From Escherichia coli (lineage in GTDB: Bacteria; Pseudomonadota; Gammaproteobacteria; Enterobacterales; Enterobacteriaceae): 64,000 nt of DNA. Where the stretch lies: assembly GCF_002854065.1 (NCBI RefSeq), contig NZ_CP024147.1. One strand, 5' to 3'. Below are positions 1 through 64,000 of the stretch, one piece after another. The notes under the pieces are model-generated. The model did no database searches, had not been told where the DNA came from, and saw only the letters and a list, made by a program, of their open reading frames with translations. The position numbers were made by a program, and so were the translations under genes. Numbering within the stretch: the stretch's first letter is position 1; every line of letters begins with the position of its first letter.

Positions 1-173
1 AATGTTTAATGACGTACGAAACGTCAGCGGTCAACACCCGCCAGCAATGGACTGTATTGCGCTCTTCGTGCGTCGCGTCTGTTAAAAACTGGCGCTAACA
101 ATACAGGCTAAAGTCGAACCGCCAGGCTAGACTTTAGTTCCACAACACTAAACCTATAAGTTGGGGAAATACA
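1..173 (+). promoter_or_regulatory. cysK-ptsH intergenic region carrying the ptsH promoter and leader
   Basis: Non-coding stretch directly upstream of the HPr ORF; individual promoter elements not resolved by eye. Confidence 0.35.
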
Positions 174-431
174 ATGTTCCAGCAAGAAGTTACCATTACC
201 GCTCCGAACGGTCTGCACACCCGCCCTGCTGCCCAGTTTGTAAAAGAAGCTAAGGGCTTCACTTCTGAAATTACTGTGACTTCCAACGGCAAAAGCGCCA
301 GCGCGAAAAGCCTGTTTAAACTGCAGACTCTGGGCCTGACTCAAGGTACCGTTGTGACTATCTCCGCAGAAGGCGAAGACGAGCAGAAAGCGGTTGAACA
401 TCTGGTTAAACTGATGGCGGAACTCGAGTAA
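174..431 (+). CDS. ptsH: Phosphocarrier protein HPr of the PTS
   Basis: 85-aa [26 protein letters not shown] with active-site His15 context; followed by ptsI and crr. Confidence 0.95.
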
Positions 432-475
432 TTTCCCGGGTTCTTTTAAAAATCAGTCACAAGTAAGGTAGGGTT

Positions 476-2203
476 ATGATTTCAGGCATTTTAGCATCCC
501 CGGGTATCGCTTTCGGTAAAGCTCTGCTTCTGAAAGAAGACGAAATTGTCATTGACCGGAAAAAAATTTCTGCCGACCAGGTTGATCAGGAAGTTGAACG
601 TTTTCTGAGCGGTCGTGCCAAGGCATCAGCCCAGCTGGAAACGATCAAAACGAAAGCTGGTGAAACGTTCGGTGAAGAAAAAGAAGCCATCTTTGAAGGG
701 CATATTATGCTGCTCGAAGATGAGGAGCTGGAGCAGGAAATCATAGCCCTGATTAAAGATAAACACATGACAGCTGACGCAGCTGCTCATGAAGTTATCG
801 AAGGTCAGGCTTCTGCCCTGGAAGAGCTGGATGATGAATACCTGAAAGAACGTGCGGCTGACGTACGTGATATCGGTAAGCGCCTGCTGCGCAACATCCT
901 GGGCCTGAAGATTATCGACCTGAGCGCCATTCAGGATGAAGTCATTCTGGTTGCCGCTGACCTGACGCCGTCCGAAACCGCACAGCTGAACCTGAAGAAG
1001 GTGCTGGGTTTCATCACCGACGCGGGTGGCCGTACTTCCCACACCTCTATCATGGCGCGTTCTCTGGAACTGCCTGCTATCGTGGGTACCGGTAGCGTCA
1101 CCTCTCAGGTGAAAAATGACGACTATCTGATTCTGGATGCCGTAAATAATCAGGTTTACGTCAATCCAACCAACGAAGTTATTGATAAAATGCGCGCTGT
1201 TCAGGAGCAAGTGGCTTCTGAAAAAGCAGAGCTTGCTAAACTGAAAGATCTGCCAGCTATTACGCTGGACGGTCACCAGGTAGAAGTGTGCGCTAACATT
1301 GGTACGGTTCGTGACGTTGAAGGTGCAGAGCGTAACGGCGCTGAAGGCGTTGGTCTGTATCGTACTGAGTTCCTGTTCATGGACCGCGACGCGCTGCCCA
1401 CTGAAGAAGAACAGTTTGCTGCTTACAAAGCAGTGGCTGAAGCGTGTGGCTCGCAGGCGGTTATCGTTCGTACCATGGACATCGGCGGCGACAAAGAGCT
1501 GCCATACATGAACTTCCCGAAAGAAGAGAACCCGTTCCTCGGCTGGCGCGCTATCCGTATCGCGATGGATCGTAAAGAGATCCTGCGCGATCAGCTCCGC
1601 GCTATCCTGCGTGCCTCGGCTTTCGGTAAATTGCGCATTATGTTCCCGATGATCATCTCTGTTGAAGAAGTGCGTGCACTGCGCAAAGAGATCGAAATTT
1701 ACAAACAGGAACTGCGCGACGAAGGTAAAGCGTTTGACGAGTCAATTGAAATCGGCGTAATGGTGGAAACACCGGCTGCCGCAACAATTGCACGTCATTT
1801 AGCCAAAGAAGTTGATTTCTTTAGTATCGGCACCAATGATTTAACGCAGTACACTCTGGCAGTTGACCGTGGTAATGATATGATTTCACACCTTTACCAG
1901 CCAATGTCACCGTCCGTGCTGAACTTGATCAAGCAAGTTATTGATGCTTCTCATGCTGAAGGCAAATGGACTGGCATGTGTGGTGAGCTTGCTGGCGATG
2001 AACGTGCTACACTTCTGTTGCTGGGGATGGGTCTGGACGAATTCTCTATGAGCGCCATTTCTATCCCGCGCATTAAGAAGATTATCCGTAACACGAACTT
2101 CGAAGATGCGAAGGTGTTAGCAGAGCAGGCTCTTGCTCAACCGACAACGGACGAGTTAATGACGCTGGTTAACAAGTTCATTGAAGAAAAAACAATCTGC
2201 TAA
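476..2203 (+). CDS. ptsI: PTS enzyme I (phosphoenolpyruvate-protein phosphotransferase)
   Basis: 575-aa ORF with PEP-utilising enzyme motifs ([21 protein letters not shown]), between ptsH and crr. Confidence 0.95.
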
Positions 2204-2243
2204 TCCACGAGATGCGGCCCAATTTACTGCTTAGGAGAAGATC

Positions 2244-2753
2244 ATGGGTTTGTTCGATAAACTGAAATCTCTGGTTTCCGACGACAAGAAGGATACCGGA
2301 ACTATTGAGATCATTGCTCCGCTCTCTGGCGAGATCGTCAATATCGAAGACGTGCCGGATGTCGTTTTTGCGGAAAAAATCGTTGGTGATGGTATTGCTA
2401 TCAAACCAACGGGTAACAAAATGGTCGCGCCTGTAGACGGCACCATTGGTAAAATCTTTGAAACCAACCACGCATTCTCTATCGAATCTGATAGCGGCGT
2501 TGAACTGTTCGTCCACTTCGGTATCGACACCGTTGAACTGAAAGGCGAAGGCTTCAAGCGTATTGCTGAAGAAGGTCAGCGCGTGAAAGTTGGCGATACT
2601 GTCATTGAATTTGATCTGCCGCTGCTGGAAGAGAAAGCCAAGTCTACCCTGACTCCGGTTGTTATCTCCAACATGGACGAAATCAAAGAACTGATCAAAC
2701 TGTCCGGTAGCGTGACTGTGGGTGAAACCCCGGTTATCCGCATCAAGAAGTAA
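2244..2753 (+). CDS. crr: Glucose-specific PTS EIIA component
   Basis: 169-aa [42 protein letters not shown]; conserved pts operon position. Confidence 0.95.
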
Positions 2754-2766
2754 TTCTTGCCGCAGT

Positions 2767-2797
2767 GAAAAATGGCGCCCATCGGCGCCATTTTTTT
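2767..2797. terminator. Bidirectional Rho-independent terminator shared by crr (+) and pdxK (-)
   Basis: A-run, then GC stem tggcgcc / ggcgcca (2773-2790) with 4-nt loop, then T7 run; sits between convergent genes. Confidence 0.6.
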
Positions 2798-3647
2798 ATG
2801 CTTCCGCCAGCGGCGGCAAAATCAATTCATCGCTCTCATGCTGCTGGGTGTAGCGCATCACTTCCAGTACGCGCAACCCCGCGCGGTGCACCGCATCGTT
2901 TAATGCCTTCCCTTTCAGCAAACCACTGATAAGCTGAGCACAAAACAGGTCGCCAGTCCCTTTCAGGTCGGTTTTTACCCGTGAATGGGAAATGACATTC
3001 ACGCTGTCGGCAGTGACCACCACAACCTGCATCTCCTGATTTTCTTCATTACCGGAGGCGCTGGTAATCACCACCCATTTTAATGTGTCTGAAAGCAGAC
3101 TTTTTGCGGCAGCAATGGCACTGTCGAGATCGCGGCAATTTTTACCGGTCAGGATTTCCAACTCAAAGATATTGGGGGTAATTCCCTGCGCCAGCGGCAG
3201 TAAATATTGTCGATACGCTTCGGGAAGGTCAGGTTTGACATAAATTCCGCTGTCAATATCGCCAATCACCGGATCGACCATGATCAATAGGTCAGGATGG
3301 TCTTTGCGTAGCGCAGTCAGCCACTCGGCAAGGATTTTGATTTGCGATGCCGTTCCCATATAGCCCGTGGTTACAGCACGAAGTTGGCGCAGCGCATCAC
3401 GCTCCTGAAGCGCACGCAAATAGCCGCTAAACCATTCGTCCGGAATCGCACCACCGTAGAAAGTGTCATAATGCGGCGTATTGCTCAGCAATACCGTCGG
3501 CACGGCAAAGACATTCAGGCCGTTCTGTTTGATAGCAGGCACGGCAATGCTGTTGCCTACGCTGCCGTACACTACCTGCGACTGCACGGCGACGATATCC
3601 GCCTGCAGTGCCCTGCTCTTATCGTTAAACAACAACAAACTACTCAT
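2796..3647 (-). CDS. pdxK: Pyridoxal/pyridoxine/pyridoxamine kinase
   Basis: 283-aa ORF of the ribokinase-like PdxK family, convergent with crr. Confidence 0.9.
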
Positions 3648-3660
3648 TTAATTTTTTCTC

Positions 3661-4120
<460 letters not shown>

Positions 4121-4122
4121 TC

Positions 4123-5034
4123 TTAAATCCCCGCCCCCTGACTAAAATGCTCTTCCCCAAACACCCCGGTGGAAAGGTAGCGATCGCCACGATCGCAGAT
4201 GATCGCTACCACCACCGCACCAGGGTTAGCTTTTGCCACCCGCAGTGCTCCGGCAACCGCGCCGCCGGAGCTGACGCCACAGAATATTCCTTCCCGCACC
4301 GCCAGTTCGCGCATGGTGTTTTCCGCATCGCGCTGATGAATATCCAGCACCTCATCCACCAGAGAAGCGTTGAAAATCCCCGGCAGATATTCCGCAGGCC
4401 AGCGGCGAATGCCGGGAATGCTACTGCCCTCTTCCGGCTGCAGGCCAACAATGGTCACCGGTTTGGATTGTTCGCGCATAAAGCGTGAAACGCCGGTGAT
4501 AGTGCCGGTTGTTCCCATGCTGGAGACAAAATGGGTAATGCGCCCGCCAGTCTGCTGCCAGATTTCCGGCCCGGTAGTGGTGTAATGGGCGTAAGGGTTA
4601 TCGGGATTGTTGAACTGATCGAGCAGCTTTCCTTCACCACGATTCGCCATCTCCAGCGCCAGATCGCGCGCACCTTCCATGCCCTGCTCTTTGGTGACAA
4701 GAATCAGTTCCGCACCATAAGCACGCATCGCCGCACGGCGTTCCTGACTCATGTTGTCGGGCATCAGCAATTTCATGCGATAGCCTTTAAGCGCGGCAAT
4801 CATTGCCAGCGCAATGCCGGTGTTACCACTGGTGGCTTCGATTAACACATCACCCGGTTTAATTTCCCCGCGCTTTTCCGCCTCGACGATCATCCAAAGC
4901 GCAGCACGATCTTTCACCGAACCTGCCGGGTTATTGCCTTCCAGTTTTAACCACACTTCACTGCCGTTATTCGGCCCCATTCGCTGCAACTTCACCAGAG
5001 GCGTATTGCCTATTGTTTGTTCTAATGTACTCAC
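4123..5034 (-). CDS. cysM: Cysteine synthase B (O-acetylserine sulfhydrylase B)
   Basis: PLP-dependent cysteine synthase fold; start refined to the GTG (VSTLEQTIGNTPLV) inside the longer track ORF; adjacent to cysAWUP. Confidence 0.9.
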   Translation of the reverse strand: MSTLEQTIGNTPLVKLQRMGPNNGSEVWLKLEGNNPAGSVKDRAALWMIVEAEKRGEIKPGDVLIEATSGNTGIALAMIAALKGYRMKLLMPDNMSQERRAAMRAYGAELILVTKEQGMEGARDLALEMANRGEGKLLDQFNNPDNPYAHYTTTGPEIWQQTGGRITHFVSSMGTTGTITGVSRFMREQSKPVTIVGLQPEEGSSIPGIRRWPAEYLPGIFNASLVDEVLDIHQRDAENTMRELAVREGIFCGVSSGGAVAGALRVAKANPGAVVVAIICDRGDRYLSTGVFGEEHFSQGAGI

Positions 5035-5054
5035 GATCTCTGTCCATACGTGGT

Positions 5055-5095
5055 GTCGCCTGATGCGACGCTTGCGCGTCTTATCAGGCCTACAG
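5055..5095. repeat. REP (repetitive extragenic palindromic) element between cysM and cysA
   Basis: Sequence cgcctgatgcgacgcttgcgcgtcttatcaggcctaca is an imperfect palindrome of the REP type. Confidence 0.55.
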
Positions 5096-5167
5096 GTTAC
5101 AAACCTTGCCATTAAAAAACCCGGATCGCGGGAAGCGCCTCCGGGCGTTTAACATTCACTCAACCTA

Positions 5168-6265
5168 TCAGGCGCTTTGTGCGAGAGCAAGTTCCTCATC
5201 TCGGGTTTCGATACGCTCGTCGCCGTTATACAGCCGCGCATGTTGCAGACCAACGAATAAACGCTCGCCACGCTGCGGGGCATCGTCGCCATGCATCACG
5301 ACCGTCAGCGGTTCGTTGTACCACCCCAGCGGCTGCACCACTAATTGGGTGTAGTGACCTTTCGGGCTGGCTTCCAGTACCTGTACCGGCAGCGGCGAAT
5401 CGAGGCTGGTACGGCGGCTGATATCCACTTCCCACGGGCGCAGGAAGAGATCCACCGGCCCCTGATACGCAGGTGTGTAGCCCAGCGGCCAGCGATGTGC
5501 GCCAACATGGAACTGCCCGCCGCGAATGGTTCCCTGCAGGCGGTTCACTTCGCCCATAAATTCGAGCACAAAACGGGTCGCCGGTTCGCGCCATACCTGA
5601 TCCGGCGCGTCAGCCTGTTCAATATTGCCCTGGCTCATCACAACTACACGATCAGCTACTTCGGTCGCTTCTTCCTGATCGTGGGTCACAAAAACGCTGG
5701 TGAATTTTAGTTCTTCATGGAGTTGACGCAGCCAGCGACGCAGCTCTTTACGCACCTGCGCATCCAACGCGCCAAACGGTTCATCAAGCAGCAGAATTTG
5801 CGGTTCTACAGCAAGCGCACGCGCCAGCGCTACACGCTGTTTCTGGCCGCCGGAAAGCTGCGCCGGATAACGATCCGCCAGATGGGCAAGCTGGACCATT
5901 TCCAGCAATTTTGTCACTTTCGCTTTGATCGCCGCGGCATTCGGGCGCTCGCGACGCGGCAGCACCGTCAGGCCAAAAGCGATATTGTCGAATACCGTCA
6001 TATGGCGGAACAGCGCGTAATGCTGGAACACGAAACCGACTTTACGGTCGCGCGCATGCAGGCGGCTGACGTCGGTACCGTGGAAACGGATATGCCCGCT
6101 GGTTTGATGCTCCAGCCCGGCGATAATCCGCAGCAGCGTGGTTTTCCCGGAGCCGGAGGGCCCCAGCAACGCGACCATCTGACCAGAAGGAATATCCAGT
6201 GAGATATCGTTCAGCACCTGGGTGCGACCAAAAGACTTCTTAATATTGGCAATCTCAATGCTCAT
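5168..6265 (-). CDS. cysA: Sulfate/thiosulfate ABC transporter ATP-binding protein
   Basis: 365-aa ORF with Walker [10 protein letters not shown] and ABC signature LSGGQKQR. Confidence 0.95.
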
Positions 6266-7130
6266 GATGCTCCTCCTGCTGCGCGCGTTTTTCCTGATTC
6301 TCCAGACGCCACTGCAACATACTCTTTAAAAACAGGGTGATAATCGCCATCAGCGTCAACAGCGCGGCGGCGGTAAAGGAGCCGACGGTGTTGTAGTCCT
6401 GCTCCAGCAATTCAATCTGTAACGGCAGCGAAAGTGTTTCGCCACGAATCGAGCCGGAAACCACCGACACCGCGCCAAACTCGCCAATCGCGCGGGCGTT
6501 GGTCAGCACCACGCCGTAAAGCAGCGCCCAGCGAATATTCGGTAATGTAACGCGACGGAACATCTGCCAGCCAGACGCGCCAAGCAAAATCGCCGCTTCG
6601 TCTTCCTGGCTGCCCTGGCTTAACATCACCGGCACCAGCTCGCGCACCACAAACGGACACGTCACAAAGATGGTGACCAGCACCATTCCCGGCCAGGAGA
6701 ACATGATTTGCAGATTATGTTCATCCAGCCAGCCGCCCAGCGGGCCGTTAGAGCCGTAGAACAGCAGATACACCAGACCGGCAACCACCGGCGATACGGC
6801 AAACGGAATGTCCAGTAGCGTCAGCAGTAACTGGCGTCCGGGGAAGTTAAAGCGCGTCACCAGCCAGGCCAGCAGAATGCCGAACACCAGGTTCACCGGT
6901 ACGGCAATCAGCGCAATCATCACCGTCAGCCAAATCGCGTGCAACATGTCCGGATCGGCCAGATTCTGTAAAACCGGCATCAGCCCCTTGCTGAATGCCT
7001 GCACGAAGATGTAAATCATCGGCACCAGCAGGATGAACGCCGAAACCAGCATCCCGATGCCAATCAGAAACCATTTGCCCCAGTTAATCGGGCGCGCGTC
7101 ATAACGCTTCAATTGGGTAACTTCCGCCAT
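6255..7130 (-). CDS. cysW: Sulfate/thiosulfate ABC transporter permease
   Basis: 291-aa polytopic membrane ORF overlapping cysA start, typical cysUWA arrangement. Confidence 0.95.
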
Positions 7131-7963
7131 TAATGACCTACCACACGCCGACCAAAGCGACTTTGCAGAGTGTTAATTGAGAACAGCAGCAGCAGAGATG
7201 CCGCGAGGATCACCGAAGCAATCGCGCTCGCCGCCGGGTAATCAAACTCCTGCAAGCGCACAAAAATCATCAGCGACGTCACTTCCGTCTTCCAGGCGAT
7301 GTTCCCGGCGATAAATATCACCGCGCCAAACTCACCAAGACTACGGGTAAACGACAGCGCCACGCCCGCCACCAGCGCCGGAGAAAGCTCCGGCAGCACC
7401 ACTTTGCAGAAACTTTGCCAGCGCGTTGCGCCAAGCGTTTCTGCCGCTTCTTCATATTCCGGGCCCAACTCTTCCAGCACCGGCTGCACGGTACGCACCA
7501 CAAACGGGATGCTGGTAAAGGCCATCGCCACCGCGATCCCAAGCCAGGTGTAGGTGACTTTGATATCAAACTTCGCCAGCCATTCACCGTAAAAACCGTT
7601 CACGGAAAAGAGCGAGGCCAGCGTTAAACCGGCGACTGCCGTTGGCAGCGCAAAGGGTAAATCCATCAGCGCATCAAGCAGCGTGCGGCCCGGAAAGCGA
7701 TAGCGGGTTAAGATCCACGCCATCAGCAGACCGAAAACGCCGTTAAAAATTGATGCCACAAACGCCGACAGCAGCGTCACTTTGTAGGCCGCGACCACCT
7801 GCGGGTTGGTGATCACCTCCCAGTACTGCGCCCAGCTCATCTCAGAGAGTTGCATAACCAGCGCAGAGAGCGGTAGCAGCAAAATCAGGCACACAAACAG
7901 CAGACTGGTGCCGAGGCTTAAGGTAAAGCCCGGCAGCACGCGTCTTGATGAAACTGCAAACAT
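7130..7963 (-). CDS. cysU: Sulfate/thiosulfate ABC transporter permease
   Basis: 277-aa membrane ORF, stop overlaps cysW start. Confidence 0.95.
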   Translation of the reverse strand: MFAVSSRRVLPGFTLSLGTSLLFVCLILLLPLSALVMQLSEMSWAQYWEVITNPQVVAAYKVTLLSAFVASIFNGVFGLLMAWILTRYRFPGRTLLDALMDLPFALPTAVAGLTLASLFSVNGFYGEWLAKFDIKVTYTWLGIAVAMAFTSIPFVVRTVQPVLEELGPEYEEAAETLGATRWQSFCKVVLPELSPALVAGVALSFTRSLGEFGAVIFIAGNIAWKTEVTSLMIFVRLQEFDYPAASAIASVILAASLLLLFSINTLQSRFGRRVVGH

Positions 7964-8979
7964 TACTTACGCCCCGCCGCTAACAGCTTGTCTAACTCGC
8001 CGCCGCTGGTGAAATGGGTTTTCATCACTTCCAGCCAGGAGCCAAATTTGTCTTCCACGCGGAACAGCTCGGTCTGCGGGAATTTGTCTTTCAGTTTGTC
8101 CATGACTTCCGGGTTATTTACGCGGTAGTAATAGTCGGTGATGATGGTCTGCGCCTGCGGGCTGTAGAGCCAATTCAGATAGGCAATTGCTGCTTTTTCC
8201 GTACCGTTGTCCTGCACGTTTTTATCGACCCACGCCACCGGGAATTCCGCCAGAATGTTGGTTTTCGGAATCACCACTTCAAAGCCCTGCGCTTCATACT
8301 GTTTGCGGATGTTGTTCACTTCCGACTCGAAGCTGATCAGCACATCGCCCAGGCCGCGCTCGGCAAAAGTGGTGGTCGCGCCACGACCGCCAGTATCGAA
8401 CACTTCAACGTTTTTCAGGAACTGGGTCATAAACTGTTCGGTTTTGGCTTTATCGCCACCGTCAGCTTTGTCCGCTGCGCCCCATGCCGCCAGATAGGTG
8501 TAACGCGCGTTACCGGAGGTTTTTGGGTTCGGAAAAATTAGCTTCACATCGGAGCGCACCAGGTCGTTCCAGTCGTGGATATTTTTCGGGTTGCCCTTAC
8601 GCACCAGGAAGCCCATGGTGGAGTAGAACGGCGAGCTATTATTCGGCAGGCGCGACTGCCAGTCCGCCGGGATAAGCTTGCCTTTATCGTGCAGAATTTG
8701 TACGTCGGTCACCTGGTTATAAGTGACAACGTCGGCTTTTAAGCCCTGCAAAATTGCCAGCGCCTGTTTTGATGACCCGGCATGAGATTGTTTTATCGTC
8801 AGTTTGTCGCCGCCGTTATCTTTGGCCCATTGTTGCTCAAACGGCGGGTTCAGGGCGGCAAACAGCTCGCGGGAGACGTCATAAGAACTGTTCAGCAGTT
8901 CCGTTGCCTGTACATGGCCCGCCAGCAGCAGAGAAGCGACCAGCGCGAGTGAGTTCTTTTTCAGTAAGTTAACGGCCAT
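7963..8979 (-). CDS. cysP: Thiosulfate-binding periplasmic protein
   Basis: 338-aa ORF with signal peptide, first gene of the cysPUWA-cysM cluster. Confidence 0.95.
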
Positions 8980-9136
8980 TGCGCACCCTTATAAATTTAA
9001 TGACTTTCTAATAGCCATCATATTTATAACGGACGTGAAAGGAGTAACGGTTTTATATACCGTTTGGTGATTTGGAAGTTGAAAAGGGAATAAGACGAAA
9101 TCCTCCCCACACATGCAGGGAGGAAACAGAGGTGAA

Positions 9137-9928
9137 TCAGATACCGACGCTGACCGTCTCCGGCAGTGTGCTGCCGCCATCAATCACATTCTGTGTACCG
9201 GTTAAATAGCTGGATTCATCCGATGCAAGGAAGGCCGCCAGTTCGCCGACTTCCAGCGGATCGGCGAGGCGACGCAGCGGGATTGCTTTTGCCATATCAG
9301 TCAGCACCGACTCTGGATCTTCCGGGTTCGACTGGCGGGCAATGCTTTCCGCCATTGGCGTGCGGACGTATCCCGGGCAGATGGCGTTAACGCGAATACC
9401 GGATTGCGCGTACTCCACCGCCAGCGATTTTGTCAGGCCAACAATCGCCGCTTTCGTTAAGGCGTACGCCGTTTCACCCGGATCGGCCACCATATCACCA
9501 GTGACTGAAGACATCATCACAATGCGACCATCTTTGCGGGCAATCATCTCCGGCAGCACCGCCTTCGTGACGTTCCATACGCCTTTAATATTGATGTCAA
9601 TATGGAAATCGCGATCGTCATCGCTCATATCGAGGAAACTGCCCAGACGACAAACGCCTGCGTTATTCACCAGGATATCAATGCGCCCTTCTTTTTCCTT
9701 CGCGCGTTTGATAGCTGCGGCTACCGACGCCGGGTCACGCACATCGGCGACAACCGCCGTACAGCGATGACCACGACCACACAGTTCGTCCGCCAGCTTT
9801 TCGATCTCAGGGGAGATATCCAGCAAGATTAGGTTTGCGCCATGACGCGCAAAAGTTCTGGCAATTCCTTCGCCAATTCCCTGCAATGCGCCCGTAATCA
9901 GTGCTGTCTTGCCCGTGAGTTTACCCAT
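9137..9928 (-). CDS. ucpA: Short-chain dehydrogenase/reductase UcpA
   Basis: Rossmann motif TGALQGIGEG; start refined to internal ATG (MGKLTGKTALITG) at 9926-9928. Confidence 0.85.
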   Translation of the reverse strand: MGKLTGKTALITGALQGIGEGIARTFARHGANLILLDISPEIEKLADELCGRGHRCTAVVADVRDPASVAAAIKRAKEKEGRIDILVNNAGVCRLGSFLDMSDDDRDFHIDINIKGVWNVTKAVLPEMIARKDGRIVMMSSVTGDMVADPGETAYALTKAAIVGLTKSLAVEYAQSGIRVNAICPGYVRTPMAESIARQSNPEDPESVLTDMAKAIPLRRLADPLEVGELAAFLASDESSYLTGTQNVIDGGSTLPETVSVGI

Positions 9929-10056
9929 TTTAATGCTCTCCTTGTTAATACAGAGCGTTACACTCCATTCCCTCTGAAAATACAGGATAAACAAAATATT
10001 GCTGCGGATCAGCTCACTAATTCAGGAAAATCTCAATCCAGTCGCTGCTTTATGCA

Positions 10057-10914
10057 TCATTTCAGGCGTTGTGTTAGCTCACTGCTGCGCTGAATCATTT
10101 TCAATGACTCCACATCATTGAGTTGCACAAGACCAACAAACAGTAAATCGGTAACAGAATTTTGCGCCGTGCGGGTAGACATCGACGAGCTACGCCATTC
10201 GGTTTCACCGGAAACGGTATCGAGCGTGAAATGCGCCAGCCGCCGCAGCGGAGAGTCAGCCAGAGAAGTAATGGCAATCACCGTTGCCCCCTGCTTTCGT
10301 GCCGCTTCTGCGCACAAGACAATCTCTTTTTTACTGCCGCTGTAAGAGATAGCGATTTGTACATCGCCTTTTTTCAACGCCTGGGAAACGGTAGCTTGTA
10401 CGTGCGTGTCGGCTTCGCAGGCCACGCGATAGCCAATTTTCATCAGTTTGAACGACAGATCGCGCCCCACCAGCGCCGATCCGCCCAGGCCCGTTATCTG
10501 GATAAACGGTGCTTTACTGATGACCTCAATGATTTTTTGCAGCCGCGCGTAGTCGAACAACGCGCAGGTTTGCTCCAGCGCCAGCTCTTTTTCGCGATTC
10601 AGTTTGCGGGCAATCACTTCCAGCGAATCATCACTGGTAATCGAACTGTGCAGGTGCAGCGCCGTGGCATTCGTTTTCTCCCGGCTGGCACAGTATTCGC
10701 CTATTAACGCCATACGCAATTCAGTAAATCCTTGTGCGCCGAGCTTCTGGGCAAACTTCACAATACTCGACTGGCTGATGCCGAGCTGTTTCGCCATCTT
10801 GCGCGAAGAGACGGATTTCAGCTCACTCACGTTGGCCCGCAGAAAGTCAGCAATTTTTTGCTCGTTCTCGGTAAATTCACTTTCCGCATTGCGTATTTTC
10901 GTCAGGTACAACAT
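10057..10914 (-). CDS. murR: RpiR-family repressor of murQP
   Basis: HTH plus SIS domain; start refined to ATG at 10912-10914 ([14 protein letters not shown]); divergent from murQ. Confidence 0.85.
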
Positions 10915-11077
10915 CTTCCACTCTCCTGGGCTGGCAGCAAAAATTCCGCTTAAGTTCTTATGACGCTCTTCACACTCTGCGAGTGTAGACTCAATGATTC
11001 CTTTATGTCTGTCAATTCGGGATATATGATTCCATACATCTGCAATTATTTGATCGTAAATAGTAAGGTCACCACCG

Positions 11078-11974
11078 ATGCAACTTGAAAAGATGATTAC
11101 CGAAGGCTCGAACGCCGCCTCGGCTGAAATTGACCGCGTATCAACGCTGGAAATGTGCCGGATTGTCAACGATGAAGATAAAACCGTACCGCTTGCCGTT
11201 GAGCGCGTACTGCCGGATATCGCCGCGGCGATCGATGTTATCCACGCCCAGGTAAGCGGCGGCGGTCGTCTGATTTATCTCGGTGCGGGAACATCCGGTC
11301 GTCTGGGGATTCTGGATGCCAGCGAATGTCCGCCCACCTACGGCGTGAAACCGGGTTTGGTGGTTGGTTTGATTGCTGGAGGCGAATATGCCATTCAGCA
11401 CGCGGTGGAAGGCGCTGAAGATAGCCGGGAAGGTGGTGTTAACGATCTGAAAAATATTAATTTAACGGCACAGGATGTGGTGGTTGGTATTGCGGCCAGT
11501 GGTCGCACGCCGTATGTAATTGCCGGACTGGAATACGCACGCCAGCTCGGCTGCCGTACAGTGGGAATTTCCTGTAATCCGGGGAGTGCCGTTTCAACCA
11601 CCGCCGAGTTTGCCATTACACCGATTGTAGGTGCCGAAGTGGTTACCGGTTCTTCGCGAATGAAAGCAGGCACAGCGCAGAAACTGGTGCTCAATATGCT
11701 CTCCACCGGGCTGATGATTAAATCCGGCAAAGTGTTCGGCAACCTGATGGTCGATGTGGTCGCCACCAACGAAAAACTGCATGTGCGCCAGGTCAATATC
11801 GTTAAAAACGCTACCGGATGTAGCGCAGAGCAAGCGGAAGCGGCGTTAATTGCCTGCGAGCGCAACTGTAAAACGGCCATTGTGATGTTGCTGAAAAATC
11901 TCGATGCCGCAGAGGCTAAAAAACGCCTGGATCAACACGGCGGCTTTATTCGTCAGGTTTTAGACAAGGAATAA
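11078..11974 (+). CDS. murQ: N-acetylmuramic acid 6-phosphate etherase
   Basis: 298-aa SIS-domain ORF upstream of murP. Confidence 0.9.
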
Positions 11975-11977
11975 CCC

Positions 11978-13402
<1,425 letters not shown>

Positions 13403-13406
13403 TATT

Positions 13407-14711
13407 ATGAAACGGACAATGCTCTATCTTTCTCTGCTGGCTGTCAGCTATAGCGTCAGCGCCGCAAAATACCCTGTTCTGACAGAAAGTTCGCCAGAGA
13501 AAGCAGGGTTCAACGTCGAACGGCTTAACCAGATGGATCGCTGGATTAGCCAGCAAGTGGACGCCGGTTATCCCGGCGTAAACCTGCTGATTATAAAAGA
13601 TAATCAGATTGTGTATCGCAAAGCCTGGGGAGCGGCGAAAAAGTACGATGGCAGCGTATTGATGGAACAGCCTGTCAAAGCCACCACCGGGACGCTGTAT
13701 GACCTGGCTTCCAATACCAAGATGTACGCCACTAACTTTGCTCTGCAAAAGCTAATGAGCGAAGGCAAGCTGCATCCTGACGATCGGATTGCGAAATATA
13801 TTCCGGGATTTGCCGATAGTCCAAATGACACCATCAAAGGCAAAAACACGCTGCGGATTTCTGACCTGCTGCATCACAGCGGCGGTTTCCCGGCGGACCC
13901 ACAATATCCGAATAAAGCGGTCGCGGGCGCGTTATATTCCCAGGATAAAGGCCAAACGCTGGAGATGATCAAGCGCACGCCGCTAGAGTATCAGCCCGGC
14001 AGCAAGCATATTTACAGTGATGTCGATTATATGCTGCTTGGATTTATCGTCGAGTCGGTCACCGGTCAGCCGCTTGACCGCTATGTTGAAGAGTCGATTT
14101 ATCGCCCGCTCGGCCTGAAACATACGGTATTTAACCCGTTGCTGAAAGGCTTTAAACCGCAGCAAATTGCCGCCACGGAATTGAACGGCAATACCCGCGA
14201 TGGAGTGATCCACTTCCCGAATATCCGCACCTCCACTCTCTGGGGTCAGGTGCACGATGAAAAAGCCTTTTATTCGATGGGCGGCGTTTCCGGGCACGCA
14301 GGTTTGTTTTCCAATACCGGCGATATTGCGGTGTTAATGCAAACGATGCTGAACGGCGGGGGCTATGGCGATGTGCAGCTGTTCAGTGCGGAAACGGTGA
14401 AGATGTTCACCACCAGCTCTAAGGAAGATGCCACTTTTGGCCTCGGCTGGCGCGTGAATGGTAATGCCACCATGACGCCGACGTTTGGCACGCTGGCAAG
14501 CCCGCAAACCTACGGTCACACTGGCTGGACCGGAACGGTGACCGTTATCGATCCGGTGAATCATATGGCGATTGTGATGTTAAGCAACAAGCCACATTCG
14601 CCAGTTGCCGATCCGCAAAAGAATCCCAATATGTTCGAAAGCGGTCAGTTACCGATTGCAACTTATGGTTGGGTGGTTGATCAGGTATATGCGGCGTTAA
14701 AGCAGAAATAA
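13407..14711 (+). CDS. yfeW: Penicillin-binding protein 4B-like beta-lactamase-fold protein
   Basis: Signal peptide plus SxxK-type motif (ASNTKMY); start refined to ATG at 13407. Confidence 0.85.
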   Translation: MKRTMLYLSLLAVSYSVSAAKYPVLTESSPEKAGFNVERLNQMDRWISQQVDAGYPGVNLLIIKDNQIVYRKAWGAAKKYDGSVLMEQPVKATTGTLYDLASNTKMYATNFALQKLMSEGKLHPDDRIAKYIPGFADSPNDTIKGKNTLRISDLLHHSGGFPADPQYPNKAVAGALYSQDKGQTLEMIKRTPLEYQPGSKHIYSDVDYMLLGFIVESVTGQPLDRYVEESIYRPLGLKHTVFNPLLKGFKPQQIAATELNGNTRDGVIHFPNIRTSTLWGQVHDEKAFYSMGGVSGHAGLFSNTGDIAVLMQTMLNGGGYGDVQLFSAETVKMFTTSSKEDATFGLGWRVNGNATMTPTFGTLASPQTYGHTGWTGTVTVIDPVNHMAIVMLSNKPHSPVADPQKNPNMFESGQLPIATYGWVVDQVYAALKQK

Positions 14712-14768
14712 TAAAAAGGCCAGTCAGTTGTGTTACTGGCTGGCCTTGAATCATCGAATCAGAAACGC

Positions 14769-15752
<984 letters not shown>

Positions 15753-15763
15753 TCAGACGCAAA

Positions 15764-16339
15764 TTAACGCCGCCAGATAATTTTACTGACTTTCCAGTTT
15801 TTCAGGGTATCGTCCGAAGGCATTAACCCTTCAGGACCACTCCATTCCCCGCTGAACTGGTAGCTAATATGTTGACTGCCTTCGGCTTTACATTCGACGG
15901 CACGATTATCATCACCATCAGCTTTTTGGCAATTGCCAAATGCTTTGCTGTAAAGGTCGCTAAACGGTGTACCGATTTTAACACCGGTGTCAGCAGGAAT
16001 ATCGCTATCCAGCACGTCAATGCGACTGATCGTGCCTTGATCGCCGTTAATCACCATCGCCACGTTGTCGCCCTTCATCACTTCAAAAAAGCGCACCACG
16101 TTGCCGTTCGCGGTTTTCATTCCGCTGCGCAGGCGATAATCGCCATCAAGCGCATCGGCAATGGCTTGTTCTTGCAGTGGTGTGGACGCCGTTAATTCAC
16201 CAACGCCCTGCTCGCTCACTTTGGTGGACGACCCAAACCAGTTCCACGGGTTAGCGGCAGACCAGTTAACTGACGACATCGTGGAACAGCCGGTCAGCAT
16301 CAATGGCATAGCGCATAACATTAAACGCAGCGATTTCAT
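15764..16339 (-). CDS. yfeY: Lipoprotein YfeY
   Basis: 191-aa ORF with lipobox LTGCS after a signal peptide. Confidence 0.8.
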   Translation of the reverse strand: MKSLRLMLCAMPLMLTGCSTMSSVNWSAANPWNWFGSSTKVSEQGVGELTASTPLQEQAIADALDGDYRLRSGMKTANGNVVRFFEVMKGDNVAMVINGDQGTISRIDVLDSDIPADTGVKIGTPFSDLYSKAFGNCQKADGDDNRAVECKAEGSQHISYQFSGEWSGPEGLMPSDDTLKNWKVSKIIWRR

Positions 16340-16399
16340 GTCACTTCCTTTGGTTATTCAATAACGTTGCTTGGAGTGCAAATTCACCAAAAAGTGCCG

Positions 16400-16849
16400 T
16401 TATTCTTTTACTTCATTAAAACAAGCGCGTAAACGTCGATTGGTCAGCAGCCAGATTAACGCCACAATATCCGCCACTACCAGCGCCAGACCGAAACCGC
16501 TAACGGATTCACCGTTCAGCCACAGCCACGGTTGCCAGCAAAGTAAAACCACCTGCGCCAACAGCAACAGAAAATAGAGTACACGCCAGGTGCGAGGAAA
16601 CGTAGCCCGCCGACCGCTCAACAAAAACGCCAGCACCGCCGGAATGCCAGGAATCAGCCCCAGCCAGAAATTATCGTGATCGGGATAAAACAGATTTAGC
16701 AGCGCAGTACCCTGCTCGCGCGACGCACCGGCAATGACAAACAGCACCCAGGTTCGCGCCTGAAGCAATAGCACAAGCCAGAAGAGCAAGGGTAAACGCA
16801 GGCGACCGTGCGCATCATAATGGACAGGATGAAACTCAGTACTCTTCAT
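16400..16849 (-). CDS. yfeZ: Inner membrane protein YfeZ
   Basis: Small hydrophobic ORF with several predicted TM segments; synteny. Confidence 0.75.
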
Positions 16850-17261
16850 CTTCAATCAAACGCTTACCCAGACTCAGCACGTCGGCGTGTTCATATCCCA
16901 GGCGTTCATACATTCCGAGCACCATGTCGTTATCTTCCGGCACGTTGATCTGAATTTTCGGGCAGCCGCGAGCAATCAGCTTTTTCTCCAGCCGGTTAAG
17001 CAACGCATTGGCAATCCCACGCCCACGAAACTCTGGATGCACGCCAAGATAATAAGCAGACCCGCGATGCCCGTCATAACCGCCCATCACCGTTCCGACC
17101 ACTTCACCGTTCACCTCAGCGACCAGAAACAAACTGACGTCATGGTTCATCTTACGCTCGATGTCCATTTCCGGATCGTTCCACGGACGCAGCAAGTCGC
17201 AACGCTCCCAAAGGGTGATGACCTCTTCGAAATCTTCCTGGCGAAATACGCGTATCTCCAT
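16836..17261 (-). CDS. ypeA: GNAT-family acetyltransferase YpeA
   Basis: GNAT motif (GRGIANALL); start refined to ATG at 17259-17261 ([14 protein letters not shown]). Confidence 0.8.
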
Positions 17262-17474
17262 GGTATTCGTTACCTTTTTGCGGGTTAAAAGGCTGATTAT
17301 GGCGTGAACGGTCGAATTAGCCAATATCTGACGAAAATCGGTTGAAAAAGTGGCATAATGGGGAGTTGTCAACTATTGAAATGAAAAGTAAAACAATTCT
17401 CAACAGCAAACGGTCGTAACGGATTACGCGATACGATATAACATCTGGAACTTTATTATTACAACTCAGGCCGT

Positions 17475-18344
17475 ATGAGCACTTTTAAACCACTAAAAAC
17501 ACTCACTTCGCGCCGCCAGGTGCTGAAAGCCGGTTTGGCTGCCCTGACGTTGTCAGGAATGTCGCAAGCCATCGCCAAAGACGAACCTTTAAAAACCAGC
17601 AATGGACACAGCAAGCCGAAAGCTAAAAAATCTGGCGGCAAACGTGTCGTTGTTCTCGATCCAGGCCACGGCGGGATTGATACCGGAGCGATCGGGCGCA
17701 ACGGTTCGAAAGAAAAACATGTGGTGCTGGCGATTGCTAAAAACGTCCGTTCCATTTTGCGTAATCATGGGATTGATGCGCGTTTAACGCGTTCTGGCGA
17801 TACGTTTATCCCACTTTACGATCGCGTTGAAATCGCCCATAAACATGGCGCAGATCTGTTTATGTCAATTCATGCCGATGGCTTTACCAACCCGAAAGCT
17901 GCCGGTGCTTCGGTATTTGCCCTCTCTAACCGTGGGGCAAGTAGCGCAATGGCGAAATACCTGTCTGAACGCGAAAACCGCGCCGATGAAGTTGCCGGTA
18001 AAAAGGCGACTGACAAGGATCACCTATTGCAGCAAGTGCTGTTTGATCTGGTGCAAACCGATACTATTAAAAACAGCCTGACGCTTGGCTCGCATATTCT
18101 GAAAAAGATTAAGCCGGTGCATAAACTGCACAGCCGCAACACCGAACAAGCCGCGTTTGTGGTGTTGAAATCGCCGTCGGTTCCTTCGGTGCTGGTGGAA
18201 ACCTCGTTTATCACCAACCCGGAAGAAGAGCGGCTGTTAGGCACGGCGGCGTTTCGTCAGAAAATCGCCACAGCGATTGCTGAAGGCGTGATCAGTTATT
18301 TCCACTGGTTCGACAACCAGAAAGCACATTCGAAAAAGCGATAA
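17475..18344 (+). CDS. amiA: N-acetylmuramoyl-L-alanine amidase A
   Basis: Tat-type signal (SRRQVLKAG) and Amidase_3-like domain. Confidence 0.9.
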   Translation: MSTFKPLKTLTSRRQVLKAGLAALTLSGMSQAIAKDEPLKTSNGHSKPKAKKSGGKRVVVLDPGHGGIDTGAIGRNGSKEKHVVLAIAKNVRSILRNHGIDARLTRSGDTFIPLYDRVEIAHKHGADLFMSIHADGFTNPKAAGASVFALSNRGASSAMAKYLSERENRADEVAGKKATDKDHLLQQVLFDLVQTDTIKNSLTLGSHILKKIKPVHKLHSRNTEQAAFVVLKSPSVPSVLVETSFITNPEEERLLGTAAFRQKIATAIAEGVISYFHWFDNQKAHSKKR

Positions 18345-19247
<903 letters not shown>

Positions 19248-19252
19248 CTCCC

Positions 19253-20305
19253 TCACCCCCATTCCCGCATCCGCTGATGCAACGTCAACGACGGCTTCTC
19301 GGCAAACAGCTGCTGGTAATCCGTGGCAAATTGCCCCAGATGCCAGAATCCCCACTGCATGGCGGCGTCTTTTACCGTTGTGCTTTGCGACCACGGGCTT
19401 ATCAGTTCGCGGCGCACGGCGTTCAGGCGAATGCGTTTCAGCCACGCGTTTGGGCCAATGCCTAAAATAGCGTGAAACGCGTTTTGTAGCGTGCGGCGGC
19501 TGACATGCAGTTGATTACACAAATCCAGCACCGTCACCGGTTCGGACATGTTTTCCAGCACATATTCACGGGCGCGGGAAAGTAATCTACGGTAACTCTG
19601 ATGACTGATGCTTTCCGCCGTCACCATTGGCTGTGCTTCTTCCAGCATCGCCCCCATCGCCATTAGCAAATTATCCCCCAGCACTTTTCGCACTGCAGGC
19701 TGATGGAGATTTTCCGGGTTCTCGCAAAACGTCGCCAGCGCCTGTTGGACAAAGCCCCACAGCGCGGCTTTATGCTGCTCTTTCACTTCCAGCGCCGACT
19801 GGCTACGCAGCATATGTAATACCCGATCCGGATTATGCAAAAAGTTAGCCTGACGGGTGATGACATCTTCAGAAAGCACTACGCCCAGGATCGTGTAATC
19901 GTCCGGCGTACTTAATTCAAACTCGGTTCCACCGGGGCGCGTCGCTATTTCTGCGCTTCCCAGACATTGCGAACCGATAAATCCCTGCTCACCGCGCGTC
20001 GCCGGAATGCCAAACCAGAACGAGTTCGGCCAGACCAGGCACGACTGACGCAGCGCCAGACCGGTGTATTCACGAAAAACCTGAATATCATCGAGTAGAA
20101 TTTCCGTAAATTCACCATGAAACTTGCCCGGATGCAGCTGATCGTAAATCTGCTGCCAGGCGGTAATCGTTAAAGCATGTTCATAGACATCCGTTGTCTG
20201 TCGTTGATGAACATTATCCACTTCGACCTTCGGCGTGAGCTTCAGGTTTTCGGGTAAGGGTTCATGATAAAGATGGTGCAAATTGGCTGTACGGGTCTTT
20301 TTCAT
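19253..20305 (-). CDS. eutR: AraC-family activator of the eut operon
   Basis: 350-aa ORF with C-terminal AraC-type HTH; last gene of the eut cluster. Confidence 0.9.
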
Positions 20306-20350
20306 GATGTTAATGCCGGGTGTTGTAGGACACCCGGCACCTCCGACAGG

Positions 20351-20854
20351 TTAATGGGGCTTGAGACGATAACGACTACTGCGTTTACGTAACGTCCCGG
20401 CAGAAAAGAGCTGTTCGAGCGCATTTCTGGCTTTTTCCAGCGGCCAGCCAAAGTGGGCAGCCACTTCTCCTGCCGTCATTCCCTGACGTACTGATGTTAA
20501 CAGCGCCAACAACTCGTCAGCAGATTCCGCGACGATAACTGGCGCGTCGGGTTCCTTTACGGGTTGCTTCGGCTGGCGGTTAAAGCCAGTAACCAGCCAC
20601 TGGGTGTCATCGTCTGGCCGACCGATCTCCTTACGGCTGATGACACGCCCGGTACGCATCGCGGCAGCACAACCTGCGTCCAGCGCAGCACGACACGCCG
20701 CCAGATCGCCTTCCACCACCAGCGTTAAGCGACCAGGGTCAAGCACTTCGTGACTGAGCAGACAAACGTTAGCTGCTTTGAGCATGGCCGCTGCATCTAT
20801 CGCAGCGGCCATGCCGTCCACTTCCAGCAATCCCAGTGCATTGATCATCGGCAA
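20351..20854 (-). CDS. eutK: Ethanolamine-utilisation microcompartment shell protein EutK
   Basis: N-terminal BMC-domain-like sequence (ALGLLEVDGMAAAIDAAAMLKAANV) plus C-terminal extension; synteny. Confidence 0.85.
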   Translation of the reverse strand: MPMINALGLLEVDGMAAAIDAAAMLKAANVCLLSHEVLDPGRLTLVVEGDLAACRAALDAGCAAAMRTGRVISRKEIGRPDDDTQWLVTGFNRQPKQPVKEPDAPVIVAESADELLALLTSVRQGMTAGEVAAHFGWPLEKARNALEQLFSAGTLRKRSSRYRLKPH

Positions 20855-20860
20855 CCTCCA

Positions 20861-21520
20861 TTACGCACGCTGGATTGGATTACGCGCGATTTCCAGCACT
20901 GCATCGGTAAAGGCGTTACAGGCCGCTTTACACGCTGCCTGGCTACCGGTTAAAAATGCTGCCGAGTAGTTAGTTTCAGACGGTGGCGGGACATAGGTCA
21001 CCAGCTGTACGTCGGCAGATTTCAACGCTGCATCAATGCCGTAGGTCGCTTCCAGCGGCGGTGCCACCAGATACGCCATCGGATCGCCAAGCGTGATCCC
21101 GGCGGTTGATGAGAGATAAGAACCGGTACGCGAAACTACATGTGCCAGGAATGCCGTATCTTGCGCATCATTAGCCCACTGGAAAGCAGCGCCATTTTCA
21201 ATATGCGCAACCATCGCATCCAGACCGGCACGCACTTCCGCCGGGTTTGGCCCACCAAGCATAATCAGTACTTCACCGGCAGTCGGTGACGGGCCGTGTG
21301 CAGCGCCCGCATACAGCGAGCGGCCATACACCACTTCTACCATCGCTTGTTTGGTCGCTTCGTCAGCCGCAATGTAGGTTACGTCATCGGAATCAGCAGA
21401 AATCAGCCCGAGGCTACGAATATGCGGCGGCAATTTCAGTTCACGCGCAAAATCGGCGTTAACGGAGGCAATCACCCGCATAGCGGTGACAGACGGTCGA
21501 ATAAAATCTAAAGCTGGCAT
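20861..21520 (-). CDS. eutL: Ethanolamine-utilisation microcompartment shell protein EutL
   Basis: 219-aa tandem-BMC-type protein between eutC and eutK. Confidence 0.9.
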
Positions 21521-21529
21521 GATGCCTCC

Positions 21530-22417
21530 TTATCGGGTCATGTTGATGCCGGATGCTTTCTGCTCCAGCATACGTTTCGCCAAATCCACAATGACGGCTG
21601 CGGCTTCAACCGGCGGCGTGCCGCCCTGGTGAATGTTAGAGATACAGGTGCGATCGGCCTCAACGGTGGTCGCCATACGCGGCGAGTAAACGGCGTAGCA
21701 GGAGAGGCTTTCTGACTGACCCAACCCCGGACGTTCGCCCACCAGCAGGATCACTACTTTCGCGCCGAGGATCTCACCGATCTGATCTTCAATCTTCACG
21801 CGACCATAACGAACAAAGAATGGTGTACCGACTTTCAGCCCGGCCTGTTTCAGCCCCGCCATCAGCGGTGGCAGGATCTCTTCGTAGTTCACGGTGATCG
21901 CATCAGTTGACAGGCCATCAGAAATAACGACCTGTACGTCCGGATTAGCAACACACTGTGCTTTCAGCGCTTCAACAGCTTCTGCACACAGGCGGCGGCC
22001 CATATCCGGGCGAGTCAGGTAGAGATTTTTGTCGCTAATTTCAGAGCGTACTTCCAGCAAGCCCTGCGCTTTCACCCACTCTTCCGGCACTTCTTTAAGT
22101 ACGGTATCTTTCGAACGAGAGTGATCGGCCAGGAAACGCAGCAACGCCTGGGTACGCGGACGCGGACCGGCACGACCGGTACAAACGCGGGCCACGGTGC
22201 TGCGACGCAGTTCTGTTAACACATCCGCACGATGTGGGTTTTCAACACCAATCCACGCTTTTGCTTCCGCAGAACCTAAATCCAGCGCACAGCTTTCCGA
22301 GGTCACCGGTGCCGCACAGGTGGTAGTGGCGCACTTTGCTTCTGACGGCGCGGGGGCCGTTTGTCCCATTGACGCCATCACGCTGCGTACAATTTCTTCA
22401 ATCTGTTTTTGATCCAT
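21530..22417 (-). CDS. eutC: Ethanolamine ammonia-lyase small subunit
   Basis: 295-aa ORF downstream of eutB. Confidence 0.9.
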
Positions 22418-22437
22418 GATGTGTTATCTCCGCGTCA

Positions 22438-23799
22438 TCAGAAGAACAGTGACGGATCGCCCGCCCGTTTGATCAAGCGACCGTTTGCCATAATGCCCAT
22501 GCTTTCCAGCCAGCGTTCAAACTCCGGTGACGGGCGCAGGTTGAGTAACTGACGCACAGTGGCAGTGTCGTGGAAGGCGGTGGTCTGGTAGTTGAGCATG
22601 ATGTCATCGCCCAACGGCATCCCCATGATGTAATTGCAGCCTGCGGTGGCGAGCAGGATCATCAGGTTTTCGTTGAGGTTCTGGTCAGCGTCAGCGTGGT
22701 TGGTGTAACAGCAGTCACAGCCCATAGAGATGCCGCTCAGCTTGCCCATAAAGTGATCTTCTAAGCCCGCACGGATAATCTGGCGGTCGTTGTAGAGATA
22801 CTCCGGCCCAATAAAGCCGACCACGGTGTTGACGATAAACGGATCGTAATGACGCGCCAGCCCATAGTTACGTGCTTCCATCGTCACCTGGTCTGCGCCG
22901 AAGTTAGCGCCAGCGGATAGCGCTGAACCTTGTCCGGTTTCGAAGTAGAGGCAGTTTTCCCCGGCGATACGGTTGAACTCTGCACCCACTGCGCGCGCTT
23001 CGTCGAGCATCGCCAGTTCCACGCCAAACTCTTTCAGCCCTTTTTCACTGCCACAGATACTCTGGAAAATCAGCCCGCCTGGTGCGCCACGACGAATCGC
23101 TTCGATCTGGGTGGTGACGTGCGCCAGTACGCAGCCCTGAGTTGGGATGTTGAATTTGTCGATCACGCCATAGATGGTGTCCAGCACGCGGCTTAAGTTT
23201 TCCACGTCGTCAGTCACCGGGTTAACGCCGATCACCGCATCGCCCACCCCGAAGGAAAGCCCTTCGTAGATTTGCGCGGCGATACTTTGCACGTCGTCAC
23301 GGGTGTCATTTGGCTGCAAACGGGCGCTGAAGGTGCCCGGAATACCGATGGTGGTATTGGCCTTTTTGATTACCGGCATTTTCTTCGCGCCGTAGATCAG
23401 GTCCGCGTTGGAGCAAATCTTCGCTATCGCCGCGACCACTTCCGAGGTCAGCCCTTTGCGGGTAAAGGTAATGTCGTCCACGCTGGTTTCATCGCTCAGC
23501 ACATACTCACGCAGTTCGCTGATGCTCCAGTTTTTAATCTGGTTGTAGGCCGTTTCGTTAACATCGTCCTGAATCAGCCGCGTCACGCAGTCATCTTCAT
23601 AGGCAATCACCGGATTATTGCGGATGTCCGCTACGGTCATTTCCGACAACACCTGCTTTGCCGCCACGCGCTCCTGTGAACTTGCCGCTGCAACGCCTGC
23701 CAGCACATCCCCCGAACGCAGTTCGTTGGCTTTAGCCAGCACCTCTTTTACATCCTTAAACTGATATACATTGCCGAACAATGTGGTCTTTAGTTTCAT
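22438..23799 (-). CDS. eutB: Ethanolamine ammonia-lyase large subunit
   Basis: 453-aa ORF of the EutB family; first eut gene retained in this window. Confidence 0.9.
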   Translation of the reverse strand: MKLKTTLFGNVYQFKDVKEVLAKANELRSGDVLAGVAAASSQERVAAKQVLSEMTVADIRNNPVIAYEDDCVTRLIQDDVNETAYNQIKNWSISELREYVLSDETSVDDITFTRKGLTSEVVAAIAKICSNADLIYGAKKMPVIKKANTTIGIPGTFSARLQPNDTRDDVQSIAAQIYEGLSFGVGDAVIGVNPVTDDVENLSRVLDTIYGVIDKFNIPTQGCVLAHVTTQIEAIRRGAPGGLIFQSICGSEKGLKEFGVELAMLDEARAVGAEFNRIAGENCLYFETGQGSALSAGANFGADQVTMEARNYGLARHYDPFIVNTVVGFIGPEYLYNDRQIIRAGLEDHFMGKLSGISMGCDCCYTNHADADQNLNENLMILLATAGCNYIMGMPLGDDIMLNYQTTAFHDTATVRQLLNLRPSPEFERWLESMGIMANGRLIKRAGDPSLFF

Positions 23800-23986
23800 A
23801 AGTCGTTCCCTCAGGAAGAAGTGATGAGTAACATTTCTTCCAGCATTCGAACAATTCTATTTCATCGTTAGCCCTTGTCCTGTAAGGTAATTGTCTTAAC
23901 ACGCCCGTTATTCATCATGCCGAACGCAACCGAACGCGCCGGATACATGATCGGGTTTATCCAGTCGTTATGTCGAGGTATCCGGT

Positions 23987-25192
23987 TTGAGCAAGACACC
24001 ACTCACAGCAAAGGCCATCGCAGCCGCGCAGCCAAAAGACAAGCCCTATAAACTCACCGATTCACTGACGCCAGGACTGTTTTTGCTGGTGCATCCCAAC
24101 GGCAGCAAATACTGGCGATTCAGGTATTGGTTGAATAAACGAGAGTTTTTGCAGGCCATTGGTGTTTACCCGCTAATCACACTCAAAGAAGCACGCAGAC
24201 GCGCCACAGAGAGCCGATCTCTGATTGCTAATGGAATTAATCCAGTGGAAGAAGCACGCAAGGAAAAAGCCATTGATGCGCTCAACATGGCGGCAGGTTT
24301 TAAGACGGTAGCGGAGGACTGGCTGGCTACCAGGGTCAGCGGGTGGTCAGAGTCCTACACGAAACAGGTTAGATCGGCACTGGAAAAAGATGTTTACCCC
24401 GTGCTGGGGAAGCGGTCAATTGTCGATATAACGGCCCGTGACGTGCTGGAATTGCTTCAGAAGAAAGAGCGTACCGCACCGGAACAAGCCAGGAAGCTAC
24501 GCCAGCGTATCGGGGAGATCTTCAAATTTGCCGTTATCACCGAACTGGTGGCAAGAAATCCGGTTGCAGATCTGAACACAGCACTAAAAGCCCGCCGTCC
24601 GGGCCACAACGCATGGCTGCAAATTAACGAAATTCAGGCGTTCTATGAAGCACTTGAGAGAGCCGGGAGCGTCCAGATTCAGACGGCAATACGTTTGCTC
24701 ATATTGAGCGCTCTAAGGACGGTGGAACTGCGTAAAATGCGCTGGGAATGGGTTAACCTGGAAGACGCGATCATCACCCTACCCGCTGAAGTCATGAAGG
24801 CCCGTCGCCCGCATGTGGTCCCGCTATCACGGCAGGCGGTAGAGCTATTGCAGGACCAGTTTACTCGCACCGGATACAGCGCTTTCGTCTTCCCTGGTCG
24901 ATTCATGGATAAGCCCTTGTCTGCCAGCGCGATACTGAAAGCCCTGGAGCGTATCGGATACAAGTCGATAGCCACAGCACACGGCTGGCGTACAACGTTC
25001 AGCACGACGCTTAACGAGTCCGGCAGGTACTCACCAGACTGGATTGAAATCCAATTGGCCCACGTCCCGAAGGGTGTACGCGGTGTATATAACCAGGCGG
25101 CCTATCTCAAACAGCGCCGTCAAATGCTTCAGGACTACGCCGACGCCATTGATTCAATACTGGCTGGTGAAGGTAATCCGCTGGAACCGTGA
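23987..25192 (+). CDS. intZ: P4-type tyrosine integrase of a prophage remnant (TTG start)
   Basis: 401-aa ORF with N-terminal P4-integrase arm motif (KLTDSLTPGLFLLVHPNGSKYWRFRYW) and C-terminal tyrosine-recombinase core; K-12 has intZ next to eutB. Confidence 0.8.
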   Translation: MSKTPLTAKAIAAAQPKDKPYKLTDSLTPGLFLLVHPNGSKYWRFRYWLNKREFLQAIGVYPLITLKEARRRATESRSLIANGINPVEEARKEKAIDALNMAAGFKTVAEDWLATRVSGWSESYTKQVRSALEKDVYPVLGKRSIVDITARDVLELLQKKERTAPEQARKLRQRIGEIFKFAVITELVARNPVADLNTALKARRPGHNAWLQINEIQAFYEALERAGSVQIQTAIRLLILSALRTVELRKMRWEWVNLEDAIITLPAEVMKARRPHVVPLSRQAVELLQDQFTRTGYSAFVFPGRFMDKPLSASAILKALERIGYKSIATAHGWRTTFSTTLNESGRYSPDWIEIQLAHVPKGVRGVYNQAAYLKQRRQMLQDYADAIDSILAGEGNPLEP

Positions 25193-25198
25193 ACTATA

Positions 25199-25224
25199 AG
25201 GCCGGATTCGTCCGGCTTTTCTTT
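25199..25224 (+). terminator. Rho-independent terminator after the integrase gene
   Basis: Stem gccgga / tccggc with ttcg loop followed by ttttcttt. Confidence 0.5.
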
Positions 25225-25418
25225 CGCTAATTATTCCACTATTCCAATTAAGTGGAATAAATTATTCAATATCAAAAACTTACATCAATATTGCAACAAT
25301 AAAAACGGTGGCTTATGATCAGATCATGATTTTCGGTATGTGAACAGCAAAAACAAGAAGCCCGGAAAGGCGGCAACCAATCCGGGCGATATGGGAAAAG
25401 AGATTAGGAGGTTTCCCC

Positions 25419-26186
25419 ATGCGTAATAGTTTAGCAGTTCGCTTTAGCTTGCAGCAAGGCGAAGAATTATCACAGGAATATCAATTCATCAAATACGAAG
25501 AAGCGCCGGAACAGGTGCAAATAGCTTTTGATGATCAGCACTACGGCAACACTATCCGCTACGACGGTAAAAAATGGTTTCTCAATCCGGTAACAAATGC
25601 CATTCACGTATGTCAAATCATTACGCCAGTAAATAACAGCGCGGATAACGATTCGGCTATTGACGCTGAACTGGTGACAGAACCACTACCGCCACCGCCG
25701 CCAGTACAAGAAAGCGATGTAAAACCCGACGCCATCGATCTGACAGCAGAAGCCAGAGAGCGCAAACAACCGAAGCCGGAACAACCGCAAGCCAAGGATA
25801 ACAAACAGTGGCACGGTAACACGGCGTATCTGAATACGTTTGCTTGTCATCTTCATGAAGTGCTACCACAGGCCATCTATAGCACATGGTGCGACAAACA
25901 AACGGCGGCACACTTCCACCTGCTTTACGCGCTTTGCTACCTGGCAAGCTACGAAAACAAAGATGAAGGTATCGAGCTTGGCGAGGTGTTATATGGTGCT
26001 GAAAAGATCACAAAGGGCGGCGTAGTACCTGGTTTCCATATGGCCCGATCAACGTTCGATATCAAGATTAACGAGCTTGAACAGTGGGGATTAATCAAGG
26101 TAACACGAGGTAAGAAACGTAAGGACGGGCAAGGCAACTTGCCGAACAGTATCAAACTGAACTTTAAGCCGTACAGTTTAAAATAA
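25419..26186 (+). CDS. Hypothetical prophage protein, possibly a winged-helix replication-initiator-like protein
   Basis: 255-aa ORF behind a strong SD (aggagg); proline/acidic linker then a basic C-terminal segment (ELEQWGLIKVTRGKKRKDG) resembling winged-helix initiators; weak inference. Confidence 0.55.
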   Translation: MRNSLAVRFSLQQGEELSQEYQFIKYEEAPEQVQIAFDDQHYGNTIRYDGKKWFLNPVTNAIHVCQIITPVNNSADNDSAIDAELVTEPLPPPPPVQESDVKPDAIDLTAEARERKQPKPEQPQAKDNKQWHGNTAYLNTFACHLHEVLPQAIYSTWCDKQTAAHFHLLYALCYLASYENKDEGIELGEVLYGAEKITKGGVVPGFHMARSTFDIKINELEQWGLIKVTRGKKRKDGQGNLPNSIKLNFKPYSLK

Positions 26187-26194
26187 TCACACTA

Positions 26195-26220
26195 GGCGGG
26201 CAATGTTCCCGCCTTTTCTT
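26195..26220 (+). terminator. Rho-independent terminator after the 255-aa ORF
   Basis: Stem ggcggg / cccgcc with 7-nt loop followed by ttttctt. Confidence 0.5.
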
Positions 26221-26243
26221 TGCCTCAATCCTATAAAATTCAC

Positions 26244-26282
26244 ATCCCGAAAATCGGTATCTGGGTATCCCGAAAATCGGTA
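26244..26282. repeat. Two perfect 16-bp direct repeats ATCCCGAAAATCGGTA with 23-bp period
   Basis: Copies at 26244-26259 and 26267-26282, immediately followed by an AT-rich tract. Confidence 0.7.
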
Positions 26283-27668
26283 AGTAATAATAAGTATTAT
26301 CCTTAAAGGTAAAAACCATATAAGTAAGATCTATCTCTTCAAGAATGTATATATTCACTACGTTCATATATACATGAGAAGTTTCCCTTTCATGCAGTCA
26401 AAACTACATTCATCAGCATCGCTTTCTGCGCTCTCCTTCCCAGCAAGCTGGAAAGGCCCATTCACTCACGCACAACCTGCAAACCAGACCAACATACCAT
26501 CATGGCGATTCGTTCATGGGTAGCGCGGGTATATCTCAAAGGGTGATTTCTTCTTGGTGGACCTTCGGAAGACTTCGAGCAATCGCCAGCTCAAAAGACG
26601 GTCTGGCAGTGATGGTTATCATCGACAGCATTGAGCGCTACCGCGCCAACTTACAGCAGCAGGATAACTACCGAAGGAAAACCCACGCCGAAAGGGATTG
26701 ACTCACTGCAAAGCCAATGGGTTTTATCAGCGTATACAGACCAGACAGGAAACAGCAGCAAAGCAGCGTATAGCCAGGTGCAGACAGTACCATCACACAA
26801 CGCACAGCAGGCTGAGGTGAACACTCAAACAGGTTTATCCCCGCAGCCGACCAACGCAAACCATCCTGACCGTGCCAAATTCGAACGGAATGGTGCCTGT
26901 AACGCGATGAACACATATAACCGCTTACTTGCTTACCTGAAAACTTCACGTCGCCACAGAGCGATTTAGACGCATTATAATTGATGCGATTTCATTAAAT
27001 TTTCACCAGACACCGGAACAACGCCGATTAATCCAGGAATGGATTCATCGACATGCGCCGCTTTCCCCGCAGAACAGTCTCGCCTGAATAGTCTCACCAA
27101 CCAGATTTCAGATTGTCCAATCAGGCACGTCTCATTAAACGACAGAATGCGGCCTACAACGCCATCGCTGCCGATCTCGTTTGAGCAAGGTGCTGAGACT
27201 GAATGACGGACGCCCACTCCTCAGAGCTGAGGAATCGCCACACAGAACGCTGAGATCTGATATTACCGCCGCACCATTCCACGCCAGACGAATCAATCTA
27301 ATCACACCTGAGCAAATGCATTGCCAAAAATTAAGGCCGTCAGAATGCGTTATATTGCGTTTAAACGGCATCTAATTTTAATTAGTTTTGATGTGGTGAT
27401 TGCAGGCAAAAAAAATCCCGCCGGAGAGAGCGGGGAAGTGAAATCAATCGTTGTAGTTATAGATCACATTTTGAGTAAGGGTTACCAGCCCTTGAGTAAT
27501 ATTATCCCTGTATTACGTGAGATGCGCAATTATTTTTTGCTAATTAAAAGTTTTGTAAACATTACAGAATATCCCCTTTCCCTATATGGTAAAAGATGTG
27601 AAACAGGGACATGAGGAATATAATATTAAGTATCAACAGTAATGTTGGTCTTTAATTTCATTCAGGGC

Positions 27669-27710
27669 GCGGTGAGGGTTTTCCCATATTTTTCCTCACC
27701 GCTACTTTTT
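27669..27710 (+). terminator. Terminator/attenuator-like hairpin in the leader of the AlpA-like gene
   Basis: Perfect 9-bp stem gcggtgagg (27669-27677) / cctcaccgc (27694-27702), 16-nt loop, T5 run at 27706-27710. Confidence 0.4.
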
Positions 27711-27721
27711 GAGGTGAGAAC

Positions 27722-27913
27722 ATGAATGATAGCGAATTAATGACGGTGAGCGAGGTAGCCGCTTTATTCGGCGTTACCCGACGCACTATATTCCGCTGGC
27801 TGAACAAGATTAAAGGTTGGCCCGTTCCGGTTACTCCGGTCGGTGCACGAATTAAGTTTATCCGATCTGAGATTTTGGAATTCTATAAAAACAAAGGCGC
27901 TCGCCACCAATGA
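27722..27913 (+). CDS. AlpA/excisionase-family helix-turn-helix prophage regulator
   Basis: 63-aa ORF MNDSELMTVSEVAALFGVTRRTIFRWLNK; HTH typical of prophage AlpA/Xis-type regulators; SD gaggtga 6 nt upstream. Confidence 0.7.
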   Translation: MNDSELMTVSEVAALFGVTRRTIFRWLNKIKGWPVPVTPVGARIKFIRSEILEFYKNKGARHQ

Positions 27914-27989
27914 AAACAGCTACTGAGATTATCAAATAACCTATTGATTTAATAAGCTAGCTACCGCAATTTCTGAAGGAATAGGCAGC

Positions 27990-28316
27990 ATGAAAATCAA
28001 AGCAAACACAATTAAAGAAATAACATCAATCAAAGTAAAAGGAGCAGATGCCATGCATTCATTAGACAGTTATTTTCAGCGCACGACAGCCCCTAAATCA
28101 GCCGCCCAGGAACGCCGTGAGGAATTCCAGGAAAAAGTGATGCGTTCTGCTGATTATATTGCGGACAAGTTCGTGGAAACGGTTCGGCCACTTGTTGATG
28201 AAGTAGCTGATAAACTTCAGTCTGAAATGCCGGAAGACATGGAAGGCACTGCAAAGGCGCGACTCCTTTTTGAATTAAGTCGTCGTTTCGGCGTGTCAAT
28301 AAGCACTTTTAAATAA
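27990..28316 (+). CDS. Hypothetical prophage protein (108 aa; may start at internal Met)
   Basis: ORF in co-directional tight cassette; no recognisable motif. Confidence 0.45.
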   Translation: MKIKANTIKEITSIKVKGADAMHSLDSYFQRTTAPKSAAQERREEFQEKVMRSADYIADKFVETVRPLVDEVADKLQSEMPEDMEGTAKARLLFELSRRFGVSISTFK

Positions 28317-28333
28317 TCGGAGGAGAAAAGACA

Positions 28334-28876
28334 ATGGACGCATTTGATGTACTGACAAACAAAGGCGATGAACTGGTAGCACAGCGTGATAAAACCGCCA
28401 ACGAAGGGGAACGCGCACTGTTAAATAAGCAGATTAAAGCGATCCGTATGGCCCAGTTTAAATTAATCAGCAATGAAGTTATCGAAATAATTAAACCGCA
28501 GATCCCACAAATCGTTGCTGACGCTATTAAAGCCGCCGGACTGGAGAAACGCATTGCCGGGCTGAAAACGAACGCAGAGAAAATGGAGATGCACAAACAG
28601 AGCGGTGCTCCGACTCCGGATGAGTACTTCTCACCGGATGCTGAGTTTATGGCGCAGGTTGAGGAACGTCTGGGTAGCTGTCTCACCGAGGAACAGCGTC
28701 GCTATTTTGATGGAGTGGATAGTTCGGCAGGTATTGACCTGAACTCGTGTTTCGGTCGTGAAATTGAGCATTTTGATGCCGCCCCGTCTATGCCGGAGCC
28801 AGAACCAGAAATGGCCGCCGATCCTGAAGCTGAGCAACGGAAACGCGTATTCAATGCGATAGGGATTCGGTACTGA
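28334..28876 (+). CDS. Hypothetical prophage protein (180 aa) with acidic C-terminal tail
   Basis: Strong SD (ggagga) 7 nt upstream; predicted helical N-terminal half and PEPEPE-containing acidic tail; no recognisable motif. Confidence 0.55.
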   Translation: MDAFDVLTNKGDELVAQRDKTANEGERALLNKQIKAIRMAQFKLISNEVIEIIKPQIPQIVADAIKAAGLEKRIAGLKTNAEKMEMHKQSGAPTPDEYFSPDAEFMAQVEERLGSCLTEEQRRYFDGVDSSAGIDLNSCFGREIEHFDAAPSMPEPEPEMAADPEAEQRKRVFNAIGIRY

Positions 28877-28927
28877 TCGGATAAAAGAAAGCCGGGAATT
28901 ACCCCGGCTGACTTAACAATGTGACCA

Positions 28928-29302
28928 ATGAACAAATCGGACAAGACAAACAGGATAAGCAGTCTCGAAACAATGTTCGGGAACTATATTAGCACAAGTC
29001 CGGAGAAAATCATCATGTTGGCACTACGCATCATGCAGGGCATCGCTAAGACCCTCGCAGAACATGTCTTAGACCTGAAACATTCGCCACTGAGCAAACA
29101 GGCCATGAAGCGCCAAACGCTTCGTCTGTGGGCTGAATATTCGCTTGGAACTATCAATAAAATCATCGACATGAAATCGGGGCCGAGCAACCAGAGCGCG
29201 GAGGAAATGGAGTTCATCAGGCGTTTAATTCTCATTCGCAGAGATATTCATAGCCAGTTACACAGCGTGGGAATCGATATTAATGATGGGACGGGCGATT
29301 AA
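28928..29302 (+). CDS. Hypothetical prophage protein (124 aa)
   Basis: ORF in same cassette; basic, helical; no recognisable motif. Confidence 0.5.
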   Translation: MNKSDKTNRISSLETMFGNYISTSPEKIIMLALRIMQGIAKTLAEHVLDLKHSPLSKQAMKRQTLRLWAEYSLGTINKIIDMKSGPSNQSAEEMEFIRRLILIRRDIHSQLHSVGIDINDGTGD

Positions 29303-29340
29303 TTTTCGGACAAGTACAATGCGCGCGCGAGGAGCTGAAC

Positions 29341-29571
29341 ATGAAGCAAGATATTGCAGACAGGCTGGAGATACTCGAAGGCCAGCGGGCAGAAGCGAAA
29401 CAACTACGTAAGCAGGCCAGAAGAGCGCACAGGAACTACGAAGCAGAATCACTGACCGCTTTCATCAACTTCACAAACCGTTGCATCCAGGAGTGTTACA
29501 GGGAGGATGCAGAAAACTGGCTGGATTCATTGCCAGAACAGACTCTGCATGAACTGAACGGCGACCAGTAA
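29341..29571 (+). CDS. Hypothetical prophage protein (76 aa, coiled-coil-like)
   Basis: SD gaggag 7 nt upstream of ATG; Arg/Glu/Gln-rich helical sequence. Confidence 0.45.
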   Translation: MKQDIADRLEILEGQRAEAKQLRKQARRAHRNYEAESLTAFINFTNRCIQECYREDAENWLDSLPEQTLHELNGDQ

Positions 29572-29859
29572 ATAAATCCAGTACGTTTCCCGCAGTGCGC
29601 ATAACGTACATTATGTGAAAAACGATATGGATGTATATCAGTATTGATTTCATTGAGAAAACTGGGTTTTCAGTGGCACAGACAAAGAAGCATAGCTGAT
29701 ACAGCTTTATAAGCCATTGATTCTATTAAGTGATGTTTTTTGTGATTGGTTGAAGCAAACCAAAACACGATGCCACTGAAGCGTTAATAAACTGTTTCAA
29801 TGTGAAATTATTAGAGTAAAGAACAATTTGGAGGGTCCGCAAACGCGGATAACAATATC

Positions 29860-32040
29860 ATGAGTGGAAATCTCGGGACCATATACTACGAGGTCGATGC
29901 CCGCACTGGGAAACTTCTTATCGCGCAACAGCAGGCGGAAGAGGCGTTCGATCGCATTGAACGAGGAGCGCGGAAGGCTGATAGCGGCGTCAAAAAGTTA
30001 AATACGCAGATGACTAAAACATCAGCCGCAGTCAAAACCAACCTTTCCCCGGCAATCCGTAACGCATCATACCAGATCGCAGACCTTGCCACTCAATTGC
30101 AGATGGGCGGTAATGCGCTTCAGGCGTTCGCTGTGCAGGGTGCGCAGTTATTAGCTGGCTTTGGCACGATGGGCGCGGTAGCTGGCGCGGTGCTGGCTAT
30201 CGCTGGCGCTATGGGTGGAAGCCTGGCACAAGGCGCTGATAGTGCAGCCGGATCGGTTGAGTATCTGGACAAGGCGATCACCAAACTGAACGAGGTCATA
30301 GCTGTAAATGAACAGGGCGTGACGGTGATGAGTGATAGTTACGCCAGACTTTCTAAGGTTAACGCTGAAGTAGCGAAACAGATGCGGAACATGGCTGAAA
30401 TTCAGGCAATTGCAGCACTGCGTGACCTGAAAGAACAGGCAAGCCAGGCACAGGGGGAAATGTCGTCATTCTGGCGCAGCTTGCAGGGTGGTAAAGCTGA
30501 CGCAGCAGCAGCAGCACAGGCACTTGATGATCTTGGAATCACAACCAACGACTACAAAGAGGCGATAGCCATACTGAACGCCAATCAGCCGGATACACAG
30601 GCGCAAATGGCAACGCTAGCCAAATCCGTGATGTATGTTGGAGAGCAATATGATCTGACCAACCAGCAAGCATACGAATTTATACGCGCACTAAATAAGG
30701 CCGCGACAACGAAAACGCCGGAAGCCATGCAGGAGCTATCTGGCTTCATGCAGGTTTTGCTTCAGGATACCGAAAACGGTAACGAGGCATTCCGTGAACT
30801 GGCTATCAAATTCGTCGATGCACAAACCAAAGGCGCAATGTTGGAGGACCAACTAAACCGACTGAAAGGCGCTATTAGTGACGCAGCCACAGAAGCCAGA
30901 AACGCAAACTTTACCACTATGCTCAACACCGTCGCCGCACGCCTGGCAACCATTGAGCAAGGTTGGGAGGCAGGCGTTAGGATGCAGATGAAAGCCCAGG
31001 GCTACACTGAAGAGCAGATCGATGAATATGTGAACATGGAAACGGCGTACCGTGATGCAAAAGCCGCTTTGGACGAGAAGAACAAGGCCGACCGTGAAGC
31101 TATTGCGCTATCCAAACGCCAGGCCGCAGAAGCAGCCCGCAAGGCAAAACAGGAAGAAGCTGAAGCACAACGCAAGGCCAAACAGTTAGCCGCGCAGAAG
31201 GAGCAGGCAGGACGCTTTACGCAGCAAGTAATGACGGAATACCTGACGACCGTAGATCCGGCAACAGGCAAGGCGTTTAACCCTGCCGCACAAGTAGAAA
31301 TGCAGGAGCAGCAGAAGAAAGCGGCGCTGGATAAATACAGACAGTTGGGCGTCCTGGATGAACAGCAGTACCAGAACACGCTAACCGCCATCCAGAAAAC
31401 CGCGTCAATGCGCCGCCAGCAAATCATCAAAGACGAGGCCGACACGTTATTCAACAATCAGCAACAGTTGATCGGCACATTTGGCGATTTCTTCGGTGAA
31501 CTGTCTGGAGTCATAGCAGACGGTGCAGGTGAGCAAAACGCGGCATATCAAGCGCTATTTGCTGTGCAGAAGGGTTTTGTATTGGCATCAGCAGCTTTAA
31601 GCCTTCAGAAAGCGCTTGCTGAGGCAAACGCCTTGCCTTTCCCGGCTAATCTTCCGGCCTATGCGCAAGCTATGTCAGCAGGTACGCAGATCATTTCAGC
31701 TATTCGTGGAATAGCTTTCGGTGGCGGACGCTACAACGGCGGCGCGGTTGGTGCTGGCAACCTGTACCGCGTGGGTGAACACGGTAAGCCTGAGATATTC
31801 AAGGCGAACAATGGCAGCCAGTACATGATCCCAGGTGATAACGGTCGCGTGATAAGTAATCGTGACATTGGCGGCGGTGGCGGCGTAACAATCAACAGCC
31901 CGATCACCATTAACACTACGAATGGCTTCAGTGATGAAGACTCAAGGCGTCTTGAGGAAGCGATGAAGCGCGTAGCTATGGGCGTTTGCAGGCAGGAGTC
32001 AACCAGACCGGGAGGAATGTTAGCCCCGCGCCGTCGTTAA
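29860..32040 (+). CDS. Phage tail tape-measure-like protein
   Basis: 726-aa Ala/Gln-rich mostly helical ORF with glycine-rich hydrophobic N-terminal segment, long coiled-coil region (AEAARKAKQEEAEAQRKAKQLAAQKEQ) and C-terminal Gly-rich motif GGGRYNGGAVGAGNLYRVGEHG resembling the lambda gpH C-terminus as recalled. Confidence 0.65.
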   Translation: MSGNLGTIYYEVDARTGKLLIAQQQAEEAFDRIERGARKADSGVKKLNTQMTKTSAAVKTNLSPAIRNASYQIADLATQLQMGGNALQAFAVQGAQLLAGFGTMGAVAGAVLAIAGAMGGSLAQGADSAAGSVEYLDKAITKLNEVIAVNEQGVTVMSDSYARLSKVNAEVAKQMRNMAEIQAIAALRDLKEQASQAQGEMSSFWRSLQGGKADAAAAAQALDDLGITTNDYKEAIAILNANQPDTQAQMATLAKSVMYVGEQYDLTNQQAYEFIRALNKAATTKTPEAMQELSGFMQVLLQDTENGNEAFRELAIKFVDAQTKGAMLEDQLNRLKGAISDAATEARNANFTTMLNTVAARLATIEQGWEAGVRMQMKAQGYTEEQIDEYVNMETAYRDAKAALDEKNKADREAIALSKRQAAEAARKAKQEEAEAQRKAKQLAAQKEQAGRFTQQVMTEYLTTVDPATGKAFNPAAQVEMQEQQKKAALDKYRQLGVLDEQQYQNTLTAIQKTASMRRQQIIKDEADTLFNNQQQLIGTFGDFFGELSGVIADGAGEQNAAYQALFAVQKGFVLASAALSLQKALAEANALPFPANLPAYAQAMSAGTQIISAIRGIAFGGGRYNGGAVGAGNLYRVGEHGKPEIFKANNGSQYMIPGDNGRVISNRDIGGGGGVTINSPITINTTNGFSDEDSRRLEEAMKRVAMGVCRQESTRPGGMLAPRRR

Positions 32041-32163
32041 CCAAATCCCACGCCAGGGGAACAGACTGGCGGACCTTCAAAGACGGTCGCACACCGTGTT
32101 TGACATAATTTATTGTTTTTTGCTTGCTCTTATTATTGCAGCCGTTAGGGTAATGACTCCAAC

Positions 32164-32667
32164 TTATTGATAGTGTTTTATGTTCAGATAATGCCCGATG
32201 ACTTTGTCATGCAGCTCCACCGATTTTGAGAACGACAGCGACTTCCGTCCCAGCCGTGCCAGGTGCTGCCTCAGATTCAGGTTATGCCGCTCAATTCGCT
32301 GCGTATATCGCTTGCTGATTACGTGCAGCTTTCCCTTCAGGCGGGATTCATACAGCGGCCAGCCATCCGTCATCCATATCACCACGTCAAAGGGTGACAG
32401 CAGGCTCATAAGACGCCCCAGCGTCGCCATAGTGCGTTCACCGAATACGTGCGCAACAACCGTCTTCCGGAGACTGTCATACGCGTAAAACAGCCAGCGC
32501 TGGCGCGATTTAGCCCCGACGTATCCCCACTGTTCGTCCATTTCCGCGCAGACGATGACGTCACTGCCCGGCTGTATGCGCGAGGTTACCGACTGCGGCC
32601 TGAGTTTTTTAAATGGCGGAAAATCGTGTTGAGGCCAACGCCCATAATGCGGGCGGTTGCCCGGCAT
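32164..32667 (-). CDS. insB: IS1 InsB reading frame (expressed as InsAB transposase by -1 frameshift)
   Basis: 167-aa ORF overlapping the insA 3-prime end in the -1 frame, classic IS1 organisation. Confidence 0.85.
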
Positions 32668-32861
32668 CCAACGCCATTCATGGCCATATCAATGATTTTC
32701 TGGTGCGTACCGGGTTGAGAAGCGGTGTAAGTGAACTGCAGTTGCCATGTTTTACGGCAGTGAGAGCAGAGATAGCGCTGATGTCCGGCAGTGCTTTTGC
32801 CGTTACGCACCACCCCGTCAGTAGCTGAACAGGAGGGACAGCTGATAGAAACAGAAGCCAC
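32586..32861 (-). CDS. insA: IS1 InsA protein
   Basis: 91-aa [46 protein letters not shown] with zinc-finger cysteines. Confidence 0.9.
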
Positions 32862-32988
32862 TGGAGCACCTCAAAAACACCATCATACACTAAATCAGTA
32901 AGTTGGCAGCATCACCAGCTTTACTAATATATTGCAGCTGGACCGCTTACCCTGAATATTCAGGGTAAGCGTGAGAGTTAAAAAAGAA

Positions 32989-35268
32989 TTACAGCGGTTG
33001 GGTTTGCGCTTCAACCACGGCCAGCGCCACCATGTTGACGATACGACGTACCGATGCGATCGGCGTTAACACGTGAACCGGTTTCGCCACGCCCATCAGC
33101 ACCGGACCGACAGTCACACCTTCCGAGCTGGAAACGCGCAGTAAGTTGTAACTAATGCGGGCAGCTTCCATGTTTGGCATTACCAGAATATTGGCAGAAC
33201 CTTTCAAAGGGCTGTCCGGCATACGGTCGTTGCGAATCGCTTCCACCAGCGCTGCATCGCCGTGCATTTCACCATCAATCATCAGTTCTGGCGCACGTTC
33301 CCTGACCAGTTCCAGCGCCTGACGCATTTTGCTCGACGACGGACAGTCAGAAGAACCAAAGTTGGAGTGCGACAACAGAGCAACGCGCGGCTCAATACCA
33401 AAACGACGGACAGTTTCTGCCGCCATCAAGGTGATCTCCGCCAGCTCTTCTGCGTCTGGTTCGTCATTGACGTAGGTATCGGCAATAAAGGTGTTACCAC
33501 TCGGCAGCAGCAGCGCGTTCATTGCACCTGCGGTGTGAACGCCATCGCGATAACCAAAGACATTTTTCACCACGCTAAAATGTTCATGATAATCACCCAC
33601 CGTACCGCAAATCATTGCATCGGCTTCGCCACGCTGAACCATGATCGCGCCGATCACTGTCGGGTTACTGATCAACGCCCGCTGCGCCTGTTCCTGAGTG
33701 ACGCCGCGACGCTTCATGATCTGGAAGTATTCGGTCCAGTACTCTTTAAAGCGCGGATCGGATTCGTTATTGACGATCTCAAAATCAACGCCCGCTTTGA
33801 TCTGCAAGCCCAGTTTCTGAATGCGCATTTCGATCACGTTCGGACGACCGATAAGGATCGGTTTCGCCAGTCCCAGCGTTACCAGTTCCTGAGTGGCATG
33901 TAGAACGCGCGCCTCTTCCCCTTCCGGCAGAACTACGCGCTTCGGCGCTTTGCGAGCCTGGGAGAAAATCGGCTTCATAAACAGGTTGGTTTTGTAAACG
34001 AACTCAGTCAGCTTGTCGATGTAGACGTCGAAATCAGCAATCGGACGCGTCGCCACGCCCGACTCCATCGCCGCTTTCGCGACCGCAGGAGCGATCTTAA
34101 CGATCAAGCGCGGATCAAACGGTTTTGGAATGATGTATTCCGGACCAAAGCTCAGATCCTGATCGCCATACGCTGAAGCCACCACTTCGCTCTGTTCCGC
34201 ATGGGCCAGTTCTGCAATCGCGCGTACCGCCGCCAGTTTCATCTCTTCGTTGATGGCGGTTGCGCCAACGTCCAGCGCGCCACGGAAGATGAACGGGAAG
34301 CAAAGGACGTTGTTGACCTGGTTTGGATAGTCAGAACGACCGGTGCAGATGATGGCATCCGGACGCACTTCTTTCGCCAGCGGCGGCAGAATTTCCGGTT
34401 CCGGGTTCGCCAGCGCCAGGATCATTGGCGCTCGAGCCATTTTCTTCACCATTTCCTGGGTCAGCACTTTCGGGCCGGAACAGCCGAGGAAAATATCCGC
34501 GCCTTCAATCACATCATCGAGGGTACGTTTGCCGTCATCCACTACCGCATATGCGGCTTTGGTTTCCGCCATGTTTGGCTCACGGCCCTGATAGATAACG
34601 CCTTTTGAATCGCAAACCACGATGTTATGTTTTTGCAGACCCAGCGCGACCAGCAGGTTCATACAGGCGATTGCTGCAGCACCCGCGCCGGAAACCACCA
34701 TACGCACGTCAGAGATGTTTTTCTCCACCACGCGCAAGCCGTTGAGGATGGCGGCAGTGCTGATGATTGCCGTGCCGTGCTGATCGTCGTGGAATACCGG
34801 AATATTCATCCGCTCGCGCAGTTTCTGTTCAATATAGAAACATTCTGGCGCTTTAATGTCTTCGAGGTTGATTCCGCCGAAGGTCGGTTCGAGCGCAGCG
34901 ACGACTTCAATAAATTTGTCCGGGTCGAGTTCATCAACTTCAATGTCAAATACATCAATCCCGGCGAATTTCTTAAACAGAACGCCCTTGCCTTCCATCA
35001 CCGGTTTGCCTGCCAGCGCGCCAATGTTGCCTAACCCCAGCACCGCCGTACCGTTAGAGATCACCGCCACCAGGTTACCGCGCGCGGTATATTTGTAGGC
35101 TTTTAACGGGTCTTTTTCGATTTCAAGACAAGGTGCGGCAACGCCTGGTGAGTAGGCCAGCGCCAGATCGCGCTGCGTTGCCAGAGGCTTGGTTGGAGAA
35201 ACCTGGATTTTCCCTGGAACTGGAAATTCATGGAAATCAAGTGCACTTTGTTTTAACTGGTCATCCAT
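32989..35268 (-). CDS. maeB: NADP-dependent malic enzyme
   Basis: 759-aa ORF with N-terminal malic enzyme domain and C-terminal phosphotransacetylase-like domain. Confidence 0.95.
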
Positions 35269-35556
35269 TTGGTTGTTCCTTTCACGTAACGTTCACAAAT
35301 AAAGTGTGTGGGCAACAGCCCCTGCCCACAACGTGGCGCACATTATTACCTTGCCGGAGTCTACAGACTTTGAGCAAGTCCAAACTCTCACCATTAATAT
35401 AATGTTTTGGTAATAATCCTATAACACTGATGTTACCTGCTTAATCCAGCAATACCATGCCTGTCTGCTATGCTTTTTTGATGCGTTTAGCGAAATTTCT
35501 CAGAAGTGTGAATTAACGCACTCATCTAACACTTTACTTTTCAAGGAGTATTTCCT

Positions 35557-36507
35557 ATGAACGAGTTAGACGGCATCAAACAGTTCACCACTGTCGTGGC
35601 AGACAGCGGCGATATTGAGTCCATTCGCCATTATCATCCTCAGGATGCCACCACCAATCCTTCGCTGTTGCTCAAGGCTGCCGGATTATCACAATATGAG
35701 CATTTAATAGACGATGCTATCGCCTGGGGTAAAAAAAATGGCAAGACCCAGGAACAACAGGTGGTCGCAGCGTGTGACAAACTGGCGGTCAATTTCGGTG
35801 CTGAAATCCTCAAAATCGTACCCGGTCGCGTGTCAACAGAAGTTGATGCACGCCTCTCTTTTGATAAAGAAAAGAGTATTGAGAAGGCGCGCCATCTGGT
35901 GGACTTGTATCAGCAACAAGGCGTTGAGAAATCACGCATTCTGATCAAGCTGGCTTCGACCTGGGAAGGAATTCGCGCGGCAGAAGAGTTGGAAAAAGAA
36001 GGTATTAACTGCAACCTGACGCTGCTGTTTTCTTTTGCACAGGCCCGGGCCTGTGCGGAAGCAGGCGTTTTTCTGATTTCGCCGTTTGTCGGGCGTATTT
36101 ATGACTGGTATCAGGCACGCAAGCCGATGGACCCGTATGTGGTGGAAGAAGATCCAGGCGTTAAATCGGTGCGCAATATCTACGACTACTATAAGCAACA
36201 CCACTATGAAACCATTGTGATGGGCGCGAGCTTCCGTCGCACCGAACAAATCCTCGCCTTAACCGGCTGCGATCGACTAACTATCGCACCGAATTTGCTG
36301 AAGGAGCTGCAGGAAAAAGTTTCGCCAGTGGTACGTAAATTAATCCCACCTTCTCAGACGTTCCCACGCCCAGCTCCCATGAGCGAAGCGGAGTTCCGTT
36401 GGGAGCACAATCAGGATGCGATGGCGGTAGAAAAACTGTCTGAAGGCATTCGTCTGTTCGCCGTTGATCAACGCAAACTGGAAGATCTTCTTGCCGCCAA
36501 ACTATAA
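35557..36507 (+). CDS. talA: Transaldolase A
   Basis: 316-aa transaldolase directly upstream of tktB. Confidence 0.9.
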
Positions 36508-36526
36508 ACCAGCCACGGAGTGTTAT

Positions 36527-38530
36527 ATGTCCCGAAAAGACCTTGCCAATGCGATTCGCGCACTCAGTATGGATGCGGTACAAAAAGCCAATTCTGGTCA
36601 TCCCGGCGCGCCGATGGGCATGGCTGATATTGCCGAAGTGCTGTGGAACGATTTTCTTAAACATAACCCTACCGACCCAACCTGGTATGATCGCGACCGC
36701 TTTATTCTTTCCAACGGTCACGCGTCGATGCTGCTCTACAGTTTGCTACATCTGACCGGTTACGACCTGCCGCTGGAAGAGCTGAAGAACTTTCGTCAAC
36801 TGCATTCGAAAACCCCTGGCCACCCGGAAATCGGCTATACGCCCGGAGTTGAAACCACCACCGGTCCTCTTGGACAAGGTTTGGCGAACGCCGTCGGGCT
36901 GGCGATAGCGGAACGTACACTGGCGGCGCAGTTTAACCAGCCGGATCATGAAATTGTCGATCACTTCACCTATGTGTTTATGGGCGACGGCTGCCTGATG
37001 GAAGGTATTTCCCACGAAGTCTGTTCGCTGGCGGGCACGCTGGGACTGGGCAAGCTGATTGGTTTTTACGATCACAACGGTATTTCGATTGATGGAGAAA
37101 CCGAAGGCTGGTTTACCGACGATACGGCAAAACGTTTTGAAGCCTATCACTGGCATGTGATCCATGAAATCGACGGTCACGATCCGCAGGCGGTGAAGGA
37201 AGCGATCCTTGAAGCGCAAAGCGTGAAAGATAAGCCGTCGCTGATTATCTGTCGTACGGTGATTGGCTTTGGATCGCCGAATAAAGCAGGTAAGGAAGAG
37301 GCGCACGGCGCACCGCTGGGGGAAGAAGAAGTGGCGCTGGCACGGCAAAAACTGGGCTGGCACCATCCGCCATTTGAGATCCCTAAAGAGATTTATCACG
37401 CCTGGGATGCCCGCGAAAAAGGCGAAAAAGCGCAGCAGAGCTGGAATGAGAAGTTTGCCGCCTATAAAAAGGCTCATCCGCAACTGGCAGAAGAGTTTAT
37501 CCGTCGGATGAGCGGTGGTTTACCGAAGGACTGGGAGAAAACGACTCAGAAATATATCAATGAGTTACAGGCAAATCCGGCGAAAATCGCTACCCGTAAG
37601 GCTTCGCAAAATACGCTTAACGCTTACGGGCCGATACTACCGGAGCTGCTCGGCGGTTCGGCGGATCTGGCGCCCAGCAACCTGACCATCTGGAAAGGTT
37701 CTGTTTCGCTGAAGGAAGATCCGGCGGGCAACTACATTCACTACGGGGTGCGTGAATTTGGCATGACCGCTATCGCCAATGGCATTGCGCACCACGGTGG
37801 CTTTGTGCCGTATACCGCGACGTTCCTGATGTTTGTTGAATACGCCCGTAACGCCGCGCGGATGGCGGCACTGATGAAAGCGCGGCAGATTATGGTTTAT
37901 ACCCACGACTCAATTGGCCTAGGCGAAGATGGTCCGACGCACCAGGCTGTTGAGCAACTGGCCAGCCTGCGCTTAACGCCAAATTTCAGCACCTGGCGAC
38001 CGTGCGATCAGGTGGAAGCGGCGGTAGGCTGGAAGCTGGCGGTTGAGCGCCACAACGGACCGACGGCACTGATTCTCTCCAGGCAGAATCTGGCCCAGGT
38101 GGAACGTACGCCGGATCAGGTTAAAGAGATTGCTCGTGGCGGTTATGTGCTGAAAGACAGCGGCGGTAAGCCAGATATTATTTTGATTGCCACCGGTTCA
38201 GAGATGGAAATCACCCTGCAAGCGGCAGAGAAATTAGCGGGAGAAGGTCGCAATGTTCGCGTAGTTTCCCTGCCCTCGACCGATATTTTCGACGCCCAGG
38301 ATGAGGAATATCGGGAGTCGGTGTTGCCTTCTAACGTTGCGGCTCGCGTGGCGGTGGAAGCAGGTATTGCCGATTACTGGTACAAGTATGTTGGTCTGAA
38401 AGGGGCAATTGTCGGGATGACGGGTTATGGGGAATCTGCTCCGGCGGATAAGCTGTTCCCGTTCTTTGGCTTTACCGCCGAGAATATTGTGGCAAAAGCG
38501 CATAAGGTGCTGGGAGTAAAAGGTGCCTGA
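36527..38530 (+). CDS. tktB: Transketolase 2
   Basis: Thiamine-diphosphate transketolase family; start refined to ATG at 36527 ([18 protein letters not shown]). Confidence 0.9.
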
Positions 38531-38610
38531 TGGTGATCGCCGGATGCTGATTGCCGGATGCGACGCTGACGCGTCTTATCCGGCCTACAGCGTCTTATCC
38601 GGCCTACATG
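38531..38610. repeat. Cluster of REP elements (BIME-like) downstream of tktB
   Basis: gccggatgcgacgctgacgcgtcttatccggcctaca followed by a second gcgtcttatccggcctaca copy. Confidence 0.65.
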
Positions 38611-38624
38611 TCCCGCCATTTTGT

Positions 38625-39668
38625 TTAACGGGTGATCCACAACGTGGGCCAGGCGTCTGGCCCATGCCAGTTATCGCAGGTGGGCTCTGCGGCGTAACGC
38701 ACCAGGCGAAAACGCTGACCGTCAAAGCGCCAGCGCGCCTGAATGCCACAATCGCTTAATCCGCGCCCTTTCGCTAAGGTCACCAGTTCACGCGATTTCT
38801 CATCAAATGTTGCGTTCATCAGTTCCAGTTCATTCGTCTCCTGCCCGTTGTTGAACGGCAAACGCAACCGAACCGGACGCGAGGCCAGTGGCTTTTTACG
38901 CGACACAATCCATGCCAAATCAATGGTGTTATAGGCCCCTGCCTCACAGCTAATCATCATCAGCGCTTTATCATCAGTCAGCGCAGTGACATTCACCTCA
39001 CGACGTAACGGATCAAGCGAGCAGCGCAGACCATTCATCCGCCAGTTTCCATAATCCAGCAAATCGTTGCGTTCTTCGAGTGAGAGTGGCGTCGGCGTTG
39101 GGTTAACCACCGCGACCTCTTTCAGCGCAGGCGCGGGCGGTACGCTGAGCGGCGGTTCGTCCCCTTTCTTTATCCACGCGGTTTCACTGCCAACGCGCTT
39201 TTGCTGAGCATCAATAAACAACAACGCCGCTTTTAAGCCACTCAGAGAAATGGTCTGATTGCCGTCGCGTAAGGTGATCGCCTTCCCTTCCTGAATCATC
39301 TGCAAAAACGCGGTGATGGTTGCCGTATCATCGGTTACTAGTAACCATGGTGAAATCCGCCACTTGTCACCACTTAACGCCAACGGCTCACCATCTAACA
39401 GCAGCCGTGGCGCAATTTCCCCTTCAGACGCATCCGGCGACTTCAACCCGCCGCGCTCAATACGTAAAACGGCATCGGTATGCGCCCCGGCGCTGCGGCT
39501 CAGGGTCATCACCAGTCCATTATGATCGCCCGTATTACGCGCCACGCAGAAGTTTTGGTTATTACAGGTGACCTGCCAGTCGGAAAACGCCCGTTGCGCT
39601 GGTGCCGCCCACACCAAAGACGTCGGCAACAAAGCGAAAAAAAAGAGAAGGAAAATGCGATAGCGCAT
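38625..39668 (-). CDS. ypfG: Periplasmic hypothetical protein YpfG
   Basis: 347-aa ORF with signal peptide (MRYRIFLLFFFALLPTSLVWA); synteny. Confidence 0.8.
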   Translation of the reverse strand: MRYRIFLLFFFALLPTSLVWAAPAQRAFSDWQVTCNNQNFCVARNTGDHNGLVMTLSRSAGAHTDAVLRIERGGLKSPDASEGEIAPRLLLDGEPLALSGDKWRISPWLLVTDDTATITAFLQMIQEGKAITLRDGNQTISLSGLKAALLFIDAQQKRVGSETAWIKKGDEPPLSVPPAPALKEVAVVNPTPTPLSLEERNDLLDYGNWRMNGLRCSLDPLRREVNVTALTDDKALMMISCEAGAYNTIDLAWIVSRKKPLASRPVRLRLPFNNGQETNELELMNATFDEKSRELVTLAKGRGLSDCGIQARWRFDGQRFRLVRYAAEPTCDNWHGPDAWPTLWITR

Positions 39669-39793
39669 GGACGGTACGACCCCAGAAGTTCAAACAAACA
39701 GCACAAGTCGTATCTTCGTTGCGCAGGTAGCGCGGCTCAATCGGATTTGTCGGATTGAGCCAACAATAAACAACGAAATATTATTGTTATTTT

Positions 39794-40369
39794 TCAGTCC
39801 ATTAAATGTGACGTTTGCAAATAGTTAAGCAATAACACCGTCTTACCGTCACGTATCTCGCCGGTTTTGATCATCTCCAGCGCCTGGCTGAACGACAGCT
39901 CGAGCACTTCAATATCTTCATCTTCGACACCGCCACCGGCGTTAGCGCGCTGATTGTCACTGTATTCGGCGATAAAAAAGTGGATTAGCTCAGTCACACC
40001 GCCTGGCGACATATACAGTTCAAATAATTTGCGCACTTCACCCACTTCATAGCCCGTCTCTTCAATCGCTTCTTTGCGAATGCACACTTCCGGTTCGTCG
40101 TTATCCAGCAGCCCGGCGCAGGTTTCAATCAGCTGCCCGCTTTCATTGCCATTAACCCAAGTAGCGACACGGAACTGACGAATCAGAACCACGGTCTTTT
40201 TCTTCGCGTTGTACAGGAGGATCGTCGCACCATTACCGCGATCGTAAACTTCACGTTTATGGCGGATAACTTCGCCATCTTTGCGCGTGAGATCGTAAGT
40301 AATGTTGTGCAGGGTGAAATAGTTATCGGAGAGAATTTTGTCTTTAATGAGGGTGATTTGTTGCGTCAT
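39794..40369 (-). CDS. nudK: GDP-mannose pyrophosphatase (Nudix hydrolase)
   Basis: Nudix box ([13 protein letters not shown]); start refined to ATG at 40367-40369 ([11 protein letters not shown]). Confidence 0.85.
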
Positions 40370-40436
40370 ACCGACTCCACAGCGCGAAATGAACAATTAT
40401 CTTACGCTGTGAAGTCGGGTTTGTCTGCGCAGGCTA

Positions 40437-42416
40437 TCAGTGAGATTTGACTGATTTTACCCCCAGCCAGTCAATAATCCCCTGTGCCGCATGACGTCCT
40501 TCTGCCATTGCGGTAACCACCAGATCCGCACCACGCACGGCGTCGCCACCGGCGAAGATTTTCGGATTGGTGGTCTGGTAACGGTACTGGCTTTCCACAT
40601 CCGCGATGATGCGGCCCCATTTGTCTACCGTTACACCGTGCGACTCCAGCCACGGCATCCCGTGCGGATTGAAGCCAAACGCCATAATCACCGCGTCGGC
40701 TGGCATGACAAATTCACTGCCTTCCACCGGTACTGGACGCCGACGCCCCTGGGCATCCGGCTCGCCAAGACGCGTACGCAGGAAACGAATCCCGCAAACG
40801 TGACCTTGTTCATTCAGCTCAAGCGCCACCGGCTGGACGTTAAATTCGAAGTTGGCCCCCTCTTCGCGGGCGTTCTTCACCTCTTTCTTCGAGCCTGGCA
40901 TGTTAGCTTCATCACGACGATAAGCGCAGGTGACGTTACTCGCGCCGTGGCGCAGCGCAGTACGCACACAGTCCATCGCGGTGTCGCCGCCGCCCAGTAC
41001 CACGACGTTAAGTCCGGCGGTATTGATAAACGGCTCTTCCGGTAGCTCTTCGAGCCCCATCACCTGTTTAGTGTTGGCGATGAGGAACGGCAGCGCGTCA
41101 TAAACGCCCGGCGCATCTTCATTGGGTAAACCCGCTTTCATGGAACGGTAAGTGCCTACGCCAACGAAGACCGCGTCGTATTGTTCCAAAAGCGAATCCA
41201 AAGAGACATCTTTACCCACTTCACAATTGAGTTCGAAGTGAATCCCCATCGCGCTGAAGATTTCCCGACGGCGTGCCAGCAGGGATTTATCCAGTTTGAA
41301 AGAAGGAATGCCGAAAGTGAGCAAGCCACCGATTTCTGGATGGCGATCATACACCGTCACCGCCACGCCATTGCGGGTCAGAACATCCGCACAGGCCAGC
41401 CCTGCCGGACCTGCACCGATAATCGCCACCCGCTTGTCCACTTTGGTGACATGGCTTAAGTCAGGGCGCCAACCTTTCGCCAACGCCTGATCTGAAATGT
41501 AGCGTTCAATGTTGCCGATAGTTACCGCACCGTGCTCATCGCGAATAGTACAGGCACCTTCACACAAACGGTCTTGCGGACAAACGCGTCCGGTAATTTC
41601 CGGCAGGGTGTTGGTCAGGTGAGAAAGCTCGACGGCGGCGTCGATGTTTCCGGCTTTCACCAGTTCAATCCACTGCGGTATATGGTTATGCAGCGGGCAG
41701 GTCCATTCACAAACGCTGTGCTCGCCGCATTTAAGGCAGCGCGAGGCTTCCCGTTGTGCCTGATCGGCACGGAATGGCAGATAAATTTCATCAAAACTGG
41801 TTTTGCGCGCTTCAATCGCCAGTTTATCCGGCTCGCCACGCGCGGGCGTTGCCTGCATTTGTTCGACTTTACTCATTACCGGCATTTCTTGTGCAGCGGT
41901 ACTGGCATGCCACGGTTGATGTTCCTGACGTGCGGTACGCAAGCGGCGGGATTTCGCCATGCCTGAGAGTGCGGCGTCAGTGACCAGCTGCAGCGCGTCC
42001 GCCGGGCAATTCTCGACACAGGCAGGACCGTTTTCGCGCCCTGCACAAAGGTCGCATTTATGCGCCGTGGCTTTAACCTTGCCCGCTGCGACGGGTGTCA
42101 GGACGATTTGCATCGTACCAAACGGACAGGCCACCACGCAGGATTTACAGCCAATACACTTTTGCTGATTGACCTGAATGCTGTCATCAACGTGGCTGAT
42201 TGCGCCATTAGGGCAGCTACGGGCGCAGGGCGCATCTTCACAATGGTGACAGGTCACTGCACTACGTTGCTGCTGATGTTTGATAACCGTAATTCGGGGA
42301 TGAAAATGATGTTGGCTCAGGACATGTTGCTCATCATTGTGAGCCATGACACAAGCGATTTCACAAGCATGACAACCCAGACATTGCTGACTGTTGGCCA
42401 TAATAAAACGATTCAT
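40437..42416 (-). CDS. aegA: Putative Fe-S oxidoreductase AegA (glutamate synthase small-subunit-like)
   Basis: 659-aa ORF with N-terminal 4Fe-4S ferredoxin cysteine clusters and C-terminal FAD/NAD(P)-binding domain. Confidence 0.85.
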   Translation of the reverse strand: MNRFIMANSQQCLGCHACEIACVMAHNDEQHVLSQHHFHPRITVIKHQQQRSAVTCHHCEDAPCARSCPNGAISHVDDSIQVNQQKCIGCKSCVVACPFGTMQIVLTPVAAGKVKATAHKCDLCAGRENGPACVENCPADALQLVTDAALSGMAKSRRLRTARQEHQPWHASTAAQEMPVMSKVEQMQATPARGEPDKLAIEARKTSFDEIYLPFRADQAQREASRCLKCGEHSVCEWTCPLHNHIPQWIELVKAGNIDAAVELSHLTNTLPEITGRVCPQDRLCEGACTIRDEHGAVTIGNIERYISDQALAKGWRPDLSHVTKVDKRVAIIGAGPAGLACADVLTRNGVAVTVYDRHPEIGGLLTFGIPSFKLDKSLLARRREIFSAMGIHFELNCEVGKDVSLDSLLEQYDAVFVGVGTYRSMKAGLPNEDAPGVYDALPFLIANTKQVMGLEELPEEPFINTAGLNVVVLGGGDTAMDCVRTALRHGASNVTCAYRRDEANMPGSKKEVKNAREEGANFEFNVQPVALELNEQGHVCGIRFLRTRLGEPDAQGRRRPVPVEGSEFVMPADAVIMAFGFNPHGMPWLESHGVTVDKWGRIIADVESQYRYQTTNPKIFAGGDAVRGADLVVTAMAEGRHAAQGIIDWLGVKSVKSH

Positions 42417-42621
42417 AACGACCTTCTTTTTTGGTTGTAAAAACCTTATTCTTTATATGAGTGTTGTTATTACCCGACTTACAGGGGAATCGGCAATGTT
42501 CATGTGCCCAGAATAAGTAACTATTTCGCTATAAACTGTGGCAGATCAAATAATCCCATCATTGACTAAATTGCGTTTCAGCGAACTGGAACATTAATGA
42601 TTTTTTGTGGAGAAGACGCGT

Positions 42622-44322
42622 GTGATTGTTAAACGACCCGTCTCGGCCAGTCTGGCCCGGGCCTTTTTTTACATTGTGCTGCTGTCGATTCTTTCCACGG
42701 GTATCGCTCTGCTAACTCTGGCGAGCAGTTTGCGCGACGCTGAGGCTATCAATATTGCCGGATCGCTGCGTATGCAGAGTTACCGCCTGGGCTACGACTT
42801 GCAAAGTGGCAGTCCACAACTCAATGCACATCGCCAGTTATTTCAGCAGGCACTGCATTCACCGGTATTAACCAACCTCAACGTCTGGTATGTGCCAGAG
42901 GCAGTAAAAACTCGCTATGCGCATCTGAATGCTAACTGGCTGGAGATGAATAATCGTCTCAGCAAGGGCGACTTGCCGTGGTATCAGGCCAATATTAATA
43001 ACTATGTTAATCAGATAGACCTGTTCGTGCTGGCTTTACAGCACTACGCTGAACGCAAAATGCTGCTGGTGGTGGCGATTTCCCTGGCTGGCGGCATCGG
43101 TATTTTCACGCTGGTCTTTTTTACTTTGCGCCGCATACGCCATCAGGTGGTTGCCCCGCTGAATCAGCTGGTTACCGCCAGTCAGCGTATTGAACACGGA
43201 CAGTTCGACTCGCCACCGCTGGATACCAGCCTGCCGAATGAGCTTGGCCTGCTTGCAAAAACCTTTAACCAGATGTCGAGCGAGCTGCATAAATTGTACC
43301 GTTCGCTGGAGGCGTCAGTAGAAGAAAAGACCCGCGATCTCCACGAGGCCAAGCGTCGTCTGGAGGTGTTGTATCAATGTTCGCAGGCGCTGAACACCAG
43401 CCAGATTGATGTGCATTGTTTCCGCCATATTTTGCAGATTGTTCGCGACAATGAAGCGGCTGAATATCTGGAGTTAAATGTCGGTGAAAACTGGCGGATT
43501 AGCGAAGGGCAACCAAACCCGGAATTGCCGATGCAGATTTTACCGGTGACAATGCAAGAGACGGTTTACGGCGAACTGCACTGGCAAAATAGTCACGTTT
43601 CATCATCAGAACCGCTGCTTAACAGCGTTTCGTCGATGCTGGGACGCGGTTTGTACTTTAATCAGGCGCAGAAGCATTTTCAGCAGTTATTGTTGATGGA
43701 AGAACGTGCAACCATCGCCCGCGAATTGCACGACTCGCTGGCTCAGGTACTTTCTTACTTACGTATCCAGTTGACGTTACTTAAGCGTTCGATACCGGAA
43801 GATAACGCCACCGCACAAAGTATCATGGCCGATTTTTCCCAGGCGTTGAATGATGCTTATCGGCAGTTACGCGAGCTGTTGACTACTTTTCGCCTGACGC
43901 TGCAGCAGGCGGATCTCCCCTCCGCGTTGAGGGAAATGCTGGATACGTTACAAAATCAAACCAGCGCCAAACTGACCCTCGACTGCCGTCTGCCAACCCT
44001 GGCACTGGATGCGCAAATGCAGGTGCATTTGTTGCAAATTATTCGCGAAGCGGTGCTGAATGCGATGAAGCACGCCAACGCCAGCGAAATCGCCGTCAGT
44101 TGCGTCACCGCGCCGGACGGCAATCACACGGTTTATATCCGTGATAACGGGATTGGTATCGGTGAACCGAAAGAACCCGAAGGTCATTATGGTCTGAATA
44201 TCATGCGCGAACGCGCGGAACGGCTAGGTGGGACGCTGACTTTTTCACAACCTTCCGGCGGCGGTACGTTAGTGAGTATTAGCTTTCGCTCTGCGGAGGG
44301 TGAGGAAAGTCAGTTAATGTAA
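42622..44322 (+). CDS. narQ: Nitrate/nitrite sensor histidine kinase
   Basis: Two TM segments, HAMP region and histidine-kinase core; start set at in-frame GTG (VIVKRPVSASL) 15 nt inside the track ORF. Confidence 0.9.
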   Translation: MIVKRPVSASLARAFFYIVLLSILSTGIALLTLASSLRDAEAINIAGSLRMQSYRLGYDLQSGSPQLNAHRQLFQQALHSPVLTNLNVWYVPEAVKTRYAHLNANWLEMNNRLSKGDLPWYQANINNYVNQIDLFVLALQHYAERKMLLVVAISLAGGIGIFTLVFFTLRRIRHQVVAPLNQLVTASQRIEHGQFDSPPLDTSLPNELGLLAKTFNQMSSELHKLYRSLEASVEEKTRDLHEAKRRLEVLYQCSQALNTSQIDVHCFRHILQIVRDNEAAEYLELNVGENWRISEGQPNPELPMQILPVTMQETVYGELHWQNSHVSSSEPLLNSVSSMLGRGLYFNQAQKHFQQLLLMEERATIARELHDSLAQVLSYLRIQLTLLKRSIPEDNATAQSIMADFSQALNDAYRQLRELLTTFRLTLQQADLPSALREMLDTLQNQTSAKLTLDCRLPTLALDAQMQVHLLQIIREAVLNAMKHANASEIAVSCVTAPDGNHTVYIRDNGIGIGEPKEPEGHYGLNIMRERAERLGGTLTFSQPSGGGTLVSISFRSAEGEESQLM

Positions 44323-44485
44323 TGCCTCCTACTGACCAAAGAATGCTTGCACTTAAGGTTCAGTATAAAAGGGCATGATAATTTACATTAACTCCTTTTT
44401 TTCTCCACGATTGGCTCGTACCTTGCCGCTACAGTGAAGCAAGTCAAGCCTACAACGATACGCAGAAACACGAGGTCCTCTTTTA

Positions 44486-47400
44486 ATGGCGAATTTCTTT
44501 ATTGATCGCCCCATTTTTGCCTGGGTGCTGGCAATCCTGTTGTGTCTGACAGGTACCCTGGCGATTTTTTCATTGCCCGTTGAACAATACCCCGATCTCG
44601 CGCCACCGAATGTGCGAGTGACCGCTAACTATCCCGGCGCATCGGCCCAGACGCTGGAAAACACCGTGACCCAGGTTATCGAGCAAAATATGACTGGCCT
44701 CGATAATCTCATGTATATGTCATCTCAGAGCAGTGGCACCGGTCAGGCATCTGTCACTTTAAGTTTTAAAGCAGGCACCGATCCGGACGAAGCCGTGCAG
44801 CAAGTACAAAACCAGCTGCAATCAGCCATGCGAAAGTTACCGCAGGCGGTGCAAAATCAGGGCGTGACGGTGCGTAAAACCGGCGATACCAACATTCTGA
44901 CCATTGCCTTCGTCTCTACCGATGGTTCGATGGATAAACAGGATATTGCTGATTATGTTGCCAGTAATATTCAGGACCCGTTAAGCCGCGTGAATGGCGT
45001 CGGGGATATCGATGCCTATGGTTCGCAATATTCCATGCGTATCTGGCTGGACCCGGCGAAACTCAACAGTTTCCAGATGACGGCTAAAGATGTCACTGAT
45101 GCCATTGAGTCACAGAACGCGCAGATTGCGGTTGGGCAACTTGGGGGTACACCTTCCGTCGATAAGCAGGCGCTCAACGCCACCATTAACGCCCAGTCAC
45201 TGCTGCAAACACCAGAACAGTTCCGCGATATCACCTTGCGGGTGAATCAGGACGGCTCAGAGGTAAGGCTGGGCGATGTCGCCACCGTCGAAATGGGGGC
45301 GGAGAAATACGATTATCTTAGCCGCTTCAATGGTAAGCCAGCCTCCGGGCTGGGGGTAAAACTGGCCTCCGGCGCTAACGAAATGGCGACAGCGGAGCTG
45401 GTGCTCAATCGTCTCGACGAGCTGGCGCAGTATTTCCCGCATGGACTGGAATACAAGGTGGCGTATGAAACCACCTCGTTTGTTAAAGCCTCCATTGAAG
45501 ACGTGGTGAAAACGCTGCTGGAAGCTATCGCTCTGGTTTTCCTCGTTATGTATCTGTTCCTGCAAAACTTCCGCGCCACGCTGATACCCACTATCGCCGT
45601 GCCGGTGGTGTTGATGGGAACCTTCTCCGTACTTTACGCCTTCGGTTACAGCGTCAACACCTTAACCATGTTCGCGATGGTGCTGGCGATCGGTCTGCTG
45701 GTGGATGACGCCATCGTGGTGGTGGAAAACGTCGAACGTATTATGAGTGAGGAAGGACTCACTCCTCGCGAAGCCACACGTAAATCGATGGGGCAGATCC
45801 AGGGGGCACTGGTCGGGATTGCGATGGTGCTTTCGGCGGTATTTGTACCAATGGCCTTCTTCGGCGGCACCACCGGTGCCATCTATCGCCAGTTCTCTAT
45901 TACCATTGTTGCGGCGATGGTGCTGTCAGTACTGGTAGCGATGATCCTCACTCCGGCTCTGTGTGCCACACTACTTAAGCCACTGAAAAAAGGTGAGCAT
46001 CACGGGCAAAAAGGCTTTTTTGCCTGGTTTAACCAGATGTTTAACCGCAACGCCGAACGCTTCGAAAAAGGGGTGGCGAAAATTCTCCACCGCAGCCTGC
46101 GCTGGATTGTGATTTATGTCCTGCTGCTTGGCGGCATGGTGTTCCTGTTCCTGCGTTTGCCGACGTCGTTCTTACCGCTGGAAGACCGTGGCATGTTTAC
46201 TACCTCGGTACAATTGCCCAGCGGTTCAACCCAACAACAGACCCTGAAAGTCGTTGAGCAAATCGAGAAATATTACTTCACCCATGAAAAAGACAACATC
46301 ATGTCGGTGTTTGCCACTGTTGGTTCTGGCCCTGGGGGTAACGGGCAAAACGTGGCGCGAATGTTTATCCGCCTGAAAGACTGGAGCGAACGCGACAGTA
46401 AGACCGGCACCTCATTTGCCATTATCGAGCGTGCAACGAAGGCGTTTAACAAGATTAAAGAAGCTCGCGTTATCGCCAGCAGCCCGCCAGCAATTAGCGG
46501 TCTTGGTAGTTCTGCGGGTTTTGATATGGAGTTGCAGGACCACGCTGGAGCAGGTCACGATGCGCTGATGGCAGCACGTAACCAGTTGCTGGCGCTGGCG
46601 GCGGAAAACCCGGAGCTAACCCGTGTGCGCCATAACGGCCTCGACGACAGTCCGCAGTTGCAGATTGATATCGACCAGCGTAAAGCTCAGGCGCTGGGCG
46701 TTGCTATCGACGATATTAACGACACACTGCAAACCGCCTGGGGTTCGAGCTATGTGAATGACTTTATGGATCGCGGTCGCGTGAAGAAAGTCTATGTGCA
46801 GGCAGCTGCGCCGTATCGCATGCTGCCAGATGACATCAATCTCTGGTATGTCCGAAATAAAGATGGCGGCATGGTGCCCTTCTCTGCTTTCGCGACCTCA
46901 CGCTGGGAGACAGGCTCGCCGCGTCTGGAACGCTATAACGGTTATTCTGCGGTTGAAATTGTTGGGGAAGCCGCACCGGGGGTCAGTACCGGTACGGCGA
47001 TGGATATTATGGAATCGTTAGTGAAGCAGCTGCCAAACGGCTTTGGTCTGGAGTGGACGGCGATGTCGTATCAGGAGCGGCTTTCCGGCGCGCAGGCTCC
47101 GGCGCTGTACGCCATTTCCTTGCTGGTGGTATTCCTGTGTCTGGCTGCATTGTATGAAAGCTGGTCGGTACCGTTCTCGGTAATGCTGGTCGTGCCGCTG
47201 GGGGTAATCGGCGCGCTGCTGGCAACCTGGATGCGCGGGCTGGAAAACGACGTTTACTTCCAGGTGGGCCTGTTAACGGTCATTGGTTTATCGGCGAAAA
47301 ACGCCATCCTGATCGTCGAGTTTGCTAACGAGATGAACCAAAAAGGCCACGACCTGTTTGAAGCAACGCTCCACGCCTGCCGTCAGCGTTTACGCCCGAT

Positions 47401-47599
47401 TCTGATGACCTCGCTGGCATTTATCTTCGGCGTATTGCCAATGGCAACCAGCACGGGTGCCGGTTCCGGTGGTCAGCATGCGGTGGGTACTGGCGTAATG
47501 GGCGGGATGATTTCAGCTACTATTCTGGCTATTTACTTCGTGCCGCTGTTCTTTGTGCTGGTGCGCCGCCGCTTCCCGCTGAAGCCGCGCCCGGAATAA
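44486..47599 (+). CDS. acrD: RND-family aminoglycoside efflux pump permease
   Basis: 1037-aa 12-TM RND transporter ([19 protein letters not shown]). Confidence 0.9.
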
Positions 47600-47602
47600 G
47601 CA

Positions 47603-47637
47603 ATAAAAAAGGCGACATGCTAATGTGTCGCCTTTTT
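47603..47637. terminator. Bidirectional Rho-independent terminator after acrD (also usable by ypfM on the opposite strand)
   Basis: A6 run, stem ggcgacat / tgtgtcgcc, T5 run. Confidence 0.6.
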
Positions 47638-47707
47638 CAACTTTTTTCAACTTTCCGATTAAGAACCTGCTCAGCGGGTTCTTGCTGTTTGTACTTTGTC
47701 TCAGGAA

Positions 47708-47767
47708 TTACTTACGAAGCATAACTTCGATAAAGTCTTTCCAGTTCCCCAGTTCACGTTCAATCAT
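47708..47767 (-). CDS. ypfM: 19-aa small protein YpfM
   Basis: Minus-strand mini-ORF translating to MIERELGNWKDFIEVMLRK, matching the recalled K-12 small protein; below the ORF-track size cutoff. Confidence 0.55.
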   Translation of the reverse strand: MIERELGNWKDFIEVMLRK

Positions 47768-48129
47768 AACAACCTCTCTTATAATTATGGGTATTCTACG
47801 GAAACAATATACCGTGGTGAAGCTAATTTACTCGATTGCTGCGATGACTACCTCCGGGGGACAAACCTTATGTAAATACTATGGTCCTGCGGTGATGATT
47901 TGTATGTGATACACAGCAACATTTCGAGATATTCATACGGCATCTAATACTGATTTAATTCTGGTTAAAATACAGACAGATAACAAGATGAATATTCTTA
48001 ATGTTTACGTTAAAAATGTTTAATATTATTTAATAGTTGTTAATTTGAATACTTCGATAATGTTATATTTCCTGATAATCATTTGCAGGCAAAATGTTTT
48101 CACTCTTAAATGAGTATTTATTCTCATAA

Positions 48130-48504
<375 letters not shown>

Positions 48505-48507
48505 TCT

Positions 48508-49635
48508 ATGTCGTGCCCGGTTATTGAGCTGACACAACAGCTTATTCGCCGCCCTTCCCTGAGTCCTGATGACGCAGGATGCCAGGCTTTGTTGATTGAA
48601 CGTTTGCAGGCGATCGGTTTTACCGTTGAACGCATGGATTTTGCCGATACGCAGAATTTTTGGGCATGGCGTGGGCAAGGTGAAACATTGGCCTTTGCCG
48701 GGCATACCGACGTGGTGCCGCCTGGCGACGCCGATCGTTGGATCAATCCGCCGTTTGAACCAACCATTCGTGACGGCATGTTATTCGGGCGCGGTGCGGC
48801 AGATATGAAAGGCTCGCTGGCGGCGATGGTGGTAGCTGCAGAACGTTTTGTCGCACAACATCCCAACCATACGGGGCGACTGGCATTTCTGATCACCTCT
48901 GATGAAGAAGCCAGTGCCCACAACGGTACGGTAAAAGTCGTCGAAGCGTTAATGGCACGTAATGAGCGTCTCGATTACTGCCTGGTCGGCGAACCGTCGA
49001 GTATCGAAGTGGTAGGTGATGTGGTGAAAAATGGTCGTCGTGGATCGTTAACCTGCAACCTAACCATTCATGGCGTTCAGGGGCATGTTGCCTACCCACA
49101 TCTGGCTGACAATCCGGTACATCGCGCAGCACCTTTCCTTAATGAATTAGTGGCTATTGAGTGGGATCAAGGCAATGAATTCTTCCCGGCGACCAGTATG
49201 CAGATTGCCAATATTCAGGCGGGAACGGGCAGTAACAACGTTATTCCGGGTGAACTGTTTGTGCAGTTTAACTTCCGCTTCAGCACCGAACTGACTGATG
49301 AGATGATCAAAGCGCAGGTGCTTGCCCTGCTTGAAAAACATCAACTGCGCTATACGGTGGATTGGTGGCTTTCCGGGCAGCCATTTTTGACCGCGCGCGG
49401 TAAACTGGTGGATGCGGTCGTTAACGCGGTTGAGCACTATAATGAAATTAAACCGCAGCTACTGACCACAGGCGGAACGTCCGACGGGCGCTTTATTGCT
49501 CGCATGGGGGCGCAGGTGGTGGAACTCGGGCCGGTCAATGCCACTATTCATAAAATTAATGAATGTGTGAACGCTGCCGACCTGCAGCTACTTGCCCGTA
49601 TGTATCAACGTATCATGGAACAGCTCGTCGCGTGA
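48508..49635 (+). CDS. dapE: Succinyl-diaminopimelate desuccinylase
   Basis: 375-aa M20-peptidase-family ORF. Confidence 0.9.
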
Positions 49636-49662
49636 TGAGTGGTTCTGCAAGAGGAAATAAGC

Positions 49663-49863
49663 ATGGACTGGCTGGCTAAATATTGGTGGATTCTGGTGAT
49701 TGTCTTTTTGGTAGGCGTCCTGCTGAACGTGATTAAAGATCTCAAGCGCGTCGACCATAAGAAATTTCTCGCCAACAAGCCGGAGCTTCCCCCGCATCGT
49801 GATTTCAACGATAAGTGGGACGATGACGACGACTGGCCGAAAAAGGATCAACCGAAGAAGTAA
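49663..49863 (+). CDS. ypfN: Small membrane protein YpfN
   Basis: One TM helix then charged tail; start refined to ATG at 49663 ([18 protein letters not shown]). Confidence 0.7.
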
Positions 49864-49870
49864 GCTGAGT

Positions 49871-49902
49871 GGCCGGATAAGGCGTTCACGCCGCATCCGG
49901 CC
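49871..49902. repeat. REP element downstream of ypfN
   Basis: gccggataaggcgttcacgccgcatccggcc palindrome. Confidence 0.5.
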
Positions 49903-49943
49903 ATGATGTCTGATACGGTCTTATCAGCCCTACCCGGCTATTA

Positions 49944-50642
49944 TTACATCATTTCAATCACATCATCATCGCCAGGCTTACCGCCACTTAGCGCTTCGTC
50001 GAAATAATGTTTCGGAATGGTATAACGCAAGTGATCCAGGGCAAATTGCATACTGCGATTGTCGATCGCATGGCCTAAATCCTCCACGATATCCAGCGTC
50101 ACGTCACCACCAGCACTGATTAATGCTTCCTGCGCCGCAACCGCATGCGCCAGATCGATAACCGGATCTTCACCACCATGAATCAAGTGAATTGTCGTGG
50201 CTGTAGACGCGGTTTCCGGCAGGCTCGCATAGCGTCCGTTAAAGGCAATGACGCGCGAAGCAAGGCCCGGTTCGGCTTTAATGCTCTCCAGCGCCATAAT
50301 CGCGCCTTGTGAGAAACCAATTAGCGCCGTGGCGTTAGCCCCTACTCCACTCTGTTTCTGCCAGTAGCGTACCGTTTCAATAAACGTCGGCATGATCGCA
50401 TCCACACGCGCCTGGCGATTATCTTCCGTAATACCCTGCACCGAAAACCACTGACGCCCCGCCGGATTACCGCTCGGCTCCGCGCCTCCGACACTCACCA
50501 CCAGCGCATCCGGGAACAACGGTGCAAACCAACTGCCAATCTCCCCCATCGCTACCGGGTTATCACCGACGCCGTGAAAAAGCAGCAATAACTGTTGCGC
50601 AGGTTTATCCGGGCTTTGAACAACAAAATGGTCATGTTTCAT
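49944..50642 (-). CDS. ypfH: Esterase/phospholipase-like protein YpfH
   Basis: Alpha/beta-hydrolase ORF; start refined to ATG at 50640-50642 (MKHDHFVVQSP). Confidence 0.8.
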   Translation of the reverse strand: MKHDHFVVQSPDKPAQQLLLLFHGVGDNPVAMGEIGSWFAPLFPDALVVSVGGAEPSGNPAGRQWFSVQGITEDNRQARVDAIMPTFIETVRYWQKQSGVGANATALIGFSQGAIMALESIKAEPGLASRVIAFNGRYASLPETASTATTIHLIHGGEDPVIDLAHAVAAQEALISAGGDVTLDIVEDLGHAIDNRSMQFALDHLRYTIPKHYFDEALSGGKPGDDDVIEMM

Positions 50643-50715
50643 GGCGAACTCCTTAACTGATGTCATTAATTTTACGCCGCTGACTCACAATGACCATGGG
50701 AGAAAATTGAAGGAG

Positions 50716-52731
50716 TCAGTGAAAAAATTGCCATTGCGTTATGCGATCGCGCAGACGCTCAGTGCGAACATCATTAAGTGCGAACAGCGCCTGCGCGGCC
50801 TCTTCCCGCTGACGGACCAGTAACATCTTGCGGCCTGAAAGTTTAAGTGTGGTACATAACTGCGCGTCGCTGACGTTTTTCTGTAAACGCCCACGCAGCG
50901 CCGGTAATGCCAGTTCACTGGTTTGTAGCAGACGCAATAAGCAACCTAACGATGTTAATAGCGGACGATGAGCGAAAGCAAAACCGGCCAGCTCAAGCCA
51001 GTCGTCGTCAGAAAGCACGATATCGTTTAGTGGATCAACAGGAAGCATTTCGCCATTCCACTGCGCGAGAGCTTGCGCATCGCGACGTAAACGGAAATGC
51101 TCACGTTCAGCCAGCTGTTTACCCGCATCACTCATCGGTAACAGCGCCATCGCCGTATAGCAACCGCTGCTGGCTTCACGATGATTACCCATTCGCACCA
51201 GCACAAAACCGCAGCGTTGCCAGAAACGCCATAACTCCCCGGTGTAACCAAAACTCACCGAAAGATAGTCGAGGCCAGGCCTATATTGCAAAGCGCTGGC
51301 AATGAGCTGTTGCCCAACGCCTTCGCGCTGACGCGCCGGATGAACTGCTATCCGGCTGACCCGCCGTCCACGCAATGTCGCCGCCAGTGGATTGCTGCCG
51401 TGCGCCGCCAGCGACTGGGCCACCAGATTACCCCGCGGGCGACGAAAACCTGCCCATACCGCCTGACTGAGTTCTTGAGATAATCCACCCTCATCCACCA
51501 GCCACAGCGCTCCGGCAATCTCGTTTTCGCCAGCCGCCTGTAAAAAATGTTGCCCTGGTGCATCCATCATGCGGCGTAAATCCAGTGGCGAAGTCCGGTA
51601 GTGCGCACCAGACAATAACTGATAAACCTTTAACGGCGTTTCTGGCTCGATTCGCCATAACGTCTGTTCAAATGCGGAAATGACAATATTGCCTTGTGGT
51701 GTATGGGTGAAGTTTTCATCGTCAAAAACCAGTGCATTACTAACCATTTTTTCCAGCGGGCATCCCTGTGCCCAGCGGATCGGCTGTTGCAGTTCAAAAC
51801 GGTGTAAATGCGGAAAGCGAGCGCAAAATTTCAGCAAAAAACCACGTCCGGTGCCTTCGTAGCCCTGCACCGTAGTGGTTAACAACGTTCGAGGAAAACG
51901 CGATACCAGTTGATGCAACAACGGCGCAGGTATGGCTGCGGCTTCGTCGACCACCAGCCAGTCGGCTTGCTCATCGCTGGCTAACAAGGCATCCGGCGCA
52001 ATAAAGCGAAACTTCTCGCCCGCAAATTGTGCCAGTACATCCGTTGCCGCTTTTGCGGGCGCAGTGACAATCGCACTACCCGCAATACGAGAAATGAGTT
52101 GCCCTGCCAGCGCCGATTTACCGCGCCCACGCGCAGCAGTTACCGCTGCCACGCCCGACGGCATGGTCAGTAGCTGCTGTAAGATTTGCTGTTGTTCTGG
52201 TTGTGGTGCGCCGGTCGCGGGGTGCCAGTCAGTACGGGGAGTAAAATGCGCCAACGAGAACGGCTGGTTTTGCCGCCAGAGGATAGCGTCGTTATCCGCC
52301 GTAAGTACGCGTTTGAAATGCTGGACAAAATGCGGCGTCGCAATAGGGTCAGGGCAATCACTCCAGCGCAGCGAGTCGGCATCAGGTTGGTTTTCCCACT
52401 CTTCCCATACAGGGAGTAACAAAACCAGCCAGCTTCCCGCTTTCAACGTTCCGCTAAGTGCGGCAAAGGCAGCGGCATCAAAGCCGTGGCGGGCGTCGAA
52501 TACCGCATGCCGGAACTCGCGCCCAAGTAAAGTTTGTAGTGCCGAGGGAGAACAGTGGTTTTCAGCATCTGGCTGCGGCGAAATCCACAGCCAGTCGCCA
52601 GGTAAGGCATCACGTAACTTAAGCGCATGATCAAAACACCAACCCTCTTCCCCGCTCAACACCAGCAAGCGGCGGATCCCTTCACGTTTCATTTGCGCTG
52701 TTAATGTGTGAAGCGCAGTCAGTTCAGCCAT
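50716..52731 (-). CDS. tmcA: tRNA(Met) cytidine acetyltransferase
   Basis: 671-aa ORF with helicase-like Walker A (ARGRGKSA) and C-terminal GNAT domain. Confidence 0.85.
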   Translation of the reverse strand: MAELTALHTLTAQMKREGIRRLLVLSGEEGWCFDHALKLRDALPGDWLWISPQPDAENHCSPSALQTLLGREFRHAVFDARHGFDAAAFAALSGTLKAGSWLVLLLPVWEEWENQPDADSLRWSDCPDPIATPHFVQHFKRVLTADNDAILWRQNQPFSLAHFTPRTDWHPATGAPQPEQQQILQQLLTMPSGVAAVTAARGRGKSALAGQLISRIAGSAIVTAPAKAATDVLAQFAGEKFRFIAPDALLASDEQADWLVVDEAAAIPAPLLHQLVSRFPRTLLTTTVQGYEGTGRGFLLKFCARFPHLHRFELQQPIRWAQGCPLEKMVSNALVFDDENFTHTPQGNIVISAFEQTLWRIEPETPLKVYQLLSGAHYRTSPLDLRRMMDAPGQHFLQAAGENEIAGALWLVDEGGLSQELSQAVWAGFRRPRGNLVAQSLAAHGSNPLAATLRGRRVSRIAVHPARQREGVGQQLIASALQYRPGLDYLSVSFGYTGELWRFWQRCGFVLVRMGNHREASSGCYTAMALLPMSDAGKQLAEREHFRLRRDAQALAQWNGEMLPVDPLNDIVLSDDDWLELAGFAFAHRPLLTSLGCLLRLLQTSELALPALRGRLQKNVSDAQLCTTLKLSGRKMLLVRQREEAAQALFALNDVRTERLRDRITQWQFFH

Positions 52732-52745
52732 CCCTGCCCCGGAAG

Positions 52746-53609
52746 TTAAATGCTTTTACCAAAAGTATTGCATTGTGCCGGATCGCCGCTGTCGAAACCA
52801 CGTTTAAACCAGCTGTAGCGTTGCTGAGAAGTGCCATGAGTGAAACTGTCTGGTACTACTCGCCCCTGACTTTGCTGTTGTAAACGGTCATCGCCGATGG
52901 CCTGCGCCGCGTTCAGCGCCTCTTCCAGATCGCCGGTTTCCAGAACGCCTTGCTGCTGCATACTATGCCCCCAGACACCGGCAAAACAGTCGGCCTGGAG
53001 TTCCATACGCACAGATAAGCGGTTCACTTCCGCCTGCGTCGCGTTTTGTTGCAGTTGACGAACTTTCGGCTCGATGCCTAACAGTTTCTGCACATGATGA
53101 CCGACTTCATGGGCGATAACGTACCCCTGGGCAAAATCGCCATCCGCGCCAAGTTTGTCTTTCATGTCATCATAGAAGGAGAGATCGATATAAACCGTGC
53201 CATCCGCCGGGCAATAGAACGGCCCCATTATGGACTGGCCCGCCCCGCATCCGGTACGCGTCATTCCACGGTACATGACCAGCTTCGGTTGCTGATAGGT
53301 CTTACCCATCTTCTCGAACTGTTGTCCCCAGGTGTCTTCCGTGGTTGCCAGAATCACCGAGGTGAATTTTGCGGCTTCGTCTTCATTTGGGCTAATTGAC
53401 CGCGTTGATTGCAGTTGAGAAACCGGCTGCCCGGTCATCAACCCGGTTAAATCAACGCCATAGTAGCCTGCAACCAGCACGACTATCAGTAAAATCAGCC
53501 CGCCTTTACCGCTCGGCAGACGGAAACCGGGACCGCCCATTGACGGACCGCCGGAGCTATTGCGCCTGTCTTCAACATTGTCACTTTCACGTCGCCCTTG
53601 CCAACGCAT
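52746..53609 (-). CDS. ypfJ: Putative zinc metallopeptidase YpfJ
   Basis: 287-aa ORF with TM anchor and HExxH-like motif ([10 protein letters not shown]). Confidence 0.8.
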
Positions 53610-53776
53610 AGATACCTCAACAATATATTCATTATAGAAATGATCGTAGGTGGTTCAGAGGAAGATTACCACAGGAAAACGGGATGAAATGGCGGAGGAA
53701 TGAGCGTTCAATGCACATCTTACGAGAATGGTTGTCTTGCCGTGCTAGCAGCACGGCAAGATGATGAACAGAAAAA

Positions 53777-54490
53777 TCAGTCCAGCTGTACACCCAGGCG
53801 GCGGGCGACGGCTTCATAGGCCTCGATCAGGCCACCGAGGCTCTGGCGGAAACGGTCTTTGTCCATTTTCTCCAGCGTTTCTTTGTCCCACAGGCGGCTA
53901 CCGTCCGGGGAGAACTCATCACCCAGTACCACTTCGCCTTTGTACAGACCAAATTCCAGCTTGAAGTCGACCAGAATCAGACCAGCATCATCGAACAGTT
54001 TTTTCAGCACGTCGTTCGCTTTGTAGGTCAGCTCTTTCATACGCGCCAGGTTCTCTTTGCTCACCCAGCCAAAGGTTTCGCAGTAAGATTCGTTGACCAT
54101 CGGATCGTGCATGGCGTCGTTTTTCAGGAACAGATCGAACAGCGGCGGGTTCAGCTCAATACCTTCTTCGATTCCAAGACGTTTCACCAGAGAGCCCGCA
54201 GCACGGTTACGCACGACACACTCAACCGGTACCATATCCAGCTTTTTCACCAGACATTCGGTATCAGAGAGCAGACGCTCCATTTGAGTCGGGATACCCG
54301 CTTCAGCCAGTTTGCTCATAATGAAGTAGTTGAACTTGTTGTTCACCATACCTTTGCGATCAAACTGCTCAATGCGCGCGCCATCCCCTGCTGACGTATC
54401 ATTGCGGAATTCGAGCACCAACAGGTCCGGGTTTTCCGTGCTGTATACGGTTTTCGCTTTACCACGATACAACTCAGCTTGCTTTTGCAT
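53777..54490 (-). CDS. purC: Phosphoribosylaminoimidazole-succinocarboxamide synthase
   Basis: SAICAR synthetase family; start refined to ATG at 54488-54490 ([10 protein letters not shown]). Confidence 0.9.
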
Positions 54491-54553
54491 CTTTATCACT
54501 CCTGGGTGTGAATTAACGTTTTAAAATCTTTTGCTGTCTGGTGTGCCGGATGT

Positions 54554-54585
<32 letters not shown>

Positions 54586-54702
54586 ACTACGTCCGACAAA
54601 CAAATTTCGTGCGAATTACCGCTAAAATCGCGTTTTCCTGCCGACGCACACGTTTGCGTATCATATCAGAAAAAAGGGCCGGATGATTCCAGCCCTGTAT
54701 TT

Positions 54703-55737
54703 TTACTTGCTAAACGCAGCCTGGAAGACAGCTACCAGCGCGTCGTTCTGACTCTGAGTCAGAGTATGACCTTTCGGATCGATGAACTGTAGGCTGCTGC
54801 GGTTATCTAAATCACCAACCTGCAGTTTATAGTCACCGGATGCCAGGCCTGGATCGCTCGCGCCCAGTTCCTGCCAGTCGCTGTCAGACAGCGGCTTATA
54901 AGTTACGGCCATGTTGCCCTGCGAACGGGTGCTGTCGGTCACTTTCATGCCCACTTTTTCCAGCGCCGCTGGCAGACGTTGCCAAACCACATTGAACGGC
55001 CCGCGTACGACCAGCATTGGTAAACCGGTGTCATCAGCTGCACTTTGTACGTCCATAGTGGTGGAGGCACGATTTTGCGCAGCGTTCGCGGCGTCAGTGG
55101 CAGATTTATCCAGACCAGCGGAAATAACGTTCATCATCTCCGTGTTGTAACGCTGCATGGAAGCCGCGTCTGCAACCGGTTTGCCCGCCTGTTCCAGGTT
55201 CAGCAGTTTAACCGTAACCGCCTGCTGATAACCCTGCGGCTTAACAGAGATTTGATAACGACCACGATACTGCTCGTCTTCGTCCAGACGGTTCCATTGT
55301 ACCCAATCGGTGGTCAGTGTCTGACCAGCATCATCACGTTGGGTAATGGTGTAGTTTTTCGCCTGCAGCACGCTAACCACCTGCGGCCACAGAGTATTGC
55401 CACGACCATTTTCCACCAGCAATGAAGCGGTATCGCCCGTGAACTGGGTACGCGCGCCAGAAACCAGTGCCAGCGGCTGGGCTGGTGGACGAATGTCCAG
55501 CGCCTTACCGACAGCACCACTACCGTTGGTCACCGGGATTGCATAATCACCGGAGGTCACCGGCAAAATCATTCCAGCCGGGGCATGAAGCTCCGCAAGC
55601 GGTGCCGCTTCCAGGTAGGCTTCATCACCACTGACCTGACGCTTATAGCGTGAGTCAGAACTACAGGCAGCGAGTAATAAAACAAGCGAAACACCCGCAA
55701 CCTTTGCCAGGCGCGACTTTTGAACAGAGTAAGCCAT
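54703..55737 (-). CDS. bamC: Outer membrane protein assembly lipoprotein BamC
   Basis: Lipoprotein signal ([11 protein letters not shown]); start taken at second Met. Confidence 0.85.
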
Positions 55738-55753
55738 CAAATCTCCCTAAACT

Positions 55754-56632
55754 TTACAGCAAACCGGCATGCTTAAGCGCCGCTCTGACCGTCTCACGAC
55801 CACTGTCGGTGATTGGTGTCATTGGCAGGCGCAGCGTATCGGTCGCCACAAGACCCAGTTCCTTACATGCCCATTTCACCGGGATTGGATTGGGTTCGAC
55901 AAATAGTTTGTTGTGTAATGGCATCAGACGCTGATTAATAACGCGTGCCTCGGCAAAATGCCCTTCTGCTGCCAGTTTGCACATCTGGGCCATATCACGC
56001 GCTGCGACGTTAGCCGTAACGGAAATAACCCCATGACCGCCTAATTGCATGAAGTCCAGCGCGCTCGCATCATCGCCGCTCAGCAGAACAAAATCATCTG
56101 AAACCAGCTCTTTGATCTGGTTTACACGCGTTAAGTTCCCTGTTGCCTCTTTGATTCCGATAATATTTTTTACTTTCGCCAGACGGCCCACCGTTTCCGG
56201 GAGCAGATCGCAGCCAGTACGGGACGGCACATTATACAGAATTTGCGGCAGGTCAGTATGCTCAGCGATGGCTTTGAAATGCTGATACAAACCTTCTTGC
56301 GACGGACGATTGTAGTAAGGGGTTACCGTCAGGCAGCCGACGATACCACTGTCATTGAAGCGCTGCGTCAGGCTAATGGCTTCCGCAGTAGCGTTAGCAC
56401 CGGTCCCGGCAATCACCGGAATGCGCCCGTCAGCCAGCTCCAGCGTCATCATCACCACATCAGCATGTTCGTCATGATTTAAGGTAGCGGACTCGCCAGT
56501 GGTGCCAACAGAAACGATCGCCGAAGTACCGCTGGCGACATGATAATCAATCAGTTTTTTCAAGCTAGCCCGACAGACATTACCTTTTTCATCCATCGGA
56601 GTAACAATCGCGACAATACTTCCCGTGAACAT
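55754..56632 (-). CDS. dapA: 4-hydroxy-tetrahydrodipicolinate synthase
   Basis: DapA family; start refined to ATG at 56630-56632 ([17 protein letters not shown]). Confidence 0.9.
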
Positions 56633-56777
56633 GGGCCATCCTCTGTGCAAACAAGTGTCTCAATGGTACGTTTGGTATGGCATTAAAAGCAAGCAGACAG
56701 AACCGTTCTGATTGTTGTATGCATGTTTTTTTTATGCTTTCCTTAAGAACAACTCACCCCTTAAAGGAATAACCAGT

Positions 56778-57350
56778 TTGACACTGTCATCGCAACATTA
56801 TCTGGTGATCACTGCGTTGGGTGCCGATCGCCCTGGAATTGTGAACACCATCACCCGTCATGTCAGTAGTTGCGGCTGTAATATTGAAGACAGTCGCCTG
56901 GCGATGCTGGGAGAAGAGTTCACGTTTATCATGCTGCTTTCCGGTTCATGGAATGCCATTACTCTGATTGAATCAACGTTACCGTTGAAAGGTGCCGAAC
57001 TGGATCTTTTAATCGTGATGAAGCGCACGACGGCGCGTCCGCGTCCGCCAATGCCAGCATCTGTCTGGGTTCAGGTCGATGTTGCAGACTCCCCGCATTT
57101 AATTGAACGCTTCACAGCACTTTTCGACGCGCATCATATGAACATTGCGGAGCTGGTGTCGCGCACACAACCTGCTGAAAATGAACGGGCTGCGCAGTTG
57201 CATATTCAGATTACTGCCCACAGCCCCGCATCTGCGGACGCAGCAAATATTGAGCAAGCGTTCAAAGCCCTATGTACAGAACTCAATGCACAAGGCAGTA
57301 TTAACGTCGTCAATTATTCCCAACATGATGAACAGGATGGAGTTAAGTAA
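56778..57350 (+). CDS. gcvR: Glycine cleavage system transcriptional repressor (TTG start)
   Basis: Tandem ACT-like domains; start set at TTG 56778 (TLSSQHYLVITALGADRPG) inside the longer track ORF. Confidence 0.8.
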   Translation: MTLSSQHYLVITALGADRPGIVNTITRHVSSCGCNIEDSRLAMLGEEFTFIMLLSGSWNAITLIESTLPLKGAELDLLIVMKRTTARPRPPMPASVWVQVDVADSPHLIERFTALFDAHHMNIAELVSRTQPAENERAAQLHIQITAHSPASADAANIEQAFKALCTELNAQGSINVVNYSQHDEQDGVK

Positions 57351-57820
57351 TGAATCCACTGAAAGCCGGTGATATCGCACCGAAATTTAGCTTGCCGGAT
57401 CAAGACGGAGAACAAGTTAATTTGACCGACTTCCAGGGACAGCGTGTTCTGGTTTATTTCTACCCGAAAGCCATGACCCCCGGCTGTACCGTACAGGCCT
57501 GCGGCTTACGCGATAACATGGATGAGTTGAAAAAAGCGGGCGTTGATGTGCTGGGTATCAGCACCGATAAACCCGAAAAACTCTCCCGTTTTGCGGAAAA
57601 AGAGCTGCTTAACTTTACGCTCCTGTCTGATGAGGACCACCAGGTGTGCGAGCAATTCGGCGTCTGGGGGGAAAAGTCCTTCATGGGCAAAACCTACGAT
57701 GGTATTCATCGCATCAGCTTCCTGATTGACGCTGATGGCAAAATCGAACATGTCTTTGACGATTTCAAAACCAGCAATCACCACGACGTTGTGCTGAACT
57801 GGCTGAAAGAACACGCCTGA
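57350..57820 (+). CDS. bcp: Peroxiredoxin Bcp (thiol peroxidase)
   Basis: 156-aa ORF with peroxiredoxin motif (PGCT). Confidence 0.9.
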   Translation: MNPLKAGDIAPKFSLPDQDGEQVNLTDFQGQRVLVYFYPKAMTPGCTVQACGLRDNMDELKKAGVDVLGISTDKPEKLSRFAEKELLNFTLLSDEDHQVCEQFGVWGEKSFMGKTYDGIHRISFLIDADGKIEHVFDDFKTSNHHDVVLNWLKEHA

Positions 57821-58015
57821 TTACTTTGCTCCATTCCGTGCTGGCTGCGCTTGCGGTCAGCACACCTCACTTATCGTGATCAAGATCACATTCTCGCTTT
57901 CCCCTGCGACACGGGTGTCGAATCCATTTTTTGCTGAACGTTAATGACCATCATTTTTGTACCGTTCAGAATCCAGTTAATTCATAAATTATTGAATATA
58001 TTAAATTAATCAGAC

Positions 58016-58031
58016 TGGCATCCTTTATGCA
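58016..58031 (+). promoter_or_regulatory. Candidate sigma-54 (-24/-12) promoter of the hyf operon
   Basis: TGGCAT-N7-TGCA with GG at 58017-58018 and GC at 58029-58030, matching the TGGCAC-N5-TTGCA spacing. Confidence 0.5.
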
Positions 58032-58033
58032 AT

Positions 58034-58690
58034 ATGAAATGCAATGTTTCATATCATTTTCAAGGAGCCGACATAAACCGCTTTGTGGTGGCCGAACCAC
58101 TGTGGTGTACAGGATGTAATACCTGTCTCGCTGCCTGTTCGGACGTGCATAAAACGCAAGGTTTACAGCAACACCCGCGCCTGGCCCTGGCGAAGACGTC
58201 AACACTCACTGCCCCTGTCGTGTGTCATCACTGTGAGGAAGCCCCTTGCCTGCAGGTCTGCCCGGTCAATGCCATCTCCCAGAGGGATGATGCGATCCAA
58301 CTCAACGAAAGCCTCTGTATTGGCTGCAAGCTTTGCGCCGTGGTCTGCCCATTTGGCGCAATCAGCGCTTCAGGAAGCCGTCCGGTGAATGCCCCTGCGC
58401 AATATGTTTTTCAGGCTGAAGGCTCACTCAAAGACGGCGAAGAAAACGCGCCAACCCAACATGCTTTGCTGCGCTGGGAACCGGGTGTCCAGACCGTCGC
58501 GGTGAAATGCGACCTGTGTGATTTCTTGCCACAAGGTCCGGCCTGCGTTCGCGCTTGCCCGAATCAGGCGTTACGGCTGATCACCGACGATAGCCTGCAA
58601 CGTCAGATGAAAGAAAAACAGCGCCTTGCCGCAAGCTGGTTTGCCAATGGCGGGGAGGATCCCCTTTCCCTCACTCAGGAGCAACGCTAA
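58034..58690 (+). CDS. hyfA: Hydrogenase-4 component A, 4Fe-4S ferredoxin-type subunit (start codon uncertain, probably downstream near 58073)
   Basis: Multiple CxxCxxCxxxCP ferredoxin motifs; first gene of the hyf cluster. Confidence 0.8.
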   Translation: MKCNVSYHFQGADINRFVVAEPLWCTGCNTCLAACSDVHKTQGLQQHPRLALAKTSTLTAPVVCHHCEEAPCLQVCPVNAISQRDDAIQLNESLCIGCKLCAVVCPFGAISASGSRPVNAPAQYVFQAEGSLKDGEENAPTQHALLRWEPGVQTVAVKCDLCDFLPQGPACVRACPNQALRLITDDSLQRQMKEKQRLAASWFANGGEDPLSLTQEQR

Positions 58691-60708
58691 TGGATGCCCT
58701 GCAATTATTAACCTGGTCGCTGATCCTCTATCTGTTTGCCAGTCTGGCTTCGCTGTTTTTACTCGGTCTGGACAGACTGGCTATTAAGCTTTCCGGCATC
58801 ACATCGCTGGTGGGCGGCGTGATTGGCATTATCAGCGGAATTACGCAATTACATGCAGGCGTAACTTTAGTCGCCCGTTTTGCCACCCCTTTTGACTTTG
58901 CCGATTTAACCCTGCGAATGGATAGCCTCTCGGCATTTATGGTGCTGGTTATCTCCTTGCTGGTGGTGGTTTGTTCGCTCTATTCATTGACTTATATGCG
59001 CGAATACGAGGGCAAAGGCGCGGCGGCGATGGGCTTCTTTATGAATATTTTCATCGCATCGATGGTTGCCCTGCTGGTGATGGACAACGCTTTTTGGTTC
59101 ATCGTGCTGTTTGAAATGATGTCACTGTCTTCCTGGTTTCTGGTCATTGCCAGGCAGGATAAAAGGTCGATCAACGCTGGCATGCTCTACTTTTTTATCG
59201 CCCACGCCGGATCGGTGCTGATAATGATCGCCTTCTTGCTGATGGGGCGCGAAAGCGGCAGCCTCGATTTTGCCAGTTTCCGCACGCTTTCACTTTCTCC
59301 GGGGCTGGCGTCGGCGGTGTTCCTGCTGGCCTTTTTCGGTTTTGGCGCGAAAGCCGGGATGATGCCGTTGCACAGCTGGTTGCCGCGCGCTCACCCTGCC
59401 GCACCATCGCACGCTTCGGCGTTGATGTCTGGCGTAATGGTCAAAATCGGTATTTTCGGCATCCTGAAAGTGGCGATGGATCTGCTGGCGCAAACGGGTT
59501 TGCCGCTGTGGTGGGGCATTCTGGTGATGGCGATCGGCGCAATCTCCGCGCTCCTGGGCGTGCTGTATGCGCTGGCGGAACAGGATATCAAACGGCTGCT
59601 GGCCTGGAGTACCGTCGAAAACGTCGGCATTATTTTGCTGGCAGTCGGTGTGGCGATGGTCGGTCTGTCACTGCACGACCCGCTGCTCACCGTGGTTGGA
59701 CTGCTCGGCGCACTGTTTCATCTGCTCAACCATGCGCTGTTCAAAGGGCTGCTATTTCTCGGCGCGGGCGCGATTATTTCGCGTTTGCATACCCACGACA
59801 TGGAAAAAATGGGGGCACTGGCGAAACGGATGCCGTGGACAGCCGCAGCATGCCTGATTGGTTGCCTCGCGATATCAGCCATTCCTCCGCTGAATGGTTT
59901 TATCAGCGAATGGTACACCTGGCAGTCGCTGTTCTCACTAAGTCGTGTGGAAGCCGTAGCGCTACAACTTGCGGGTCCTATTGCTATGGTAATGCTGGCA
60001 GTCACTGGTGGGCTGGCAGTAATGTGCTTCGTCAAAATGTACGGTATTACTTTCTGTGGTGCGCCGCGCAGTACACACGCTGAAGAGGCACAGGAAGTGC
60101 CAAATACGATGATCGTCGCCATGCTACTGCTCGCGGCACTCTGCGTATTAATTGCGCTTAGTGCCAGTTGGCTGGCACCGAAGATAATGCATATTGCCCA
60201 TGCGTTTACCAATACCCCTCCCGTCACTGTCGCCAGCGGAATAGCACTTGTACCCGGCACGTTTCATACACAGGTCACCCCCTCATTACTGTTGCTGTTA
60301 CTACTGGCGATGCCTTTGCTGCCTGGCCTTTACTGGCTGTGGTGTCGTTCGCGCCGCGCAGCGTTTCGTCGCACAGGAGATGCCTGGGCATGCGGCTACG
60401 GCTGGGAAAATGCGATGGCCCCGTCAGGCAATGGCGTGATGCAGCCGCTGCGTGTGGTCTTTTCTGCGCTATTTCGTCTACGACAACAGCTCGACCCTAC
60501 GCTGAGGCTAAATAAAGGCCTTGCGCACGTCACCGCCAGGGCTCAGAGCACAGAACCCTTCTGGGATGAGCGGGTGATCCGCCCCATCGTGAGCGCCACC
60601 CAACGGCTGGCCAAAGAAATACAGCATCTGCAAAGCGGCGACTTTCGTCTCTATTGCCTGTATGTGGTTGCCGCACTGGTTGTGCTGCTAATCGCTATTG
60701 CCGTCTAA
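58690..60708 (+). CDS. hyfB: Hydrogenase-4 membrane subunit B (NuoL/MnhA-like antiporter subunit)
   Basis: 672-aa polytopic membrane ORF. Confidence 0.9.
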   Translation: MDALQLLTWSLILYLFASLASLFLLGLDRLAIKLSGITSLVGGVIGIISGITQLHAGVTLVARFATPFDFADLTLRMDSLSAFMVLVISLLVVVCSLYSLTYMREYEGKGAAAMGFFMNIFIASMVALLVMDNAFWFIVLFEMMSLSSWFLVIARQDKRSINAGMLYFFIAHAGSVLIMIAFLLMGRESGSLDFASFRTLSLSPGLASAVFLLAFFGFGAKAGMMPLHSWLPRAHPAAPSHASALMSGVMVKIGIFGILKVAMDLLAQTGLPLWWGILVMAIGAISALLGVLYALAEQDIKRLLAWSTVENVGIILLAVGVAMVGLSLHDPLLTVVGLLGALFHLLNHALFKGLLFLGAGAIISRLHTHDMEKMGALAKRMPWTAAACLIGCLAISAIPPLNGFISEWYTWQSLFSLSRVEAVALQLAGPIAMVMLAVTGGLAVMCFVKMYGITFCGAPRSTHAEEAQEVPNTMIVAMLLLAALCVLIALSASWLAPKIMHIAHAFTNTPPVTVASGIALVPGTFHTQVTPSLLLLLLLAMPLLPGLYWLWCRSRRAAFRRTGDAWACGYGWENAMAPSGNGVMQPLRVVFSALFRLRQQLDPTLRLNKGLAHVTARAQSTEPFWDERVIRPIVSATQRLAKEIQHLQSGDFRLYCLYVVAALVVLLIAIAV

Positions 60709-60718
60709 GGAAATCACC

Positions 60719-61666
60719 ATGAGACAAACTCTTTGCGACGGATATCTGGTCATTCTTGCGTTAGCACAGGCCGTGATTCTGCTGATGCTAACCCCACTTT
60801 TTACGGGTATTTCCCGGCAGATACGCGCGCGAATGCACTCCCGCCGCGGACCGGGGATCTGGCAGGATTATCGCGATATCCACAAACTGTTTAAACGCCA
60901 GGAAGTTGCGCCGACATCTTCAGGTCTGATGTTCCGCCTGATGCCGTGGGTATTAATCAGCAGCATGCTGGTGCTGGCGATGGCCCTACCACTATTTATT
61001 ACCGTTTCCCCTTTTGCGGGCGGCGGCGATCTGATCACCCTTATCTATCTTCTTGCCCTGTTTCGTTTTTTCTTTGCTCTTTCAGGGCTGGATACCGGAA
61101 GCCCGTTTGCGGGAGTCGGTGCCAGTCGCGAGTTGACGCTCGGCATTCTGGTCGAACCCATGCTCATTCTCTCACTGCTGGTATTGGCGCTGATAGCGGA
61201 TTCCACGCATATCGAGATGATCAGCAATACGCTGGCGATGGGCTGGAACTCGCCGCTAACCACCGTACTGGCGTTACTGGCCTGTGGTTTTGCCTGCTTC
61301 ATTGAGATGGGAAAAATTCCCTTTGATGTTGCTGAAGCAGAACAGGAATTACAGGAAGGCCCGCTGACAGAATATTCCGGTGCCGGGCTGGCGCTGGCGA
61401 AATGGGGGCTGGGGCTGAAACAGGTCGTGATGGCAGCACTGTTTGTGGCCCTGTTTCTGCCCTTTGAGCGCGCGCAAGAACTTTCTCTCGCCTGCCTGCT
61501 GACTTCACTTGTCGTTACGCTGCTCAAGGTTTTGCTGATTTTTGTACTGGCCTCAATCGCAGAAAACACGCTGGCACGCGGGCGTTTTTTACTCATTCAC
61601 CATGTGACCTGGCTTGGCTTCAGCCTTGCTGCGCTTGCATGGGTCTTCTGGTTAACCGGTCTGTAA
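60719..61666 (+). CDS. hyfC: Hydrogenase-4 membrane subunit C (NuoH-like)
   Basis: Polytopic membrane ORF; start refined to ATG at 60719 (MRQTLCDGYL). Confidence 0.85.
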   Translation: MRQTLCDGYLVILALAQAVILLMLTPLFTGISRQIRARMHSRRGPGIWQDYRDIHKLFKRQEVAPTSSGLMFRLMPWVLISSMLVLAMALPLFITVSPFAGGGDLITLIYLLALFRFFFALSGLDTGSPFAGVGASRELTLGILVEPMLILSLLVLALIADSTHIEMISNTLAMGWNSPLTTVLALLACGFACFIEMGKIPFDVAEAEQELQEGPLTEYSGAGLALAKWGLGLKQVVMAALFVALFLPFERAQELSLACLLTSLVVTLLKVLLIFVLASIAENTLARGRFLLIHHVTWLGFSLAALAWVFWLTGL

Positions 61667-61682
61667 GGAGCACTGACGGAAT

Positions 61683-63122
61683 ATGGAAAATCTTGCTCTG
61701 ACGACGTTAATGCTGCCTTTTATCGGCGCACTGGTCGTTTCGTTTTCGCCACAACGTCGGGCCGCCGAATGGGGGGTTTTGTTCGCCGCGCTGACCACGC
61801 TGTGCATGTTGTCGCTGATCTCCGCGTTTTATCAGGCCGATAAAGTTGCCGTCACGTTGACGTTGGTCAACGTGGGGGATGTGGCATTGTTTGGCCTGGT
61901 CATTGATCGCGTGAGTACGCTGATTCTGTTTGTGGTGGTGTTTCTCGGTTTGCTGGTCACGATCTACTCCACGGGTTATCTGACGGATAAAAATCGCGAA
62001 CACCCGCATAACGGCACGAATCGTTATTACGCATTTTTGCTGTTGTTTATCGGCGCGATGGCGGGACTGGTACTCTCCTCGACGCTGCTCGGTCAGTTGT
62101 TGTTTTTTGAAATTACGGGCGGCTGCTCCTGGGCGTTGATCAGTTATTACCAGAGCGATAAAGCACAGCGTTCAGCACTAAAAGCGTTACTTATCACTCA
62201 TATCGGCTCGTTGGGGTTGTATCTTGCCGCCGCCACGCTGTTTTTGCAGACCGAAACGTTTGCGCTTAGCGCGATGAGCGAGTTACACGGCGACGCACGT
62301 TATCTGGTTTATGGCGGCATCCTGTTTTCCGCGTGGGGGAAATCGGCCCAGCTACCGATGCAAGCGTGGCTACCGGACGCAATGGAAGCGCCAACACCGA
62401 TCAGCGCCTATCTCCACGCCGCATCGATGGTGAAAGTGGGCGTTTACATTTTTGCCCGCGCCATTATCGACGGCGGCAATATCCCGCATGTGATTGGCGG
62501 CGTTGGCATGGTCATGGCGCTGGTCACCATTCTTTATGGCTTCCTGATGTATTTGCCACAGCAGGATATGAAGCGGTTGCTGGCCTGGTCGACCATCACT
62601 CAACTTGGCTGGATGTTCTTCGGCTTGTCGCTCTCCATCTTCGGCTCGCGGCTGGCGCTGGAGGGCAGCATCGCCTACATCGTCAACCACGCGTTCGCTA
62701 AAAGCCTGTTTTTCCTTGTAGCAGGTGCGCTGAGTTACAGCTGCGGCACGCGCTTGTTGCCGCGTCTGCGTGGCGTATTGCACACCCTGCCGTTGCCAGG
62801 CGTGGGTTTCTGCGTGGCAGCGCTGGCGATTACCGGCGTACCGCCGTTCAACGGCTTCTTCAGTAAATTCCCGCTGTTTGCTGCCGGTTTTGCGTTGTCA
62901 GTGGAGTACTGGATCCTGCTGCCCGCCATGATTCTGCTGATGATTGAATCGGTCGCCAGTTTCGCCTGGTTTATTCGCTGGTTTGGTCGCGTCGTCCCCG
63001 GCAAACCGAGCGAGGCCGTCGCCGATGCCGCACCGCTGCCAGGGTCAATGCGCCTGGTGCTGATTGTACTGATTGTGATGTCGCTGATTTCCAGCGTAAT
63101 CGCCGCGACCTGGTTGCAGTAA
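61683..63122 (+). CDS. hyfD: Hydrogenase-4 membrane subunit D (NuoM/N-like)
   Basis: 479-aa polytopic membrane ORF. Confidence 0.9.
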   Translation: MENLALTTLMLPFIGALVVSFSPQRRAAEWGVLFAALTTLCMLSLISAFYQADKVAVTLTLVNVGDVALFGLVIDRVSTLILFVVVFLGLLVTIYSTGYLTDKNREHPHNGTNRYYAFLLLFIGAMAGLVLSSTLLGQLLFFEITGGCSWALISYYQSDKAQRSALKALLITHIGSLGLYLAAATLFLQTETFALSAMSELHGDARYLVYGGILFSAWGKSAQLPMQAWLPDAMEAPTPISAYLHAASMVKVGVYIFARAIIDGGNIPHVIGGVGMVMALVTILYGFLMYLPQQDMKRLLAWSTITQLGWMFFGLSLSIFGSRLALEGSIAYIVNHAFAKSLFFLVAGALSYSCGTRLLPRLRGVLHTLPLPGVGFCVAALAITGVPPFNGFFSKFPLFAAGFALSVEYWILLPAMILLMIESVASFAWFIRWFGRVVPGKPSEAVADAAPLPGSMRLVLIVLIVMSLISSVIAATWLQ

Positions 63123-63133
63123 GGAGATGATGA

Positions 63134-63784
63134 ATGACCGGTTCTATGATCGTAAATAATCTGGCGGGACTGATGATGCTGACATCGCTGTTTGTGATTA
63201 GCGTCAAAAGCTATCGCCTGTCATGCGGATTTTACGCCTGCCAGTCGCTGGTGCTGGTGTCTATTTTCGCCACTCTCTCGTGCCTGTTCACCGCAGAGCA
63301 ACTGCTGATCTGGTCCGCCAGCGCCTTTATCACCAAAGTGCTGCTGGTACCGTTAATCATGACTTACGCTGCACGAAATATTCCCCAGAACATCCCGGAA
63401 AAAGCGTTATTCGGTCCGGCAATGATGGCACTGCTCGCGGCGTTAATTGTCCTGCTTTGCGCATTTGTCGTTCAGCCCGTGAAGCTACCGATGGCTACCG
63501 GACTGAAACCGGCGCTGGCGGTGGCGTTAGGTCATTTTCTGCTTGGCCTGCTGTGCATTGTTAGCCAGCGCAATATCCTGCGGCAAATTTTTGGTTACTG
63601 CCTGATGGAAAACGGCTCCCATCTGGTGCTGGCGCTTCTAGCCTGGCGTGCACCGGAACTGGTGGAAATTGGTATCGCTACCGACGCCATCTTCGCCGTC
63701 ATTGTGATGGTGTTACTGGCAAGAAAAATATGGCGTACCCACGGCACGCTGGACGTGAACAACTTGACCGCGCTGAAGGGATAA
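63134..63784 (+). CDS. hyfE: Hydrogenase-4 membrane subunit E
   Basis: 216-aa hydrophobic ORF. Confidence 0.9.
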
Positions 63785-63788
63785 TGAG

Positions 63789-64000
63789 ATGAGTTATTCT
63801 GTGATGTTCGCTTTACTCCTGCTCACGCCGCTGCTTTTTTCGCTGCTCTGTTTTGCCTGCCGGAAACGGGGGCACTCTGCGACTCGCACGGTGACAGTAT
63901 TACATTGCTTAGGGATCACACTGCTGCTGATTCTGGCACTCTGGGTGGTCCAAACTGCCGCTGATGCAGGAGAAATATTCGCTGCGGGACTGTGGCTTCA
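63789..64000 (+). CDS. hyfF: Hydrogenase-4 membrane subunit F, 5-prime partial (runs off the window)
   Basis: ATG at 63789 opens a hydrophobic frame ([20 protein letters not shown]) still open at the window end. Confidence 0.75.

Follow-up and report, generated by a model that had tools for sequence, protein, structure and literature searches.

We show that the convergent genes yfeK and cysM, which nearly touch at their ends in the 64-kb stretch of Escherichia coli DNA analysed here (the window), are arranged there as in the majority of E. coli genomes, so that the allele of the window is not peculiar. Very probably this is the empty, ancestral yfeK/cysM junction, the K-12-type minority carrying a horizontally acquired cassette of ~960 bp with the gene yfeS, inserted once between the ends of yfeK and cysM and spread by recombination.

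The yfeK/cysM junction in the window

The genes and further features at the junction are compiled in Table 1. On the plus strand the stop codon of yfeK reads TAA (4118-4120), and the stop codon of cysM, a gene on the minus strand, is seen there as TTA (4123-4125); the earlier note on this DNA had placed both stops 2 bp apart, and sequence and ORF list show its coordinates being exact. Our gene calls match the RefSeq annotation of the 100%-identical record NZ_CM128593.1 (E. coli strain 100416), in which yfeK is named, and for cysM, the last gene of the cysPUWAM cluster, RefSeq annotates a protein of 303 aa. The cysM frame is open further upstream to an ATG at 5112 (329 aa), and RefSeq starts the 303-aa protein at a GTG at 5034; the extension from 5034 to 5112, which crosses a REP element, is probably not translated. 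This REP-type palindromic element (5053-5090), in the gap from the cysA stop to the cysM start, gives an Rfam match to naRNA4 below threshold, with 36.6 bits, the gathering score being 59.5.

The earlier note had given the gene order pdxK, yfeK, yfeS, cysM for K-12, with an extra gene of about 0.7 kb, and had suggested that the window may carry a precise yfeS-lacking allele. This order is correct in the K-12 sequence NC_000913.3, the extra gene being yfeS (735 bp, b2420). The alignment with K-12, in which the 2-bp junction is not found, reveals a scar-free yfeS-less allele in the window, with the qualification that this is the majority state. The window YfeK ends with ...VPAQ*, the K-12 YfeK with ...VPAEGN*. 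Within the 64-kb window, to which the search was confined as a part of the genome, tblastn with K-12 YfeS gave a best match of only E=1.4 for a yfeS copy elsewhere and no ORF with a WGR domain (PF05406).

Table 1. Features at the yfeK/cysM junction (window coordinates)
Feature	Coordinates	Strand	Description	Basis
Sigma-E-type yfeK promoter GAAACTT-N16-TCAAA	3691..3718	+	identical in K-12; presumably active here	pattern search
yfeK	3752..4120	+	122 aa, DUF5329, signal-peptide-like N terminus	ORF list and Pfam PF17263, E=1.8e-31
9-bp perfect inverted repeat ATTGCGCAG N16 CTGCGCAAT	4085..4118		end of yfeK; not a terminator	
Allele-specific 7 nt CAATAAT	4115..4121		966 nt instead in K-12-type genomes (yfeK tail, yfeS and REP spacer)	alignment, junction print-outs
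Gap between convergent stop codons	4121..4122		2 bp, TC	sequence
cysM (cysteine synthase B)	4123..5034	-		ORF, RefSeq annotation of identical record, tblastn
10-bp stem-loop	4176..4210		in cysM 3' coding region; z -3.64 in window; coding by-product	

Distribution of the two alleles in E. coli

A presence/absence survey of yfeS, as proposed in the earlier note, covered 5,426 complete E. coli genomes and identified yfeS in 1,387 of these (26%). The contiguous yfeK/cysM junction, scored as a full-length match to an 80-nt junction probe, is present in 4,035 (74%), and both classes are complementary, adding up to 5,422 of the 5,426 genomes. All sampled full-length junction matches (22/22) have the same length as the aligned probe segment, showing that the 2-bp spacing is the norm. 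The empty junction is found in O157:H7, which is the closest named lineage to the window, O111:H8, APEC O78, NRG 857C, Nissle 1917 and the type strain ATCC 11775, among others, while yfeS-bearing strains include K-12 derivatives, NCTC86 and MRE162.

The window is 100% identical over 24 kb, including the junction, to strains CUWW06 and 100416. The explanation that yfeS is missing owing to an assembly or sequencing artefact is refuted, with virtually no probability left to it, by this identity to two independent complete genomes and by the occurrence of the junction in 4,035 complete genomes; for the latter reason, chance is not an issue either.

Some copies of yfeS are damaged: an IS1A insertion splits the gene in strain LR-03, strain ET650 yields a half-length match and Shigella flexneri a 155-aa partial protein. 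These damaged copies are consistent with yfeS being a dispensable accessory gene.

The additional segment in K-12

In NC_000913.3, yfeK (375 bp) is followed by yfeS, and 955 nt separate the stop codons of yfeK and cysM. By alignment, with the coordinates of the extra segment worked out by hand, 966 nt in K-12 (locus L001, 4706-5671) stand against the 7 nt of the window, resulting in a net difference of 959 nt, which agrees with the locus spans of 2360 nt (K-12) versus 1401 nt (window). Homology between the window and K-12 extends to …GTGCCTGCG and restarts at CTTAAATCC…. The K-12 segment contains a different yfeK end, yfeS, a hairpin and a spacer of 188 bp that includes two REP-like units; REP-like copies matching this yfeS-cysM spacer are present in the window at ~38552-38608, 49871-49902 and 54551-54590. 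Just 3' of yfeS, strain APEC_AN-25 has a perfect 11-bp hairpin, TTTGTCGGCAG-CAACAA-CTGCCGACAAA (locus L026, 1494-1540), and in K-12 (L001, 5485-5520) the same hairpin is 16 nt shorter and has lost its 3' arm.

At both ends of the K-12 segment we identified an 8-bp direct repeat, ATTAATCC. The yfeK stop codon of K-12 is part of the left copy, and the right copy abuts the cysM stop codon, where the empty allele has AATAATC, i.e. the original yfeK stop context. The same repeat flanks the yfeS cassette in APEC_AN-25 and in a Pseudocitrobacter metagenome-assembled genome (MAG), and AATAATC is the single related copy at the empty site. As the repeat is short and contains the palindrome ATTAAT, it makes a weak case for a target duplication. 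The K-12 cassette encodes only yfeS and no transposase or integrase, and by direct reading its ends share no terminal inverted repeats beyond this palindrome.

K-12 YfeS matches the WGR domain PF05406 (E=6e-18). A search of solved structures with YfeS returned as the only match 2ra8, an uncharacterised protein from Bacteroides fragilis, in its N-terminal WGR region, giving no functional lead, and PADLOC found no match to defence systems for YfeS, YfeK or the E. albertii cargo ORFs described below.

Ancestral state of the junction and origin of yfeS

Outgroup loci were collected by a YfeK scan of species-representative genomes followed by tblastn with YfeK, YfeS, CysM and PdxK, and their junctions were printed. 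A tight yfeS-less junction is present in the E. coli species representative, Enterobacteriaceae UBA5654, a Superficieibacter sp., Citrobacter amalonaticus and Entomohabitans. Pseudocitrobacter faecalis, likewise yfeS-less, has the same junction but for one base (CTGCG-CAATAAA-CTTAAATCC), and in Escherichia sp. E1V33 (cryptic clade) the yfeS-less junction is so tight that yfeK and cysM overlap. In the latter (locus L005, 1400-1440), yfeK passes the cysM stop (TCA on the plus strand) before reaching its own stop codon, a TGA within cysM. Relative to E. coli, the genes around yfeK are rearranged in Enterobacter sp. ENT03 (pdxK-cysM-yfeK; locus L010) and in Atlantibacter sp. RC6 (yfeK-pdxK-cysM; locus L015). 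The tight yfeS-less junction apparently is the ancestral arrangement, the direction of change being read from a handful of outgroup genomes, from a scan that recovered neither Salmonella nor E. fergusonii and missed many further genera.

The gene yfeS itself looks horizontally acquired, as judged from composition and relatives. Its GC content is 39%, compared to 46% for yfeK and 56% for cysM. Outside Escherichia, Shigella and Pseudocitrobacter, YfeS relatives show at most 65% identity, the named distant ones in Paenibacillus, Dysgonomonas, Lysinibacillus and Clostridium at most 58%. One relative with 58% identity has as neighbours a methyltransferase and a protein with Ca-binding repeats; we rejected inferring a donor from this context, the neighbourhood being unrelated and uninformative.

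The opposite direction, according to which the allele of the window is derived and yfeS was lost by deletion, e.g. by slipped or illegitimate recombination between the 8-bp ATTAATCC repeats, would find a classic deletion substrate in these direct repeats exactly at both ends of the K-12 segment, and yfeS alleles differing by 2.7% within E. coli indicate that the gene has long been in the species. However, deletion between the repeats predicts …CTGCGGAAGGAAATTAATCCTTAAATCC…, while the window reads …CTGCGCAATAATCTTAAATCC…, and a remnant of the K-12-type junction in a yfeS-less genome would show GAAGGAAATTAATCC followed immediately by TTAAATCC. We accordingly rejected a deletion between short direct repeats, since the junction is not made up of a single repeat copy set between the outer flanks that the filled allele has. 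The predicted product occurs in none of the 5,426 complete genomes (0/5,426), the best full-length match, with 93.1%, being an ordinary empty allele. The empty junction of P. faecalis, the tight yfeS-less junctions in several other genera and the foreign composition and patchy distribution of yfeS also speak against a loss, which we consider highly unlikely. The outgroups, the GC content, the distant relatives, the identity of yfeS between K-12 and the MAG and the absent deletion product together support an insertion of yfeS in the K-12-type minority instead of a deletion in the window.

Probable spread of the cassette

In the Pseudocitrobacter MAG (contig k127_58918; locus L008, 4408-5142), yfeS is found at the same site and with the same junctions as in K-12. 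Its yfeS is 95.9% identical to that of K-12 on the nucleotide level, compared to lower values for the flanking genes (yfeK 80.5%, cysM 89.6%, pdxK 68.8%), all from a single MAG contig. These flanking genes are ~91-92% identical to P. faecalis, which argues against the contig being E. coli contamination. The high identity of yfeS indicates a recent exchange of the cassette between the genera, as far as this single contig can represent them. Within E. coli, the yfeS of APEC_AN-25 is 97.3% identical to that of K-12, with the same junctions and repeats. Because the filled alleles of K-12, APEC_AN-25 and the MAG have left and right junctions and the 8-bp repeat in common, we attribute them to a single insertion event.

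Strain KFu024 provides an example of a recombination breakpoint, as its pdxK-yfeK-yfeS segment is 100% identical to K-12 and its cysM is window-like (98.9% identity to the window, 97.3% to K-12). The divergence among yfeS alleles in E. coli is comparable with that of core genes between lineages; the cassette therefore is old in the species, and it must at times also be lost when filled alleles recombine with empty ones.

Our data favour a model in which a horizontally acquired cassette of ~960 bp would have been inserted a single time between the ends of yfeK and cysM, replacing the last yfeK codons and bringing yfeS, the hairpin and the two REP-like units. The left ATTAATCC copy would supply the new yfeK stop codon after insertion. 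Both alleles would then have been passed on by homologous recombination in the conserved genes on either side, among E. coli strains as well as between Escherichia and Pseudocitrobacter.

Predicted transcription towards and across the junction

The putative promoter of yfeK represents a strong sigma-E consensus 34 nt upstream of the start codon (3752), its -35 element resembling GGAACTT, its -10 element resembling TCAAA and its spacer having the expected length of ~16 nt. In K-12, yfeK and yfeS are reported to form the sigma-E (sigma-24) operon yfeKS (PMC2685091; PMC11502571), and yfeK is among the modelled sigma-E promoters (PMC3326320). As the promoter is intact and yfeS is absent, yfeK of the window would be a one-gene unit and not part of a yfeKS operon; the functional consequence, a single-gene sigma-E-dependent unit, is deduced from the arrangement.

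The earlier note had stated that there is no room for terminators between the stop codons, and this holds: the consensus scan finds no intrinsic terminator near 4100-4250 and none at the junction in either allele. Two repeats were considered as terminator candidates and rejected. For the inverted repeat in the last part of yfeK, the folding energy does not stand out from that of shuffled sequences (z -0.56 and -0.66 on the two strands), and there is no U tract behind it. The stem-loop in the cysM 3' coding region is perfect only in the window allele, its arms varying independently in 15 other loci; across the 16 loci we found no compensatory change and an invariant peptide, AIICDRGDRYL, and it too lacks a U tract. 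The stem results from the repeated GATCGC codons of this peptide. An Rfam scan of 3400-5400 yielded a naRNA4/REP match below threshold (5058-5089), a miRNA match due to chance and nothing else.

Since intergenic space and an intrinsic terminator are both lacking, yfeK transcripts should end antisense inside cysM and transcripts of the cysPUWAM cluster antisense inside yfeK, both transcription units thus being predicted to end within the opposite gene. Rho-dependent termination or processing would presumably determine where these ends lie.

This tail-to-tail arrangement might be functional, with sigma-E-driven yfeK transcription running into cysM and transcription of the cys operon into yfeK, so that transcriptional interference or an RNA duplex would couple cysteine synthesis with envelope stress; K-12 with its 955-nt spacer would lack this coupling. 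The strong consensus promoter close to the yfeK start, the lack of an intrinsic terminator between yfeK and the body of cysM and the conservation of the arrangement, seen in 74% of E. coli genomes and in other genera too, would fit such a role. However, plain ancestry explains the conservation equally well, other species tolerate spacers of 30-85 bp or cargo of 0.5-3.8 kb at this place, which speaks against strong selection for the overlap, and Rho-dependent termination could block meaningful read-through. A functional coupling therefore appears unlikely to us.

Implications

The junction is real but ordinary, and thousands of RefSeq genomes already have it in their annotation. Annotation and comparative studies can treat the arrangement of the window as normal, with no need for a special explanation. 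Caution is needed with K-12 as the reference, which is atypical for E. coli at yfeK/cysM, yfeS being an accessory gene of ~26% of the complete genomes; hence most strains have yfeK as a single-gene unit where the K-12 literature describes the sigma-E operon yfeKS. Some interest remains in a convergent arrangement that lacks an intrinsic terminator, with regard to transcript ends and mutual interference, and in the sharing of the yfeS cassette between genera.

A wider proposal would combine both aspects: the yfeK/cysM boundary could be a cross-genus cargo hotspot, with a single yfeS cassette exchanged between Escherichia and Pseudocitrobacter, and terminator-less transcription from yfeK into cysM could link envelope stress to cysteine/thiosulfate assimilation in yfeS-less E. 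coli. We regard this combination, drawn from gene arrangement, as improbable; if true, the link between envelope stress and cysteine/thiosulfate would be invisible in K-12, in which the genes are parted by the 955-nt insert.

Comparison with cargo hotspots and with other E. coli junctions

Hotspots of variable cargo between conserved core genes are a general pan-genome concept in enterobacteria. The yfeK/cysM boundary resembles these, as different and unrelated cargo is found exactly at this place. In addition to the yfeS cassette, E. albertii NBRC 107761 (locus L006, 4376-6194) carries 1.84 kb in the place of yfeS with two minus-strand ORFs (280 and 175 aa), for which no significant Pfam or PADLOC match was found, the smaller one showing a weak sub-threshold DKNYY match. 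In Citrobacter sedlakii (L012, 4364-8185) the boundary holds 3.8 kb with two large ORFs (628 and ~614-654 aa), one of these with TPR repeats, and in Superficieibacter electus (L013, 4376-4891) 0.53 kb with a 140-aa DUF4440/SnoaL-like ORF whose stop codon abuts that of cysM. It differs from such hotspots in having no integrase, tRNA, transposase or long terminal repeats at the boundary, and the common boundaries probably mark only the place where an insertion spares both coding sequences.

Compared to pdxK-yfeK-yfeS-cysM of K-12 MG1655 (b2418-b2421), the window has the same flanking genes in the same orientation, with 97-99% nucleotide identity for pdxK, yfeK and cysM, and an identical sigma-E promoter of yfeK. 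K-12 differs by its 966 nt in place of the 7 nt of the window and, with these, by the YfeK end (…AEGN instead of …AQ), by yfeS and by the 188-bp spacer with two REP-like units. In contrast, most E. coli, as exemplified by O157:H7, Nissle 1917, ATCC 11775 and APEC O78, share the same 2-bp convergent junction, with RefSeq annotating only yfeK and cysM, and differ from the window by point changes only, amounting to 1-5 mismatches over the 80 nt of the junction probe.

Follow-up and report, generated by a model that had tools for sequence, protein, structure and literature searches.

A five-gene eut remnant in Escherichia coli, very probably the stump of a standard operon recently lost by IS1 deletion

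The eut locus in the 64,000-nucleotide stretch of Escherichia coli DNA analysed here (the window) is very probably what remains of a standard 17-gene enterobacterial ethanolamine utilization operon that was recently lost by IS1 deletion and is undergoing ordinary decay. Five genes, eutR, eutK, eutL, eutC and eutB, survive at full length between 19253 and 23799 on the minus strand, and 12 of the 17 eut genes, together with the main promoter P1, are absent from the window. Because the reactivase, the adenosyltransferase, the permease, the acetaldehyde dehydrogenase, the phosphotransacetylase and the shell core are all missing, the remnant should be unable to run the pathway.

The presence of five intact eut reading frames, already recognized in the preliminary description, is confirmed by their coordinates and by NCBIfam models that all five proteins match end to end, far over the curated cut-offs. 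The AraC-family activator of the eut operon, EutR (19253..20305, 350 aa), matches the equivalog model NF007522 over 1-350/350 with 790 bits, as expected of the activator encoded by the last gene of the long operon, and its protein accession is the same as that in strain 33F4, whose operon is intact. The shell protein EutL (20861..21520, 219 aa; NF011934, 400 bits) and both subunits of ethanolamine ammonia-lyase are likewise intact. The small subunit EutC (21530..22417, 295 aa; NF003971, 340 bits) has an N-terminal extension of ~50 residues, the family profile beginning at residue 52, and its accession is identical in the intact microcompartment operon of 33F4. The large subunit EutB (22438..23799, 453 aa; NF011649, 662 bits) aligns over residues 1-453 to PDB 3abo. 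Both lyase subunits of the long, EutR-regulated microcompartment operon of Enterobacteriaceae are present. Protein lengths equal those of intact strains, bar the shell protein EutK (20351..20848; NF012010, 347 bits), which is one codon short at 165 rather than the usual 166 aa; the mechanical open reading frame list extends its start to a TTG at 20854. Alignments place three changes in EutK, V14A, a deletion of D21 and R30C, and the missing D21 corresponds to the conserved Asp in the edge motif 'aaDam.K' seen in PduA and other BMC-H structures. Judged from these alignments, the EutK changes are likely damaging. This eutK allele was found only in strains CUWW06 and 100416 among 5386 genomes searched. 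Because the five genes are annotated orthologues, the question of whether the locus is more than chance does not apply.

The rest of the operon is gone from the window. The 12 missing Eut proteins gave paralogue-level tblastn matches only (EutM to EutK, EutD to MaeB), so that of a complete shell set of EutS, EutM, EutN, EutL and EutK only eutL and eutK are present, the sole match for EutS, EutM and EutN being the paralogous one to EutK. A blastn search of the window with the 13-kb deleted interval returned no match, and eutA-eutS has no more than an 86-bp repeat match in CUWW06, a near-identical strain whose genome is complete. EutA, EutT, EutD, EutE, EutG and the permease EutH are thus encoded neither in the window nor in the complete CUWW06 genome. 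The earlier list of absent genes was correct as far as it went, but eutH, eutJ, eutP and eutQ have been lost too. P1 and its EutR site lie in the part of the maeB-eutS spacer nearest eutS (PMC5821096), and this 220-bp eutS-proximal spacer is deleted, with zero copies in the window. Such a loss is rare, as eutE-N-M is absent from just 16 of 5426 complete genomes. The seeming lack of eutA-eutH beside eutG in ~850 genomes was rejected as a reporting artefact of a longer, repeat-bearing eutH-eutG spacer; the operon of BLR(DE3), for example, is full.

The deletion ends at a complete IS1. This IS1B-like element (32149..32916, minus strand, 768 bp) is identified by annotation and by its terminal inverted repeats, begins with GGTAATGACTCCAACTTA and ends with TAAGTTGGCAGCATCACC, and carries its transposase on the strand of eutB. 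No 8-9 bp target-site duplication borders it, the flanks being the dissimilar TGCAGCCGTTAG and AGCTTTACTAAT. Beyond it lie the remaining 72 bp of the maeB-eutS spacer (32917..32988, minus strand), which include a hairpin downstream of maeB and align to 42193-42264 of strain 13TMH22 and 30861-30932 of 33F4, and then maeB itself (32989..35268, minus strand; NCBIfam and annotation), the usual upstream neighbour of eutS that now adjoins IS1. The DNA lost here is contiguous in both 13TMH22 and 33F4, and the deleted interval measures 13,027 bp in 13TMH22 coordinates. The complete genomes of CUWW06 (Thailand) and 100416 (Gambia) have the same IS1-maeB junction, and the maeB side is identical in all three strains. 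The opposite joint varies: it lies at 32148 in the window, 31951 in CUWW06 and 28446 in 100416, so that IS1 has cut deeper into the neighbouring prophage by 197 bp and 3.7 kb, respectively. A constant IS1-maeB joint combined with a varying prophage joint is what IS-anchored nested deletions characteristically leave behind. All three nested deletions end before eutB, which could reflect selection, and three events are too few to tell.

On the other side of IS1 lies the remnant of a CPZ-55-like integrative element (23819..32148, plus strand), identified from the annotation of CUWW06 and 13TMH22, an NCBIfam integrase domain and PHROG matches. It retains intZ (23987-25192; NCBIfam integrase domain and annotation), an AlpA-like HTH protein (27722-27913) and a tape-measure-like protein (29860-32040), and its right arm and attR are deleted in the window. 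Beside eutB the window has both a tyrosine integrase and the attL core TCAGGAAG; attR, with the same core duplicated, is found only in the relative 13TMH22. Identity to the prophage-free K-12 strain GM4792 stops at 23818, which leaves 19 nt (23800..23818, minus strand) as the last native DNA upstream of eutB; they hold the ribosome-binding region of eutB, the stop codon of eutA and the attL core. PADLOC found nothing among the prophage reading frames, and an Rfam scan of the whole window returned no family. A probe for the eutB-prophage junction matched 405 of 5426 complete genomes. In O157:H7 an intZ element likewise sits beside eutB, and EHEC has been reported to use ethanolamine; prophage insertion alone thus need not silence eutBC.

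These features very probably reflect a stepwise history. A CPZ-55-like tyrosine-integrase element would first have entered a known hot spot, the eutA stop codon (core TCAGGAAG), and placed ~10 kb of antisense prophage DNA between P1 and eutBCLKR. An IS1 would then have inserted into the AT-rich stretch between maeB and eutS, at a point 72 bp from the stop codon of maeB; we infer this order of the two insertions. Intramolecular transposition of that IS1 would have produced an adjacent deletion of ~13 kb that started at the IS1 end and took out P1, the genes eutS to eutA, attR and the right arm of the prophage, and in the sister strains the same IS1 later cut further into the prophage. Both the IS1 deletion and the prophage split have known counterparts. 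The intact IS1 at the joint, the lack of a target-site duplication and the one constant flank are shared with known IS1 adjacent (nested) deletions, compared with which nothing here is unusual and only the locus is specific. The CPZ-55 split of K-12 MG1655 and BW25113 has the same arrangement, with the intZ element at the same hot spot between eutA and eutB and divergent from eutB. K-12 nevertheless differs in that all 17 genes, P1 and both ends of the prophage are present, whereas here the right arm, attR, 12 genes and P1 have been deleted, with the consequence that excision can no longer restore the operon.

The remnant is also young. Nearly the same eut haplotype occurs inside the uninterrupted operon of 33F4, whose EutR, EutL, EutC and EutB protein accessions are those of the remnant lineage and whose DNA differs from window positions 15000-23818 by ~0.2%. 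Polarised with 13 outgroups, the branch since the ancestor shared with 33F4 carries 3 substitutions and 1 in-frame codon deletion, namely the three EutK changes and one synonymous change in eutB, so that eutK holds 3 of the 4. There is no change in eutR on this branch, which fits constraint as well as recency. The window strain itself adds two further private missense SNPs, EutL L6F (21503) and EutB T443I (22472); T443 is also present in Listeria EutB (2qez), and the I443 allele occurs in 0 of 5385 genomes. With so few events no broken reading frame would be expected, and the intact frames therefore speak of recency and not of selection. Of the two explanations that the preliminary description offered for them, a recent event is thus supported, the remnant being only 3 substitutions and one codon deletion away from an intact-operon haplotype, and a selected residual function finds no support, as the few changes mostly alter amino acids and one removes a conserved residue of the EutK shell motif.

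Several candidate signs of accelerated decay did not hold. An apparent excess of amino-acid changes in the lineage (N:S 6:6 vs 41:324 among 13 intact strains, P=0.0014) weakened once singletons were compared like for like (28:90, P=0.08), and it is uninformative in any case, as recent private housekeeping SNPs are mostly nonsynonymous too (4:0 in the window strain, 5:3 in 100416). EutB A111T and V125I were rejected as decay because the same EutB protein occurs in the intact operon of 33F4. The comparison of eut with flanking genes, using two outgroups, was not significant (P=0.12-0.42).

Expression of the remnant is probably minimal. In K-12 strains MG1655 and NCM3722 a prophage at the eutA/eutB site prevents growth-supporting use of ethanolamine (PMC3045373), and in BW25113 it abolishes eutB induction, with eutR and eutS still responding (PMC7617246). 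The effect published for K-12 is thus an ethanolamine-negative phenotype with eutB uninduced and eutR still responsive (PMC3045373, PMC7617246, PMC6652756). In the window eutBCLK have no known promoter. The earlier statement that the module lacks a promoter is right for the operon promoter P1 and overstated for eutR, whose P2 region is identical to that of 33F4. Salmonella eutR has a weak constitutive promoter of its own upstream, P2 (PMC5821096, PMC7617246), and the stretch where P2 would be expected from its description in Salmonella (20306..20750, minus strand; PMC5821096) covers the 45-bp spacer and the 3' part of eutK. These 445 bp carry one allele that is absent from 10 intact strains, and a simple sigma-70 scan of them found no site; across our promoter and terminator scans, counts did not exceed the shuffled expectation. 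Low-level production of EutR from the predicted P2 probably continues, but its operon target is gone. The suggestion that eutB might be transcribed by read-through survives only in part: IS1 lies in the right direction, on the same strand, but intZ is divergent and cannot read into eutB. Transcription from IS1 would have 8.3 kb to cross, antisense to the prophage genes.

Could the remnant nonetheless be alive, with EutR as a stand-alone ethanolamine/B12 sensor, with low eutBC transcription sharpened by a G-to-A change at 23971, or with both? We consider this unlikely. The version in which selection keeps eutR as an orphan sensor, made from P2, binding ethanolamine and adenosylcobalamin and regulating non-eut genes while eutBCLK hitchhike, is improbable. 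In its favour, non-eut genes such as ler are under direct EutR control in EHEC, and in Salmonella ethanolamine signalling is independent of catabolism (PMC4810492, PMC5821096). The EutR that responds to ethanolamine and B12 and regulates virulence genes in EHEC and Salmonella is of the same family as the full-length EutR found here, which would permit a role independent of catabolism (PMC4810492), and the P2-bearing stretch is unchanged, with 0 substitutions in eutR against 3 changes in eutK on the branch. With ~4 stem events in 4.4 kb, however, zero in the 1-kb eutR is what chance would give. No EutR target, virulence gene or other, is known in this background, which lacks LEE, and with P1 the strain has also lost the feedback by which EutR levels rise.

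It is highly unlikely that eutBC provide low-level ethanolamine deamination for nitrogen, driven by a promoter at the prophage end or by read-through from IS1 and raised by the 23971 SNP. Both lyase genes are intact, the ribosome-binding region is kept, and two weak sigma-70-like sites lie on the eutB strand (23976-23947 and 23881-23854, 9/12 matches each), in one of which the window-private SNP turns TCGACG into TCGACA in the -35-like hexamer and improves the match from 8 to 9 of 12. Such sites are nevertheless at chance level, with 5 found against 4.7 expected in shuffled sequence. The eut segment holds 3 of the 9 window-private SNPs in 8% of the length (hand-calculated binomial P ~0.03), an enrichment we set aside as marginal, post hoc, uncorrected and absent on the other two branches. 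EutB T443I alters a residue conserved as far as Listeria, the opposite of selection for activity. Metabolosome-free EutBC systems are known in Acinetobacter (PMC9426561), and the short eut loci of Acinetobacter, Pseudomonas and others, made up of eutR or eatR, a permease and eutBC, resemble the remnant superficially in pairing lyase and regulator (PMC5821096, PMC9426561). Those loci, however, have a regulated promoter before eutBC, a permease and an EutC without an encapsulation peptide, whereas the remnant has a 19 nt native leader with no known promoter, neither an EutH nor an Eat permease, no EutT, and an EutC that still has the long N-terminal extension typical of compartment-targeted EutC and is identical to the protein of intact operons. 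In Salmonella, lyase of this compartment type needs EutA: EutBC without it supports no growth on ethanolamine, and in a strain that lacks the entire eut operon EutBC gives poor growth (PMC9426561). The lack of eutB induction behind the prophage of BW25113 (PMC7617246) also argues against residual activity. That the junction arose in assembly, by a collapse of IS1 copies in a genome whose operon is really full, is scarcely credible: IS1 occurs in many copies in E. coli (an IS1-containing query matches a median of 10 places per genome) and repeats are classic misjoin sites, but CUWW06 and 100416, complete genomes that were sequenced independently and come from two continents, share the IS1-maeB junction and lack eutA-S, and the lineage-specific eutK allele co-occurs solely with the deletion.

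In summary, the stump of the standard eut operon is ordinary reductive evolution, an event of an already known kind, with little importance beyond strain biology. It shows clearly how an operon can erode step by step in nature, from prophage split to IS1 deletion to IS1 nibbling and the first missense and indel damage. If low eutBC transcription did occur, the locus would be a metabolosome-free, nitrogen-scavenging lyase in which a long operon had been reduced towards the design of a short eut locus; more generally, activity of EutR or EutBC would illustrate how a long microcompartment operon may shrink to little more than a sensor and a lyase, and nothing here supports such activity. The anatomy of the locus predicts that the lineage is unable to use ethanolamine, which nearly all E. 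coli can exploit as a nutrient in the gut.

In a window that spans the E. coli chromosome from cysK to hyf, our analysis confirmed the five eut genes of the preliminary description as back-to-back minus-strand ORFs at 19253-23799, with the eutR stop and the eutB start as exact bounds. EutR, EutK, EutL, EutC and EutB gave whole-length NCBIfam matches with scores far over the curated cut-offs, and every ORF is as long as in reference strains apart from EutK (165 versus 166 aa). Directly upstream of eutB a 19-nt native leader is followed by the tyrosine integrase gene intZ (23987-25192, divergent from eutB), the remaining prophage genes (to 32148), an entire IS1 of 768 bp (32149-32916) and a 72-bp remainder of the maeB-eutS spacer (32917-32988), beyond which lies maeB. 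Ordinary strains carry maeB, a 292-bp spacer and then eutS-P-Q-T-D-M-N-E-J-G-H-A-B-C-L-K-R. The 12 missing Eut proteins gave paralogue-level matches at most in tblastn searches of the window, and the deleted DNA had no blastn match within it; the genes earlier listed as absent are indeed gone, but that list was incomplete, as eutH, eutJ, eutP and eutQ are gone too. All parts of the locus are known, annotated genes. Within the prophage remnant, a 255-aa ORF (25419-26186) matched no PHROG or PADLOC family, and the related prophage of strain 13TMH22 has no annotated gene there; a 726-aa protein (29860-32040) matches tape-measure PHROGs and no NCBIfam model.

Comparison with prophage-free strains places the entry point of the integrase element at the eutA stop codon, and the window carries the core TCAGGAAG at attL, whereas 13TMH22, which combines a closely related prophage with the full operon, has it at both ends of the element. 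This prophage hot spot of the eut operon is the site of CPZ-55 in K-12 (PMC6652756, PMC7617246), a cryptic prophage that splits the operon there just as in the remnant, and a 601-bp probe for the eutB-intZ joint was at least 80% covered in 405 of 5426 complete E. coli genomes. Relative to 13TMH22 the window lacks 13,027 bp (29166-42192 of that strain's locus, L002), comprising three prophage genes including yffS, attR, eutA-eutS and the eutS-side 220 bp of the spacer. IS1 occupies the deletion joint precisely and its flanks, TGCAGCCGTTAG and AGCTTTACTAAT, are unrelated, so that a target-site duplication is absent; this is the trace expected of IS1 intramolecular transposition, and makes the deletion a textbook case of IS1 adjacent deletion. 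The closest complete genomes, CUWW06 (wastewater, Thailand) and 100416 (human stool, Gambia), have an IS1-maeB joint identical to that of the window and IS1-prophage joints that lie deeper by 197 bp (CUWW06, window-equivalent 31951) and 3,702 bp (100416, 28446), the window retaining the most prophage DNA of the three. A constant flank with serial end points opposite is the signature of IS-anchored nested deletions, and these nested joints in sister genomes rule out an assembly artefact. In the whole CUWW06 genome the eutA-eutS interval had no counterpart beyond an 86-bp repeat match, so these genes were lost and not relocated.

Strain 33F4 (calf, Switzerland) retains an intact, uninterrupted 17-gene operon with neither prophage nor IS1, and its EutR, EutL, EutC and EutB protein accessions are the same as in the deletion lineage (window strain, CUWW06 and 100416). 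Window 15000-23818 differs from 33F4 by ~0.2%, against 1-3% in the flanks, a mosaic pattern of one near segment between divergent ones, and the eut haplotype was therefore shared recently with 33F4. When differences from 33F4 were polarised using 13 outgroup strains, only EutK V14A, loss of the EutK D21 GAT codon, EutK R30C and one synonymous eutB change fell on the lineage's own branch, with EutL L6F (21503), EutB T443I (22472) and an intergenic SNP (23971) private to the window strain. eutR is unchanged on that branch, its four synonymous differences being derived in 33F4; these cluster in 213 bp (L023, the 33F4 locus, 16438-16651; eutR nt 258-471), which suggests a small recombination patch within a near-identical haplotype. 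Roughly six events fall within 4.4 kb, and by rough estimate a random substitution yields a stop codon in only a few percent of cases, so that no broken ORF is expected even under complete neutrality, and intact frames are therefore uninformative about selection. Of the proposed recent event or selected residual function, the few changes from 33F4 bear out the former, while the frames offer no sign of the latter. Over some 57-61 kb the three strains diverge pairwise by 2-4 x 10^-4 per site; at the commonly quoted E. coli clock of roughly a few 10^-7 per site per year, their common ancestor, with the deletion already present, would have lived very approximately centuries to a millennium or two ago.

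The substitutions themselves are compatible with relaxed constraint, although the statistics are weak. The EutK allele (V14A, D21 deletion, R30C) occurs in 2 of 5386 genomes holding the stretch, exactly those with the operon deletion, and when it is aligned to BMC-H structures (PduA 3ngk, 6qn1, 6ner) its gap lies opposite the Asp of the conserved 'aaDam.K' segment, which we take to be the D-x-x-x-K edge motif of hexamer tiling. EutB T443 is conserved in E. coli (3abo) and Listeria (2qez) EutB, and the T443I allele was found in none of 5385 other genomes. The lineage's N:S of 6:6 differs from 41:324 among intact strains (P=0.0014), with P=0.08 against their singleton changes (28:90); a nonsynonymous excess is usual among very young mutations, and housekeeping genes in the flanks show it too, their very recent private SNPs being mostly nonsynonymous (window 4:0, 100416 5:3). 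EutB A111T and V125I were rejected as decay, both being present in the intact operon of 33F4. Nine SNPs distinguish the window from both sisters (8033, 21503, 22472, 23971, 26926, 32473, 46062, 55145 and 58075), eight of them G:C to A:T or T:A, and all six genic ones are nonsynonymous (cysP P316L, EutL L6F, EutB T443I, acrD Y526F, bamC S198N, hyfA M1I), which looks like a raw, unselected mutation spectrum. The SNP at 58075 turns the annotated hyfA start ATG (58073-58075) into ATA in the window strain only, and an in-frame ATG lies upstream at 58034. CUWW06 carries an IS26 insertion (20608-21778 of its locus, L007; window equivalent about 60630-63370) at which hyfC, hyfD and parts of hyfB and hyfE are lost; the window hyf genes are intact.

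The description of the genes as promoterless holds for P1, the main EutR-dependent promoter before eutS, whose region is deleted with no copy found within the window, but it is too strong for eutR. In the P1 region the EutR site immediately precedes the -35 element (PMC5821096), and eutR has its own low-level constitutive promoter, P2, ahead of it (PMC5821096, PMC7617246). Over the 445 bp upstream of eutR the window matches 33F4 exactly, which makes continued weak expression of eutR probable. For eutBCLK, just the 19 native nucleotides remain upstream. As for the suggested read-through, IS1, like maeB, is on the eutB strand, but 8.3 kb off, so that transcripts would have to run antisense through prophage genes, and intZ transcription, being divergent, cannot reach eutB. 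A consensus scan upstream of eutB gave two weak sigma-70-like candidates (23976-23947 and 23881-23854, 9/12 matches each), no commoner in this region than in shuffled sequence; the window-private SNP 23971 changes TCGACG to TCGACA within the first, and any role in that putative site is speculative. In O157:H7 an intZ element also adjoins eutB, and EHEC uses ethanolamine, so a prophage at this site is not always silencing. Among the cargo of the element in O157:H7 F3113 (L005 7738-10481) is a gene for a YafO-family toxin, so lineages differ in what this hot spot carries. K-12 strains in which a prophage occupies this site are unable to use ethanolamine (PMC3045373), and BW25113 responds to it in eutR and eutS and not in eutB (PMC7617246). 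Salmonella EutBC without EutA gave no growth on ethanolamine as nitrogen source, and EutBC in a whole-eut-operon deletion strain only poor growth (PMC9426561). By analogy, these data argue against eutBC activity in the remnant, and we regard EutR as an orphan ethanolamine/B12 sensor, or low-level nitrogen scavenging by eutBC, as highly improbable.

Among 5426 complete genomes, an eutE-eutN-eutM probe matched 5410 and the eutBCLKR segment 5424; strains without the operon core are thus rare (about 0.3%). Some ~850 genomes seemed to form a class in which eutA-eutS coverage reached just 74%, but this proved an artefact of BLAST pieces joined across a longer eutH-eutG spacer; BLR(DE3) has a complete operon. 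Unrelated E. coli likewise have IS1 copies at several differing sites within the AT-rich spacer between maeB and eutS, where P1 lies (L020, L021, L022), for example 503025, PO06101 and F1053, the last with an accompanying eutD-T-Q inversion; the spacer is a possible IS1 hot spot, at which insertions would silence or rearrange the eut operon. Measured against a eut operon, the remnant falls short on three hallmarks, having lost the shell core, accessory enzymes and P1. Nor is it a short eut locus of the metabolosome-free type, since promoter and permease are lacking and its EutC is of the compartment type. It is a real and correctly described remnant, and a case of ordinary recent reductive evolution.

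Follow-up and report, generated by a model that had tools for sequence, protein, structure and literature searches.

An IS1-truncated CPZ-55 variant in Escherichia coli and its probable membership of a compact, satellite-like element family with integrated and plasmid forms

CPZ-55 of Escherichia coli K-12 is integrated at eutA, with the 8-bp core TCAGGAAG (PMC6379469). Its excision occurs in fewer than 1 per 100,000 cells (PMC3105296), and it gave no activity under stress in a mobilome-sequencing study (10.1101/2024.07.17.603846). The Gram-negative PICIs are characterized by int at the left, an AlpA-type regulator, a unidirectional operon and packaging genes (PMC6092414). According to one preprint, classical PICIs have no virion genes, and capsid-forming PICIs carry their own capsid genes and use helper tails (10.1101/2022.09.08.507074).

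The window analysed here is a 64-kb stretch of E. coli DNA, and its positions 23811-32148 belong to the family of CPZ-55 islands found in the ethanolamine operon of E. coli. By its sequence, this segment is a CPZ-55 variant that shares the att core and the site at the eutA stop and encodes an IntZ 93% identical to that of K-12. The att core, retained as attL at 23811-23818, forms the left end of the island, 11 bp outside the start codon of eutB (22438-23799, minus strand). In intact relatives, the matching 8 bp form attR at the eutA stop codon, which TCAGGAAG overlaps. The first-pass annotation had anchored the island at eutB from 23800; the site is indeed near the eutB start, but the true left end is the core, and the element integrates into the 3' end of eutA. 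It had also remarked that no tRNA gene was nearby despite a P4-type integrase, and no tRNA gene was found across the 64-kb window. The distance between the eutB start and the integrase, given as about 190 bp, was measured as 188 bp.

The integrase gene intZ (23987-25192, plus strand) encodes a 401-aa P4-type tyrosine integrase (PHROG 1 at 1e-65; PRK09692) with the Pfam architecture Arm-DNA-bind_3, Phage_int_M and Phage_integrase and 92.8% amino acid identity to K-12 IntZ. As previously called, the gene is TTG-initiated: TTG is the sole start after an in-frame TGA, a GAGG Shine-Dalgarno sequence is present, and the TTG is kept in six other alleles, including K-12 intZ. The dN/dS of intZ was 0.09. 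Among 5,426 complete genomes, 437 carried intZ, always on the chromosome and as a single copy, and the site was empty in 4,965.

At the right, the island stops at 32148, as had been noticed before, against an intact IS1 (IS1B-like, 768 bp, both inverted repeats intact; 32149-32916, minus strand). Its flanks are AGCCGTTAG and AGCTTTACT, so there is no 9-bp target duplication. IS1 is known to generate adjacent deletions. At the right deletion junction (32917-32988), the maeB stop codon is 71 bp away, with the junction on its downstream side; in K-12 the corresponding point lies 221 bp upstream of eutS. Up to IS1, the island is 99.5% identical to that of 13TMH22, which runs on for 2.58 kb to attR. 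IS1-adjacent deletions took about 2.6 kb of the right end of the island (YffQ, YffR and YffS homologues and attR), and also the twelve genes from eutA to eutS and the eut promoter, a total of about 13.1 kb. The lack of a recognizable attR, correctly reported earlier, is due to this deletion. Because the right arm and attR were lost, the window copy can no longer excise, and because the eut promoter was deleted, eutBCLK is separated from it. The sister strains CUWW06 and 100416 have an IS1-maeB junction identical to that of the window, and their left IS1 junctions lie at positions equivalent to 31951 and 28446, respectively, with more of the island lost. Island identity and IS1 history, taken together, are close to certain.

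Next to intZ is a gene (25419-26186, plus strand) for a 255-aa YffL-family protein (27% identity to YffL), in which a disordered linker joins a small beta domain at the N terminus to a winged helix at the C terminus. A search of 1.84 billion proteins gave no more than 27 representative clusters for the family, and 8 of 14 family members matched Pfam HTH_36. In hhalign, it aligned with 92.5% probability to a protein of 196 aa encoded by the circular element L015; that protein matches PHROG 270 'replication initiation protein' at 7e-6 and has a homolog on the plasmid L016. The AF2 model of the 255-aa protein had a mean pLDDT of 63 and gave no significant match in a fold search. The protein is a candidate replication initiator or regulator; the gene of the replication-like module described by the first-pass annotation is present, but its replication role is weakly supported.

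The ORF-poor stretch, also recognized earlier, extends over 26187-27721. Related sequence was found in 435 of the 5,426 complete genomes, mostly at positions annotated as 'none', and parts of it are kept in plasmids at 80-87% nucleotide identity. It includes a putative origin (26194-26380), where a terminator hairpin (26194-26214) is accompanied by a perfect direct repeat of 16 nt, ATCCCGAAAATCGGTA (26244-26259 and 26267-26282; two copies only), and 100 bp of AT-rich sequence. Further on, the stretch contains a conserved sRNA candidate (27408-27494, minus strand; about 87 nt), with a 5' hairpin that covaries across variants, an invariant AUAACUACAACGAU that is single-stranded, and a Rho-independent terminator. 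A promoter-like TTGCGC-17 nt-GATAAT lies ahead of it (27495-27536, minus strand), and its GATAAT box is near-invariant across the family. An Rfam scan gave only a sub-threshold GcvB-like match ending at the terminator of the candidate.

The rightward operon is led by a 63-aa AlpA-like, excisionase-type HTH gene (27722-27913, plus strand; PHROG 66 at 1.5e-8, TIGR01764, and Pfam HTH_17 at 4e-8), in agreement with the AlpA-like regulator proposed before; homologs were found on plasmids. Four small ORFs, described earlier as unknown, follow on the plus strand, and none matched any profile library searched; the first three encode the core small proteins of the family. The first (27990-28316, 108 aa) has 94% identity to its counterpart in L005 and 46% to that in a circular element; since its relatives have 87-88 aa, translation may in fact begin further in, at the ATG at 28053. 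The second (28334-28876, 180 aa) has helices N-terminally and an acidic C-terminal half with aromatic repeat motifs, and its near relatives come from E. coli, from Shigella and, in a single partial record, from Salmonella. The third (29015-29302, 95 aa, YffM family) gave an AF2 three-helix bundle (pLDDT 89.8) that matched generic helical bundles only. The fourth (29341-29571, 76 aa), without relatives among the loci compared, occupies the slot of the TerS-like (YffO) and YffP genes of other members; the window copy has no TerS-like, YffP or HNH gene. An intergenic stretch follows (29594-29859), about 90% conserved between variants with differing flanking genes, and is a candidate cis element.

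The last gene (29860-32040, plus strand) encodes a full-length 726-aa tail tape-measure protein (TMP) homolog, previously called tape-measure-like. It matches PHROG 1538 at 7e-103 and PHROG 1107 at 7e-58 (Pfam TMP_2 at only 0.007), and it is 32-36% identical to the TMPs of siphoviruses (Cronobacter ENT47670, Citrobacter K1M and Salmonella Seszw). At least 120 E. coli TMP clusters were found, and all those listed were nearly full length (689-729 aa). The dN/dS was 0.07-0.17 at a dS of 0.41-0.61, and one slot holds TMP alleles just 37% identical. No head gene, large terminase gene or tail gene besides TMP was found in the island, as the first-pass annotation had stated. Its picture of a mosaic of satellite-like and tailed-phage-like parts is also correct.

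The size of the relatives bears on what this element is. We read 13 islands out of the 437 intZ-positive genomes, and all 13 were at most 12.8 kb, none being a full prophage. Five measured from att core to att core were 6,790-11,616 bp, with TCAGGAAG at both ends, which are the direct repeats that had been recommended for searching; two further islands were about 12.7-12.8 kb by annotation. The AlpA-to-TMP segment had 255 matches in the 5,426 genomes, all chromosomal, and every inspected one was at eut. Intact relatives, with both attL and attR defined, were thus 6.8-12.8 kb and never a conventional prophage, the case that the first-pass annotation had named as contrary to its view.

Additionally, homologs in the same order occur across islands and plasmids, as gene-family clustering indicated. 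L012 and L013 are 10,321 bp each, with 30-bp terminal overlaps, and are mutual circular permutations with 99.97% identity; L014, which comes from an independent metagenome, is also permuted, and L015 (10,266 bp) has a 127-bp terminal overlap. We infer from these assembly overlaps and permutations that L012-L015 are circular. Complete E. coli plasmids include pRHB34-C15_2 (9,003 bp), pRHB04-C06_4 (8,873 bp) and an 8,009-bp plasmid present in two complete genomes, and among the complete forms are plasmids typed as non-mobilizable. In place of IntZ, the plasmid forms (8-10.3 kb) bear a serine recombinase and/or a DUF5906 helicase (PHROG 1156 'DNA primase' at 6e-29). The inferred conserved module comprises the antisense-oriented sRNA, the AlpA-like activator/excisionase, three small core proteins, the TMP homolog and YffS. 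Many members add an HNH nuclease, a TerS-like protein (YffO; PHROG 1482 and Pfam Sf6_terminase) and YffP, and sometimes an HK97-gp10-like tail protein, whose gene adjoins the TMP gene in L046. The circular element had no match among 50,697 phage records, and searches of IMG/VR viral contigs gave no match to the 180-aa protein or to the conserved non-coding core.

Since gene set and order are common to the 8-10.3 kb circular plasmids and are under purifying selection, small size appears to be the normal state of the family. A compact functional family of 7-13 kb, rather than prophage debris or the stump of a 40-kb prophage, is quite probable. The K-12 label 'cryptic prophage CPZ-55' implies an eroded remnant of a full-size temperate siphovirus at eutA with functionless, decaying genes, which we consider improbable. 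TMP, TerS-like, HNH and HK97-gp10-like genes are phage genes, the K-12 copy has lost TMP, several copies contain IS elements and foreign cargo, the window copy is being eroded by IS1, and CPZ-55 excision is very rare (PMC3105296). However, none of the 13 islands exceeded 12.8 kb, no full prophage among the 5,426 genomes had a closely related TMP, and the TerS-like and TMP genes differ in phage affinity. Moreover, the syntenic module is also on autonomous circles without IntZ, ORF length is preserved under strong purifying selection, and islands and plasmids alike share the conserved non-coding RNA-like element. The degraded prophage of the first-pass annotation is thus not upheld; degradation concerns the window copy alone, through IS1.

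Complete non-mobilizable plasmids and interchangeable maintenance modules (IntZ, serine recombinase, DUF5906 helicase and HTH_36 protein) might suggest a small cryptic plasmid family with occasional integration and no phage dependence, in which the TMP-like and TerS-like genes are captured passengers. This is very unlikely: the genes taken for passengers make up the most conserved, syntenic part, TMP is under strong selection in island and plasmid forms, and HNH and TerS-like genes are kept even in plasmids without TMP.

Overall, the window element is probably best explained as an immobilized representative of a compact, satellite-like family that exists in integrated and plasmid forms. That such elements are helper-dependent satellites or phage hitch-hikers is put forward tentatively, at slightly less than even chance. 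In this model, the sRNA would hold the rightward operon quiet until a helper siphovirus or stress switched on the AlpA-like gene. The element would then be excised by IntZ and the AlpA-like protein, and its replication would use the winged-helix protein and the repeats next to it. In members that carry them, TerS-like and HNH proteins might steer the element's DNA into helper capsids, and its own TMP might be built into helper tails or compete for them. The window copy has none of these packaging genes, and this step of the model is drawn from its relatives. The very rare excision of K-12 CPZ-55 and its inactivity under stress count against the model, as do the negative searches of IMG/VR contigs and phage records.

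The int-adjacent variable region of relatives contains a YafO toxin-antitoxin pair, an AIPR abortive-infection protein and HNH genes, and these fit a defence or competition island that is mobile through IntZ or in plasmid form and uses TMP, gp10-like and TerS-like proteins as decoys poisoning siphovirus tail assembly or packaging, not for its own transfer. Tail-assembly interference by mobile elements is established for Tai (PMC11364771) and Tab (PMC10884400), and a full-length TMP without other tail-module genes fits a dominant-negative role. We nevertheless regard this reading as rather unlikely, because PADLOC found no defence family in the window ORFs save a weak HTH match, the pairing of TerS-like and HNH genes is more usual in packaging redirection, and the spread of non-mobilizable plasmid forms is left unexplained. 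It is compatible with the satellite model, since interference with helpers is common among satellites. With relatives that also occur as small plasmids and with selection maintaining tail and packaging genes, the CPZ-55-type islands look more like phage hitch-hikers than like dead viruses.

Compared with CPZ-55 of K-12 (intZ, yffL-yffS; b2442-b2450), the window island has the same site, 8-bp core, TTG start and closely similar IntZ; its 255-aa and 95-aa proteins are YffL and YffM homologs, and YffO, YffP, YffQ and YffS homologs come from its relatives. The 6.8-kb K-12 copy has no AlpA-like gene, sRNA core or TMP gene; the window copy has lost its right arm and attR to IS1 and differs in the variable region. 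The loss itself resembles IS1-promoted adjacent deletions, with an intact 768-bp IS1, no 9-bp duplication, and one fixed and nested variable junctions in sister strains; nothing is unusual, and here most of the eut operon was lost alongside the right arm. P4 is similar in its P4-type integrase, small AlpA/Vis-type HTH protein, size of about 10 kb, integrated and plasmid lifestyles, accessory or defence genes beside int, and an sRNA candidate in the control region, and the DUF5906 helicase of plasmid members matches phage 'DNA primase' families (PHROG 1156). Unlike P4, the window has no psu, delta, sid, epsilon or cnr homologs or alpha gene, Rfam gave no C4/CI RNA match in the island, integration is at the 3' end of a protein gene instead of a tRNA, and the CPZ-55 family has a TMP of siphovirus type and a TerS-like gene, neither of which P4 is known to have. 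Gram-negative PICIs such as EcCICFT073 share a leftmost int, a unidirectional operon that starts with an AlpA-type regulator, a size of 10-13 kb and, in CPZ-55 family members, packaging-type genes (TerS-like and HNH), whereas integrated CPZ-55-type forms have no pri-rep gene, carry a tail structural gene and belong to a family in which plasmid forms exist.

The island (23811-32148) lies on the E. coli chromosome in the gene order ptsHI ... eutR, eutKLCB, island, maeB, tal, tkt ... hyf, and it is almost certainly a member of the known CPZ-55 island family. At the same site, K-12 MG1655 carries a 6,790-bp element annotated as 'cryptic prophage CPZ-55', comprising intZ and yffL-yffS. The eutB reading frame has its edge at 23799 and is followed by an 8-bp core, TCAGGAAG, at 23811-23818; the attL context CATAAGTCGTTCCC-TCAGGAAG was identical in the window, K-12 and five other islands. 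In K-12 and four more islands, TCAGGAAG was found at both the eutB start side and the eutA stop codon, providing the att direct repeats that the first-pass annotation had proposed to seek in intact relatives and agreeing with the 8-bp duplication already published for the CPZ-55 site (PMC6379469). The eutB-eutA junction was empty in 4,965 of 5,426 complete E. coli genomes, and intZ was present in 437 of the 5,426, always chromosomal and as one copy each; the CPZ-55 frequency published earlier was likewise 8% (PMC6379469). The only yff homologues in the window were of the YffL type (27%, the 255-aa protein) and the YffM type (35%, the 95-aa protein). YffO, YffP, YffQ and YffS homologues are encoded by its close relatives; the window copy has lost its right arm. 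As stated in the first-pass annotation, no tRNA gene is nearby, and ARAGORN found none in the whole 64 kb; the explanation is that the IntZ lineage uses the 3' end of eutA as its integration site.

The first island gene, intZ (23987-25192, 401 aa), encodes a protein built like P4-type integrases, with the Pfam domains Arm-DNA-bind_3, Phage_int_M and Phage_integrase, and with 92.8% amino acid identity to K-12 IntZ. The ORF begins at a TTG codon with GAGG upstream, and no ATG separates this start from the preceding in-frame TGA. The identical TTG start occurs in six other intZ alleles, including that of K-12, which corroborates the earlier description of a TTG-started P4-family integrase near eutB. 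The dN/dS of intZ was 0.09.

At its right end the island stops, as previously described, at IS1, an intact 768-bp copy (32149-32916) with terminal inverted repeats and the insA/insB frames. No 9-bp target-site duplication was present at this copy; the flanking sequences, AGCCGTTAG and AGCTTTACT, are not alike, consistent with a deletion derivative. Strain 13TMH22 matched window 26706-32148 at 99.5% and extended past the equivalent of 32148 by 2.58 kb, containing YffQ-like, YffR-position and YffS genes and then attR and eutA. The sequence to the right of IS1 begins 71 bp beyond the maeB stop, which in K-12 corresponds to a point 221 bp upstream of eutS. Approximately 13.1 kb was thereby lost, including the island right arm with attR and eutA, H, G, J, E, N, M, D, T, Q, P and S. 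The same loss takes most of the eut promoter region, and eutBCLK and eutR stay as intact ORFs; lacking eutA-eutS and the eut promoter, the host strain should not grow on ethanolamine. The IS1-maeB junction was identical in the sister strains CUWW06 and 100416, and the left junctions of the three related strains fell at 32148 (window copy), 31951 (CUWW06, truncating the tape-measure gene) and 28446 (strain 100416, within the 180-aa gene). Nested deletions of this kind are the pattern made by IS1-promoted adjacent deletion, and we have very little doubt about this history for the window copy. The absence of a recognizable attR, which the first-pass annotation had also recorded, is due to this deletion. 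The window copy is thus grounded and undergoing erosion from the right, and the IS1 truncation itself is ordinary. In strain NRZ105822, two glycosyltransferase-type genes (30261-32247 of locus L046) lie between eutS and maeB, in the region of the window's IS1 junction.

The first-pass annotation interpreted the island as a degraded prophage, and its remark that head, terminase and other tail genes are absent was correct for the window, which lacks the large terminase, portal, capsid, tail tube and lysis genes of a 30-60 kb tailed prophage. Capsid, portal, large terminase, tail tube and lysis genes were also absent from all 13 related islands inspected. Core-to-core sizes of five islands ranged from 6,790 to 11,616 bp, and two further islands measured ~12.7-12.8 kb by annotation; most intact relatives were 9.9-12.8 kb, and the K-12 copy is 6.8 kb. 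A megablast search of the 5,426 genomes with the AlpA-to-TMP (tail tape-measure protein) segment gave 255 matches, all chromosomal. Every match inspected was at eut, including one annotated as 'phage tail length tape measure family protein', and H94, an apparent prophage TMP with 78% nucleotide identity, proved to be another eut island. Neither the 13 islands nor the inspected matches among the 255 contained a relative with the same genes arranged as a complete prophage. Together with the selection on the TMP gene (dN/dS 0.07-0.17), its preserved length and the plasmid forms described below, these results argue against decay from a prophage, and the elements are probably a compact functional family.

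The islands are mosaic and share one common architecture: int; a variable region (a YffL-type protein, a YafO toxin-antitoxin pair or AIPR); a non-coding stretch; an AlpA-like HTH gene with or without an HNH nuclease; three small core proteins; a TerS-like protein (YffO; PHROG 1482) and YffP; the TMP, in one case after an HK97-gp10-family tail protein; and YffQ, YffR and YffS. The gp10-family gene, annotated as 'HK97 gp10 family phage protein', lies directly upstream of the TMP gene at 13880-14320 of L046 and gives the family a second gene related to phage tails. A frameshifted PLP-dependent decarboxylase, a gadC-like antiporter and a glutamate racemase, then IS1, take the place of the TMP gene and the right arm in three relatives (L004, L008 and L010); this set resembles acid-resistance cargo. 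The nearest phage relatives of the TerS-like protein were in Ralstonia, Bordetella and Pseudomonas phages and differ from those of the TMP, indicating that the genes did not simply come from one known type of phage by deletion.

The tape-measure-like gene reported previously (29860-32040, 726 aa) is a genuine TMP homologue, with matches to PHROG 1538 (7e-103; residues 1-455), PHROG 1107 (7e-58; residues 418-725) and, no better than 0.007, Pfam TMP_2. By tblastn, the TMPs of Cronobacter phage ENT47670, Citrobacter phage K1M and Salmonella phage Seszw were 32-36% identical, and these three lie in ordinary tail modules of three siphovirus groups. The island gene is not in a tail-gene cluster between chaperones and distal tail genes; small ORFs adjoin it instead. 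Its dN/dS of 0.07-0.17, at a dS of 0.41-0.61, indicates strong purifying selection. Among the matches listed, all 120 of the TMP clusters at 90% identity were nearly full length (689-729 aa, mostly 725-729), and alleles with only 37% identity fill the same slot. Upstream of the gene, an intergenic stretch at 29594-29859 was ~90% conserved in relatives in which both the upstream gene and the TMP allele differ (L005 and L009); it may serve as a promoter, packaging site or recombination linker.

The AlpA-like regulator and the four small ORFs of the first-pass annotation were all present, as was the ORF-poor stretch. The regulator is a 63-aa excisionase/AlpA-type HTH protein (27722-27913) that matched HTH_17, PHROG 66 and TIGR01764. 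The small ORFs encode the 108-, 180- and 95-aa core proteins and a 76-aa product in the slot before the TMP gene, and none matched PHROGs, NCBIfam or PADLOC. We considered whether they could be a disguised tail module, with a major tail protein and G/GT chaperones. This was rejected, as they had no PHROG matches and no similarity to the genes beside the homologous TMPs of ENT47670 and K1M. There is also no overlap between the 95-aa and 76-aa ORFs, and a TerS-like gene occupies that position in other members. The YffM-family protein (95 aa) was confidently modelled as a three-helix bundle, for which fold searches returned generic matches only. Deep homologue searches with the 180-aa and 255-aa proteins retrieved sequences that were nearly all from E. 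coli and Shigella and gave no basis for transferring a function to either protein, and a viral-contig search with the 180-aa protein found nothing. In the 180-aa family (28334-28876), the C-terminal half is acidic and contains recurring aromatic motifs, e.g., DDFTRQYFDG, EYF and DYF, which look like short linear binding motifs.

The first-pass annotation also placed a replication-like module after the integrase. The 255-aa ORF is there (25419-26186), a distant YffL homologue (27%), and the term 'replication-like' is plausible but unproven. No direct match was obtained in PHROGs, NCBIfam, PADLOC or Pfam, and the protein family consisted of 27 representative clusters among 1.84 billion proteins. 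Eight of 14 family members matched Pfam HTH_36, and YffL gave weak matches to DnaD-like and replication-initiator PHROGs. In profile comparison, the C-terminal winged helix resembled the 196-aa candidate initiator of the circular contig L015 (92.5% probability), a protein with a homologue on the plasmid L016. An AF2 model (mean pLDDT 63) had a beta domain at the N terminus joined by a disordered linker to a winged helix, and both the fold match and the PDB sequence search were non-significant. The winged-helix evidence being weak, a Rep assignment for this protein was not accepted as proven. Two perfect 16-nt direct repeats, ATCCCGAAAATCGGTA, 23 bp apart at 26244-26282, directly follow the terminator of the 255-aa gene and precede an AT-rich 100 bp, forming a candidate iteron/origin-like arrangement.

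Downstream of the 255-aa ORF, a 1.5-kb stretch contains no convincing ORFs; related sequence was found in 435 genomes, mostly unannotated. Its core (~27290-27540) was 80-87% identical in nucleotides between islands and plasmids, exceeding the conservation of the flanking proteins. On the minus strand, this core contains an sRNA candidate of ~87 nt (27408-27494, to 27536 with the promoter), with a promoter (TTGCGC-17-GATAAT), a 5' hairpin that varies in sequence and keeps its pairing (AAGGG/CCCUU, GAGGAU/AUCCUC and AAGGAUU/AAUCCUU), a single-stranded segment, AUAACUACAACGAU, invariant between variants, and a Rho-independent terminator with one CG-to-AU compensatory change. These structures are single-sequence folds; RNAalifold on a MAFFT alignment gave the terminator only, because indels misaligned the 5' hairpin. 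The candidate is common to the eut islands and the related plasmids. An exact-pattern scan located it at 25 metagenome loci, and most of those long enough to include flanks had IntZ or eut genes, with one having a serine recombinase instead. The non-coding core had no locus in IMG/VR viral contigs or species-representative genomes, and Rfam returned no family above threshold for the candidate and no C4 family match at E<=1. An 89-aa ORF (27345-27614, plus strand) called by PGAP in the near-identical CUWW06 overlaps the candidate and is probably spurious, since a 4-nt indel occurs there within the family. We infer an ~87-nt sRNA lying antisense to the AlpA operon leader, which would be a candidate for immunity or copy control.

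Several TMP clusters lay on contigs of ~10-11 kb. Three of these contigs (two Logan assemblies and one ENA metagenome) were circular permutations of one 10.29-kb molecule with 98-99.97% identity; the three circles came from independent samples, and both Logan contigs had a 30-bp terminal overlap. A fourth contig (L015), from an NCBI assembly, measured 10,266 bp, and its ends overlap by 127 bp. None of the four encoded IntZ. Three encoded a 529-aa DUF5906 protein matching PHROG 1156 'DNA primase' (6e-29), and the fourth encoded a serine recombinase and the 196-aa HTH_36 protein, which matched PHROG 270 'replication initiation protein' (7e-6). The circular elements keep the island gene order, and their products could be aligned with the island homologues: AlpA-like HTH (36% identity), 108-aa protein (46%), 180-aa protein (33%), 95-aa protein (~40%), TerS-like (45%), YffP-like (40%) and, weakly, YffS-like (20-23%); their TMP shared 90% amino acid identity with the window protein. 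In PLSDB, two complete E. coli plasmids, pRHB34-C15_2 (9,003 bp; CP057168.1, L016) and pRHB04-C06_4 (8,873 bp; CP058022.1, L017), both typed as non-mobilizable, carried the HTH, HNH, core and TerS-like genes and no TMP, with YffP in addition on pRHB34-C15_2. Across these circular elements of 8.9-10.3 kb, which share the core module of the island, IntZ is replaced by a DUF5906 helicase and/or a serine recombinase. Two complete genomes, Res13-Lact-PEB14-36 and Res13-Lact-EB12-05, contained an 8,009-bp family plasmid (NZ_CP062859.1 and NZ_CP062904.1) together with a chromosomal eut island (NZ_CP062863.1 and NZ_CP062908.1). The presence of the same module on plasmids indicates that being small and having this gene set is normal for a family that can be either integrated or episomal.

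We propose, at slightly less than even odds, that these elements are phage satellites or hitch-hikers. Several features favour this: the size and layout are P4-like or PICI-like, an AlpA-type regulator and packaging-type genes (TerS-like and HNH) are present, tail genes occur without the means to build a virion, and the plasmids have no conjugation functions. Known satellites remodel capsids or packaging. A more speculative proposal is that the CPZ-55 family is an undescribed class of phage satellite that re-equips or sabotages the tail of its helper rather than the capsid. Such an element would have two lifestyles, IntZ-integrated at eutA or as an 8-10 kb plasmid, and would supply its own TMP, some members adding a gp10-like tail protein, a TerS-like protein and an HNH nuclease, under the control of the family-specific antisense-oriented sRNA. 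In the satellite reading, the TMP might be incorporated in helper tails, for example to suit the injection needs of a short genome or to evade exclusion systems acting through the TMP, which are known for HK97 according to work cited in PMC11364771. Alternatively, it could poison helper tail assembly, as documented in other mobile elements (PMC11364771). A satellite with a selected tape-measure gene would make tail length, tail assembly or DNA injection a new battleground, and the satellite reading would also suggest a transfer route for small 'non-mobilizable' plasmids. Against a satellite, K-12 CPZ-55 hardly excises (PMC3105296) and was silent in a mobilome study (10.1101/2024.07.17.603846). 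In the literature, we found no paper in which satellites or plasmids are connected with CPZ-55, the eutA/eutB site or the yff genes. Much-used K-12 derivatives have had nine 'cryptic prophages' deleted, CPZ-55 among them; if the family is a living satellite or plasmid lineage, results credited to 'prophage fossils' need re-examination.

Compared with P4-like satellites, the island has the P4-type integrase (Arm-DNA-bind_3 plus catalytic domain), but no window ORF matched psu, delta, sid, epsilon or the alpha primase-helicase in PHROGs, NCBIfam or Pfam. A helicase related to phage DNA primases was encoded by the plasmid relatives only, not in the window. A CI/C4-type immunity RNA was not found in the island with Rfam, and the island's own sRNA candidate is unrelated. 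Like Gram-negative PICIs (10-15 kb), the island is headed by int and an alpA-type regulator. Where PICIs have pri-rep and an origin, however, the window contains no primase or helicase gene and has a winged-helix protein and two 16-nt repeats. Moreover, classical PICIs have no virion structural genes, whereas the island carries a full-length TMP homologue. Because it departs from both P4-like satellites and classical PICIs, we provisionally place the family as a variant of its own within the satellite/integrative-element kind.

Follow-up and report, generated by a model that had tools for sequence, protein, structure and literature searches.

What kind of element separates the integrase gene from the next gene in a small island of the Escherichia coli chromosome? 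Our analysis concerns a stretch of 64,000 nucleotides (here called the window), which is 100% identical to strain CUWW06 over the 2.6 kb tested. A palindrome had been pointed out in this spacer, together with the suggestion that it serves as an operator or as a binding site for recombination directionality. The island lies between eutB and a deleted eutA, at the site that the cryptic prophage CPZ-55 occupies in K-12. eutB ends at 23799 and intZ starts at 23987, with attL between them; all island genes are on the plus strand, and an IS1 truncates the island, with loss of the eut genes up to maeB. The surroundings of the spacer are as follows.

23939-23946, plus strand, and 23978-23985, minus strand: two inverted copies of CCGGATAC, just 5' of the intZ start
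23987-25192, plus strand: intZ, 401-aa tyrosine integrase of P4 type (annotated so in RefSeq for the identical strain CUWW06)
25198-25224, plus strand: intrinsic terminator of intZ, hairpin GCCGGA-TTCG-TCCGGC followed by TTTTCTTT (25217-25224)
25419-26186, plus strand: gene of a 255-aa protein, distant homologue of K-12 YffL
27722-27913, plus strand: gene of an AlpA-like HTH_17 protein

The 255-aa gene is followed by a stretch without long ORFs. Behind the AlpA-like gene come four small genes and then a 726-aa tape-measure homologue (phrog_1538, E = 7e-103), and among the island's genes we found no primase, helicase or Rep protein. We describe it as small and phage-satellite-like. Islands of this type, with an integrase, AlpA, few small genes and a tape-measure protein of their own, appear to be undescribed, and a protein-anchored contig scan with IntZ returned two unrelated loci only.

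The palindrome itself is present as it had been described. TTATTCCACT (25231-25240) and AGTGGAATAA (25251-25260) are perfect inverted repeats (10 nt, 100% complementary and 10 nt apart according to the repeat finder), their spacer ATTCCAATTA holds a further ATTCCA, and the element stands 12 bp 3' of the intZ terminator and before the next gene, in the sequence ...cgctaaTTATTCCACTattccaattaAGTGGAATAAattattcaatatc.... Perfect inverted repeats of 10 bp with at most 20 nt between the arms arise in 0.4% of mononucleotide shuffles of the 226-bp spacer between intZ and the 255-aa gene. In the 64-kb window, 25 positions of this kind were found (11 loci, mostly terminators) against about 1.7 expected, and the palindrome is therefore statistically only mildly unusual. 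The exact 10-mer has no other occurrence in the window. Only three of the ten pairs of the stem are GC, and it runs into AUUAUUCAAU; it thus differs from the GC-rich stem plus U-run of an intrinsic terminator.

What is more telling is a smaller unit. Nine TATTCCA heptamers occur in the window, three of them inside 28 bp of this region, and the sequence resolves into four short sites.

25231-25238, plus strand: copy 1, TTATTCCA (9-mer ATTATTCCA from 25230), left arm of the palindrome
25239-25246, plus strand: copy 2, CTATTCCA, direct tandem copy at a period of 8 bp
25253-25260, minus strand: copy 3, TGGAATAA, inverted, right arm of the palindrome
25262-25269, plus strand: copy 4, TTATTCAA, one mismatch from the motif

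Hence two direct copies are followed, 6 bp on, by an inverted one, which a further direct copy abuts (copies 3 and 4 together read TGGAATAA-A-TTATTCAA). Copies 2 and 3 also form a second, abutting palindrome (25240-25249/25250-25259, 9/10 matches in the repeat finder); this palindrome and the fourth copy had been overlooked in the original prediction. The first base of copy 2, the C at 25239, is the sole position of the array at which the window departs from all five other array-bearing E. coli lineages, which have T; the C recurs in L001 and L012, both of the window's lineage. Elsewhere in E. coli the arms are 8 bp long, and in the EC6/B4103 lineage 7/8. In K-12, where the equivalent position is T and not C, the best palindrome is formed by copy 2 with copy 3. 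Because the 10/10 arms depend on a lineage-specific base, the perfect palindrome is incidental and the repeated core is the actual feature. Of the expectation that the same palindrome should be found in related islands, one half held: the repeat cores are conserved, but perfect 10-bp arms belong to the window's lineage alone. As far as the alignments indicate, the conserved unit is the array of four 8/9-mers (A)TTATTCCA at 25231-25269, not the 10-bp palindrome.

Of 5,426 complete E. coli genomes, about 400 have a homologue of the spacer, in a single copy each. Nine representatives were aligned, taken from the eut site (window, K-12, ET881, ETEC1731, NRZ96606, F5505) and from the ychJ site (EC6, ET76, B4103). 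Copy 1 is identical in the six array-bearing lineages (100%), and over these six distinct lineages the identity to the window is 90%, 96% and 94% for copies 2 to 4; the stretch between copies 2 and 3 reaches 75%, the linker behind the terminator 70% and positions 25283-25290 reach 56%. The K-12 array reads TTATTCCA TTATTCCA attaag TGGAATAA a TTATTCAA. ETEC1731 possesses four perfect copies and NRZ96606 three tandem ATTATTCCA copies plus an inverted copy, while copy 3 of the EC6/B4103 lineage is TAGAATAA. The perfect form of copy 4, ATTATTCCA, is found in ETEC1731 (L009) and in the viral contig L147. Between copies 2 and 3 the E. coli variants have 6-7 bp of unrelated sequence. Copy number and spacing thus appear to vary in ways that respect the repeat unit. 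The conservation within E. coli could nevertheless largely reflect recent shared ancestry and mosaic recombination and not selection; the Int proteins of the eut-site islands are likewise 90-93% identical. Int, the YffL family and a small YffM-like protein are the only proteins that all islands with the array have in common.

Conservation extends beyond the array to a short cassette, whose left edge is the terminator hairpin (GC stem 25201-25206/25211-25216, 92% conserved in the six lineages). To the right of the array it comprises the following elements.

25270-25282, plus strand: predicted IHF site, exact match TATCAAAAACTTA to the consensus WATCAANNNNTTR, abutting the array
25291-25319, plus strand: putative sigma-70-like promoter TTGCAA-17-TATGAT (promoter scan, 9/12 consensus), presumed to serve the 255-aa gene
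25360-25387, plus strand: leader hairpin GCCCGGA...TCCGGGC, directly 5' of the ribosome-binding site

The IHF match is exact in four of the six array-bearing lineages (window, K-12, ETEC1731 and NRZ96606). Matches to this consensus number 7 in the window against 2.1 expected, and three are in intergenic DNA of the island. A TTGCAA-like hexamer is kept in all aligned variants; the array ends 22 bp before this -35-like element and stays off the promoter hexamers, and with the putative promoter at 25291-25319 it would span roughly -95 to -57. For the leader hairpin, two-sided changes that preserve the pair are seen at four of the eight predicted pairs. In K-12 the cassette is 92% identical over 97 bp, the flanks are unalignable and the downstream proteins are only 26% identical; the hairpin lies there some 100 bp past the intZ stop, with unrelated DNA between, and is still joined to the array. 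In each variant the cassette is located 5' of the same distant (HTH_36) protein family. Compared across the variants, hairpin, array, IHF consensus and TTGCAA hexamer behave as one module.

The array is not universal at this position. F5505-type islands (72 genomes, one copy each) contain a palindrome of about 65 bp, CTGGTATAAAAGGTTAACAGG...CCTGTTATCCTTTTATACAG, instead of the array, and retain the terminator and the leader as well as the same Int and AlpA and a nearly identical downstream protein. The existence of 72 genomes with a different palindromic module at the same position implies that the array is dispensable or interchangeable, and the position behind the terminator is occupied by either of two palindromic modules that can replace each other. 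When the F5505-type module was compared with phages as a control, no matches beyond noise were obtained.

The array is also found outside E. coli islands. With the 69-nt array as blastn query, 302 of 50,697 phage records were matched, 279 of them enterobacterial (249 Klebsiella, 14 Escherichia, 12 Salmonella and 4 Enterobacter phages). The single matches are weak (E = 0.04-6); among the matches listed, those in enterobacterial phages lie mostly in non-coding DNA. The same query against a plasmid collection three times larger yielded scattered unrelated taxa only. When the whole 228-bp spacer was used, blastn found nothing in the phages and, in the plasmids, one K. pneumoniae plasmid with a K-12-like yffL piece, plus noise. 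Examples of phage arrays are given below.

FSL SP-031 (Cornellvirus): ATTATTCCAATTATTCCA-N13-TAGGAATAAATTATTCAA
Klebsiella phage VAC2 (Webervirus): CTATTCCACTATTCCAAATTGGTGGAATAA...AGGAATAG
VogelGryff (Seuratvirus): TTATTCCATTATTCCA...TGGAATAA, plus a second cluster
Bas72: TTATTCCA-N15-TGGAATAAATGGAATA

VAC2 also contains the string CTATTCCACTATTCCAA, identical to that of the window. Further arrays were sought in 2.9 million viral contigs with the structured pattern TATTCCA-N1-2-TATTCCA-N4-20-GGAATA, which matched 67 contigs, 5.6 times the 12 obtained with a composition-matched scrambled pattern. About 50 of the 67 are 40-53 kb long with a GC content of 0.42-0.54, and one contig (L147) reproduces the full E. 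coli layout, a terminator hairpin followed by TATTCCAGTTATTCCAAGTATCAGGAATAAATTATTCCA. The exact array pattern was too strict for the same collection and gave no matches. We discarded the looser pattern TTATTCCA-N6/7-TGGAATAA: its more than 120 matches are attributed to chance on account of a mean GC content of 36% and the absence of extra copies.

Read over 49 distinct phage arrays, the site has the form (T/c)TATTCC(A/t). Of these arrays, 42 repeat it in tandem every 9 bp and seven, like the window, every 8 bp; the gap from TATTCC to GGAATA measures 8-9 bp in 22 and 16-17 bp in 24. The two phage genomes read whole, Sin4 and FSL SP-031, have only one array each, show no enrichment of the heptamer outside it, and list no integrase in their annotation. 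Jersey-like phages carry the array among their structural genes, far from the replication genes, where it fills the roughly 75 bp that separate two divergent sigma-70 promoters. T1-like phages have it where gene clusters diverge, with an extended -10 promoter downstream of it. Sin4 has it in a 640-bp non-coding region with a long AT-rich stretch, and in VogelGryff several clusters are spread over 1.2 kb of non-coding DNA that precede the primase operon. The distance from array to promoter differs among phage groups, and the genes downstream are unrelated. By sequence, T1-like, Jersey-like and Seuratvirus phages appear to have the same TATTCCA layout in their control regions, and the position of the phage array is that of a switch operator.

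Which protein might read these sites? A BLAST-detectable DNA-binding protein common to the phage groups, or to the phages and the island, was not found. BLASTP between Sin4 and FSL SP-031 revealed only a tail-completion protein, an endolysin and HNH endonucleases in common; the island proteins gave only weak AlpA and HNH matches at the phage array loci; and clustering of the ORFs around 62 arrays linked no family across phage groups. Likewise, the three proteins that the original prediction had named as candidate binders (the integrase, the AlpA-like and the 255-aa protein) each fail to co-vary with the array in an indirect comparison of sequences. Among host regulators, Dan was rejected, its GTTNATT motif not being in the array, and so was FNR: for the ChIP peak that bears the label yffL, the site is predicted within that gene and not at the array. 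The sequence of this predicted FNR site reappears in the ET881 row of our alignment. Compared by eye, none of the consensuses of DnaA, ARG box, Lrp, Fis, RcsAB, NarL, HipB, sigma-54, sigma-E and extended -10 fits; several, among them ARG box and HipB operator (TATCC-N8-GGATA), are off by one base of spacing or of half-site length. Rfam has no match at the array site, a literature search for the motif string returned primers only, and literature searches on yffL, intZ and CPZ-55 found no published work on the intZ-yffL repeats.

Very probably, the array is a protein-binding control element for downstream transcription and not an element of recombination directionality. The operator half of the original reading fits repeat cores that are conserved amid varying spacers, 22 bp 5' of a TTGCAA hexamer; the other half is at odds with the distance from the att sites. 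More specifically, we infer, and hold somewhat more probable than the contrary, that a putative factor binds cooperatively to the four sites upstream of the 25291-25319 promoter and thereby sets the expression of the gene behind the integrase. The cassette would end integrase transcription and start a controlled transcription of the 255-aa winged-helix gene. The array would act as a docking platform for a small DNA-binding protein, cooperative as dimers or as a short filament, at roughly -95 to -57; once bound, this factor would activate or repress the putative promoter, and IHF bending at 25270-25282 may assist its binding. Its gene probably lies elsewhere than beside the array. Since unrelated enterobacterial siphoviruses have this site again in their control regions, in the same arrangement and at similar spacings, the binder would be either a common host protein of Enterobacteriaceae or a small, fast-evolving phage regulator. 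If it is a phage regulator, the island may sense phage infection via the array. A wider proposal, which we consider less likely than not and put forward tentatively, is that a single factor docks on the TATTCCA arrays of E. coli satellites or cryptic prophages (K-12 CPZ-55 included) and of at least three unrelated groups of enterobacterial siphoviruses, a regulatory link that would be new. This factor would be a host protein of Enterobacteriaceae which phages recruit to their switch regions, or else a fast-evolving regulator found throughout these phages, and the island would use its copy of the site to time its first gene behind the integrase to infection.

Several other readings have to be weighed against regulated transcription of the downstream gene by such a factor. 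The repeats could be an autoregulatory operator or iterons to which the 255-aa winged-helix protein binds upstream of its own gene. Direct and inverted repeats beside an IHF consensus recall the control regions of rep genes, and iteron Rep proteins and phage repressors bind in like manner. The array does lie in the promoter region, always immediately 5' of this gene family, and the model of the protein has an N-terminal beta domain, a disordered linker and a C-terminal winged helix (pLDDT 65; a fold search gave generic winged-helix matches only), with Pfam HTH_36 detected in four relatives. Site and DNA-binding domain do not co-vary, however: the array is common to the window, K-12 and EC6, yet their proteins share about 25% identity and diverge through the presumed recognition helix; conversely, ETEC1731 has the array and F5505 does not, although the C-terminal halves of their proteins are identical. 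Moreover, the phages have unrelated genes at this place, and we consider autoregulation unlikely. A related idea is that the repeats are origin iterons, read by an initiator of the host or of a helper phage, from which the island replicates after induction. Repeats and an adjacent winged-helix gene are indeed seen, the lack of a detected primase, helicase or Rep protein in the island would call for such help, and the surroundings of the arrays in Sin4 (AT-rich stretch) and VogelGryff (primase operon) point in the same direction. On the other hand, the 226-bp spacer has no distinct AT-rich unwinding element, the array of the Jersey-like phages lies between promoters and far from replication genes, and TTATTCCAC departs from the DnaA box TTWTNCACA by an extra base, its CAC being CAT in all other E. 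coli lineages and thus not conserved. The best helper candidate, mEp013, whose tape-measure and Xis-like proteins resemble those of the islands, was rejected; it is without the array. A replication site therefore strikes us as rather improbable.

To the idea of an accessory site, at which Int, AlpA or another recombination directionality factor (RDF) would bind in order to steer excision, we give little credence. In its favour are the position next to the integrase gene in the eut-site islands, the AlpA-like gene in the island, and the tandem short repeats: 8-9-bp repeats in mixed orientation resemble the site arrays of Xis, Cox and Vis. The array is located, however, about 1.3 kb from attL, starting 1,244 bp past the intZ start codon, and neither attL nor attR of K-12, whose element is complete, contains the TTATTCCA motif. 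Repeated there instead is CCGGATAC, as the inverted pair 5' of intZ on the attL side and as a tandem pair at the attR of K-12 CPZ-55 (L002 14242-14265); these copies are likely candidates for the arm-type sites of IntZ, distinct from the array, which would thus not be an integrase arm site. Nor does the array track a cognate RDF: AlpA is identical in L012, whose array is that of the window, and in F5505/L004, where the array is lacking, while the ychJ islands EC6 and B4103 have one array variant and AlpA proteins only 22-55% identical to the window's. In the ychJ islands the array is not beside the integrase but about 1.5 kb from attR, behind another gene (in B4103 one for a 222-aa protein that is no integrase, at the island's far end), and it is present in Sin4 and FSL SP-031, whose annotation has no integrase. 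Might the repeats be a chance AT-rich palindrome without function, kept through recent divergence? The expectation of about 1.7 inverted-repeat positions per window, the 72 genomes without the array and the restriction of perfect arms to one lineage would fit, but cores are conserved while spacers vary, copy number shifts by whole units, and at least three unrelated phage groups repeat the layout, at 5.6 times the rate of the scrambled control; we regard mere chance as quite implausible. Very implausible, finally, is an RNA element, that is, a second hairpin, formed where an intZ mRNA that reads through the terminator ends or in a short antisense RNA, with an effect on stability or termination. 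The predicted fold has a 10-bp stem, the 108-nt segment scores z = -5.0 with the terminator contributing, and a minus-strand promoter-like TTGATG-16-AATAAT points into the palindrome. Against this, the stem is AT-rich and without a U-run, the G to A change in copy 3 of EC6/B4103 breaks a pair without compensation, a hairpin leaves the equal conservation of the direct copies 2 and 4 without explanation, the -35 on the minus strand is not kept among the variants, and Rfam gave no match.

By itself, the palindrome would be no more than a routine candidate for an operator; the unexpected part is that islands and unrelated phage groups share the array. If one protein reads all of these arrays, it would constitute a common control point for early or switch promoters of phages and for the activation of satellites, and because K-12 carries the site in its intZ-yffL spacer, this protein would be easy to fish out. 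The array also offers a simple signature by which control regions of this kind, and satellite-like islands related to this one, can be found in sequence.

Arrays of this general kind are known from several systems. The metboxes of MetJ, the heptads of the omega repressor, the Cox boxes of P2 and the Xis sites of lambda are 7-9-bp sites that abut, or nearly so, in variable copy number. The TATTCCA sites are likewise direct and inverted, near-abutting and variable in number; they differ in that their motif is unrelated and that no ribbon-helix-helix, Cox or Xis-type protein is tied to them. Lambda OR and P2 Pe/Pc are the divergent-promoter switch regions of their phages, and the Jersey-like array, placed between divergent sigma-70 promoters, resembles them, whereas the E. 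coli island has a terminator on the left and its sites lie off the -35 and -10 hexamers. A further parallel is PeSL, the mobile cassettes of T4-type phages that consist of an early promoter plus a stem-loop. In both cases a short cassette of hairpin and promoter is situated at module boundaries with variable flanking genes; here, the order is hairpin, array, promoter, the phage groups are different, and the comparison does not imply mobility.

Closer in geometry is the (GGTATA)3 operator of NanR, in which hexamers at a period of 8-9 bp are bound cooperatively by three dimers, binding requires at least two adjacent repeats, and the sites are downstream of the RNA polymerase site (PMC8012715). 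The array shares the close packing of hexamers, with at least two repeats at a period of about 8-9 bp. Its hexamer, by contrast, is GGAATA in every copy, one base from GGTATA, its orientations are mixed, its position is upstream of the promoter, and its phage examples come mostly from Klebsiella phages. By this comparison, the likeness to NanR appears to be an architectural analogy and not membership.

The nearest known relative is the intZ-yffL spacer of CPZ-55 in K-12, which is bound by the nucleoid protein Dan in vitro (PMC2887951) and whose yffL is transcribed (PMC5811629). It differs from the window in the roughly 100 extra bp between intZ and the hairpin, and in the rest of the island only YffL (27%) and YffM (35%) have counterparts. 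Both elements nevertheless occupy the same eutB-eutA site with IntZ proteins 93% identical, and the terminator hairpin, the four-copy array and the IHF-like site, 92% identical over the 97 bp mentioned above, are common to them.

The stretch between positions 23800 and 32861 resembles a small phage satellite that brings its own tape-measure protein. Its genes are those for an integrase (IntZ), an AlpA-like protein and a tape-measure protein of 726 amino acids, plus a few small ones; the tape-measure protein matches phrog_1538 with an E-value of 7e-103. Genes for a capsid, a terminase or replication were not detected within these limits. Related islands are located at eutB/eutA and at ychJ, and our literature search returned no description of this type of satellite. 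The features considered here are the following (positions refer to the window unless a locus is named):

23800-32861, island, as described above
23939-23946 and 23978-23985, inverted pair of CCGGATAC, just upstream of the intZ start
L002 (K-12 CPZ-55 locus) 14242-14265, tandem pair of CCGGATAC, at the K-12 attR
25270, IHF-consensus match, intergenic, 3' of the array of four TATTCCA-type repeats
25360-25387, conserved 5'-leader stem-loop of the gene for a 255-aa protein, just before the ribosome-binding site
27937, IHF-consensus match, intergenic, 3' of alpA
29710, IHF-consensus match, intergenic, 5' of the tape-measure gene
32160, IHF-consensus match, at the IS1 end of the island
32164-32861, IS1 copy
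L004 (F5505-type island) 9068-9165, alternative palindromic module of about 65 bp, at the exact position of the array

The IS1 copy cuts the island inside or just past the tape-measure gene. It is directly followed by maeB (32989 onward); hence, eutA has been lost along with the eut genes as far as maeB, and strain CUWW06 is exactly alike. Between the 255-aa gene and alpA, about 1.5 kb (26187-27721) contain no open reading frame longer than 112 aa. This region probably represents a decayed gene, because a pseudogene with internal stops is annotated at the equivalent place in the relatives L007 and L009.

The CCGGATAC copies are likely arm-type sites of IntZ that bracket the int promoter. Exact matches to the IHF consensus occur seven times in the window, compared with 2.1 expected; three of these lie within the island and a fourth at its edge next to IS1.

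The leader stem-loop shows compensatory stem changes between lineages (GCCCGGA/TCCGGGC, GCCCCCGG/CCGGGGGC and CCCTGG/CCAGGG); its interpretation as a terminator was rejected, since no U-run follows the stem. In K-12 (yffL region, L002 9090-9215), the annotated start of yffL, the distant homolog of the 255-aa gene, is an ATG at L002 9090, which lies within the conserved non-coding cassette and overlaps the TTTGCAA hexamer; a reading from there would pass through the leader hairpin. An ATG about 110 bp downstream, after AAGGAGAATTT, fits the relatives better, and the K-12 annotation is probably too long.

The alternative module of the F5505 type, represented by 72 genomes, reads CTGGTATAAAAGGTTAACAGG ... 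CCTGTTATCCTTTTATACAG; its GGTATA-like hexamers recur every 8-9 bp. Each genome has a single copy, and no phage matches to it were found beyond noise.

For the island itself, phage relationships are evident in the tape-measure gene, whose 3' end (31716-32033) reaches up to 76% DNA identity with temperate coliphages of the mEpimmI type (mEp013, mEp010 and others) and with temperate siphoviruses of Salmonella and Klebsiella. Furthermore, the B4103 island encodes a protein of 78 aa (L013 13927-14163) that shares 79% identity with the Xis-like mEp013_03. On these similarities, the phages are candidate helpers.

The array, too, has phage counterparts. In T1-like phages (L139 115-230, L135 1400-1500 and other T1-like loci), a second motif is repeated on the flanks of the TATTCC array; it reads AATCA(C/A) or, in the complement, TGATT, and is present in at least five copies spaced about 10-12 bp. 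Two ATCAA pentamers, 12 bp apart, are seen right behind the array in the E. coli cassette. The Cornellvirus FSL SP-031 (L138 26594-26620) possesses an isolated TGGAATAATTTATTC palindrome, which has the same pairing as array copies 3 and 4 and adjoins a -35 hexamer of perfect sequence, TTGACA, that lies upstream of the operon for the coat protein.

Follow-up and report, generated by a model that had tools for sequence, protein, structure and literature searches.

A YffL-like winged-helix protein and its class-matched repeat array in CPZ-55-like elements: a very probable cognate module and a possible replication origin

Within a 64,000-nucleotide stretch of Escherichia coli DNA (the window), a small mobile element sits between eutB and IS1/maeB and carries a gene for a 255-residue protein, followed by a terminator, a pair of direct repeats and an AT-rich tract (Table 1). 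An earlier note on this sequence had read the arrangement as a Rep gene with iterons and an unwinding element, and the question is whether the locus is indeed a replication origin with its initiator or serves some other purpose.

The window element is a relative of the K-12 cryptic prophage CPZ-55, whose architecture is alike: yffL lies after intZ and is followed by the same terminator and four GGTGGGTCAAAAGTTGCCG repeats. CPZ-55-like elements occupy two chromosomal sites, eutA/eutB and beside ychJ/purU, and one more resides on a Klebsiella plasmid, a whole CPZ-55 copy that was the sole find of a tblastn search against plasmids. The same type of search against phages gave no related loci, and neither IMG/VR nor the GTDB representative genomes yielded relatives in peptide-pattern scans. 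Seventeen metagenome loci were retrieved with the terminator 22-mer as search key, and the comparison set comprises 22 distinct related loci. Besides the 255-residue protein, the window element encodes an AlpA/Xis-like HTH_17 protein and a YffS-like HTH protein (K-12 YffS has weak PHROG matches to transcriptional regulator/repressor families). The element has the look of a phage satellite or a defective prophage, with a tape-measure gene and, in K-12, the small-terminase-like YffO. The literature checked states no function for YffL, which is still among the K-12 proteins without an assigned one; CPZ-55 is usually treated as an inert remnant, and an origin in it is mentioned in no paper found.

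Table 1. Features of the winged-helix gene and the region downstream of it (positions in the window or residues of the protein)
Feature	Position	Strand	Remark
Predicted sigma-70 promoter of the winged-helix gene, TTGCAA-17 nt-TATGAT	25291–25319	+	Prediction only
Promoter-proximal repeat copy, TCACATACCGAAAATCATGATCTG	25320–25343	-	Putative autoregulatory operator
Gene for the 255-aa protein	25419–26186	+	ATG start, AGGAGG 9 nt upstream; distant YffL homologue
Beta-rich region	Residues 1–68		Predicted, low confidence
Disordered, Pro-rich linker	Residues 69–132		Predicted
Helical extension and winged helix	Residues 133–250		Predicted; recognition helix about 210–222, basic wing 226–247
Intrinsic terminator of the gene	26194–26221	+	Nearly invariant in all related loci
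Array of two cognate sites (candidate binding sites)	26240–26282	+	16-mers, core CCGA-AAA-TCGG
AT-rich, easily melted tract	26283–26380		Candidate unwinding element or promoter region
Non-coding block	26425–26620		First ~150 nt conserved in all loci (alignment)

The open reading frame proposed earlier was confirmed, with a start codon and ribosome-binding sequence in place, and PGAP annotates the same CDS in an identical strain as “hypothetical protein”. Over its C-terminal 130 residues the product is 28% identical to K-12 YffL (b2443; E 9e-11), and on this sequence evidence the two are true, if distant, homologues. Beyond YffL the protein stands apart: searches of Pfam (even at E ≤ 10), NCBIfam, PHROGs, PADLOC and PDB sequences were empty, with no Pfam match to PF04492 or Rep_3 (PF01051), no link by sequence or profile to any initiator family (Pfam, NCBIfam, PHROGs, PDB) and no NTPase or primase domain detected. 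A phmmer search against 1.84 billion representatives returned nothing beyond the protein itself and fragments, and matches in word-indexed protein searches were confined to E. coli proteins of two subfamilies. The suspected winged-helix character of the C-terminus found support in an AF2 model of the last 132 residues (pLDDT 79, pTM 0.77), predicted to have the H1-S1-H2-H3-S2-wing-S3 topology of the winged-helix superfamily, and the basic segment RGKKRKDGQGN to which the earlier note had drawn attention lies within the predicted wing hairpin, in its loop. A single winged-helix domain is present in the AF2 models. In a profile–profile comparison with hhalign, A3 aligned with an 11-sequence lambda O alignment in register with the winged helix (Prob 32%, P 4.7e-4), and the controls gave P 2e-4 for the regulator AsnC and P 0.6 for RepE. 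The similarity to lambda O looked promising at first; beside the AsnC control it appears to be a generic winged-helix signal.

The two perfect copies of ATCCCGAAAATCGGTA described in the earlier note lie at 26244–26259 and 26267–26282, 23 bp start to start, so that 16-bp sites alternate with 7-bp spacers. Each copy is a pseudo-palindrome with a 4 + 3 + 4 core (CCGA AAA TCGG). Degenerate extra copies, which the note had suggested looking for in 26190–26500, are absent there; a third, degenerate copy lies upstream of the open reading frame, inverted, at 25320–25343. Across the related loci the array holds two to five copies, mostly at 23-bp spacing (the other classes having two to five copies of a different core), and the first site always lies at +57 to +69, counted from the start of the terminator. 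Even near-identical elements differ in copy number, L012 and L027 carrying three.

What ties the repeats to the protein is their covariation. The sites fall into three classes, A (CCGAAAATCGG), B (GTAAAAATTAC) and K (GTCAAAAGTTGCC), which match three classes of HTH/recognition region in 22/22 distinct loci with no exception. Proteins of class A and B are 87–89% identical overall, and their substitutions are concentrated in residues 194–219 (9/26 positions versus 19/229 elsewhere; Fisher p = 6e-4), those at 208, 212, 216 and 219 sharing one face of the predicted recognition helix. K-12 YffL differs from the 255-residue protein in its N-terminal region, its recognition helix and its repeat sequence alike. 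Neither the integrase, 90–97% identical across all classes, nor the HTH_17 protein, whose helix-turn-helix stretch is nearly unchanged between class A and class B, tracks the sites. The half-sites shift symmetrically between classes (CCGA/TCGG to GTAA/TTAC), which points to dimer binding. Judged from these sequences, the repeats are evidently the winged-helix protein's own binding sites, and we are confident that protein and sites form a cognate module. The prediction is therefore that proteins of the YffL family bind the array just past their gene and that most subtypes also bind their own promoter, a few residues of one helix determining the specificity.

The promoter-proximal copy adjoins the predicted −10 element, overlaps the expected transcription start and retains one intact half-site; over 25 nt it is 84% complementary to 26239–26263. 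The 24-nt pattern TCACATNCCGAAAATCNNNATCTG occurs in the 64 kb solely at this copy (inverted) and at 26240, with 0 expected, and the chance of finding the copy in the window is ~4e-7. Class-B relatives (L003) have TTGCAA-17-TATAAT at the same promoter position, and relatives carry class-matched repeat copies there, the K-12 subtype being without one. Such a weak site, placed as it is, would give negative autoregulation of the gene.

On the far side of the gene, the terminator hairpin noted earlier is upheld by a stem AGGCGGG/CCCGCCT at 26194–26214, followed by TTTTCTTT, and by an RNA fold of −12.3 kcal/mol (z = −3.0). The AT-rich stretch after the array also stands, as an exceptionally easily melted one: it is 75.5% AT against a window mean of 47.7%, a richness reached by 0.2% of 98-nt windows in the 64 kb, and the 60-mer from 26280 is the second least stable in the window (−63.9 versus a mean of −87.3 ± 5.5 kcal/mol). 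The tract contains TAAGTA repeats and a 10-bp inverted repeat (26345–26354/26366–26375), and its sequence is not conserved between classes. Further on, 233–315 nt past the terminator in every class, comes the conserved block, which we consider non-coding because 1-nt indels are tolerated in the alignment; it is possibly part of the same cis-acting unit as the array. As a structured RNA the block was rejected (RNAalifold and z-scores unremarkable), and Rfam gave nothing except a sub-threshold GcvB match elsewhere; a phage cos/pac site was likewise rejected, there being no phage match. The open reading frames of the 1.1-kb gap are without PHROG matches.

Could this module be an origin? Comparative and sequence evidence stands behind the sites and the way they covary with the protein, behind its winged-helix fold and behind the placing of the promoter-proximal site; beyond these, we infer DNA binding itself and propose how it might serve replication. 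The 255-residue protein would bind sequence-specifically, as a dimer, at the pseudo-palindromic repeat core, and would have two kinds of target: the weak site adjoining its own −10, where it would act as an autorepressor, and the tandem array of two to five sites beyond the terminator. Binding of several dimers to the array would deform the DNA and melt the AT tract; array and tract, perhaps with the conserved block, would constitute the vegetative replication origin of a CPZ-55-like integrative element, in the manner of lambda O at ori-lambda or of an iteron replicon. It would fall to the conserved parts of the protein outside the winged helix to recruit a replisome, supplied by the host or by a helper phage, since genes for a helicase, a primase or a loader were recognised neither in the window element nor in the intact relative L010 or K-12 CPZ-55; nor was a further replication candidate found among the element genes. 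That the array is an origin and the protein its lambda-O- or iteron-like initiator we take as a serious possibility, falling a little short of a probable one. More tentatively still, YffL and its 255-residue relative may represent a new orphan family of minimal winged-helix initiators dependent on host or helper, which together with the class-specific arrays would make up a CPZ-55-like replicon.

Several observations favour an origin. A class-matched site at the promoter of the gene itself recalls the autoregulation of initiators, and the element already has other regulators in its HTH_17 and YffS-like proteins. The module of ychJ-site elements occupies their right end and faces the chromosome, the array having no element gene beyond it, a position that fits a cis-acting origin better than the operator of a rightward operon. 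Weighing against an origin are the presence of just two sites in some arrays and the K-12-class loci, which are only ~65% AT after the array and have no strongly AT-rich tract. A mobilome study saw no activity of CPZ-55 as extrachromosomal circular DNA (10.1101/2024.07.17.603846), and its excision is below 1e-5 per cell (PMC3105296), both of which also count against it. DnaA boxes (TTATNCACA, ≤1 mismatch) are absent near the array in the window and in K-12, with isolated 1-mismatch matches in two other loci, and IHF sites and GATC clusters were found in no class. The earlier reading of Rep gene, iterons and unwinding element is thus sustained in its winged helix, protein-specific repeats and meltable AT tract, and weakened by the lack of DnaA boxes, of a helicase, primase or loader, and of specific initiator homology.

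Known systems resemble the module in different respects. Lambda O binds as a winged-helix dimer to several tandem, internally symmetric sites with an AT-rich region directly after them, and in lambdoid phages the DNA-binding domain of O and its sites are exchanged together as a type-specific cassette. Symmetric tandem sites followed by an AT-rich region, a winged helix and a type-specific cassette are all present here; in contrast to lambda, the winged helix is C-terminal, the sites lie past the gene and its terminator rather than inside the gene and number two to five instead of four, no P-like or DnaC-like helicase loader is encoded, PF04492 is not matched and hhalign scores lambda O no higher than AsnC. 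Rep_3 iteron plasmids (F RepE, pPS10 RepA, R6K pi, P1 RepA) have tandem iterons of 17–22 bp with a period of ~22–23 bp beside an AT-rich tract, a variable iteron copy number, one or more DnaA boxes in the origin, and an extra partial site on the initiator promoter for autorepression. Here, too, repeated sites of variable number lie beside an AT tract (a weaker likeness in the K-12 class), with a partial site on the gene's own promoter. However, the protein has one winged-helix domain instead of two, no Rep_3 match and an hhalign P of 0.6 against RepE, its sites are pseudo-palindromes suited to dimers rather than asymmetric monomer iterons, no DnaA box accompanies the window array, and the element is integrated, not a plasmid. 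In SaPI/PICI islands (pri-rep-ori) the origin consists of repeats and an AT-rich tract, with a specificity that differs between islands; the Rep helicase of SaPIs is encoded, along with a primase, upstream of the origin. The present element is likewise an integrative, phage-related island with an integrase and a candidate origin directly 3′ of the gene for the specificity protein; it differs in that this protein has 255 residues with no NTPase domain detected, no primase was found and the repeats flank the AT tract on one side only.

Phage repressors with tandem operators (lambda CI at OR1–3; P2 C) are autoregulated and show immunity-type covariation, and they suggest the main alternative: the protein would be a transcription regulator, an immunity-type repressor or an activator, and the array a set of tandem operators for a rightward promoter in the AT tract or the conserved block. 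The promoter-proximal site would then serve autoregulation, which it fits, and the three classes would be immunity or specificity types. We regard this as a real possibility, somewhat less likely than an origin. Covariation of protein and site specificity, found here in 22 loci, characterizes phage-type immunity modules, and together with dimer-type pseudo-palindromes it fits a regulator equally well. Operators of the lambda OR/OL type are likewise tandem palindromic sites ~23 bp apart, the present arrangement of sites, spacers and period resembling OR1–3, and P2 C repressor binds two direct repeats with a 22-bp period; repressor operators share with the array both a number of two to three or more sites and a period of about 22–24 bp. 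The winged helix scores almost as well against CodY, CRP, Fur and PerR, and the hhalign result for AsnC also favours a regulator, although the named structural neighbours in AFDB, generic HTH and uncharacterized entries aside, are mostly replication proteins rather than transcription factors. The absence of DnaA boxes and replisome genes speaks for a regulator as well, as does a TATAAG −10-like hexamer ~45 bp past the last site in classes A and B. Yet no sigma-70-like promoter is predicted on the + strand in 26187–27800, where consensus scans would miss weak or activated promoters, and no promoter was seen to overlap the array. Array and conserved block are separated by a spacer that shows no conservation from class to class, and the distance to the next predicted gene is 0.3–1.5 kb. 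In contrast to the repressor systems, gene and array share one orientation here, with a terminator between them, and the array can hold up to five copies and lie at the element's end, in ychJ-site elements with no element gene past it. The two HTH proteins that the element already encodes also count against a regulator.

Unlikely, in our view, is a third possibility, that the array is a cis site for some other transaction by the same protein, be it centromere-like or pairing, pac-like, or titration/handcuffing for copy number or exclusion. The satellite- or defective-prophage-like character of the element is compatible with it, and class-specific sites would also confer incompatibility or exclusion specificity, but the genes of the element gave no partition ATPase or GTPase, and neither the array nor the conserved block occurs in any phage of the collections. 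A TerS/pac role was rejected for the protein, which matches no small-terminase family, K-12 having a separate TerS-like gene. That the repeats are a chance or neutral tandem duplication beside an unrelated hypothetical gene is highly improbable: the two 16-mers are only marginally unexpected in the window alone (at least two matches at ≤3 mismatches in 8/100 shuffles), but three independent sequence classes occur at the same position, each matching its protein class, the half-sites change symmetrically, and the promoter carries a class-matched copy.

If the origin reading is right, these proteins would make up a class of very small initiators without sequence kinship to the known Rep families, and CPZ-55-like elements would still be able to replicate for part of their life, perhaps with the aid of a helper phage. 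Were the orphan initiator family real, the K-12 “cryptic prophage” family would be one of mobile replicons, small and possibly satellite-like, that exchange their initiator/origin specificity in the form of a cassette; if the protein is instead a regulator, the module would be an immunity-like switch for the element family. On either reading, the natural A, B and K classes offer a compact system for the co-evolution of protein–DNA recognition.

Two minor points concern the repeats. Integrase arm sites were considered and rejected, as the integrase does not covary with the repeats and these lie ~2.3 kb from the eutB-side end of the element. In a search for helper phages, exact class A and class K 16-mers did occur in IMG/VR, at one match per contig and never in tandem, which looks like chance.

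Past eutB the window, which is E. coli chromosome, continues with intZ, the ORF of the 255-aa protein, a stretch of about 1.1 kb in which no gene is annotated, and several small genes, among which are those of a tape-measure homologue and of an HTH_17 (AlpA/excisionase-like) protein (see the table). The K-12 cryptic prophage CPZ-55 occupies the same chromosomal position, and an intact relative of about 10 kb between eutB and eutA (L010) has no capsid, large terminase, helicase or primase gene in its annotation. Two E. coli strains, CUWW06 and 100416, are 100% identical to the window over the query.

Features of the element and its surroundings, with positions in the window
Feature	Position	Remarks
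eutR-eutK-eutL-eutC-eutB	up to 23799	minus strand
intZ (annotated)	23987-25192	after eutB; P4-type tyrosine integrase
Perfect 10-bp inverted repeat TTATTCCACT-N10-AGTGGAATAA	25231-25260	L002 (K-12 locus) 3703-3732
Promoter-like TTGCAA-17-TATGAT	25291-25319	predicted; sole such site upstream of ORF
Inverted TCACAT-N-CCGAAAATC-NNN-ATCTG	25320-25343
255-aa ORF	25419-26186	plus strand; good Shine-Dalgarno sequence
Terminator hairpin	26194-26221
Stretch without annotated CDS	26187-27344	~1.1 kb
Two perfect 16-mers ATCCCGAAAATCGGTA	at 26244 and 26267
AT-rich tract	26283-26380	75.5% AT, top 0.2% of window
Perfect 10-bp inverted repeat ATGTATATAT-N11-ATATATACAT	26345-26375	inside AT-rich tract
Non-coding block	26425-26620	after array in all three classes; L002 about 4672-4870
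Flanks of IS1	29860-32040, 32989-35268	first is the tape-measure homologue
IS1	32164-32861	cuts tape-measure homologue, directly adjoins maeB

The earlier note had described an ORF followed by a terminator, two 16-bp repeats and an AT-rich stretch, all of which were borne out, and the AT-rich tract contains the 60-mer that ranks second least stable in the 64 kb. Judged within the window alone, the 16-mer pair is no more than marginally unexpected; the case for a function of the repeats comes from comparison with related loci. Past yffL, K-12 has the same terminator as the window and then four tandem copies of GGTGGGTCAAAAGTTGCCG, not the 16-mer of the window. Exact-protein look-ups and a metagenome scan for the conserved terminator 22-mer yielded 22 distinct loci with three site classes, A (CCGAAAATCGG), B (GTAAAAATTAC) and K (GTCAAAAGTTGCC). 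Each site class is paired, with no exception in the 22 loci, with one class of HTH/recognition region in the protein (FHMARSTFDIKINELEQ for A, F(K/S)LSRKT(F/L)DAKINDLEA for B and RLSKNTVKKCLDRLV for K), and no cross-class sites were seen within these arrays. The arrays hold 2–5 sites, mostly 23 bp apart (22–24) or about 45 bp apart with a degenerate copy between, and the centre of the first site always lies at +57 to +69 relative to the terminator start; the near-identical class-A elements L012 and L027 show three copies versus two.

The integrase is 90–97% identical over all classes, and the HTH_17 protein hardly differs between classes A and B in its helix-turn-helix stretch, and therefore neither is the specificity determinant. 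Class A and B versions of the winged-helix protein are 87–89% identical overall, with 9 of their 28 differences within residues 194–219 (Fisher p 6e-4), among them those at 208, 212, 216 and 219, which share one face of the predicted recognition helix. The site cores are pseudo-palindromes whose half-sites change together, from CCGA...TCGG to GTAA...TTAC, which is the signature expected of a symmetric dimer. This comparative covariation, which is strong and indirect evidence, makes it highly probable that the 255-aa protein binds these sites. In L027, where the contig end leaves the cognate protein out of view, two of the three class-A copies (reverse strand, about 50–110 past the terminator) have a perfectly palindromic core, CCGAAATTCGG.

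The protein has no match in Pfam, NCBIfam, PHROG, PADLOC or PDB sequences; HMMER, run against the full set of 1.84 billion representative proteins, found nothing beyond the protein itself and two fragments, and word-indexed searches returned E. coli proteins only. K-12 YffL is a real homologue (28% identical across the C-terminal 130 residues, E 9e-11), and the motifs W-x-GN-x-x-YL-x-T, EVLP, ALCY and a C-terminal FKPY are conserved. AlphaFold2 models the C-terminal 132 residues (pLDDT 79, pTM 0.77) as a canonical winged helix preceded by three to four helices, and the full-length model adds a beta-rich N-terminal stretch of 68 residues at low confidence and a disordered proline-rich linker (68–132). 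The predicted fold is in structural terms that of a winged helix by definition, and the presence of this domain is established at the level of the model. The likeness to winged-helix initiators proposed in the earlier note holds for the fold, but neither descent from initiators nor a specific similarity to them is established: profile-profile comparison with the lambda O N-terminal domain alignment (Phage_rep_O) places the winged helix in register (P 4.7e-4), the control regulator AsnC aligns as well (P 2e-4), and MarR and RepE gave nothing. Foldseek found no significant match in the PDB and weak ones in AFDB50 (E 0.01–0.2), many of them ‘helix-turn-helix domain-containing’ or uncharacterized; the functionally named neighbours are mostly replication proteins (DnaD, Replication protein, RepA, ORC1-type).

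The window has exactly two instances of the 24-nt pattern in which the repeat is joined by its flanks, namely the first downstream copy and the inverted copy that begins one base past the -10 hexamer of the predicted promoter (chance estimate for this match ~4e-7). Protein bound at the inverted copy would block transcription of its own gene. In classes A and B, and in the majority of class-K loci, the promoter region has a class-matched copy. K-12 and four further loci form the K-12 subtype, whose upstream region differs and lacks the class-K promoter site; autoregulation may for this reason have been lost there. The annotated 213-aa start of K-12 yffL (L002 3758-4399) is probably too far upstream; its relatives begin at MSDMLAVEQ (about 172–175 aa), with AAAGGAG ahead of the start. 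In the window, the TTATTCCACT-N10-AGTGGAATAA repeat lies between the int terminator and the predicted promoter of the 255-aa ORF, within the 60-mer that ranks fourth least stable. K-12 and L015 have this repeat with one mismatch, and L003–L007 have ACTAGT-type palindromes in its place; it may be the site of another regulator.

A winged-helix protein that acts as a dimer, is autoregulated and has a tandem array of sites would suit an origin and a regulator mechanism alike. We tentatively put first, at somewhat less than even probability, an origin with its initiator: a very unstable AT tract directly follows the array, the copy number of sites varies, the named structural neighbours are replication-heavy, the element has other regulator candidates and no other replication candidate, and in L007 and L015 the gene-array-block module stands at the right end, towards chromosomal ychJ, and no gene of the element follows it. 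However, DnaA boxes, IHF sites and GATC clusters were not found, no helicase, primase or loader was recognised in the element, the AT tract of the K-12 class is modest, no extrachromosomal activity of CPZ-55 is reported (10.1101/2024.07.17.603846), and CPZ-55 excision is below 1e-5 per cell (PMC3105296). A regulator with its operator is a real, if lesser, possibility, consistent with the lambda-operator-like geometry of 16-bp sites and 7-bp spacers and with the generic nature of the winged helix, but no promoter was detected at the array, and both the long non-conserved spacer and the distance of 0.3–1.5 kb to the next gene would have to be accounted for. Other cis-site roles of the array are improbable, and chance repeats can practically be set aside.

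The functionally closest known systems are lambda O with ori-lambda and the iteron replicons. In the lambda system a dimer of O binds symmetric tandem sites beside an AT tract, and its domain and sites form a type-specific cassette; the arrangement proposed here would be similar, and a roughly 22-bp period and an autoregulatory partial site are shared with iteron replicons. Unlike Rep_3 initiators, the locus has one winged helix, no homology to them and no DnaA box, and unlike SaPI/PICI Rep it lacks a helicase or primase; protein/site covariation is also common to immunity modules. We file the locus as an orphan family of winged-helix proteins with arrays of cognate sites.

The first ~150 nt of the non-coding block are conserved in all loci, and their variation from class to class is smaller than that of the gene, the sites or the spacer. 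The block tolerates 1-nt indels and gave no phage match and no convincing RNA structure; that it is always linked to the array suggests a joint action of the two. The ATGTATATAT-N11-ATATATACAT repeat is shared by class A and L004/L005, whereas L003 and K-12 lack it.

Of 5,426 complete E. coli genomes, 12 carry class-A arrays and 237 carry class-K arrays, with K-12 derivatives numerous among the latter. Matches to part of the query region come from 370 genomes. Relatives were found neither in IMG/VR or GTDB representative genomes by peptide-pattern scan nor in phage records by tblastn, and the single match in plasmid records is one Klebsiella plasmid with the whole of CPZ-55. L009 (NZ_KY751926.1 87,700-93,100) is a complete K-12-type CPZ-55 (int, yffL through yffS) between ISEc23 and the mph(A) region of a conjugative IncFIA/IncR Klebsiella pneumoniae plasmid.

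ORFs of the unannotated stretch have no PHROG match, the window diverges from most relatives from about 26680, and before the HTH_17 gene it is longer than L010 by roughly 425 bp; the stretch looks like a variable insertion hot spot. The element's right part and eutA to at least eutP, which lie between element and maeB in relatives, are missing from the window strain, presumably through an IS1-mediated deletion, since IS1 truncates the tape-measure gene and abuts maeB. The tape-measure homologue matches PHROG 1538 (E 7e-103), and no other tail or head genes were found in the window element. Interference of mobile elements with tail assembly is described in PMC11364771; for this gene, action on a helper phage's tail is a candidate role. 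L007 (1-6355) and L015 (reverse strand, 5860-7530) mark a second integration site, adjoining ychJ/purU. In L015 an int 3'-end remnant precedes the module, a different int-AlpA pair lies at the left end, and an additional 75-aa ORF stands between the winged-helix gene and the terminator.
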